Positions 1 to 46,698 are shown, numbered from the stretch's first letter. The stretch is DNA of 46,698 bases from Atractiella rhizophila (GCA_021432655.1 MU271545.1:1-46698), one strand, 5' to 3'. A program made the numbers and translations. Notes: generated from the letters alone by a model not told the origin.

Positions 1-42
1 AATGTGACTGTCAACTATTGCTGGTACGATCGGCAGCTTTAC

Positions 43-494
43 CTCCTATTGCCGGCTAAAGGCAGGAGGATGCGCCACTGTCGGGAGAAATCTTTCAACA
101 AGTTTTGGCAATAAGACAAAGCCTTTGGACAGTTCGAACCGCAGAACGTCAGGCGATCGTTGATCGCAATTGCGCTCCATTCACTGATCGTGGCTTGATC
201 AGGTTCAGATTGTGGGTTGGTACAGCCGTCATTATCAAGGGCGGAAGGCAAGGCTCTATGAAGACTGGAGTGGGTCCGTGAACCCCAAGCTAAAGAATAG
301 GAAGGAAAACAAAGGACATCACGCCCACACAGGGAGGAAAATAACAAACATTACGCCACGTCAATCGCTCGAAGTCGTGTCGCCTCATACAAGTCCCGCT
401 TCTCCGCAACGATGAGCTGTTCAGGCCGTTCAGGACGTCCATTCTAGCTCTATTGAGCATTCTAGTTGCTCTCGACCCATCCACTTCTCCCGTC
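43..494 (-). CDS. Two internal exons of an unidentified multi-exon gene, divergent from CSN6 and running off the window start
   Basis: ORF 290..484 and ORF 39..347 join in phase across a GTATGA...TTTAG intron (390-290). The next donor, GTAAAG, is at 42. No recognisable domain and no start codon located. Confidence 0.45.
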
Positions 495-929
495 TAACTG
501 GGGTCCAATCTGGTCCAAACGCTTGTTATGACTGAAAGGGCTGTGACAACTCGATCAATGAATTGACGCAAAAATAGGGCCAATGGGCAGAGGGGGAGCA
601 AAGTGGGTGAAGTCCCCAATCGGTTCTCACCCCTTATCCCACTTGCTGCAACACAACAGCTCGCTTGAGAGTATCATACAACGAAAGAGGAGAGGTTCAT
701 CATTTCGACAATGTGTGTGCCCAGCAGCTCTGAGACGTCGAACCGTCGACAGACGGCTTTGGCTTTCATGCCTTTTTCCTGTGCATTGTCCCCTTACACA
801 CCGATGAGCTGGACACACTAGATTGATACTGCTCACGTGATGAGCGGGCCTTTTCGGTTCCGGTTCAACGCCTGTGAGCGCGACTTGCCAAAGACGACGA
901 ACTGCTGACGAGGATAGAATCACGTCTCG

Positions 930-2619
930 ATGGCATCTTTAGTGATTAGCGGTGTGAGCGAGTACAATATCAGCCTGTGTGCCAAATGTTTTCTCCAGTG
1001 TGCGTTCGCTGATGCTTCGCTGGGTAAAGTCATCCATTGCCTATCCTCAACATATCGGAGCACTTGACTCGTACACGGCTTCAGTCTAATACAGCTCGTC
1101 CTCAAAGTATGTCGTTCCTGTGTGATGGGACGTGAAGTTGAAGACTCTGATGCGTCCGTTTTACGTAGTTTTGGGAGCTTTGCTTGGGACACAGACGGGT
1201 CGTGATGTGGAGATAATGAACACTTTTGAGATTTCCTTCGTGAAAAATGAGGCTGGCAAGGCAGAGATCGATCATGGGTTTCTTGATACGAGGTCGAAAC
1301 AATGTACGTTCTTTCTCCTTGCAACACGGGATGAACGTTGATATGTTCCGTCTGTGTTCGAAGTCAAACAAGTGTTTCCAAGTTTTATCCTCCTAGGATG
1401 GTATTCAGTTGGCTCAGAGCCTACAGCGGAAGACCAGGATGTGATGCGCCAGGTGTGTAGCTCCAGCTCCTATCATCTTCACGAACGAACGACTGAATGT
1501 TCGAAGTTGGTAGAATATAACGAGTCCCCTCTCTTCTTCCAACTTTCTCCTCTCCAATTTTCAGGCAAAGACCTTCCTCTCACAATCTACGAACCGGTCG
1601 TGGAGATTCGAAACAAAGAGCCCCAACAATTCTTCATCCGTGTAGACTACAAGATCGTTTCCGGAGAAGCTGAACGCATAGCCGTGGATCACACAGCGAA
1701 ACCGGCCCAAAGTGCAACATCGGAAAGTGCTCGTGCGTCTTCACCCCGCAGTGTGTCTCTTGTGATGCTGACAATGCTACGGTGTGATCTCCGGGGACTG
1801 GGATGGAACAGTGGTGCAGAATCTAATGACACAGCGGAACGCTATAAAGATGCTTTATGACCGAGTGCAAGTGATCACTCAGTACCTAGATGCTCTCACA
1901 GCAGGTTGGTTCTCCACCCTTCTGCCTTTTACCATTTCAACGCTTTCCATGCTGCTTCGTTCTTTTCCTCTGTCACACGTGCCGAGCTATGCACCCATTC
2001 GATTCGATTTAACGCGATGTTTTTCTACAGNNNNNNNNNNNNNNNNNNNNNNNNNNNNNNNNNNNNNNNNNNNNNNNNNNNNNNNNNNNNNNNNNNNNNN
2101 NNNNNNNNNNNNNNNNNNNNNNNNNNNNNNNNNNNNNNNNNNNNNNNNNNNNNNNNNNNNNNNNNNNNNNNNNNNNNNNNNNNNNNNNNNNNNNNNNNNN
2201 NNNNNNNNNNNNNNNNNNNNNNNNNNNNNNNNNNNNNNNNNNNNNNNNNNNNNNNNNNNNNNNNNNNNNNNNNNNNNNNNNNNNNNNNNNNNNNNNNNNN
2301 NNNNNNNNNNNNNNNNNNNNNNNNNNNNNNNNNNNNNNNNNNNNNNNNNNNNNNNNNNNNNNNNNNNNNNACCGACTCCCCCCTCTTCCGCGAAGAGTTT
2401 GACACCGAACACGAGGATGTCCTTCTCACATCTTACTTGGCAATGTTGACCAAGACCTTGAATGCGACGAACGAGCTGTTGGACAAGAACCTGTTCACGC
2501 AGCAGAGTGGAAAGGAGGGAGGAGGACCTGGTGGACACGGAGGGCACGGAGGAGGCGAGGGAAGACCAGAGAGATGGGGAAGGAGGGGCAAGGGTGGGAG
2601 GGCTGACATGTTTTTGTGA
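930..2619 (+). CDS. CSN6: COP9 signalosome subunit 6 (MPN- domain plus C-terminal helical region), multi-exon, spans an N-gap
   Basis: Spliced translation reads MASLVISGVSEYNISL/HPLPILNISEHLTR...VLGALLGTQTGRDVEIMNTFE...QVFPSFILLGWYSVG...YNESPLFFQL...GEAERIAVDH...QRNAIKMLYDRV...FREEFDTEHEDVLLTSYLAMLTK. These are characteristic CSN6 motifs, and the introns are GT-AG. Confidence 0.92.
2031..2370. other. Assembly gap (340 N)
   Basis: Run of N inside CSN6. Confidence 1.
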
Positions 2620-3311
2620 TGTTGATTGTGATGGTGCGTCCTGTCTTTTGGAGGAGAAATGCACTCTGTAGCTAGCTTTTGTAAGCAAAATGTAAGAATT
2701 AGCTCTTTGTTGACATAGAACTTTGTGTCCCTCTGCGGCCGTCTACTTTGCTACGTCTGTAGATTTGATTACAACGTCAGAATTGTTGCCTATAGTGGCT
2801 GAAGTATTTGGTTCTCTGATGACACCTTCCGACGCATATTATTAGGTGACCTGAAGTACATCAAGAATCAAAGAGAACTCTCAGATGGGATAGTTGTACG
2901 GTGGTTCGACGTCCCTATCTATCATAGATTATGCGGACGGAGACTGGGGACAACTTAACACATCTAGAGATGTTTCTTCCCTCCTTCCATCTAGACTCCC
3001 GAGCGAAGCGGCCGCACTTCCCTAGCCGCCAAGCACCAAGTCATTGATGGTGGCTTATCATATGGCTTGGCTGATGGTAATCCCCGCCCTCTGGGGCAAC
3101 TTCAATGGAGCTGATATGCGGATGCGTGACAAATTGTCCGATGCCCCTTCTTGATGCTCAAAACAGCTTCTTCCCCTCTGACCGCAGCGTCGCCACGGGT
3201 ACGAACCAATAGAAACGATGCTTTTGACGGTGCATTGGACAACTTCCAAGAATTCAAGCCCGCCTTCGGAGGATCAACAATGTTCCTGCGACAGACCATA
3301 AAAGAAAGTCT

Positions 3312-6253
3312 ATGGCGGAGGCGCCGATGCTGCGTGCCCTGTCACAACATCGCTTGAGAATGTCGACGGACGAGAAAGCTGAACATTTTGCGGAAACGGA
3401 TGGTTTGCATTCAGAAGATGGTGAAGTTTCCGCTAGAAAACACTCCACGTTATCAGGAAAGCAAGCTTTAGTGGATGATGAGGACATCGACTTTGCTCAA
3501 CTTGCTGAGCAGCACGGATTTTCAGGGGATGATGGTCGTTTGGTAGTGGATCCAGAGGAAGCAAAGGCTAGTTCCCTTTGCTCCATTTGCCCTATCTAGC
3601 TTAAGGACTGGGCAGGTCGAATATGGAGAAGGTGTGGCATCGAGACTCAAATTGAGTGAAGACGGACGGTTCATTCTTTGGCCGCAACCAACGAGGTATC
3701 CAGACGATCCCCAAAACGTTCGTCTTCTCAAGCATGTTCAAACTGTTGCTAATCGACGGAAAGTGGACCGCAGGGCAAAAGAATCTACAACTCCTCAGTA
3801 CGCTTTGGCCATGTGTTTACGAGTTGTTCGATTAATTATCGCTGCAGTCGTCACATTGGCGGCTTTCGTTCCCGATTTCAACTCGTCCTTAGGTCCGTCC
3901 CTATTACCCTACTGTGCCTGGCGCTTCCTTTTGGTGTTTACCATGAATTGTAGGTATCGCGTCTCTTTTCGGACTTGCAGAACAGTACCACAAGTCTGTG
4001 GACCATGTGAGTGCCTTTCTTCCTGGCAAACAGGGAACTGATGGTTCACACGCCTCTAGGTGAATCAAGTGAGTTTTTTTAAGTTGCCAAAATCTATCTT
4101 ACTTTCATCTGCTTGCATCTGCCTGTGTATCAAGGTTAGCAGCAATTGGTAAGCCTACATTGGAGTATCTGTCCATTTTAAAGGCTCAAGTTGTAACAGG
4201 TCAATTTTTCAACTTGGAACGTCCGGCTTGATCGTCATTCTGCTTGTTAAACGCTTTGGGAGACTGCCTATTCTATTCTGGAGTCAGCTTATCGGTCTAG
4301 GGTAATTTCAGACCGTAACAAATCTTTGTCTGACACCATTTTCTAGATTTACGATTGGCTGCACAGTTGCTCCCAACTTTTCAACCTTTGCTGCTTGCAG
4401 GATATTACAAGCAACGTTTCAGAATGCACCACAGGTACGTAGCTTGGCAACGATGAACCAGAAGCTAACTTTTCTTGAATAGGTCACAGGTCTCTATACG
4501 TCAGTTCAGATTTATTTGAGTATTTCTTGCCTCAGCTTATCGTATCTCAGAATTTGTGACATGTATCCTTTCCATCAGCAAGCCCGGAAGATCAATATGT
4601 GGAACTGTACGTGATCGCACCTGTCAAATGGCAGGAGCAAAAACTCAAGGTGCTTGGAAGCACAGTTGGCTTCATAGTTTCGCCCTTCATAGGTCCTTCC
4701 GTTCTTGGCTTCATGGCTCCTCGAACTGGCTGGAGATGGATTTGTATGCACTGTTATGCCATCTTTACTCCAGCTCACTTCGATCCAGATGGCGTAGGAT
4801 GCATCTTCGATGGCCTAGTGCTGATTATTATAACATTGTTCGCGAAAGAAACGTGAGCCCCAGCCTTCGCCAAGTAGCCATGCTCAATCATTCAGGATGT
4901 TCGATCGGCATGTCCATCCTATTCCTCGTCCAACGTCCACCGGTTTGAGGAGAAGAGTTGAAGATCTATTAGGCGTCACAGGCAGGAATATGGCGCAGTA
5001 TCGACCTTCGTGGAAAAGGGTCATTTATGATTTATTCAATGTAGCATGGCGCCCTCAATCTGTTCTGCCTGGGATCTATATCTTCGGGGGTATGTATAAC
5101 GCTTTCCATCNNNNNNNNNNNNNNNNNNNNNNNNNNNNNNNNNNNNNNNNNNNNNNNNNNNNNNNNNNNNNNNNNNNNNNNNNNNNNNNNNNNNNNNNNN
5201 NNNNNNNNNNNNNNNNNNNNNNNNNNNNNNNNNNNNNNNNNNNNNNNNNNNNNNNNNNNNNNNNNNNNNNNNNNNNNNNNNNNNNNNNNNNNNNNNNNNN
5301 NNNNNNNNNNNNNNNNNNNNNNNNNNNNNNNNNNNNNNNNNNNNNNNNNNNNNNNNNNNNNNNNNNNNNNNNNNNNNNNNNNNNNNNNNNNNNNNNNNNN
5401 NNNNNNNNNNNNNNNNNNNNNNNNNNNNNNNNNNNNNNNNNNNNNNNNNNNNNNNNNNNNNNNNNNNNNNNNNNNNNNNNNNNNNNNNNNNNNNNNNNNN
5501 NNNNNNNNNNNNNNNNNNNNNNNNNNNNNNNNNNNNNNNNNNNNNNNNNNNNNNNNNNNNNNNNNNNNNNNNNNNNNNNNNNNNNNNNNNNNNNNNNNNN
5601 NNNNNNNNNNNNNNNNNNNNNNNNNNNNNNNNNNNNNNNNNNNNNNNNNNNNNNNNNNNNNNNNNNNNNNNNNNNNNNNNNNNNNNNNNNNNNNNNNNNN
5701 NNNNNNNNNNNNNNNNNNNNNNNNNNNNNNNNNNNNNNNNNNNNNNNNNNNNNNNNNNNNTATCTCTTCCTTTTAACTCGCTCACATGATCATCATGGTG
5801 CAGAGGTCAGTGCACTAATCAATTTTTGGAGGGTTATGGGTGGATTTGCGAGTTAGTCGTGGATCCACTTTTCCCCATGATGGATATTCTAACTGCTCTT
5901 TAGTTCCGTACTATCAAACTGACTGGGTTGCGAGAAACGGTGCTTGTTTTGAATATTTAGAGAAAAGGGAACTGAAGTAAACAACCAGGAGCCGTTGTTG
6001 TGTATGGAAGCGAGGCCGCAATCACCGCTGGCCTGTTTCTGTTGATGTGAGTCACACTCTCCGGCTTCAGTCGTGAATAGCTTTGCTGATGGATGCTGTT
6101 AGTGTTCCACTACTTCAAATCAAAGGCCGAGCAATCCGACATCGGTTCAGCATTAGGAAGGCGCCTGTAGCTGTCCAGCGGCCTGGTGAACCAAAGGCTG
6201 GAACAAAACAGGATGCAGGTTCAAGCACTGCCGATCACGTTGACGAGAAGTGA
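3312..6253 (+). CDS. Major facilitator superfamily transporter, many short introns, spans an N-gap
   Basis: Exons give ILWPQPTRYPDDPQN, KRFGRLPILFWSQLIG, APNFSTFAACRILQ, ICDMYPFHQQARKINMW, GFIVSPFIGPSVLGFM..RTGWRWI and AEVSALINFWRVMGGFA. The last exon (6103-6253) ends DHVDEK*. The start could be 3312 or 3360. Confidence 0.9.
5111..5760. other. Assembly gap (650 N)
   Basis: Run of N inside the MFS gene. Confidence 1.
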
Positions 6254-6362
6254 AGGAAGAGCTGTGTAGTGATTTTATGTCCTCCAATCCCTTTTGCTCC
6301 TTTGTTTGCTGTTTTCAGAATCTGTGCTCATCAACTTTTTACTGGGCTGTGTAATGCAGAGA
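6029..6362 (+). repeat. Copy A of a duplicated MFS 3' end (end of penultimate exon, last intron, last exon, 3'UTR)
   Basis: Aligns directly with 26123-26473. Confidence 0.95.
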
Positions 6363-6780
6363 ATGCTTGCCCCAACAGGAGTCAATTAAACAATCATGCT
6401 TCTACAAATAAAGCCCAGAGTTATCCTGCAACAGGAAGCAATAAACTTCCTCTGTCAAAGAATAGGTTTTAGAACAAGCCCTTAGCAAGGCAAGAAACAA
6501 TGTAAAGAGCATGGACAACAATGTTGACAATGACAAAGAAGAAGAGTTTTATATGAATGCTTTGGAGCAATTAGAGGATAACAAATATAGAGCCTCAGTG
6601 AACATTGTTCACATCCTGGAGCTGACAATCAGCCAGAGCAATACAGTACAAACCTGGTCACAGCAACAACAATTACCTTCGAAGTCAGAGCTAGTGCATC
6701 ATAAACAGATGATTATCAACAGTATAGAGTGGATATAGAAAAATAGTCCCTTTCGAAGTTTGGTCTTAGGGCTGATACTC

Positions 6781-7010
6781 TGTAAGGCTATCAACTAGGG
6801 AGGCTGCCAAGGACAGTGGATATCCTAAGAGAACCAATCTGGATATCCCACTCCATTGGCAGAAGTATGTATATACAAACAGCCACAAGTTCCAGAATGT
6901 TCCAGCATATTCTACTGTTAACTCTATTTGCTACCTGCCTGATAGAACCTTCTAGACCATTTGCCATATATTTCAGAATGTGAGTCATGCTCCATAAGTG
7001 AACCCTGACA
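6781..7010. mobile_element. LTR-like remnant (TGTAAGG...CCTGACA)
   Basis: TG...CA ends with a short imperfect terminal inverted repeat. No TSD and no partner copy seen. Confidence 0.4.
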
Positions 7011-7015
7011 TTCAG

Positions 7016-7192
7016 TGTGCGCTGGACCTGGTCCACAGCAGATGATGGTCAAATCACTGTCTATAATGCAATGAACTCCCTACCTGGTCCACAGCGGAAG
7101 GTGGTCAAATGGCTGTGGAACCAGAACATGACCCTCACCGTAAGTGTAGAATGGAAGGGGATCAAGTGAACGAGAGAGCTCATGCTCTCACA
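7016..7192 (-). repeat. 3' LTR of the copia element (177 bp, with an internal partial duplication)
   Basis: Matches 14512-14632 apart from ~56 extra bp. Abuts the polypurine tract. Confidence 0.92.
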
Positions 7193-7204
7193 CCCCCCTC
7201 ACTC
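7193..7204 (-). promoter_or_regulatory. Polypurine tract of the copia element
   Basis: GAGTGAGGGGGG on the minus strand, immediately before the 3' LTR. Confidence 0.8.
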
Positions 7205-10200
7205 GGTCCCCAAAGAAACCAGCACCAGAAAACTCCAGAAGTAAAGTAGAACGATAGTGAAGTATCAATGAGAAGCAGATACCATGTAATGAAAGTAAAC
7301 AAAAGACTAATTCAACTGGATAACAAAGAAGTATCAACACGGGAATCCAATGAACTAGAATGGTAATGGAAGTCAACAAATCCGACAGCACAAAAGAACG
7401 TGAATATCTATGTATGATGTATATCAATCTGTTCAGGAATCTAGCAATCCTAAGTGAGAGCATAATTTCCAGTGCTGTAAGTGCGATATCCCCTTAGTCA
7501 TCACATCCACTACCATCTCCTGTGTCGGTATCCACATCAGTATCACCTCACCTTTGTTTATCCTTTCACAGGTAAAATGATAATGAACATCGACGTGTTT
7601 CGTCCTGTTGTGGTTAGAGGGATGTTTGGCCAGTGTGAGCACCCTTTGATTGTCGCCTTTGATTGTCGTCGGCGCATTCTGAGGAAATCCTAACTCAGTC
7701 AGCAACACTCATAACCAAATTGCCTTCCTCGCTGCCAATGATAGCGCTATGTATTCTGCTTCTGTAGATGAGATCGCCACAGTCAGTTGCATCTTGGATA
7801 TCCATGAAATCGCAGACCTCCCTAGTCTAAAAACAACCCCTGAAATCGATCTTCTGGAGTCAACATCAGATGCGTGGTCAGAGTCGGAAAAACCTTCTAT
7901 AGAAGTGGATCCTGTGCTGTCCCAAATCAGGCTAAAGTGTAAGGTCGCAGCAAGATATCTGAAAATCCTCTGCACGTAGGCCCAATGTCGACGACCAGGG
8001 TTGGTGTTGAATCGAGCCGCCCGGTTTACTGCAAATAGTATGTCCGGCCTGGTATTAAATGTGGCATATATCAGTGCTCCAACTGCCTCCCTGTACGGTT
8101 TCTCCTGCATGTACTTATGCTCTTCGTCAGAGTTGGGCGCCCATTCTCTTGATATTTTCTCGTCGATATTGCAGGGAGTCTTGACATGATTGCAGTCAGT
8201 CATGCGAAACTGCTCAAGACATTTCCTGATATAGCTTTCCTGATCCAAAGTCACTATGCTGTTAGTCTCGTCCCAAGCTATCCTCATCCCCAAAAAGTTA
8301 CCAACGGAGGACGTGGTGATCTTGAATTGTGATCGAAGCAAATCAAATAACCTGTCAATCAATGTCCAGGACGATGCTGCTACCAATCTGTCACCCACAT
8401 GAAGGCATATGATCGTTACCTCTCCCCCTCCTTCTTGATGTACAATCCAAGATCCACGTTGGTCCTGATGTAGCCTTGTCGCATAAGAAAGGTGTGAAGT
8501 GTGTCATTCCAGCCTTTTCCTGCCTGTCGCAGTCCGTAAAGCGTCTTCCATAATCTGAATACCTTCGATGGGCGAATTGGGGTCCACAAATCCTTGTGGT
8601 TGCTGTAAGTATACTCCCTCTTTCAGATCCCCATGAAGAAACACATTGCTAACATCAAATTGTGCCAACACCCATCGTTGTGATGCAGCAAGGGAAAGGA
8701 TGGTGCGAACAGAGGACATACGAACAGTAGGAGCATACGTCTCCTTGAAATCTTGCCCCGGCACCTGTCTGTCACCTCTAGCAACAAGCCTCGCTTTAGA
8801 CTTGATGATATTTCCATCTAAGTCCCTCTTCATCAGCAAAACCCACTTACATCCAATTGGACGCTTTCCATGCGGTAAGTCAACCAACTCGTCTTCCCAA
8901 GTCCCCATGGCACAAAGAGCCGCCATTTCCATTTGGATCGCAGTCCACCATTCATCTACGTGTGGCCCTCCTAATGCTTGTTTAAACGTAGGTTCATCTA
9001 GATTCCCATTCCATCCTACCCCTGTCGCAAATACTTCCCATCTACTTATACCAATCCTATTATCTGGGAGAGCTGACTGGTTTGAAGCCCTTAGAGCTGC
9101 ATTTATTTCCTTCACAGCAACTGATGGATTGAAGTCTCGTAATCCCGGCCGGAAATGTGCGTTGAGGTGGAAAGCCGAAATGCGCTCAGAATGAGAGAGG
9201 GGTTTTACTGTATGTGCTTGAGGATGTTTCAGATCGGACCTATCCCTGTGAGCGCTGTCAGGTTGTGGGAGCCCACTGTTCAAAGCCCGATAATCGACCC
9301 TAGGAATATTCCGTCTGGTATGCAAAGGCAGCGGGTAAGGATTAGGAGAATGATTTGGAACCCTCTTTCGGGGAGTACGAGTCCGTGGGAGGGGTTCCTG
9401 CCCTTCATTCCCGGCAGAAAGCTTCTCCTGCTCGCTGTTATCGTCGCACCTATCCAGCTGCCCTGCAGGTAAGATGTGCATCCTTGTCGGAGAAGGTGAT
9501 CTAGTGGGTGGTTCAGGGTTAAGTTGCACGTTCGTCATCGTCATGGGAGGCGGTATTATCACATCAGCATCTGGTACTTGAACAGGCATATTGTCAGCAA
9601 GATAGTCAAAATCTGAAGGCATGAGCTCATTTAGTGACCAACTGGTCAATTTTACCGTCTCCTACTCCCCCCTGTCTCTGTAGAACTGATCTTCAAACCA
9701 CTGCACCTCCTTAGATTCCACAAAACGTCTCTGTCCCAGAATCCAGAACAACCATCCCTTCTTTCCTTCCAGGTATCCAACAAAGTAACCCAGGATTCTC
9801 TTGCATGTAATTTTGAGACCTGTTTCTCCTTAGGGATATGTATAACTACAAGGCATCCAAAAGTGTGGAGGTGTGACACATCTGGTACTTTTCCAGTCCA
9901 GGATGATTTTAGACATTTCCACGATCCATGCGAGAATGTCGGAAGACGATTAAGAGTATAGACCGCGAACTGCACTGCTTTCTCCCAAAAAGATAGAGGT
10001 AAACCTGATTCAAACAAAATTGTTCATACAACATCAAACAAAGTATACCACCGTCTTTCAATAAATCCCATCTGATTATGAATATAAGGAATTGAGGTCT
10101 CATGAGATAGACCATTTTGACAAATGAAAGATTTGAATTGTACAGATTGAAATTCTCCACCATTGTTGCTTCGGACAATCTTCACCTTGATATCATAGCG

Positions 10201-11440
10201 TCGCTCAGTCTCCAAAATCCAGTTCTTCAGAACTATTGCAGCCTCAGATTTGGCTCGAAGGGGAATCCACCATAGTCTGGCTATGGACTCCTCAATGGTC
10301 CCGAGAACATATCGCACACCGGAATGCATTGACGCAACCGGGGCAGGTCCCACAAATCACAGTCTATCCGTTCACCTTTCGCGTACGAAGTCGACTTAGT
10401 GACTACCCGAGTCGGACGTGCTTTCGATTTTCCAGCCGTGCATGATGTGCATGGATTCAACTTAGTTGAATCGCAATCAAAGCCTGTCACCCACTTTCCA
10501 GTACACAATTCCCTCCACCGTTTTGACCCTGTGTGGCCAAAATGTGTATGCCAGGTTTGAGCAGTCGTAGTTGTATAAGCAGAGATAGGAATATGAGTTG
10601 TGTACTCCTTCGCAGGTAAGAAATGGGCACTTGCCTCCAGTTCGATCTGACTTTTGCCAAATTTTGCCATCCCAAAGTGCAGGCCATTCTCACATCAGAA
10701 GAGGAGACGATCACGAGTGTTGGTGAACTTGATCCATCGTTTTATCAAGTTGAGTTGCGATATTAAAGTCACACCGAGACCCGGGACATAAAGGCCAGTC
10801 CCAAAGTCCGCCTGCATGATGTCGCGGCCCTGGGCGTCTTCGAGGAGCGGTCGAACACGCCCTGTGTGAGTCGCGAAACCTCTGGTGCCAAACGCTCCAA
10901 CAATGAATAGAGGAGGATGTAGTGGACAGAGACTTCAAAAAGTTCGGTGGAGCTTGACATGGACACGGTGGCAGCAGAATCGACATAGGATGGAAGCGAA
11001 ACTATGTCGACTCCGGGGACATCACGGAAGAGGAATCGATGGGCCCCATCTGGGATGATGGCATCGTAGATAGAGGTATGCGAGATTGAGGCGGTCGATC
11101 GGGGTTGGGATACATCTTCCAAAGAGACTGAATAAGGAGATTTCGCCGCAACATCAATAGGAAGTTGTCTGCCCACAACGCAAGTCAGAAAACAAATGGA
11201 AGAAATGAGATGAGAAGGTAATTGGTAATGACGAAAATTTTTATAATATGATGAGAAATCAGTTGGATAAGAAACTGATAAAGGAGAAGAAGAAGGATCG
11301 GGACCATTTCCAAGCAAGGCTGTTCAGAAGAAATATTAGAAGAAGAAGAAGCAAGTCGTGAATCAACATGATTGGGAATCGTAGGTGAAACAAAGAACGC
11401 AGATAGTCTTGGATTAGCAGTAGTAGGGGAAGGCGATTCA

Positions 11441-12131
11441 TCTGCTCTCCTCTACTCTATGTGGCAGTGTTATTCCGCTTGTATATATAGATGAGAGAGT
11501 AGTGGAGGTGACCTTAGAGTATTCTCTTAGGTTTATCTCCACTACAGGTTAGTCTTCATGTCATATCATGCTCTTAGGTTTATGTTAGGGCTGACACTAT
11601 GTGCGGTCGCCGATAGGCGATGCGTCTGTAGTGGAGGTAAACCTAAGAGAATAGCATGGCATGAGGAGACTAACCTGTAGTGGAGGTAAACCTAAGAGAA
11701 TACTCTGAGGTCACCACCACTACATCTCGATGTATATATGCATATGTAAGGGCACTGCCATAAACTGTAACATACGTTTCTTGAAACATGTAAGATAGCT
11801 AGATCAGGAAAGCAACAAAGGGAATACTCGGGAATAAGGCATACTGAGCAGTACAAGTGAGAAAGGACAGTAAAGCAATAATAGAGGTGGTGCAGACCGG
11901 CGAAATGTGTAAGGTTTGCTGAGCGGCGATTTGTGTGAGATAGGGAAAGCGGCGATCAGCGCGAACGTGAGCAAAGCGGCGATGGGGAGGCACGTGATCC
12001 TTCGGCGTCATGAAATAGGTCACGTGACTTCAAATGGTGCGTTTTGATAATGCGTAGGGGCAAGCCTGACAGTTTATCTCCACTACAGACGCATCGCCTA
12101 TCGGTGACCGCACATAGTATCAGCCCTAACA
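11441..12131 (-). mobile_element. Truncated, diverged copy of the 490-bp solo-LTR family, interrupted by another copy
   Basis: Reverse complement of TGTTAGGGCTGA... ends at 12131. Continues at ~11441-11582 after removing the 11583-12071 insert. Confidence 0.85.
11583..12071 (+). mobile_element. Solo-LTR-like element (489 bp)
   Basis: TGTTAGGG...GCCTGACA; TSD GTTTA at 11578-11582 and 12072-12076; internal 28-bp direct repeat. Confidence 0.93.
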
Positions 12132-13827
12132 ACATCGTCCAAAGAGACTGAATAAGGAGATTTCGCCGCAACATCAATAGGAAGTCGTCTGTCCACAACG
12201 TAAGTCAGAAAACAAATGGAAGAAATGAGATGAGAAGGTAATTGGTAATGACGAAAATTTTTATAATATGATGAGAAATCGGTTGGATAAGAAACTGATA
12301 AAGGAGAAGAAGAAGGACCGGGACAATTTCCAAAGCAAGGCTGTTCAGAAGAAATATTAGAAGAAGAAGCAAGTCGTGAATCAACATGATTGGGAATCGT
12401 AGGTGAAACAAAGAACGCAGATAGTCTTGGATTAGCAGTAGTAGGGGAAGGCGTCCACATGGACTCATTGTGTGGATGGTCAGGATCTTGAAGAAATTCG
12501 AAAGCGATATACTGTTCATCTGTGTATGTGGCTAAGGCCTCTTTGAACGATTTTTCTCCATCAACTGCATATGCAGCTTTTGAGAGAAAGTGTGGTTCGC
12601 TTTCTACGAGTGGATTCTCAGCAGTATATCCTGGAATGTAAAGAGGATGTTCCTCCAAGTGTCTGCTGGTAGAAGGTTGAGGAATCTCCCATCTACGTTG
12701 CTCATAATCTGAGCGCCGGCGATCAATCGGGGGAAGATCGTGTTGGATAATCTTGGTCCGATTGGGTGAGAAAGGAGCATTGGTCTGGATGTTCCCAGTG
12801 GGCAGAGGGGCATCGTCGTATGAAAATACCTGTGGTCCCGTAGTTGGAGGGCACTGGTACTAGGAATGTTGGCATTGTACCGTCGGGAATTCATGTATCT
12901 AGAGCGTCCCATAGGAGGGAATTGTCTGTCGAGCCCAGTCACAAAAGCGCTAACGCTCTGTGCTCTCGAAAATGATGTAGACCCAGTCGATATCTCGTCC
13001 TCCAGTTGGTGCCGCACTCCACGGGAGCGGGCTACCTTCTTCAGGCGCTCGAAGCACACTGCCAGGTTGTTACGAGGCACTTTCGATTCATCCAAGGCCA
13101 CATCCCTCCATTCCGCTTCCAGAGCATTGACAAAGATTAAGAAACGAACCGGTTCTGAGTCAACGTATTGGGAGTCTGCTGCCAAAAGGGCAGCGTAAGA
13201 GTTGTTCCACATCATGATAAATTCTGCTATTGATTGGCATCCTGAGTTCGCTTGAGATAGTTTAGCAAAGGTACCCCAGGCAGAGTGAGCAATGATGGAG
13301 TGGGATGTGCCACAAACAGAGCGAAGTTTCACAACAATCGATGTTGCAAGTTTCTTGTCCGGAGCAATTTTGTCCTGAGCCGAAATATCCATGTTCGCGC
13401 GCAGGACAGCAATGGCATTCGCATTTCCAGCATCCCATTCAATTACGTTCATTTCCCAAGCTCTTTTCGTGGCTTCAGACGCATCGTCCCCAGGATAAAC
13501 GGGTTTCTGTCGTATGAATCCATCGTCTGGTTTCTGATCAAGGCAATATCGATAAACTTTTAGACTCTTGAGTCCAGGAACAAATCACTTTCCACCATCG
13601 TTCAAACCCGACCCTCGAAATGGAAGGTATGTTGTCGATGATGTGGTCACCACCACCACCAACCACCATACAGAGGCATTCCCGGACCCTCCATGGGGAC
13701 TGAAGAAGTAGAAGAAGAAGGTGCAGACAGAGTTAAAGGCTTGGTGACTGAAGAGATAGCTGGAGAAGGAAATCGTGTGGGTGATGATTCGTCAGGTACA
13801 TTGAGATTTCGCTGATTACTGATATGG

Positions 13828-14317
13828 TGTTAGGGCTAACACTATGTGCGGTCGCCGATAAGCGATGCGTCTGTAGTGGAGGTAAACCTAAGGGAATAAT
13901 ATGGCATGAGAAGACTAACCTGTAGTGGAGGTAAACCTAAGAGAATACTCTGAGGTCACCACCACTACATCTCGATGTATATATACATATGTAAAAGCAC
14001 TGCCATAAACTGTATCATAAGTTTCTTGAAACATGTAAGATAGCTAGATCAGGAAAGCAATAAAAGGAAAACTCGGAAATAAGACCTACTGAGCAGTACA
14101 AGTGAGAAAGGACAATAAAGCAATAATGGAGACGGTGCAGACCGGCGAAATGTATAAGGTTTGCTGAGCGGCGATTCGTGTGAGACAGGGGAAGGCGGCG
14201 ATCAGCGAGAACGTGAGCAAAGCGGCGATGGGCAGGCGCGTGGTCCTATGGCATGGTAAAGTGGGTCACGTGACTTCAGATGGTGCATTTCGGTAATGCG
14301 TAGGGGCAAGCCTGACA
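13828..14317 (+). mobile_element. Solo-LTR-like element (490 bp) inserted near the start of copia gag
   Basis: TG...CA ends; TSD TATGG at 13823-13827 and 14318-14322. Confidence 0.94.
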
Positions 14318-14364
14318 TATGGGGAGGTGACCGTCTAATGGGGTAGGGTAACGTTGTGACATTC

Positions 14365-14499
14365 GAAATCGGAGTGGAAAAGGAAAAAAAAATTGATTCT
14401 TGGAATTGATCCGGATTCCTATCCGGTTATGACATCAGAAATCGGAGTGGAAAAGGAAAAAAAAATTGATTCTTGGAATTGATCCGGATTCCTTTCCGG
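14365..14499. repeat. Tandem duplication (73-bp period) in the copia 5' leader
   Basis: gaaatcggagtggaaaaggaaaaaaaaattgattcttggaattgatccggattcct(a/t)tccgg occurs at 14365 and 14438. Confidence 0.95.
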
Positions 14500-14511
14500 C
14501 TCTCGCTACCA
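14498..14511 (-). promoter_or_regulatory. Primer-binding site, probably for tRNA-iMet
   Basis: TGGTAGCGAGAGCC on the minus strand directly after the 5' LTR. TGGTAGC is complementary to an initiator-tRNA-type 3' end. Confidence 0.8.
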
Positions 14512-14632
14512 TGTGCGCTGGACCTGGTCCACAGCAGATGGTGGTCAAATCGCTGTGGAACCAGAATGTGACCCTAACCTTAAGTGTAGAATAGAAGGGG
14601 ACCGAGTGAACGAGAGAGCTCATGCTATCACA
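14512..14632 (-). repeat. 5' LTR of the copia element (121 bp)
   Basis: TGTGATAGC...GCGCACA on the minus strand, followed by the PBS. Confidence 0.92.
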
Positions 14633-16055
14633 TTCAGAACCTAGAATCTATTAAAATACAAGAATTTTTAGTAGAACCCATTGACTTAAAGCAAGGAAAT
14701 TGACGTACCCCATCCTGTCTGTACATACGTCAAAGACAGGCACCTGCAAGACAAACAACCTATTTCACTGCAACATCAACCAAATTACGTACTTTCCCGC
14801 AACGCATAACTCCACAACCATGTTTTTAATTCAATCAGAACAAGGAAAAGCAGACAAAGGCCAATTCAAGATAGAACAAGGACCAATAGAAACTCCATGT
14901 TAACCTTAAATAAGAAGACAATGGTGATTGAACAAGATAGAAAATGTGGGCAAGATATAAGGAAATAGGGCAACGAAGGATTTAGGGAAGGATGTAGGAG
15001 ATCAGAGGCTGATGACGGAAAGGAGGTGGAGCTAGGTGGAGCGCTGGAGGAAGGGAAAAGCTATAAAGGGGAAAGTTTAGATGGAAATAGCATTCCTCAC
15101 TCGTACTGTGAGCATCCTACACTTTTGTTTGACTTCATACTTATTTCTCTCGTCCCCAGGTGCTTGCTTAGTGTACTTTGGGTCAATTATAGTGTTGAAA
15201 AGTGTATTTTCCGTTGCAAAACCACTAGTTGCTGTTCTAGTTCTTTTTCACTGAGCTGCTTCGGTGTTTGCCCACCAAACGTTTATTCCCAACTTCGAAC
15301 TCTCCCTCTAGTCCGGGATAAGTGACTTCAAAATGCACCTATCAGAGTAGAAGAATGCTATACTAGATAGGGACCAAGTGATCTATCTTTCAACATGGAG
15401 AGATACTAGAAGATATTATCCCAGCCAAAAAGACTAAAGCGAATGTTGGTGTCAATGACACACTATCTCAACAAGAAGACCTGAAGGTTTTTCTTGAGGC
15501 ACAAGTATGTCATGGGCCTTCGTCCCTCAGGCCCTCCAATCCACTTACATGGAGCATAGCCCCTTGAACCCTACTACAACCCTTGTAAGGGTTCAAGGCC
15601 AGTATGAAACACATTTTTTGACCTCTGCAAAATAAAGTTTCCTTGCAGATTCAGAAAGGTACAAGTATATGCAATAAGGTGGCATAATTTATTTCATTGT
15701 GCCAGGTGAGGGAGGTACAATGTTCAAAAGTGTGTTTTATGACTCATGCCAAGAATTGGTGAATCTTAGAGCATATGATCAAAGTAGCTTGACATCAACT
15801 CAGACCTAACATCTAAACAAAGGAAAGCAATGCAGCATATGATAATTCATAACAGGAAAGCATTGACTTACGGCTTTCTATTCTGTGGAGAGATGTGAGA
15901 TGCTAATTTCGTTATCACACAGGAGATAGTCATCCTATCTCTTTGCCTCCCTATAGATCATTACCAGCAGGCAGAGAGTTTATAGAGCAAGTAACTCTAC
16001 ATGGGTGACTCTAGTTGTTATTACATTTTCTAGTGGAAAGGTACACTTTATGACA

Positions 16056-16503
16056 GATTATTGAAAAGTTAATGCTGTCACAAAAGCAGATCAATACCCT
16101 TTACCATGGAATGACGATATCCTTGAGCAGTTTTCCAGCATGTCATGGCTCAAACCATGATGCAATGAAATGCTTCCATCAGCTACTAATTATACATCAA
16201 GAAGATAGAGAAAAAACCTGTGTGCTCCTATCACAAAATCACTCAAAAAGGAGACTAACTTCTAGTGGACAGAAGAATATCAACAGTCTTTTGAAATGTT
16301 GCTTCAGGTCCTGTACCAGTACTTGCTCATCTAGACTATGGCAAGTCATCCATTATTTTATACCGATGCCTCAACTATCGGATTAGGAGTTATTCATGCT
16401 GTGGAAGGGAAAGAACACCTCATCATGTATTTCTCTCGGCAGCTTACCTCAGCTGAGACAAACTACAACACATCTTAACTTGAGTGTCTTGCGATTATAT
16501 GGG
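16056..16503 (+). pseudogene. Degenerate Ty3/gypsy RT and RNase H fragment
   Basis: DY*KVNAVTKADQYPLP, PVLAHLDYGKSSIIYTDASTIGLG and EHLIMYFSRQLTSAETNYNTS*LECLAIIWG. Confidence 0.88.
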
Positions 16504-19194
16504 GATCAAGGGAACTCATACCAGCCATCAAAGGATGACAAATAAATTAACCTGACTTACAAGTGGTATATTGTTAGAGGGGCAAGAGGTCATAAATTTC
16601 TGATCTCTCATCAGCGTAGTGGGAAGAATTTTGAACAAGAATGGAAGAGAGTGGTGGATTGTCGATAGAGGGAAAACAGAAACGCAACCTGTGTTTGTTG
16701 ATGAGTTTGAGCAACCTTTCTAGTATTGTATCAATAGTGCATACCATTCTAGAGTCCTCTTTTTACTGGGTTCCCAAAGAAATAAGAAACCGGATTATTA
16801 GGAGGAAACTGAAAACTGGAATATGTGTTGCAGTAACAAACAGAGTTGGATGATCAACAGGAAGAGACAGTTCTTCCTATTCCACTGAACAGACGAAGGA
16901 TGACTCTGAGCCAGCAACTCAGAGACATGAAATTTTATCCTCAGGATAGCAACTTGATCTGGCCTTTCCGGATCATTTGACAGATCTAGTCAAGGATGTT
17001 GTGACATACCGAGACATTTTCCTCAAGGTAGCTTGGTTAACTTAAGAGCTGACAACAGATTGCTCCTTGTGTTCCTTTGGGACCTTTTCAAAATACACCT
17101 TGCACTGTGCTAACTTCAGATACATTGAGCAGGGTGGTAGACTACCTTTGACTTAATATATAATATACATCCTGGTGAATGAACGGTATTAAGTCAAAGG
17201 TAGAAAGCCTCCAATTTTTCTCTAGTACCCCAACAAAAGTCAGGATGTGTTACTTCAATAGAGAAGATACTCTCACCTACTTTTCCTTCACCTTCACTAT
17301 GAGAAGGTGTGTACCACATTTAATCTGGACGTTTTCAGGAATATCTGCAAATTATGATCTCAGCTAAATAACAAGCTGATTTGGGCTTCATCAATCAGCT
17401 GGTCTTCCTCATTAGTGATGACCTCCAGGACCTGAGGCACAATCAATATTACCTCCTCTCTTACCCACAATAAATGATGAACAACTCACTTTGACTGTGG
17501 CAGACATATTCATCTTCTTTGTCCTACCCTTCTTGCTCTTCTTCTTGCCCTTTCTAACATCTTTCCCTCCATCTTTGTCAGATACTTCTAACAAACTCAG
17601 CTCATCTGCAGGGGGACCTTCAGGGGGACCTTCTATGATAAGGTCTTCATCTTTGTTGAAAAGAGAATGGTTTGATTTGTCCTCTTTCTCTATCTTAAAG
17701 GTGATGTGGTTGGATTCGTTCGACAACCTCTGTTTCTTCAACATCCTATTCTCGCTCAATTCAATCATTCTTTTCTTCTCCCTTGCTTTGTGAAACGGAA
17801 CATTATCTGAGTCTGAACTTAGATGTGTTAGAGATTTAGAAGCCAAAAACTACCATCTATTTCCAAATCCTCCAATCCAGAGGGAAAGGGTCTATCCTAA
17901 TTGGAACATGCAGCTAGAATTAGAAACAACCTGACAGGGCAGGCTGGTGGTGAACTCACATGAGTAAACATGCTTGTGTCCTTGCTCTGATGAGTGGTTC
18001 AAACCATTTTGTTAATCATAAGCCATATGTCTTACAAAGATAATCTTTGAATATGAACTATGTAAGAAATAGGAAATGACTGGAAAATATTTTCTATTGG
18101 TGTAATGGTTCTTAGTGAGAGGTTGTACAAGTTGCAAGTGGTGGTGGTGGTGGTTGATCTCTAATTTTGCCTTTGTACATACATTTAGCTACCACATAGG
18201 AAGGCAGAGGTAAGGAGGAGAGAACGTCTTTTATGTCTTTTCATGCAGTTATGATGTTTTGAAGTTTATGGATGTATAGACCTGTCTTTCCTGGAACTTC
18301 CTATTCTGGAAACACAAGTAATAATGACAATTTTACATCAAAAATTATGACAAAGAAGGCTTTATTGCAGGCTAAGACTTGGTATGTATCTAAGGTTGAT
18401 AAACAATGTATGGAGAAACCTTACTTGTACTCTTTGTCAAACCAGGAACAAAGCAGACAGATAAGAGCTTAATTGAAATAATTGAAAGCTCTGACAAGTG
18501 TCTTTCAGCCATCTAAATTTCATCAAGTCTCGTTAAGTAGTTAGACATAAAACAAGAAAAACAGCGGATATGTAGCATCAACAGAGACCATTTTTAAAAA
18601 TTGATCATAATTTCGCCAAATTTCAACAAGAATAAGGCCATCCAAGGCTTTGTTTAAAGCTCTAAGTGAGCTCTACTCAGCCATCACATTTGGCTTAAGC
18701 TTAGAACGTTACTACAAATCCCAAAAACACCCTGATTATTTAAAAATGATAAACCATGATATTTCCTTTAAATTGATAATAATCTCTTTGTAACTAAGAC
18801 AACACTAGCCTCTGAGACTCCCATTATCCAGAGGTTCTATCCTCCTTAGGACCCAATGATCAGTTTTATAGAAAAAAGTGAGAAAAAGTGACTTTGTAGG
18901 AGTTATTATAATGGAATATAATAGTAATAGAATACGCTAGATATAGAGGTCTACCACAACATTTAGAATGATAGTAAGGTAAAAAATGAGGAAGATGGAA
19001 GACCTGTCTATTGGCTAATGCTCGAGGCTTCATACATTATAGGAGAGGAACCTTCTGGAACATCTTAGAGCAGTCTAGGACACTACTCTGAAATATGGTA
19101 GAATAGCCTAGAACATTCTCTGAATAACCTTAACTGCCATTGCCTAGAGCGTTTAGAATATTCTAGAACAATTTTGCAACCACATAAAAGGAGC

Positions 19195-19373
19195 TCAAAC
19201 GAGCACTCACATTCCAGAGACCGGACTAACACCTCTGCAACCAATCTTCAAACCTCTTCTTGTATACATTTCATCTTTTATTGGTTGCAGAGGTGTTAGT
19301 CCGGTCTCTGGAATATGCTGAAGGAGTAAAATGGTTGGAATGTCCTGAAAGAATCATTAGAGTGCTCGTTTGA
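19195..19373. repeat. Inverted repeat: perfect 35-bp arms plus outer 14-bp arms
   Basis: 19211-19245 is the exact reverse complement of 19280-19314, and 19195-19208 of 19360-19373. Confidence 0.95.
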
Positions 19374-20694
19374 AGTACTTCTTTGGATAATATAAGGATT
19401 GCCAACAACCAACAGCATTAAGTCTTGTACCTAGCTTACTTACAAAATCATTGTTGTGTAAACCTAGTATGAAAGAGGTCAAAGAATATAAACTTTGTAA
19501 AGTTTAGTCGTGAAAGCTTCTAACCTTTACATGTCGTCTCGTCTAAGTCCTTTCCATGCTAAGACTGCTTGGCATGCTGCTCACATCCCCTGGACCACTT
19601 CCAAGGTACAAGCTGCCTCTTTGAAATGCTTGCTGCTATCAAAACTGGTAGCAATGTTTCTCGATAGAACTCTTTTTAAAGATCAAACCAAAATTCACAA
19701 GCTTCATAACAGTCGTTCACTCATTTCTTCAGGGCGATTTTGGTCAGCACGGGGGTGAAGGCTGTTCTTCTCCTAGTAGACGACGGAAGAAAGAAACATT
19801 ATGATCCTGACCATGGGCAGGATTTATTTATGCTCATCATCTACATCAGATAACTGGGAGAGTATTTGGGGAGTGAAGCAAACTCTTTGATTGGATGCCG
19901 TTGAAGGTAATTGGAGCATCCAGGATGCCTTCAGCGGTCCCGTCCAAATTTGAATACATGATGTAGACGATATGACAGATAGTCTTCTTCAAACATTCTT
20001 GACCTTCGTATAGCTTGACAAAATTGGCAAGAAAAAAAAGGGATTTCCATACGATACAGCTCTTGATATCCAATCCCTTTGATATAATGATCTGATACTT
20101 TTCCAACTCCCTTGCCGAATGATAGCACTGTTAGATAAGGAAGCTTCATCCTAAGGTGAGTACCATGAAATGATAGTCGCATCTGGAGGAGGCTGTTCAA
20201 GTTTTCCTGAATAGTTTTCCTGAATATCTTCATGACCAGGAGTAATAAATATAGGAGCCCCTAGTCTTGCTTTTTGTATCACCCTTGCTTGGAAACTTCT
20301 AACTCAGCTTTCTTCCCTCATTGTACTGATGGCTCATTAAAAATCAACCTGAGCCTTTTTACTAAAAGAATGATAGAATCTATCTTATTCTGTTGTGTAG
20401 CAATTCAAAAACACTTTGAACGGGTCTACATTATAGAGGGAATTGTAAATATCAGATCGAACTCATCAAACATCTTCTAGTGTGATGAAAGGGGCGTGAT
20501 TTGACCATTTCTAACCTTGACCTGGTGTTCGTTGAATCTACACAGGTATCAATGAAGATGTAACATTTGCTTGCATTGAAGGTACCAGTCTGGTCCAATA
20601 GATTAAACACTATTAAGATGGTTATCCATCATTCATAACCTCCTCCCATCCACTAGGTCCATCTGGTCTCACTCGAAGTCACCATCTTCTCCAT

Positions 20695-21060
20695 AAGGTC
20701 ACCACCACTACATCTTGATGTATATATACATATGTAAAGGCACTGCCATAAACTGAAACATATGTTTCTTGAAACACGTAAGATAACTAGATCAGGAAAG
20801 TAATAAAGGGAATACTCAGAAATAAGATATACTGAGCAGTACTAGTGAGAAAGGATAATAAGGCGAAAATGGAGACAGTGCTGACCGGCGAAAATGTATA
20901 AGGTTTGCTGAGCGGCGATTTGTGTGAGAAAGCGGAAAGCAGGGATAGTGCGGGCATGAGCAAAGCGGCGATAGGTAAGCACATAATCCTATGACGTGGT
21001 AAAGTAGGTCACGTGACTTTAGATGGTGCATTTCGGTAATGCGTAGGAGCAAGCCTGACA
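20695..21060 (+). mobile_element. 5'-truncated copy of the 490-bp solo-LTR family
   Basis: Matches the 3' ~365 bp of the family and ends GCCTGACA. Confidence 0.9.
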
Positions 21061-21240
21061 GGAGGCTGCTTACAGCTGTATTAAAAAATCCATCCCTAGG
21101 CATCAATTGCACATTCTATGAATATAGTGTAAGTCAAAAGGAAGAGATATCATCTTGTGACTTTGAGGAAGAAAAAAAAGAGTGGTAAAAGCTAGAAAAA
21201 CTACCAGGGTACAAGCATTACTTGCTAATAAAGAGAGACA

Positions 21241-21805
21241 GCAGACACTGGAGCCATTGCTCCTATGATATCTCATCATTTGTTTCAAAATGATGATCAG
21301 AAACATTGCATCCATCATCCATTCCAAAAGAAAAGAATCTATATATTCCTGCTTAAAACAACCTACCAAGCCAATAGTTATCAGAAATATATTTTATATC
21401 CCAAAGTTAAAATCAAATCTCCTCTCACTCTTCTCTTTACAGAAATATACAATTGTTATTCTTAAGACTTTATAAAGTTCTTAAGAAAAGGAAAGATTTG
21501 GTTCACAGTAATAATGAAGAACAAGGTCGCCACTTATGGAATGACCAACACTGAATTCTTTAAATCTTACACAAATAGAAGCCAAGGCTCAGTTACTTTA
21601 GATTCAAAACAACAATGTCTTTTCCCACATTATTTTCCAGCAAAGGATTACAAGTTCTTAAGCTAGTTCATATCAATCTGAAGGAAGGCCCTTTAGGATT
21701 AGAAGAGAAGTCCGATATTGGATGAGATTTATAGCTGACTATTCCTGATACCATGGATTTACCTCTCCTGAAAGAAAAGATTTTTGAGACTTTAACACAA
21801 TGGCA
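21241..21805 (+). pseudogene. Degenerate copia protease and integrase fragment
   Basis: ADTGAIAPM, IRNIFYIPKLKSNLLSL and VLKLVHINL...RYWMRFIADYS...WIYL, with stops and frameshifts. Confidence 0.75.
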
Positions 21806-21824
21806 GATATGTAGACCAGACAGG

Positions 21825-22809
21825 CTTTGAGGTATTATGGTTGTAAATGGTCATAAGGCTTCTTTCATAATCTATAACAGCATTTGGAGCATTTTTTAGG
21901 TTTTTCAAGTGTCTTCTGTGAGGATTTGGCACTCTGCGTTGAGCAGCATTTGTGTCACTTCCATTTGGACTCTTAGTCTTTTACCAGTTTTGCTTCCTTA
22001 CAGGTTATATATATCCTGCTGAGCTGCTTAAGATATAAAAAGCCCGTTAATATTTTGTTGTAGTACATTTCTTTCAGACCTTGGAATCAACAAATGGTAG
22101 TGAGAGCAGTTCAATTTACAAGCACCAACCACTCATAGCCACTTGATCAGCACAACCATGTCCACTCCAACCTTAACTCTCTGATTCAGTCTATTTCCAA
22201 GCTTATGGAAACAAATTATTATGACTAGAAATTTGCTGTCTCATTGTTTTGAAGAGAGATGGTTGCTAGGAGGAAGTAAGTGGAGTGGTAGGAGCCTTCC
22301 AAGGAGGAGATGAAGAAACTGAAGAACTGGAAAGATGCGAACGAGGTTGGGCTGACGATCATCAGATTAAGTGTGGATCCATCACAATTCATCTACATCT
22401 GAGATTCAGCTACCAGGATGGCGGCATAGAAGGTTTTGAAAGACAAGCATAAGAAAATCAGCTGCACAAACCATATCACACTTAAACACTGTTTCTATAA
22501 GGCGAAACACAACCCTCGGAGCCAATTGAGTCCTACGTTCAAGAAGTTTCTGCCACTATATCAATTCTCAAATTGATTGGACTCCAGATCTTCAATACCG
22601 ATATTACGGATGTCCTCATTTTTAACCTCATGGAGTACTGGAAGAACGTTGCTGGATCGTTATTGGCAACTAAGGAAGAGTTGTCCATTCAAAATGTTAT
22701 TGGTGCTCTCAGGGATGAGGAAGGGAGACCAAGAGGTTCAGGGGAGTCAAGGGAGGCACTGCTCACTAATGTGGAGAAGGTTCAAGAGGCGCGATCACCC
22801 AAATTTTAA
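21825..22809 (+). mobile_element. 5' part of another copia element: LTR end, PBS and degenerate gag
   Basis: LTR-like end ...TCAACA (22092), then TGGTAGTGAGAGC (22095-22107), then a gag-like frame ETNYYD*KFAV...LTIIRLSVDPSQF...TDVLIFNLMEYWKNV...VIGALRDEE. The left boundary is approximate. Confidence 0.75.
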
Positions 22810-24478
22810 TCCAACCATGGTTCTAAGGATTCCATATTACTAACAGGGAATATCTTTATGTTGGCCTGAAAGTCAATAAGGCAAGAGTTTAATGCTCTTC
22901 CAGTCTGAGAAGATGTCAACATTCAAGTTTTCAGTTGAAAACTTCATTAAGTCTCCTTCTTTAAACACATGTAAACGTTGAGTAGGCTCCTTGTGCTTGG
23001 CTTATTGAAGTGAAGCAAGCTTGAGGCTTTCGTGGGCAGCCAGAAGGTCAAGGTCGAGCTTTCAATAAACTCTTTCGTAGAGGCTACTGTATGTTCTGGT
23101 ACCTATAATAGCTCCAGTGTGATAGGATGAAAACCAGCATCAAGTTTTAAAAGGTGTTTAACTGATTGAGGCATGTATCACGTTGTTATATTCAAACTCA
23201 AGAGAAGGAAGAAGTTCATCCCAATTGTCCTATATGTAGTTGCTATAGTGACAGAGTGCTTCTTTTAACACTTCCGATTGTCCATCCGTTTGAGGGTAAA
23301 AGGCAGTTAAAACTTGAATATGACTCAACATATCTTCTGACATCCTTTGTCACGTTCTTCCAGTACTATGACTGCAACACCAAAGCACTGTCTTTATGTA
23401 CCTAAATTACCCGATGTTTCTGAATTGTGTAATTCCTATACAGTTTCAAAGGAGTGAGAGGAGGAACTAGCTGTGGGAAGGTGAATGAGGTACCAAAGAG
23501 CAACTTGACGGAATCTGATTGCCGTGATTGATAAGGTTGGCACAGGGATGAATGTGTGAGCGAAGGTAGCTTTCATCCTCCGTAAGTATCGTTCACCACT
23601 AAATGCCCAAGTTGCCTATGAAGGTCTAAGCTAGTCTTAATAGTCTACAATGTGGAGGAGAGAGTGAAGAATATTGGACAGGCCACAAGGCGATCATACG
23701 TGTACTGGTTGTAGAGCACTTGGTACTTTACCACCTAGTTTGTTAGTTCTTCCCTCAACTCTGACAGAGATCTTGCTTCTCCATTAAATACTGGACACAT
23801 GGGAGGACTATTGTCCTCCAGTCCAAGAAATGTTGATAGTAAGGCTGCTTTAAATGATCTCAAAGTATAAAAGGTCCGGTAAAGATAACAAAGTTGGCAA
23901 AATCCTCTGTAGTAAGATTCGAACGGTCATCATGAAGGTGGTGAAAGTGCTGTCCAACAGAGGATGGGATCATCTTCATTGCGTTTTCAATGTCCTTTCC
24001 ATCAACACCAATCCTCCTTCGAAATCACATAATCTTCCTTATTATCCTTATCAAACTCCTTCAAGACTCCAAATATGAGCAAGTTCTTAGCCATGTTCTC
24101 AATGGCCAGATGCATAAAGTCCAATATGAAGGACCAGGGAAAGATAATTCTTGTTGTGGCAAGACTCAGAGGATAAAGAGATCATAAACAATCCCCGGCC
24201 AGCAGTCATATTTTCTATATTTGAAGAGCTAGAATCAATCGGAATAGAATCCTAGAGCGATATATCTTGAGCCCTCAAAATGTTGGCATTTCTGTTTCTC
24301 CCCATCAAATCACAACATATCTGCTCTTGAGCCTTTAATAATGCTTGTCATCAAGGAGATTAGATGGCTTCCCTTTCTGATTGTGTGTTTGCTCCAAAAA
24401 AACGTTTGTTCACCCATCTCCTCATTGCCCATTGCTGCCCATAGTTGAGGAATGAGAGGGATATACTTCCACACCTTC

Positions 24479-25461
24479 TGTCAGGCTTCCCCTACGCAAT
24501 ACCGAAATGCACCATCTAAAGTCACGTGACCACTTTACCGCGTCAGTGGATCACATGCTTACCTATCGCCGCTTTGCTCATCCCGCGCTGTTCCCCGCTT
24601 TCCCCTTTCTCACACAAATCGTCGCTCAGCAAACCTTATACATTTTGCTGGCCTACAACGTCCCCATTTTCGCCTTATTATCCTTTTGTTAGGGCTGACA
24701 CTATGTGCGGTCGCCGATAGGCGATGCGTCTGTAGTGGAGGTAAACCTAAGTGAATCGTATAGCATGAGAAGACTAACCTGTAGTGGAGGTAAACCTAAG
24801 AGAATACTCTGAGGTCACCACCACTACATCTCAATGTATATATACATATGCCAAGGCACTGCCATAAACTGTAACATAAGTTTCTTGAAACATGTAAGAT
24901 AGCTAGATTAGGAAAGCAATAAAGGGAATACTCGGAAATAAGATATACTGAGCAGTACAAGTGAGAAAAGATAACAAGGCAATAATGGCGACGGTGCAGA
25001 CCGGCGAAATGTATAAGGTTTGCTGAGCGGCGATTCAAGTGAGATGGGAGAAGGCGGCGGCCAGCGCGAACGTGCGCAAAGCGGCGACGTGTTGGCACTT
25101 GATCCTACGATGTACTGAAGTAGGTCACGTGACTTCAGACTGTGCATTTCGGTAATGCGTAGGGGCAAGCCTGACACCTTTCTCACTAGTACTGCTCAGG
25201 ATATCTTATTTCCGAGTATTCCCTTTATTGTTTTCCTGATCTAGCTACCTTACATGTTTCAAGAAACATATGTTACCGTTTATGACAGTGCCTTTACATA
25301 TGTATATATACATCGAGATGTAGTGGTGGTGACCTTAGAGTATTCACTTAGGTTTACCTCCACTACAGGTTAGTCTTCTCATGCCATACTATTCTCTTAG
25401 GTTTACCTCCACTACAGACACATCGCCTGTCGGCGACCGCACATAGTGTTTTGGCCCAACA
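24479..25461 (-). mobile_element. Solo-LTR-like element (~488 bp) hosting a nested copy
   Basis: TGTCAGG...CCCAACA; TSD CCTTC at 24474-24478 and 25462-25466. Confidence 0.93.
24687..25176 (+). mobile_element. Solo-LTR-like element (490 bp) nested in an opposite-orientation copy of itself
   Basis: TG...CA ends; TSD CCTTT at 24682-24686 and 25177-25181. Confidence 0.94.
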
Positions 25462-26122
25462 CCTTCCTTGTATTTGTGTTGTTGTCATAGCGAGGTTTGT
25501 TGCAATAAGGGCAGTGTGCATGAGACTCATATACAGAGGACAATTGAAATTAACACGAGTTTATGCAGCATGCAAACTTTTTCACTCTGAGTTCAGCAAG
25601 CTTTCCAAGTTTCCGGACTAGCTTAGGTAGGCTTGCAATCTCCAGCTTGTCTGATCATCCACATCTTGCTCATCAAAGTATTCTTCTGTTGATGGCCCAT
25701 TTTCAGGTGGTGCATCAAACTAGGCCGCTTGACCAATCTCTGTGGCTTCTTCTACTTCATCCCATCCATCGTCAACTTTTTAATGGCCAATGAGTGGTAC
25801 ATGGTCAACATCCATGCTTTCAAGACCACCTCCTGTATTGGAGCAATCCAAATCATCGCTGAACCAATGAGAGAAAATGTTTTCAAACCGATAGCACTAG
25901 CCCCTTTATTTCATTTCCACCTTACTGCTTTGCATGGAGAAACATGCTGTTTGAAACTGGATTGATTCCCATAGTCTCCACCGTGATACAGATTTTTCCT
26001 GTTTTTTCAATCCAGTCACTTTCCAGTAAGTTGCTGTTTTATTCCAGTTCATAATGACAACTATTACCGTTTCCAACTTGCTTTACATCGAAGCTTTTCT
26101 TGTAAAAAAGGGTTCCACGGTG

Positions 26123-26473
26123 TGGTCTGTTTCTATTGATGTCGATTGCACTCTCCAGCTTCAATCATGAATAGCTTTGCTGATGGATGCTCTTAGTGTT
26201 CCACTACTTCAAATCAAAGGCCGAGCAATCCGACATCGGTTCAGCATTAGGAAAGGGCCTGCAACCGTCCAGCGGCCTGGTGAACCAAAGGCTGGAATGA
26301 AGCAGGATGCAGGTTCAAGCGCTGCTGATCATGTCGACGAGAAGTGAAACACAGGAAGGGCTGTATTGTAGGTCAGGGTGCCGTTTTATTTGTTGCTGAA
26401 TCCTGTTGCTCCTGTATTTGCTATTTTTCAGAAGGTTGCCATCAATTTTTTACTTGGCTGTGTAATGCAGAGA
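26123..26473 (+). repeat. Copy B of the MFS gene 3' end, with an intact orphan terminal exon (26197-26347)
   Basis: Encodes VPLLQIKGRAIRHRFSIRKGPATVQRPGEPKAGMKQDAGSSAADHVDEK*. Branch site and TAG acceptor are intact. Confidence 0.93.
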
Positions 26474-26659
26474 GGATAATGCCCTATGCGTGAGGTGTAT
26501 TAACTGATGTGACGTTATGCCGACTAGACTTGCAGACACTCTTTGCCCTTCTCAATACATTGCACAAGGATAACAGAACGTTAAGTAATACATCGAGACA
26601 TCACTCCGTCAAATATGCACACCGAAACTCGAAAAGAAGATGGCATAGTGAGAGACTGG

Positions 26660-27995
26660 TCACGGTCGTTCCTTTAGCTCTCGCAAGGCTTTTTGGACTT
26701 GAACAGCTTGTTCTGCCGTCGTAATTTGAACTGGCAGGCTCTGTGCATGACGACATCCATCAGTGGTGGGATATAAAGTGAGAGCGAGTAAAGCGTACCT
26801 TCAATACTGCGTCAACAGTTTCCATGCCTTGCTTAATACCCTCAGCTGATGCCAGGATTCCTTTGTCTAAAATGCCAACCTTAAATCAGCAATTCTAAAG
26901 TGAGATGAAGGACGAACCATCTTCGACAACTTCCATCATTACGTCGTCCTTTGAGCCCAAGGTTTCTTCGATGGTTCCCAAGAGTTTCTCGATGCTGTTC
27001 CCGAGCTCATCGGGCAGTCGTTTCCGATCTGTGGTGTTCTTCATCATGACTCCAAACAGCTTCTCTTGGTAATTCTCCACTTGGAGATGCAGCTCTTCAT
27101 TCTTCGGTGCGTACAGTTGAGGTCGCGCTACGTGATTAGGATAAATATTTGGCATGGAGTTGATGGTCGTATTGCCTGCGAGGAGCTTGAAGAGTGGTTC
27201 CAAATAGGTCTATTGCAGAACACTGAACGTTAGTGTTAACTGATGGCGCAACCATGCCGTACTCTGCGCTGTTTCTCAATTTCTGTAACTTCTTAATAAG
27301 GTGATGGCCTTCCAGGCTTGCAGCGGCTTCATATGGAACAAATATGCCCTCAAGGCCAAGTAAGAAACTCGAGGTCCAGTGCCGGTAGTAAACAACTCAA
27401 CAAGGAATTTAAGACCAAGAGTTCCCATTTACTCGAAATAAAGGTCAAAGAATAACCATGATCGGTGGCCTGCAACAGTACATTTCTACAGATTTTGTGA
27501 GGGAGAAACGGTAAAGTTTGGTCTTTAATGTTCGGAGGTTCACTGCTGCTTCTTACCCTCAGAAATGTGAATATCGTTTGGATTGCACTTGCAAATGGAT
27601 GGTGCGCCAGGCAAGCTAGTATTCAGATTGACACCTTTGTTGGGCGCTTCATATGTGTGAGGTTTTGATCTCCCCAGAAGTCGTAAGACAATAACGATGT
27701 GAAAAAAGTAGAATGTCTGAACCAGTGTTGCCTATTGGCAAGCAAAACGAGCTACAGAGCGTACTACCCCTACTCTTCCTTCGTATTCAAGACCACACAC
27801 CTTGTTCACAATATCCATAACCTCGTCTTTTCCTGCAGCAACTCCCTCCTCCAGAAGTGCCTTCTCAACGCACTCCTCCAAATCCTTCCGAATAACATCC
27901 AGTACGTGTTCCCACTGCTCACGTGTGTCAAAATCTACGCGCTGGGCCGCATTCGAAGATGGAGAACCGGCTAGAGAAAGTGATTGGCGCTCCAT
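26660..27995 (-). CDS. Putative kinetochore Mis14/Nsl1-like protein (4 exons)
   Basis: Spliced product MERQS..QRVDFDTREQWEHVLDVIRKDL..DIVNK/TYLEPLFKLLAGNTTIN..NEELHLQVENYQEKL..DRKRLP..LRELKERP*. The splice phases are consistent. Family assignment rests on recalled pattern similarity only. Confidence 0.55.
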
Positions 27996-28317
27996 CGAAA
28001 GTCGCGTCCTTGATCGCGTCGTTGTTTCCTGTATCAACAAGTTGATGAAGGTTGATGTAGCATATGTCTCCGTCTTTCTCACAAGAGTTTCAGATATGGC
28101 AGTTCTATTGAACCTTTCGACGATTGCATTCACTGAGTCCTAAAAAGGGCCATGTAAGTGCATCAAAAGCCATCTCATTTCTTCATGTAACATTTCTTCA
28201 CGTAAGATAAGACGCCAAACACGCCAATCATCTCAGCCGTTGGCTGACGAGGTATCATTAAGGTATCATTCAAAGCTTTTTGTTCACCACCTACCTCTCC
28301 CACGCAATCTCTTTAAA

Positions 28318-30821
28318 TCAACCCACAGTCTTCTGCTCCGTCAACTCCTTCCTCTGCTCTCTCAACCTCTCCCGCCTCTCGTTTCTCCTCCTCTTGCTCT
28401 CTTTTACTCCAAACCCGTTCTGGAATAGCGATGGTACCTCTTCGATGGCAAGACCACAGGCTTCAGGGAAGAAGAAGTAGATGAAGACGTAACCGATCGT
28501 ACAAACCGCGGCGTATAGACCAAACGCACCAGAAGGAGTAATCGAGTGCAAGAGCGACAAGAAAGTTGAGCTGACCAAAATGTTTGGCCCCCAATTGAAC
28601 AGTGTAATGTTGGAAGCTGCGAATGCCCTAACTCTGAGGGGGAAGAACTCCGACGTTGTCCAAGGGACATTACCTACACAAGGTCATATGAAACTTATAC
28701 AACAAAAAGAAGACGGAGACAACATACCGAGACCAGTAGCGTAGCCAGCGACATAGATCAGCATGCTCGCAAGTACCAAATTGCTCGCCCATCCTGAGCC
28801 TTGACCATTCGAAGTAATTGGATTTCCGCTGTCATCCTGGGGGACGTGATCGAACGCAATTGCAGCGATTACCTTTCATGGTTTCAAAGCAACCGTTAGA
28901 CCTTTCCATACCGAAGAGGAGAAAAGCGAGGGTAGCCAAGCGTACAAGGGCAACAGGCATTATCCAAGCAGACCAGAGCAGAATCCGTCGTCTTCCAATA
29001 CGATCGACAAGGAGCAGTGAAACATTTGTGAACACAAAGTTTGTTGCGGAAACAGTGAGCGAGATGAGTAGCGGGTTAGAGGTGAAGCCAACTGTCTGGA
29101 AGATGGTCGCCGAGTCTGCAGAGTTGCTCGTATGAGGGTCGCTCTGGGGTAATCTAAGGAATCCACTCACAGTACATCTATGGCGCGGGTTATCAATAAC
29201 ATGTTCCTCGCTTGTCAGAAAAGGCTTACCAGAGTATTGAACCCACAAAACTGCTGAAAAGCCATAGAACCACACGCTGAAACGAGTGCTCGCAGATTAG
29301 GGCCCTGGTGATTCAACACGTCCTTCAGTTTCGATATCTTAATGCAAGAGACAGAAAGTGGGAAGAAGAACCTTAGTATACATCTCCTTACAGAGAGCCT
29401 TCGTTGAAGTCCACCAACTGCCTTGACCTCCATCTGGGCTAGAGAGGATGACCATTCGCAACAGCTCAATCTTATGGTCCAGTTGCTCGTCGGTTGCGAA
29501 CGGAAAAGTCTTCTTGATCACGGCGCGTGCGTCTGAGTCTCGCCCCTTTCGGATGAGATGACGGGGTGTTTCAGGTATCAGGGGAAGCAGGAAGAAAAGG
29601 ACAATCGCAGGGATGGCTGATCTCATAATGAGATGTGCTGACGGACACAGAGGGAAAAAGGCAAACCTCCGAGAGCTACCATGTACCTCCATCCCTAGAT
29701 TGCCATTTCAGCATCCTGCACTGGACAAGAGGAGGAAACGAGATAAAACCTTGTGCACGTGATAGAAAGCCTCGTCAATTGCATACGCAATGAGCTGGCC
29801 ACCAGTGATACACAGTACATCTAATTAAAACTGATCAGCAGAGGGTTTCACGTCCACCATATTTCAAAATACGAACCGACTACAACCAAACGACCTCTAT
29901 ATCGTTGTGGTGCTACTTCCCCAATGAACAGAGGGACGACCATTGACGCCAGGCCCACTCCAAATCTAGTCCAGAATTGAGAGGTTAGGTTGAGCATGCT
30001 GGAATAAAGACAGTAGACGGACCCAACGATCAAACGGCCGATAACCATCTGCCGAAAATTCAGACTCATTGAGCTGGTGCTGGAAGGAGCAAGAACGAAG
30101 TATACGTACCTGGGCGAAGGAGTACGAAACTGCCTGCAAGACTGATCCTAGAACAAATCTGTATAGGAATATACGTCAGCAAGTGAGCTGAAGGGACCTC
30201 AGACAGGATAACAAACACAACAGTTGAGAGATACATCACGCTCTTCCTTCCCCATTTGTCCGCGAGAAATCCAGCAAGAAGAGCAAATATGAATGCACCA
30301 GCGCTATATGCCATCCACAATAGATTAACAAGTGTTCATGAAGGAGAAAGTGCATAATTGGGAAGACGAACCTAGTGATTGAGGTCAACAGTTCTTTCTG
30401 GCCGCTTGTCAATTCGTGGGAAGTTCGAAGGTCAAGTCCAACGGTGATAAATACACCATTCATCACACCAGTATCGTCTATCAAGAGCGAGTTTCAGGCA
30501 ATTACTGTCTGGGCATGGAGGACATACAACCAAACAACAATCCATCAGCTGCATTTGACTTTAATCAAACTTTGACGCTGGGAGAAAAGTAAAGGACTAA
30601 CCTGCCGATACAGCGAAACAGACGAGCCAGATCCACTTTGAAGGCTGAGTAGCCTCGATGGAATCGTGATAAAACGCAGCATCGAGGTCGCTTGAAATTT
30701 TTTCGCCACCAGGCGATTTCTTTAGATCCTTTGAGTCTAATTCTGGACTTTCTTTCTCAAGGTCGTGCTCTTGCTCTAAGGACAGTTTCCCCTTTGCTTC
30801 ATGATCCGTAGGGGAGGCCAT
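28318..30821 (-). CDS. Sugar porter family transporter, myo-inositol transporter (ITR)-like
   Basis: [90 protein letters not shown]; many introns. Confidence 0.92.
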
Positions 30822-31611
30822 CTTTCACTTCGAACTGACAGTGATCGATTTTTTTTGAAGCCCAGAACGACGGTACCAGTTCTCGATGGCTTTCTTGAGC
30901 AAGAATGAGATGAGAAGGGTATGTGAATTGAAGAGGGCACTTACTGAGAGCAAGTAATACTGAAATTACCCCACAGCAGCTCAGTGATGGCGAGAGGAGT
31001 ATTCAAGCTAAACTTGTTAGCCTGCCTTTTAAGAGATGAGGCACGCGACAACTTTGAGCCGGTCGGCCTTCGAAGCCAATCCAGACAATCACCATCAATC
31101 AGCGAGCAGTGGAAGTTACCATCGAAGAATTCATGATGGGAATTTTGTAGAGAAGCTTGTATGCTTAATGTAGATGGTCATGGCGCGGTGAGTGAATTGA
31201 CTTCTTTAGCCAGTTAGGTCTTTCATCCCACATTCGCGTGCCTCCTGAGCTCCATTGTTGGGTGGAGTGGAATGAACGTATGCATGAGATTGCAGGGATG
31301 GTAGAGAGGGTCTACTAGAGTCCTTTCCTCGGATGGAGATCCCCCGTTTGACGAACTCGTATCTCATTCATATATCCTCCCAAAAACGACAGTGATAGGG
31401 AGACAACGAGAATGGCAGAATAAAATATGCCGGCCACTCCGTACCACCACTTTGAAACTACAATGACAACAACACATAATGAAATTACGGAACCTGGAAG
31501 CGATACCAAACCGAGCCCTACATACACAATTACCTGTTTCCTTTCCTCTTCCACGCTGACGTTGAAGTTCTTGATGAGGATAATATTGAGGTGGAGATGG
31601 AAGGAGGGGAA

Positions 31612-33206
31612 TTAGACGTATTGTGGGCTGTCGTGCTTCCAATATCCCTCCTTTGCACTGGAGTCATCTCCAGACATGGAGTGAAGATGGATGGGGCGCA
31701 TTTGATCATCTCCCTGAGTGATCACGGTGGTCGTCACCTGTCATAATTTCACTCTCAGTATTCTTCCGTGGGAGGGGCGATGAGCAAAACGCACGTGTAC
31801 ATGTTCCTTTGTTCCCGCCGCTCGGAGCGGATAGGTGTTCCCGAATGACTTGGACGTGATTCCTCCTCCCGCACTGGTACTTGGTCCAGAAGCGCCATCC
31901 GGCTTCAAGACTGTGGCGTAAAGGACGAGCACTGCCGCGGTGTAGAGCTTGGTGATGAGATATGTGATGGTATAATGATACGCTTTCCTGATCTCAACCG
32001 TCAGCGGATCTGAGAGCAAAAGACTTGCAATCAACATACTCCTAACCAATCGGTCAGTATCATCATGGTGGAAAGGTTACAACGCACTGGGTAAACCTGA
32101 ACGAGGACCCATCGCGAGATCTGCAAAGCCGTAGGCAGGATCATGCACTCGAGAGAGAGGCGAATCCACCTGAAGAAGTGGCTTCAGAGTCCAAAGCTCT
32201 GGGAAGAAGAGAGAGGGACAGACTTGGAGACCAGGTCGTTTGTCCTTGAGAAGTCGGTTCTGTGGCCCCGAAGATTCCAGATGAAGACTACGCAGAGAAT
32301 GATATCTGCCACACTTGCACTCGCAAGGAAACCTGCGAGAACGACAGTTGCGCCTGGGAACCAGGTGTCTGGCGGTTGTGTGGTTACGCGGATGACAAGC
32401 GCATCGAAGGGTATCTGGGCGATAGAGAGCAGAGCGGCGACCGCGAGAGCTCTGTACTCGGCGCGTCAGTTTCCTGCCGCTCTCTAGCTAGAGAAGACAT
32501 ACACCATAGTCACAATCTTCCGGCTCCTATTGCGGGTGCCCAAGACATCCATAGTGTTGGACATTTTGTAGATTCTGTCACGATGGGATAACCTTTAGCA
32601 ATATTCTGGGAAATTCGAAAGAAAGCCCACCGTCGTATGTACACCACATGTGTGCAGATGACAATGATTGGATCTGTGGCGAGGAAAATTTGTACCTTGA
32701 TGCCATGCCTGAGTTCATTCCCTTTCAGAAACAAGAGGCCACCTACAGATTTCGGGACAAATGTAGCAAATCCCAGTAGTCCACCAGTTGCTGCCTCCCT
32801 CGAGACTACAGTGACATAATGGTCCTTTGCGATTCTGTGTTTCAGACTGATTAAACGGTTGATTTATGCAGGCAAACTAGCACATACATGTCTGTCAATC
32901 CTGCCACCAAAAGGATGGTCCAAACAGCCCAAACGAATCGATTTGGTTCTCGTCGTGCGATCAACAGTCGTGCGACGTAATAACTGGCGAACCATGAGCT
33001 CATGGGGAGGTGGAGAGAAGAAGACACACAATTGAACGATGTTGATGCCGTAAAGAATGTTTGTTACATGAGCAGCCTACCACCTTCCTCAGACCTTTCA
33101 TTTCGTGAACAAAATTGGGACTCACAATGACGATTGGAAGGACACCGTCATTGTAGAGGTGTGCCGTGAAGGGAATGAAAGTGCCCGGTGGTACTGCAGT
33201 AGCCAT
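31612..33206 (-). CDS. Multi-pass membrane protein, DUF6534-like basidiomycete family
   Basis: Hydrophobic spliced exons, a YLITKLYTAAVLVL motif resembling the family's SKLYxNS helix, and a Ser/Thr/Gly tail ending SPQYV*. The exon structure is only partly resolved. Confidence 0.6.
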
Positions 33207-33978
33207 CTTGCTCTCTGGCTATCGGGAGTGGCGACTTGGCAACGATAAAGAAAGAGATGGTTGTGGGGGAGAACTCCCTTGCTTTTGAGCACAAAGCTTC
33301 TTCAATCGACCGCCCTGAAGGTTATAAATGCTCAGGGCTGGGTATCGTGCTGGGGTTCGCACCATGGTTAGACTTCGCTGGTCCGCTGAAGGATATCCCA
33401 CATGCATGATGATAACCGTCCGAATTTGGACACGAGGGTTGTCATTCCTTCACCGCACGTTGCTGAGCAATTTATTCATTTACAACTCCGCACCTTGCTC
33501 CTCGGTTGATTATCACGAGCTTGCACTTGCCTCGGTTGAAAGTTTGCCTGGACCTCTTCTAGCGTCAAAGTGCTCAAGCCTTAATGACAACCTTTCGAAG
33601 GTACGACATCTTGAACACCTTTTCCGTTACTGTAGTGAGGCAATAATGGTCCCGCGGTTTCTTCTGTCCCATCGCGGGAATCGTTGTAAAGTGGCCCCAA
33701 GCGTTTGTGCGGCGATCTCAGAGGCTGCAATGAAAGTGTCTTGGTACAACTCAGTACTCCACTTACTTTAACCCTTGCAGCGTCGGAACTTTATCATAAA
33801 TTTATCTGGTGAGCTCGACGAAGCGTGAAACATCATAGGGGACCGCTCTCCCCCGAGGCACATGCACCGTGCTCAAAGTTATGGCCGGAGAAATCAGCTT
33901 ATAATGAAGGTCCTCCTCTTCGGCTGAGCCTGCAAGCTAGAGTTTTACCGTCGCTGTACAACGTTGTTGAGAGGTAGG

Positions 33979-36264
33979 ATGGAAGTGTCGCCGTACTTGA
34001 TCATTGCTGTCGTTGCATCCCTCACCTGGTGGATTCACCAGAGGAGCAAGAGGTCGCCATACCCCCCTCCCCCTGGACCTAAGCCGATGCCCATTATCGG
34101 GAACCTCCTCGAATTCCCCAAGGAAAATCATGCTCGTTTCTTCAAGGTCCTCCACGAGAAACTGGATTCCCCTGTTGTAAGCCTTCCCGCTTTGAACCTC
34201 GTGATGTGTGATTGAGAGTCTGAACTACCCTGGCGTGCAGGTGTCAATTTCTGCATTCGGGCAGGTCTGTCTCCTCTACCCTCATCAGATTCCGTTGACT
34301 GACACGGGATCAAAGGCCTGGATCGATATTGCCTCTTACCCCCTCGCTAGGGAACTCTTAGTGAAGCGAGCTGCGATCAACTCTTCCAGGATGGAGCTCC
34401 CTTACTTTAAGAGGTATCCACACATCGTCACTATTCGGCAGCCTTCAAACTGAGTCCGACTTAGATACATCAATCCCTGGGGACGGTATTGGGGATTCGA
34501 GGCACGTACATTGTTGTGTCTGCCTAGGCCTGAGAATTGACGGAGATTGCTGCAGATTGAGAACGATATGTGGAAGAGAGGCAAGGAGTTGACCGCCCTT
34601 GCCATCGAATCTGTGAAGCGAGGAGATGCGCACGGTGTACAGCAAATGGAGTCTAGACGAACGATCTACCAGTTGTTGACATGCGAAGACGAAGAGCGAT
34701 GGAAGGATCACATCATGAGGTACGCTCCGCTTGGAACCCCTATGATCTGACACTGTCACAGATTTGGAGCATCAGTCATGACAGGACTTGCCTACGGTTC
34801 GTTTCTCCCCTGCTTTACCCACTCTACTTAAATGGCAGCAGGATTTTCGTGCCCGTCCATTGATTTCCCTAAGCTAGTCACCCTCAACCGCGTACGCCTT
34901 TACCCTTGTTTCCCACGAAAGTCCTTATCTCACAGGTGCATGCAGCTGAATCAACGAGCGTTCAACGGCATTCTCGGGTTCTCCATAATCAACTTCATAC
35001 CAATTCTGGACGCCATCCCTGGCCCTCTCAACCCTTGGCGAGCCCTTGCAGCTCCTAAGCTGAAAGAAGACAAGGACTTTTACGATGAGGTTCACCGTGA
35101 AGCGAAAGCAGGCAAGAATGTTGGAGCTGCGACTTGGCTGAAGACGATCTTCTCCGAACGTCCCGAAGATGAGGCAGTGAGTTCATTTCCTCCACGTTCA
35201 GTCGTAGAACGCTGACAGTATTATGCAGCTTGTGGGTGAGTACCACGGCTCTTACAGGCAGAAAACCTAAATGCTAAATTTCGCCCCACCTAGATCAACT
35301 CACCGCTGCAGGTAGGCTGTTTGCCCTCAACCAACAAGGAACTGACACCAACGGACGTTATAGGAGCCGAGACCACGGGAACGTCATTGGTTACTTTCGT
35401 GCTGGCTTGGATCATGTTCCCCGAGGGAGTTGAGAAGGTGAGGGAGCAAGTTGATCGGGTCTGTGGCGACGAGCTTCCCAGCTTCAGTCACAAGAAGAGC
35501 TTGCCATATGTCGAGGCCGCAGCGGCAGAGACCCTCCGTTGGCGTCCTGATGTCCCTCTTGGTACACATTCTCCTGCCCTTTGGCCCTCCCGTACTGAAG
35601 GAAAGTAACAGGAATCCCTCATCGCGCAACCGTCACCCAGACCATTACCCTCGAAACTGGACAGACGTACACAATCCCGAAGGACTCGATGTATGAATCT
35701 TCTTCCTGATTGAGGACCACGAACACTGATAAACATTGCAATAGACTGACCGTCAACGGACTCATTGTGGACAACGATGAAGAGCGCTTCCCCAACCCCA
35801 CCCGCTTTGATATCGACCGCCATCTTGACCATGAAGGCAAGCTTAAGCGTCACGACCTTTCTACCTTCGGTTGGTCACGAAGGAAGTGTCCAGGCGAGCC
35901 CTTCGCTAGTGCGTCCTTCTCAAAATGCTTGTTAGTTTACGAATCTGATGGCATGGCCAGCCGACAGTCTGTTCATCACCATTGCTAGTCTTCTGTGGGC
36001 GTTTGATGTTGAAGGCGAGAAAGGATTCAACTATGAGCATGTTGCGTACGAAGCAGACGTAAGTCCCATGCCTCTGCGCGGACAAGCAGGCTCAGAAATG
36101 CGTTCAGTTTAACAACGAAGCTCTCGTCTTCCCTGCCAAGTTCAAGGTACGCAGCGCAGAAAAGGCTAAGGCCATCAAAAGGTTTGTTTGCTTCACACAC
36201 ATTTGCAAATGAGGTCTAAAAGTCGAGTAGGTATGAGGCGGAAGAGAACACCCTTGAGAGCTAA
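33979..36264 (+). CDS. Cytochrome P450 (ER-anchored, probably CYP64-clan-like)
   Basis: N-terminal TM helix followed by PPPPGPKPMPIIGNLL; I-helix GAETTG; ETLR (ExxR); heme loop FGWSRRKCPG; many short introns. Confidence 0.95.
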
Positions 36265-37691
36265 ACGGCGTTCTCGATTCTCCACTTCACGTGTATGCGG
36301 TGATCACGATCCAAATCTGAGACTATCGCTTCTTCCAGGACTCTCATCCTTCGTTGTACTTCACTTTCCTTCTTTCTGTACTCGTCGAGTTCCGGATCAC
36401 AATCCTTCGGTTCTTTACTTATAGCAGAGTAAATGTTAGATTTAGGAAAATGAAATACGTTCCATTTTCAACCACTTTCATCAACGTTGAACTCAGACTG
36501 TTGCATTTCTAGTCTGGAGCTACGAGCTATCCAAGGGCTCTCTGCACAGGATCGTCGATCATCTGAAGGCGAAGACATTGACATGAGAACGATCACTTCG
36601 CAACTCCATTAATCACTGGCTAACACAAGTAGGTTCGAAATTATGCTGAACCATCTCGGATGTCAACGCTCCACACCAATCCACATCCCCTACAGTTTGT
36701 ATCAAGGTTTGTGGTTATCGCCAGAATCGGAATGCGGCGGCGAGCCACCAGGAGGAGATGTCTGGTGCAAAGAAAGATGCGGAATGGCTTACGGAACTGC
36801 GATTTGCCAAAGTGGCGGCGAGCACTCGTGGATGAGTTGAAATTCCATTCTTGGTCCAAAGTTCCGCCCGACTATGACGGCGTCCCCGCTGATTCATGAA
36901 GGATGAGAGGACTCAAGTTTAATCCACCATGATCTGGTAGATCGTGCTGGACCGACTTGAAGTTGGACACAAGCTTGTCGGAAAGCAGCTCTTCCGACTC
37001 GGATAGAACATGTCATGATGCTCAAGCTCGCATAGAAGAAGGAAATTCCTTTCAACCCAGGAAAGTCCTCAATACACAGCAAACGTGATCTACTTTGGAC
37101 ATGTTGGACGTGACGCGATTGATGCCAAAACAAGCAAGACATGCCCATGTGCCGGCTCAATTCGTCAACCAAAGATCCAATGGGAGAACTCTTCCATTAG
37201 AAAGCACTGGGACCGTTTTCACAAGCTTGGAAGAAAGAAGACGAAGAAGCCATGGAATGGAACGGGCTCGTCATCTCCGTTTCTCCCTTGAAGAATGTAG
37301 CAATGGAAGATCCTCTTGAAGACTCACTCCTGGAGGCAGTTAGGGGCTATCCTTTGTCGAACAAGCATGCATGTAGCAAATCTGTATTCCCTTTGTTTGA
37401 GCCCAAACACGCGAATGATTGAGGAAGCTATGTAAGAAGTTGCGAATGTTGGCCAGACGATGATTCATGTAACATTCATGCTTGCCCGGTCTAGAAGATT
37501 TCATTGAACAGTAAGTGGAACGTGATTTCCTGTTGCTTTGCAGCAGAACCAAACTTTGAGGACAAAAGGAGCAAAGTCAACGATTTGGGATCAATTAGAG
37601 CGCTTCTCGCGATTTTACACTCGGGAGAGATGTTTGGATCCTGCTACAAATGCGAACTGTGATGTGTGAATGGTGAGGCAATCAAGGTCAA

Positions 37692-38255
37692 CTAGAAGTC
37701 TACCATGCTACCTGCATCCCAGACCTTACAGCGTGTCAACGCAGGAAGTGCTTCGAAAGAGGTTGAAGGCCACTTCACTATCGAGCTCTGACTTCCAATT
37801 CCTCCTAGCGACGAGTATTTCACATTCAAGTTAGCTGACCACAAAGCTGGGAAGGAAGAGAAGCTATGTTGGTGCTCGATTGGTTCACCAGGAGCATCGT
37901 CGATAGTGCAACACATTCCTGCTGAGGTAAAAACCCATACCAGAACGTTTTCCACAGTAAGAGAACTGACGTCTGCTTGTGCGTAACTGGCATGTCCTCC
38001 GTTGTAGGGTTGTACGGGTATTTCTGAACAGATTTGCAGACCCTTGAAAGCAGGCAGCGTCCTAAAGCAGCCTTGCTGATATAGCAAGTATGCAGCTACA
38101 AAAATGAACAACTAAACTGTACATGCTAAAAGATATGTACCGTACACTTAGAATTGGGATGCCCCTAGAGCTAGAGATATCCCTGCCTATAAACAGCAGC
38201 GTCTTCTCTCTGGAGGGGTTGTCCCTATTTGCACCAAAGTTGAACTGCAGGCAAA
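37692..38255 (-). pseudogene. 3' exons of an unidentified gene whose 5' part is not found
   Basis: Exon-like ORFs 38062..38265 and 37692..38111 with GT-AG-like borders. The upstream intron-like segment runs into a (TA)n tract at 38269-38280. Confidence 0.35.
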
Positions 38256-38463
38256 CTGGAGTCAAGGGAATATATATATAGATGAAAATTGACGAAATTT
38301 TGGCCTGCTTTGTCAGAAAAGTTCACATAGATGTCCAAATTTTCGACCAGTTTGTCACACCAAATACACTTTGCCGACCGCACATCAGAATCACAAGCAA
38401 CATCAACATTCCAACATTCATTCACCCAGGACCAGGCCCAACATATTGATCAAGCCCAAGGAC

Positions 38464-39247
38464 ATGGTTACACTGAATAGTCCCCCTTCTACCCCCTCCC
38501 GTTCGGAGCTTCGACAACGTCGAGAGGCTCTACTGCGACAAGTGGAGAAACGGTCTTTGCGCTCACAACGGTCATACTGCCCTGCCTCTTCTTCTGCTTC
38601 AGCCTCTCCATTCCCAACGATCGAGCTGCGCAGATCCTTGTCTGCCTCAAATGTTAATAATCGAGGCAGTCCCTTGGCTAGGAAGAAAAAGGTGGGAAAA
38701 GTGATAGTGTTGAGCGAATTGGATGCTCGTGCGACGGGTATGTTTTACTCATACTTTAATACATTGGGCCTGATATGGAAAAAGGGTTGCCCACATCGCT
38801 TCTCCATTCTTCACCAGGACCGTTACCTACCGTCCCTCAGTGTCCAAGTGCCCCGATGTTTCTCCAACGAGCCGCGCCGAATCCAAATAGGTCAAGCTCT
38901 GTTCCTCCTATGCCCAGCTCTCTCCAAGCTCAGCTATTCCTGTCACAAGATTGTCGATTTTGTGGAAAGCCGCTACATCTTGCTCCGACTCCTCGGGTAG
39001 GCACTTCCTTCCCGTCTTTGCTACTTGACAATGTTGCTGATTGTTCGCTTAGTCCGGGGGACTGTTTTTGGCCTGTCCAGATGGAGGATCATCTACCATG
39101 GCTCGTGGCCAACCGCACAGCCGAATCGATTTGGCCACCTTCGATCCCCAAGAACGCAAAGGTATTGCGTGGGCATTTCTCTGTCAAGGACGATCTACCT
39201 CTGCCGCCCAAGACGCCTATTTTGCGCTAGGATGGGATAAGTGGTGA
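38464..39247 (+). CDS. Orphan gene A: Ser/Pro/Arg-rich protein with a zinc-ribbon-like motif
   Basis: Introns 38738-38784 and 38997-39052 give a continuous frame ending CRFCGKPLHLAPTPR/SGGLFLACPDGGSSTMARGQPH...ALGWDKW*. Basic stretch RKKK. Confidence 0.65.
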
Positions 39248-39393
39248 CCTTTGACAATAGACTATCTGCCTGATTTGATTGCATTGCCTTTTAGGGGGAC
39301 TGCCTACCTTGTTTGTGACGTTCCCTTTACTTCTGTCTTTCGAACTTCCATCCTTTTTCTGTTGTCTCTGTGTTTTTGACCTCGATGTGGGAG

Positions 39394-39535
39394 ACCATTC
39401 TTTTGTCACTCGATTTGTGTTTCCAATCTCAAAGACGTTGTGTTTTGTCTTCTACTTTCAGCACACCATTCCTTTGTCACTCGATTTGTGTTTCCAATCT
39501 CAAAGACGTTGTGTTTTGTCTTCTACTTTCAGCAC
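39394..39535. repeat. Tandem repeat, 2 x 71 bp
   Basis: accattc(t/c)tttgtcactcg...ctttcagcac twice, one mismatch. Confidence 0.95.
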
Positions 39536-39999
39536 CGTTGTCTCTTCCTGTGACAGTTTCATCCACTTACTCAAACCTCATGACAAAGCTTTTGTCCCAC
39601 TCATTGGATGTTGAAATTTATAACTTACAGACCTTCAGATGGTCATGTACTCCAGCCTGTTGATGTTCGCTTCCCTTTCTGTCTTTCTTGTTGAACCTGT
39701 TATCACATCTTTCTCTATTGTATTTTGATTTGTCATGTCTTCTATGTCTGCAATTAATAAAATGAGCGATCATTATTTCAACATGTACCAAGATGTGTTC
39801 AAGTAATAAGAAGTGAAATACCCTGACTACACTATTCCATCCTTGCGGAAGCCCATAAGCGGAAAGTGTAATGTGTAGGACCAAGACATATCGACAAGAT
39901 GACATAAACGAGAATAAACGCAGAAAGAGAAGGAATATGAACGATTACCAAGTTCTAAAATAATATAAATAATGCCTTACCTTCCTCTGCTTCGTACAG

Positions 40000-41398
40000 T
40001 TAGACCTGACCTGCTGCTATGCGATGGGCCTTTGGTCGCAGCTTGCTCAATACTTTTGTAGGAGCCAAGGTTGGATTGCTATCGGTTAGATCGGATAATG
40101 AGGAGGTGGAGGGGGACTGACACTTTGGACTATGCGGTTGATTTACCGGTTTCCTCCTTTTTGGTAAGGTGACGTTCCTCCTCCGGACCGCTCCATTTCG
40201 CTGCGGTTGAGATGCAAGGAGAGCTTCAGCTTTCGTGGTGAGCTGGAGATCGTTGGATGACGTGATGCGGGGGATAAGAGGAGGAGGGGCACGTTGGGAG
40301 ATGGATTCGTAAAGAGCCGTCGTGTTTCTGGTAGTAAGACCAAGATCGTTGGGGAAGTCGGAAAGCGGATCTAGGTGAAGCAGGAAGTTCCACGCCATCC
40401 ATGAACGTTGCATCTTGCGGATCAGGACCGCATTGCTATCGAGAATATCCGTAAACCAGCGATATTCCATGTCATCTAGCTCCTCTTTTACTTCCTCCAA
40501 TCTCTCCTTCTTATCCTTGTCAAAATGCAGGCTGACGGCTAAGTCCTCTGCCATTCTTTCTGTGTCAATCGCATGACCCCCTTCCCAAGGATAACGTAGA
40601 AGAGGGGAGAGAGGTGAGATTGGAACATATTGATACAGAGGGGAAAAGATCGTTCTGAATAAAAGGAGGAGGAGCCACCGATGACGTCCTTCAGGAGGTT
40701 CAAAGTCGATGACCGCCTTAGTGGCAATTATCTCGAATGCCTTCCTGTCGCTACGAAAAGAATTGAGGAGCTGGCAGAGCTGGTTGCCTTGCAGTTTCTC
40801 CTCCGAATCAAAGATCTGGCGCGCAAGAATGGCAGAGGGAAGAGGGCCGGCAAAATCACCTCCTTCGTCTTCATCTGAAGCGTAGACATCGTCTTCGATT
40901 TTTTTGCAGTTGTTCTTTTGTCGTGCCCGAGATCTGTTAAAATATACATATTGAGTACGCGTTTTATTACAGGAGACATTAAACGCACTCTCTTTTAGCA
41001 GCAGTATTCCTTGCTTTCTTCACCTCAGGGAGTAGAGGAAGAAGATGCTGCCTCCCTTGATTCCCTTCCTCCACCCAGTCCGTGGCACGATGACGATCAG
41101 ACTTGTAATGCTTTCTTGCTCTGCAACCGTCGTTGATGTGGGCGTCGCAATCGTCGAAGAATTCGTGGAGGCAATAATCAACTCTTTTGCCGACAAGAAC
41201 ACGCCAAAGATTCCGTGAACCGTCCCATGTCCTAACAGTTACCCGCTCCAGATCCGCGACCTTGCTATACGATTCGTATCCTGTAACCTTCCTGCGGCAG
41301 ATGAAAGTGTTTCCATCTTCTTTCTCGTAGCTGAAAAAAATGGTACTCCCTAATGTGGATGAAATGTCATGTTTGCGAATATCGAATGGGACAGCCAT
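40000..41398 (-). CDS. Orphan gene B (~450 aa) with an N-terminal C2H2 (matrin/U1-like) motif
   Basis: ORF 40979..41398 splices via GTGCGT...TTAACAG (~40987-40934) into a stop-free frame continuous with ORF 40000..40554. Contains CLHEFFDDC...ARKHYKSDRH and basic PKRRK. Confidence 0.7.
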
Positions 41399-41707
41399 GA
41401 CAGGGATCCTGTAAAGCGAAATATAAAGATCAGATGTCTTTTATATCGGCAGGATTAGAGCAGTAGATTATGATCTTTTCCCCTATTTTGCAACTTCGGA
41501 TCCGCAACCCTTCCCGCAGAATTGCTCCCTGCTACCAACAAAGCCAACTACCCCAAGATTCCCCTACCTTCAATTAGCTGTGTGGTGTAACGTTGTTTTG
41601 GCAACTTGTACGTTATTCTCTCCTGATAATGACTTATTCTGACAGTTTGACTTCTAGCTTCTTACACTGAGGCTTCACTTCTTGCACGTCTTGTATAATC
41701 ATTTGAT

Positions 41708-42766
41708 ATGCCGTCCTCCTCCACCACTCTGCCAGGGCAAGCTATAGGGGCAGCTTATCCAAATCTACAGCAGATTGAGTCTGTCAAACTCACTATGCTA
41801 GCAAAACAATGGCAACACCTCCTTCCTGCCTATACGAACCGAGTAGAACCTCCTATTCCCTTCCTCCAAGCCCAAGCATTCGAAGCGACTTACAAATGCT
41901 CTGCTTGTTGGGTCTACCTGGGTGTTTTAGAGAAGGGCCGCCATCACAATTGTTCTGGGGCGGAAAGATTTCGCAACGATCTGAAGGAAGTAATAGTGCG
42001 ATTAGAAGCTGGAGAAGATCCTTACGACGCAGACTATGTCTCTCCATCTCGTCTTGCTGTCATTAAATGGGAAAATAATCTCATCGATCCATTTCTTTCC
42101 TCTGGTTCTGCTGTGACACCACCCGCATCTCCGGCATCGACTCCACGCAAGAGAAAAAGAGAACAACCATTCTCAACTCCTGGAGAAAGAGATCGCTCTT
42201 TCAACCGTACAATGGCAAGCTTGCAGAGTAAGGTGTGGACTATACTCCTTCATTTCGATGTTTACACTAAGAATGTTTGATTTCAGTTGCCCAAGTATGA
42301 GCATACGTCAAATGGGAATATGCTGGTTGTTGCATTTCCGTAAGTCCTCTCCTCTCTTTAAGCCCAAACCTATACTCACGTAAATTGTTACATTCCCAGC
42401 GCCGATCCCCCTCCTGCTCTTCGTGATGCCAGGGTGCTAACAGACGCTGAACTACGCGAAATCGTACAAAATGCCATTACCATCACAGCTTCCTCTGTGT
42501 TCACTTCGGACGAGGAGTTCCCAATGTTCAAGAACCTTATCAAAGGTTATGTCACTCAGAAAGCGTCTGCATATTGGGCTAAAAATGCAGATGAAGCGGT
42601 AGCAGCCAGTAGTGCGATGCGAGCTAAGCTTACAAATTGGGAGGAAGTGAGTAACTTCCTTTCTTCTAGACCATACCTAGTACTGAGGTTGATACAGGTT
42701 GTTATGAACCAAGATCAATTGCGCACCGGTCCTGACGCGCCAGGCTCTAGTCAGGAATCGCCCTGA
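41708..42766 (+). CDS. Orphan gene C with a C2HC-like motif and an NLS-like stretch
   Basis: Introns 42233-42286, 42340-42399 and 42647-42697 keep the frame. Contains CSACWVYLGVLEKGRHHNC and PRKRKRE. Confidence 0.7.
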
Positions 42767-42858
42767 TTACTTACGGCAGTACATGTTCTTATATTTCTTC
42801 TTCTCTTGATTTGTACATCGTATTCATTGATCAGAATGTAAATTTACATCGTAATACA

Positions 42859-45800
42859 TCATGATCCTAGACCAGTCGCAGGTGGGAAGTGACTGGCTCC
42901 ACGAGAACGAAGTAATAAAATTCGATTGTGAATCAAGAGATGAATGCGAAGATAGCGATTGGCTTGTTCTTGATGCATGAAAGACAGAGATTTTTCGATC
43001 ATTTTGACAGTCAAGTTTCCTACCTCACAGAGAGAGCTGCGTATAGCATAATATGATGGATTAGTGGCCATATAATGAGCTAGCAATGTCGCAGCGGAGC
43101 AGGAAACGTGGTTGATTCCATGGAGCTCATCGGTTAAAAAAAGACTCTTCCGAAAAAATTGATACTCCCTGGCCATGCAATACCGATGCAGCTGACACGC
43201 ATAATCGTAGACGATGATGTCGGGAGCGATGAGGAAATGGCAGAACAGAACAGAGAAAAAGTCATTTCTTCCCTCATGGTTGGGGATAAGATGAAATCCT
43301 AGGCAGAAACCGTGGAGCAAGCACCATAAGATGAAGACACCGCCAGTCCTATCTCACTTCTTTTTGGTTTCCTTGTCAAACTCTTTAGATGGACAACCTG
43401 CTCCTAAGTTGTCGCTGGGAGAATCTTGCTGACCATCGTTGATAAAGTTGGCATAGAAAGGGCGTTCACGAATTTTAGGCAAAAAGTACTCGTATCCACT
43501 GTAGACTGGATTAGGCTGGGCTGTCTCAAAAAGTTGAGTGTGGTAAGGTCCATCAGGTCCATCCGGCTCATATAGCGGTCCAACTACTGAAGTTTGTGTG
43601 GTAGAGCAAGGTAAAAGCTGAGGGAGGCGAGGAAATCTTCGGGTCTGGTCATCCTTGCAATTCTCAAGATAATTTTGAAAAGATTGAAGCCTGGAAACAA
43701 AAAAAGCAGCCAAAGACGCAAAGGCTGGAATGCTCTTCTTGATCGTAGCCTCTTCAGCTAGCCTCGCGCGTTCTAGAATATCGCCGTAAGATGGAAACTG
43801 TTGCTTGATCCGGAGAATTAATAGCCAGCTTTTTTTGCTAGACAATGTTGGATCTTGCAGTTGTTCGTTAGTGAGAGCCTGCAGACAAGGTAATAGATCA
43901 TCGGCGACCACTTGTGTGATCCAATCGGGAGAGGTCAGGATTTCAAGAAGGATGCGAAGTTTGGCTTGGAATGCACGAACTGGGTTCACAAAAATCGTGC
44001 CATCAATTGTAGGGTCCATTGACATGATAATTGCCATTGCTGTCAACCCATGAAGAGCAAGCCACAGGGAGTCCATGTCTGGACCCTTGATTTGTCCGAA
44101 TGACAAACGGTCTGCATCTTCAGGATTATTCTGATCCTGATCGTAAATGAGATCTTGTTTTGTACTCCGTGTCTTGGTTTGTCTTGCTCCTTCTGACACG
44201 TCCTGCATCTTCTCTACCTTCCTAACCCTAGGAGCTATGGCTTGGACGAGGCGGGAATCAAGGCAAGGTAGTGTGATAACAGGCAGGTTTAAAGTGGATG
44301 CCTTCCTCTGCTTCAAGCTGTCGAGAAGTGCATTAGCTAAAGATTTCCAGTCTTCAGCTTTGATGGGAATTCGAAGTTGAGCAGCTTCTTTTCCTAACAG
44401 TGCTTTCAGGTGATTCGACAGAGAAATCCAAGGTAAACAGATGCGAATGTTAGTTGGTGGTAGCCTGGTGTAATCTGGAAAGTCTGGATTTGGTTTGCTC
44501 GGTGGTTGAAGTTCAGCTGTGAATAGATCTTTGTAGGAACCAGACATTTTGCCATCGCCTCCCACGACCTTATAGCTATCGTTGGGACAGAGTGGACAAT
44601 GAAAGCGTTCGTTAAAATCAAGGAGGTCCAAGTAGCGATAGTAGGCTGCAAGAATGACCGGAAAACTGGGAAGGTCAAAAGGAGACGCATGGTTTTTGTA
44701 GATGCTCTGCATTTTCCAGTACTCGCCATTAATCGTCATAGATTGGCGAGAGGCAAGAAGGAATGAAACTAGAAGTTCGTGAGTGAATAAGAATTTGTTA
44801 TTGTAATTCAGAATACAATAAGCAACCAGATCTGGTCCTATGCTGCCTTTCGTGCAATTCTTGGATACACAGCGCCTTGTTCCAACTGTGACTTTGCGAG
44901 CTCCTAATGTGGTAAATAAAATTGCTTCGGATAACTCAGTTTGAGAAAGAGCGGATAAAAAAGGCAAATCGCTGCCTCTTGCTCGACAACTGTCAACACA
45001 ACAGCAACCATCACTGTCATATGGAAAGTGGCTGGGCAGCAAAGTCGGAGTGAAAAATTCTGGCCGCGGATACTTGTTAGTGTCTTCTGGCAAAGCAATC
45101 CAAGGAGCTGGAGGGATTCTGGTCAGAGAAACGCTGGCTGGGAGGCGCCGGCAGGACCGGGGGGCCTCGATCGTGGAGGAAATGTCAAAGTGAAATCCCT
45201 TCGTATCTGTCGCATCAAACGTTCCGGGAGAGCTAAGAACCAAGTCAGCTAGCTGATAAACTTCGTCCTTTTGTTCATCTTCAACAAGAAATCTAGAAGT
45301 GAGCTGGATGGCAGGCTGAATGTGCGGACATCGTGCAAAGTTGGCTCCAGAACAGCTGCTGCACCTCCACAATCCAGGTCCTAAACCGGAAACGAAACAA
45401 AGCTTTCCGGAAACATTCTTCGTGCTATCTAAAGCACGGCACATAGCAAAGGTGAGCATAGGAGGTTCGAGCTGATAATGAACAAATCGAATGCGGGGGG
45501 TTTCAGCTATGCATAAAACTGAGCCTTGACCGTAGCGATAAAGAAGAAAATACAGACCATGAAATGTTGGAGGGTCCTCTCCCCCCGTTGCGTCAAAGAT
45601 ATACTTCACGACCACACCGACATGAGGGCAGTAATGAGATCCACTTGCATTGCGACCATATTCGAGGCAATTGCAGGCGGCTGCAAAACGTTGGGTGTCA
45701 ATAGTGCACTGACTGAGAAGGTCCTCCGGAAAGGAATTGTACCCAACGTTGATTTGGAAATAATTGCAACGAGCCTGAGTAAACATCTGTTAAGCAGCAC

Positions 45801-46383
45801 GATGCACTATTAAGTGGAAGGATCTTACCTTTTCAGTTTGGCGTTTTTCGGTGGCTTGAATAACAAACGTATATCTATCAAAGCGACGGTATCCCACTTC
45901 TCCACGGAGCATTCTCCCCCAAAGTGAATCAACTTCCTCCATTTGTGCCTCGGAAAGATGAAGGTAATCTGCGAAGAAAGAGGTGGAGTTTAATACCTCC
46001 TCTGACGAAAGGACATCCTTGATTAAAAGCGGCCGAGACATCTTTGGCTGTTGTCGAGTAAGAGCTTCAAGCCGCGAGAGGAAGGAATTCGTGCGAACAG
46101 CAGAGAGCGTGTTGAGGTCTAAAGGTTGAGGTGGACTTTTTGTTTGAACTCTAGCGAATAGGCGGTCAAGTAACGAGTGCCTTGGTTTATTCGATTCCTG
46201 TACAGAAGCTGCTGGATCGCGGACCGTAGAGGAGTTGAACAAGCTGCTCGGTCTGGTGGCAAAAAGGCGAGCTGATGGGAATGTAGAGTGGTTTGGTAAT
46301 TCAACTGTTGGCGTTGTATTGGGAATGCCATTCTGTTGAACATTCCGTTTAGTAATGAAAGTTTCTAAAGATCTGAGGGACAT
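42859..46383 (-). CDS. KDZ-superfamily (Kyakuja-Dileera-Zisupton) transposase, CxC4/HMGXB3-like, with one in-frame TGA
   Basis: SWIM-like CNC..CPH and CSSC..CPH; CxC4-like IGPDLVAYCILNYNNKFLFTHELL..CPLC; RNase H-fold catalytic motifs VVGGDG, TGGVFILWC..HGFCLGFH..EGRND, IIVYDYAC, DELH and SSLCEVGN. A 42-nt intron (45828-45787) joins the upstream exon in frame. TGA at 43354-43356. Confidence 0.85.
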
Positions 46384-46698
46384 AATAGCGCACGCTGAAT
46401 GGGAGAAAAGTACAGCTTGGGAGAGAACCAAGCCATATATGTGTCAATGTGATTGGCATCACTGCTTCTGGAACAGTGAGTGTTTCACTCATTCACCACA
46501 ACAGCTCCAACTTAATTAAGCTGTGAAGCTCAATGTAGTCAAGTTCCACAATGTTCTCACAAGGTGGAAAATGTGCGCGAGCAAGAGGTAGGCTGATTGG
46601 AAGCGTAATGATCATTGCACAAAACAGTCAGTGAGCTACATTGTGACATCAGGCTTGCTATTTATTTGAAATGAGGAGGACGAACGTTAGCGTATATT

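What the first reader, a model, noticed from the sequence alone, without database searches (positions are those of the whole stretch)
38464..46383. Candidate cargo-carrying KDZ transposon with three orphan zinc-finger genes and no TET/JBP
Seen: a ~1,150-aa CxC4-type KDZ transposase is packed against three intact, spliced genes (+,-,+) with no recognisable family. Each has a different Cys/His cluster and a basic NLS-like stretch. The block retains many CpGs, unlike the older parts of the 6-26 kb TE island. Known: basidiomycete KDZ elements are often linked to TET/JBP dioxygenases and other chromatin-related passengers. I see no HxD...H dioxygenase signature in these three proteins. Inference: a multi-gene mobile unit whose passengers may be transposition accessory or anti-silencing factors.
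Basis: partly seen in the sequence, partly recalled or inferred. Interest (0 to 1): 0.8.

Follow-up and report, generated by a model that had tools for sequence, protein, structure and literature searches.

The report
Low-copy KDZ transposon repeat with orphan neighbours
A transposase gene of the KDZ type, broken here by one stop codon, always sits beside one small gene of unknown function, while the other two flagged genes are real transcribed orphan genes copied with it only once, so this looks like a fairly ordinary fungal transposon.

Summary
The window is a whole 46,698-bp scaffold of Atractiella rhizophila. All four genes exist. Spliced RNA-derived contigs and NCBI models confirm genes A (226 aa), B (424 aa) and C (297 aa). 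The KDZ gene carries CxC4 and a KDZ core.

The KDZ copy is not intact. Codon 996 is TGA, just before most of the catalytic core. The two other annotated copies read Arg there.

A, B and C have no relatives outside this species and no family or confident fold. "Zinc finger" is unproven. No TET/JBP gene was found.

Cluster look-ups show near-identical copies elsewhere in the assembly. KDZ 3' part-C-B-A lies on a 93,447-bp scaffold. Only C plus the KDZ 3' part lies on a 71,624-bp scaffold. Read contigs put a copy boundary at 41228, inside exon 1 of B, and a two-sided junction at 38265.

Non-coding divergence is about 0.1-0.35% right of 38265. It is 1.95% in the introns of the flanking host gene.

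Best reading (about 0.45): a young, low-copy Zisupton-like KDZ element whose constant core is KDZ plus gene C, like the two-gene KDZx1 of Cryptococcus. A and B were co-duplicated once. The four-gene cargo transposon (0.2) and haplotigs or segmental duplication (0.3) remain open. No ends, TIRs or TSDs could be seen.

The parts
38265..38265 (.). Two-sided junction, and the point where divergence between the two versions drops. It may be the left limit of the duplicated four-gene block, or an indel in the other haplotype.
   Evidence: table 7: loose ends before this place (X1, X2) and behind it (X1). Contigs of X1 and X2 begin exactly here. Neither loose flank occurs in the window. Differences are 27/3691 to the left and 20/8390 to the right.
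38464..39247 (+). Gene A, a 226-aa orphan protein. Exons: 38464-38736, 38784-38995, 39052-39247.
   Evidence: An RNA-derived contig of X3 joins the three exons. NCBI model P0003 maps here. There is no Pfam hit. Only one 90% cluster was found among 5.8e9 proteins.
39394..39535 (.). A 71-bp unit repeated twice in tandem (99% identical) between the convergent 3' ends of genes A and B.
   Evidence: All read contigs break here.
40000..41398 (-). Gene B, a 424-aa orphan protein. Exons: 41398-40989, 40933-40122, 40052-40000.
   Evidence: An X3 contig joins the exons. NCBI model P0004 maps here. A single cluster was found in the homologue search. The AlphaFold2 model has pLDDT 39.5.
41228..41228 (.). 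Left boundary of a further copy, inside exon 1 of gene B. To its right the sequence is shared. To its left another copy has unrelated sequence.
   Evidence: a 57-letter loose end before 41228 in both X1 and X2, and contigs break at 41228-41257. That flank is absent from the window. The 71,624-bp scaffold has C and KDZ but no A or B.
41708..42766 (+). Gene C, a 297-aa orphan protein and constant neighbour of the KDZ gene. Exons: 41708-42232, 42287-42339, 42400-42646, 42698-42766.
   Evidence: NCBI model P0002 matches at 100%. An X3 contig covers 41874-42230 and a loose end at 42339 supports the second intron. Copies lie on 3 scaffolds, each next in accession number to a KDZ piece.
42859..46383 (-). 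KDZ transposase gene of about 1,160 codons. It has two CxC..CxH-type clusters, then CxC4, then the KDZ core. It is a pseudogene in this scaffold.
44677..45042 (-). CxC4 cysteine-cluster domain.
   Evidence: Pfam PF18717, E 3.1e-15, residues 250-371 of the ORF 45789-43354.
43354..43356 (-). In-frame TGA (codon 996). It lies after the first DG-type motif and before the remaining conserved core motifs.
   Evidence: X1 and X2 contigs read G at 43356 on the plus strand, which gives CGA, Arg. P0009 and P0158 read Arg here.
43099..43374 (-). KDZ catalytic-core match. It spans the TGA.
   Evidence: Pfam PF18758, E 5.4e-4, on P0009 residues 46-137. P0009 maps to 43509-42919. Alignment A2 covers this region.
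45787..45828 (-). In-frame GT..AG intron of the KDZ gene, 42 nt and holding a TAA. The NCBI model uses a 54-nt variant plus a further 33-nt intron. There is no RNA evidence for either.
46636..46685 (-). Probable intron (CT..AC on the plus strand) in a minus-strand transcript that runs from beyond the scaffold end into the KDZ start.
   Evidence: the X3 loose end behind 46635 equals the window letters from 46686 and continues past the window's end.

Best explanation
The KDZ gene and gene C form the constant core of a young, low-copy repeat. It is most likely a Zisupton-like (CxC4-type) KDZ cut-and-paste transposon of at least 6.7 kb that carries one accessory ORF of unknown function. In layout it resembles the 6.4-kb, two-gene KDZx1 of Cryptococcus deneoformans.

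The copy in this scaffold is dead. A CGA-to-TGA change at codon 996 removes most of the catalytic core. The two other annotated copies read Arg there.

Genes A and B are real, transcribed, species-restricted genes lying beside the element. They were copied with it in one of the two further copies, either as captured flank or as part of a longer form. They are absent from the third copy.

Shown: the gene models, the stop codon, the three-scaffold distribution, the boundaries at 41228 and 38265, and the low divergence of the block.

Inferred: that the KDZ transposase did the copying, that gene C serves the element, and that the two four-gene copies are not alleles.
For: Family and state of the transposase:
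- Pfam CxC4 scores E 3.1e-15.
- The KDZ core aligns at 35-43% identity with five of six CxC4 relatives from Agaricomycetes and Sporobolomyces; the Cryptococcus floricola relative (P0027) lacks that region. The YDxAC, DxxH..H..C and E motifs are kept.
- Codon 996 is TGA here. It is CGA in the X1/X2 contigs, and Arg in P0009 and P0158.

Linkage of C with KDZ:
- Gene C has copies on 3 scaffolds: 46,698, 93,447 and 71,624 bp.
- On each scaffold its accession number is next to, or one away from, a KDZ piece.
- The stop codons of C and KDZ are only 92 nt apart and convergent.

A and B:
- Their clusters hold only 2 members, on the 46,698- and 93,447-bp scaffolds.
- In X1 and X2 a contig shares sequence from 41228 rightwards but has 57 unrelated letters before it.
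- One X1 contig runs unbroken from 41228 to 1,194 nt past the window's end.

Youth of the copies:
- The copies differ at 1-3 residues per protein.
- Block non-coding divergence is 2-7 differences in 2,027 nt. The host-gene introns show 12 in 615 nt (Fisher p 1.3e-6 to 2.2e-4).
- The listed KDZ differences are 6 non-synonymous (counting the stop) and 3 synonymous, which suggests no strong constraint.

Precedent: KDZx1 has two ORFs, one unknown and one with KDZ, CxC4 and SWIM. It makes 8-bp TSDs and no TIRs were found (passages read).
Against: - No transposon end, TIR or TSD was seen. The best inverted repeats are 28 nt or shorter and 88% complementary or less, which is chance level. The right end lies beyond the scaffold.
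- The 41228 boundary falls inside the coding exon 1 of B, not at a recognisable terminus. That suits a segmental duplication or a truncated copy as well as a transposon.
- The low divergence covers A and B too (2-3 differences in about 2.9 kb). This fits a four-gene unit equally well.
- Copies were counted only through annotated proteins and their clusters. Unannotated copies are invisible.
- The two other KDZ pieces are 'partial' 197-aa models that start at the same residue. Those scaffolds probably break there, so the full extent of those copies is unknown.
- Gene C has no relatives outside this species, so no other KDZ lineage is known to carry it.
- I could not test whether the 93-kb scaffold is the allelic haplotype.
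Confidence: 0.45

Rival explanations
1. A single composite KDZ transposon runs from about 38265 to beyond the scaffold end and carries A, B and C as cargo. The 93-kb scaffold holds a second full copy at another locus. The 71.6-kb copy is a left-truncated derivative.
For: - The order A-B-C-KDZ recurs with consecutive accession numbers on the 93,447-bp scaffold.
- There is a two-sided junction exactly at 38265. To its right, non-coding divergence falls from 1.95% to 0.35% or less.
- The left flank followed by unrelated letters (X1 only) could be an empty site.
- At the 5 variable protein sites the three copies relate in a star-like way, which suits a burst of copying.
- Truncated derivatives are common for DNA transposons (general knowledge).
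Against: - The third copy lacks A and B, and its break lies inside B's coding exon.
- No terminal repeats occur at 38265, and nothing matches it near 46.4-46.7 kb.
- The junction at 38265 is also what a simple insertion or deletion between haplotypes gives.
- The stretch left of 38265 is itself repeated: several variant contigs with indels are laid at 37993-38182.
Confidence: 0.2
2. No transposition is involved. The three scaffolds are haplotigs or redundant assemblies of a heterozygous strain, or ordinary segmental duplications homogenised by gene conversion. The KDZ gene is a resident, decaying relic. A, B and C are ordinary lineage-specific host genes.
For: - The flanking host gene also exists in two versions in the same samples: both letters are seen at 34597 in X3.
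- X1/X2 contigs are mosaics of the two versions. X1 has the window's letter at the B Q423H site. X2 breaks there, and X2 has the window's letter at 38316.
- Every stretch from 34000 to 46698 is found in X1/X2.
- All three scaffolds end or break in or near the KDZ gene, as assemblies of heterozygous repeats do.
- The variable left boundaries (38265, 41228) look like duplication breakpoints.
- The 71.6-kb version is a mosaic of the other two at 5 sites, as a chimeric consensus would be.
Against: - Three distinct left contexts exist in the reads of one sample: the window-like one, the 57-letter flank at 41228, and an intact B on two scaffolds. That is more than two haplotypes allow.
- The 6- to 20-fold lower non-coding divergence of the block would need an extra conversion event that ends exactly at the structural junction.
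- The transposase ORF is otherwise open over about 1,160 codons with its motifs kept, so it is young.
Confidence: 0.3

Closest known systems
KDZx1 of Cryptococcus deneoformans (Huang et al., bioRxiv 10.1101/2024.08.15.608186; passages read)
   Same: It is a 6.4-kb element with two ORFs. One encodes a transposase with KDZ, CxC4 and SWIM domains and the other an unknown protein. No TIRs were found. Here the constant unit is at least 6.7 kb. It holds a CxC4 + KDZ gene with CxC..CxH clusters upstream and one orphan ORF.
   Different: KDZx1 mobility and its 8-bp TSDs were shown experimentally. Here neither ends nor TSDs are visible. SWIM is not matched by Pfam here and is seen only as a motif by eye. 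Gene C found no protein outside its own species in the search, which covered lengths of 96-307 aa only. The window copy is broken.
KDZ1, KDZ2 and KDZ3 of Cryptococcus neoformans (same preprint)
   Same: They are large KDZ elements (9-11 kb) that carry extra ORFs without predicted domains.
   Different: They carry CxC1 rather than CxC4, belong to the Dileera clade, and have defined TIRs and TSDs.
TET/JBP-carrying Kyakuja, Dileera and Zisupton elements (Kojima 2025, PMC12730594: abstract, sections 3.1.1 and 3.2.1 and passages read; Iyer et al. 2014 recalled only)
   Same: They belong to the KDZ transposase superfamily in Basidiomycota, including Pucciniomycotina, and carry passenger genes.
   Different: No TET/JBP gene is present here. 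The terminal features reported there cannot be checked in this window: 8-bp TSDs for Zisupton and Dileera, and 7-bp TSDs with CA..TG ends for Kyakuja.

Membership tests
KDZ transposase superfamily | CxCn cysteine cluster N-terminal to the transposase core | tested here: met
   PF18717 CxC4, E 3.1e-15, 56.6 bits against a cut-off of 26.9. P0008 gives the same hit.
KDZ transposase superfamily | KDZ catalytic domain (PF18758) | tested here: inconclusive
   The score is 20.2 bits, E 5.4e-4, below the 26.6 cut-off on P0009. It still aligns at 35-43% identity with five of six CxC4 relatives, the sixth lacking that region. One of them, P0015, passes PF18758 at 27.8 bits.
KDZ transposase superfamily | Open transposase reading frame (an autonomous copy) | tested here: not met
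   There is a TGA at codon 996, 43354-43356. The C-terminal pieces of the two other copies read Arg. Their N-terminal parts are not on record.
Zisupton-type DNA transposon | Terminal inverted repeats and 8-bp target-site duplications | not testable with these tools
   The scaffold ends 315 bp past the KDZ ATG and no whole genome is held. No convincing inverted repeat lies inside 36000-46698.
Zisupton-type DNA transposon | SWIM + CxC4 + KDZ domain order | tested here: inconclusive
   CxC4 and KDZ are present. The CxCx12CxH and CxxCx7CxH motifs upstream are seen by eye and in relatives. Pfam SWIM is not matched at E up to 1.
Mobile element in general | Several copies with shared boundaries at different sites | tested here: inconclusive
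   Three scaffolds hold C plus the KDZ 3' part and two hold A plus B. The left boundaries differ, at 38265 and 41228. Whether the copies are allelic was not resolved.
TET/JBP-associated KDZ element | TET/JBP dioxygenase gene inside the unit | tested here: not met
   No TET/JBP Pfam hit appeared in the block ORFs or models, or in 27 of the 46 other ORFs of 110 aa or more.
Zinc-finger proteins (genes A, B, C) | Match to a zinc-binding domain model, or a confident fold with a Cys/His site | tested here: not met
   Pfam finds nothing at E up to 1. Cys+His content is 4.0%, 4.2% and 2.4%. AlphaFold2 gives pLDDT 39.5 for B and 35.5 for C.
bZIP transcription factors (gene B) | Basic region followed by a leucine zipper | tested here: inconclusive
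   Residues 126-153 align to the GCN4 basic region at E 0.15-0.17, which is not significant. Pfam gives no bZIP hit on the excised stretch at E up to 10. By eye, no heptad leucines follow.

The most novel reading that the evidence does not exclude
The whole stretch from 38265 to beyond the scaffold end is one composite KDZ transposon of about 10 kb. It recently moved three transcribed, species-specific genes (A, B, C) to a second locus. The site in this scaffold would be hemizygous, with an empty allele seen as the left flank followed by unrelated sequence in X1. That would make it a cut-and-paste element that duplicates and spreads expressed orphan genes.
Probability: 0.2. Interest if true: 0.55.

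Novelty: new member of a known kind. Interest (0 to 1): 0.3.

Why it matters
It documents a very divergent CxC4-type KDZ lineage in Atractiellomycetes. The nearest relatives share only 25-39% identity, and only in the CxC4 region.

It adds a case outside Cryptococcus where a KDZ transposase gene is tightly coupled to an ORF of unknown function.

The same assembly holds a broken (TGA) copy and copies that read through (CGA). This is a natural pair for testing transposase activity.

If the four-gene block proves to be non-allelic, it would show a KDZ-linked event duplicating expressed orphan genes, one route by which lineage-specific genes multiply. Otherwise the locus is ordinary.

Tried and rejected
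- No whole genome is held for this window, so copies could not be aligned as DNA.
- The search of earlier findings gave nothing on this genome, on the sequence, or on KDZ.
- No RNA holder is listed by the look-up of sequencing runs. X3 is of unknown kind and behaves as RNA only by its spliced contigs.
- X3 contigs gave no cover over 42904-46295, the KDZ body.
- Contig depths were looked at as a copy-number or expression measure and dropped. The KDZ+C contig to gene B contig ratio is 1.46. But adjacent contigs of one gene differ by 40% in X2 (346 against 249), and the tool says depth ranks nothing.
- The Protein Atlas gave scores of 0.79 or less for B and no usable hit for C.
- Both AlphaFold2 single-sequence models were too poor for a fold search (pLDDT 39.5 and 35.5), so none was run.
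- PDB sequence searches gave nothing significant.
- tblastn of the five proteins on the window found no second copy or relic. BLASTP found no likeness among A, B and C.
- blastn of 36-38.5 kb and of 38-46.7 kb against the window found only the 71-bp tandem repeat.
- A metagenome scan with the last 30 nt of the scaffold, meant to extend past its end, gave 0 matches.
- The three loose-end flanks are not in the window.
- I first thought the spacer between the DG motif and the core was unusually long. Relatives have a spacer of similar size, so I dropped that idea.
- The last cluster look-up went on naming KDZ relatives.
- One Atractiella-citing paper was checked (PMC13347111, passages). It gives no ploidy or duplication figures and calls the genome data unpublished.


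Full report
**What the window is.** Homologue searches with exons of the three flagged genes each returned one cluster. Its members are named hypothetical proteins of Atractiella rhizophila. For genes A and C the contig on record is 46,698 bases long, which is the window's length. The window is therefore a whole scaffold of that assembly, and it cannot be extended. No whole genome is held for the window.

**The KDZ gene.**
- On the minus strand an ATG at 46383 opens a frame that runs to 42859.
- The frame is interrupted by an in-frame GT..AG intron (45787-45828) and by a TGA at 43354-43356.
- Pfam finds CxC4 at E 3.1e-15.
- The KDZ core scores only E 0.027 on the post-TGA piece. It scores 5.4e-4 on the read-through copy P0009, below the gathering score.
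- That core still aligns at 35-43% identity with five of six longer CxC4 proteins (Pholiota, Trametes, Irpex, Leucocoprinus, Sporobolomyces); the Cryptococcus floricola protein has no sequence in that region. The YDxAC, DxxH..H..C and glutamate motifs are kept.
- A phmmer search of 1.84e9 representatives gave 210 hits at E 1e-3 or better, but only 18 at 1e-10 or better. All but this gene's own pieces share 39% identity or less, and only over the CxC4 region. This is a deep, isolated KDZ lineage.
- No intron can remove the TGA, and NCBI annotates two pieces, of 980 and 143 aa.
- DNA contigs of runs X1 and X2 read G at plus-strand 43356, giving CGA.
- The C-terminal KDZ models on two other scaffolds read Arg at that codon.
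- So this copy is a young pseudogene, made by a C-to-T change at a CpG.

**The three neighbours.**
- Run X3 is of unrecorded kind, but its contigs skip 42-69-nt GT..AG stretches. I therefore take them to be RNA-derived.
- They join the three exons of gene A and the three exons of gene B. They cover exon 1 of gene C, and a loose end matches the exon after C's second intron.
- The NCBI models P0003 (226 aa), P0004 (424 aa) and P0002 (297 aa) map on the window.
- None has a Pfam family at E up to 1.
- None has a relative outside its own 90% cluster among 5.8e9 proteins, within the length bands searched.
- B and C have no Atlas lead and no significant PDB sequence match; A was not put to either search.
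- AlphaFold2 models of B and C are unusable, with pLDDT 39.5 and 35.5.
- Basic NLS-like runs are present. Cys+His content is ordinary, at 2.4-4.2%. "Zinc finger" is not established.
- Gene B residues 126-153 resemble the GCN4 basic region, but not significantly (E 0.15; no Pfam bZIP hit).
- No TET/JBP gene was found.

**Do the genes recur together?** Exact cluster look-ups show three sets of copies:

| Scaffold | Genes and NCBI accessions |
|---|---|
| Window, 46,698 bp | A KAH8917812, B 813, C 814, KDZ 816 |
| 93,447 bp | KDZ C-terminal piece KAH8923512 (partial), C 513, B 514, A 515 |
| 71,624 bp | C KAH8920805, KDZ C-terminal piece 806 (partial) |

- The copies differ by 1-3 residues per protein.
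- The clusters for A and B have 2 members each. The cluster for C has 3.
- The read contigs agree with this. X1 and X2 hold a contig that shares sequence from 41228 rightwards but has 57 unrelated letters before it.
- One X1 contig runs unbroken from 41228 through C and the whole KDZ gene to 1,194 nt past the scaffold end.
- Position 41228 lies inside exon 1 of gene B.
- At 38265, about 200 bp upstream of A's ATG, X1 and X2 contigs start. Loose ends point both ways there.
- None of these foreign flanks occurs in the window.

**Age of the copies.**
- The X1/X2 contigs carry the 93-kb scaffold's variant at 6 of the 7 protein sites that tell it from the window's copy. They carry the window's variant at the seventh, and X2 breaks there. 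Both versions are therefore in one sample.
- Against the window, these contigs differ at 27 of 3,691 positions left of 38265 and at 20 of 8,390 to the right (p 1.7e-4).
- At non-coding sites the contrast is sharper. There are 12 differences in 615 nt of RNA-defined introns of the flanking host gene (1.95%).
- The block has 2 listed, and at most 7, differences in 2,027 non-coding nt.
- The block, A and B included, is thus several-fold younger than the two versions of its left flank.
- This fits a recent duplication of the block to another site. It also fits a conversion tract ending at the junction.
- The listed KDZ differences are 6 non-synonymous and 3 synonymous, which suggests no strong constraint.

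**Ends.** No convincing inverted repeat lies in 36000-46698. The right end is off the scaffold, and a metagenome scan to extend it found nothing. Termini and target duplications therefore remain untested. The literature reports 8-bp duplications for Zisupton and Dileera, and 7-bp with CA..TG ends for Kyakuja (Kojima 2025).

**Reading.**
- The constant unit is KDZ plus C, with stop codons 92 nt apart, and it is present in all three copies.
- This matches the published layout of KDZx1: 6,397 bp, an unknown ORF plus a KDZ/CxC4/SWIM transposase, 8-bp TSDs and no TIRs found.
- It also matches the remark that Cryptococcus KDZ elements carry extra ORFs without domains (passages of bioRxiv 10.1101/2024.08.15.608186).
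- I therefore favour, at 0.45, a Zisupton-like KDZ element with one accessory ORF, with A and B co-duplicated once as flank or as a longer form.
- The four-gene cargo transposon stays possible (0.2).
- So do haplotigs or segmental duplication without transposition (0.3).
- What gene C does is unknown. The best guess, from position alone, is an element-encoded accessory or regulatory factor.

**Verdict.** This is a new, divergent member of a known kind of element, of modest interest.

Noticed in passing
window 39394-39535: A 71-bp unit is duplicated in tandem (99% identical) exactly where the 3' ends of the gene A and gene B transcript contigs meet. All DNA and RNA contigs break there.
   Followed up: partly
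window 41024-40900 (gene B residues 126-153): This stretch resembles the DNA-binding basic region of GCN4 (E 0.15, not significant), spans the first intron and has no zipper after it. It is a weak lead that B could bind DNA.
   Followed up: partly
window 7709-11323 (minus strand): A decayed Ty1/copia-type retrotransposon with RVT_2, integrase core, gag-pre-integrase and SH3-like domains. Its frames are split by stops, and it sits beside the CpG-poor stretch at 15-24 kb.
   Followed up: no
window 28318-29707 (minus strand): Exons of a sugar/MFS transporter gene (PF00083), an ordinary host gene between the TE island and the block.
   Followed up: no
window 34000-36543 (plus strand): A host gene with at least 12 short GT..AG introns, joined in X3 contigs. 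Two versions are present in the same samples, differing at about 2% in the introns.
   Followed up: partly
window 37400-38265: Several variant contigs with small indels pile up here in X1 and X2. This suggests a low-copy repeat, or a very polymorphic stretch, abutting the junction at 38265.
   Followed up: no
window 46296-46698: An X3 contig covers the KDZ start. It carries a minus-strand intron (46636-46685) and continues at least 255 nt past the scaffold end. A transcript therefore enters the KDZ gene from outside the window.
   Followed up: partly
window 44843-44885: A 43-nt patch of the CxC4 region is shared with another X1/X2 contig that is unrelated on both sides. This hints at a further, divergent CxC4-KDZ paralogue in the genome.
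   Followed up: no
window 2031-2370 and 5111-5760: Two runs of N (990 in all). ORFs and composition values over them are artefacts.
   Followed up: yes
window 45700-45830: The NCBI model of the KDZ gene (P0008) uses a 54-nt first intron and a further 33-nt intron that removes 12 codons. The latter is implausibly short and no RNA evidence supports it.
   Followed up: partly
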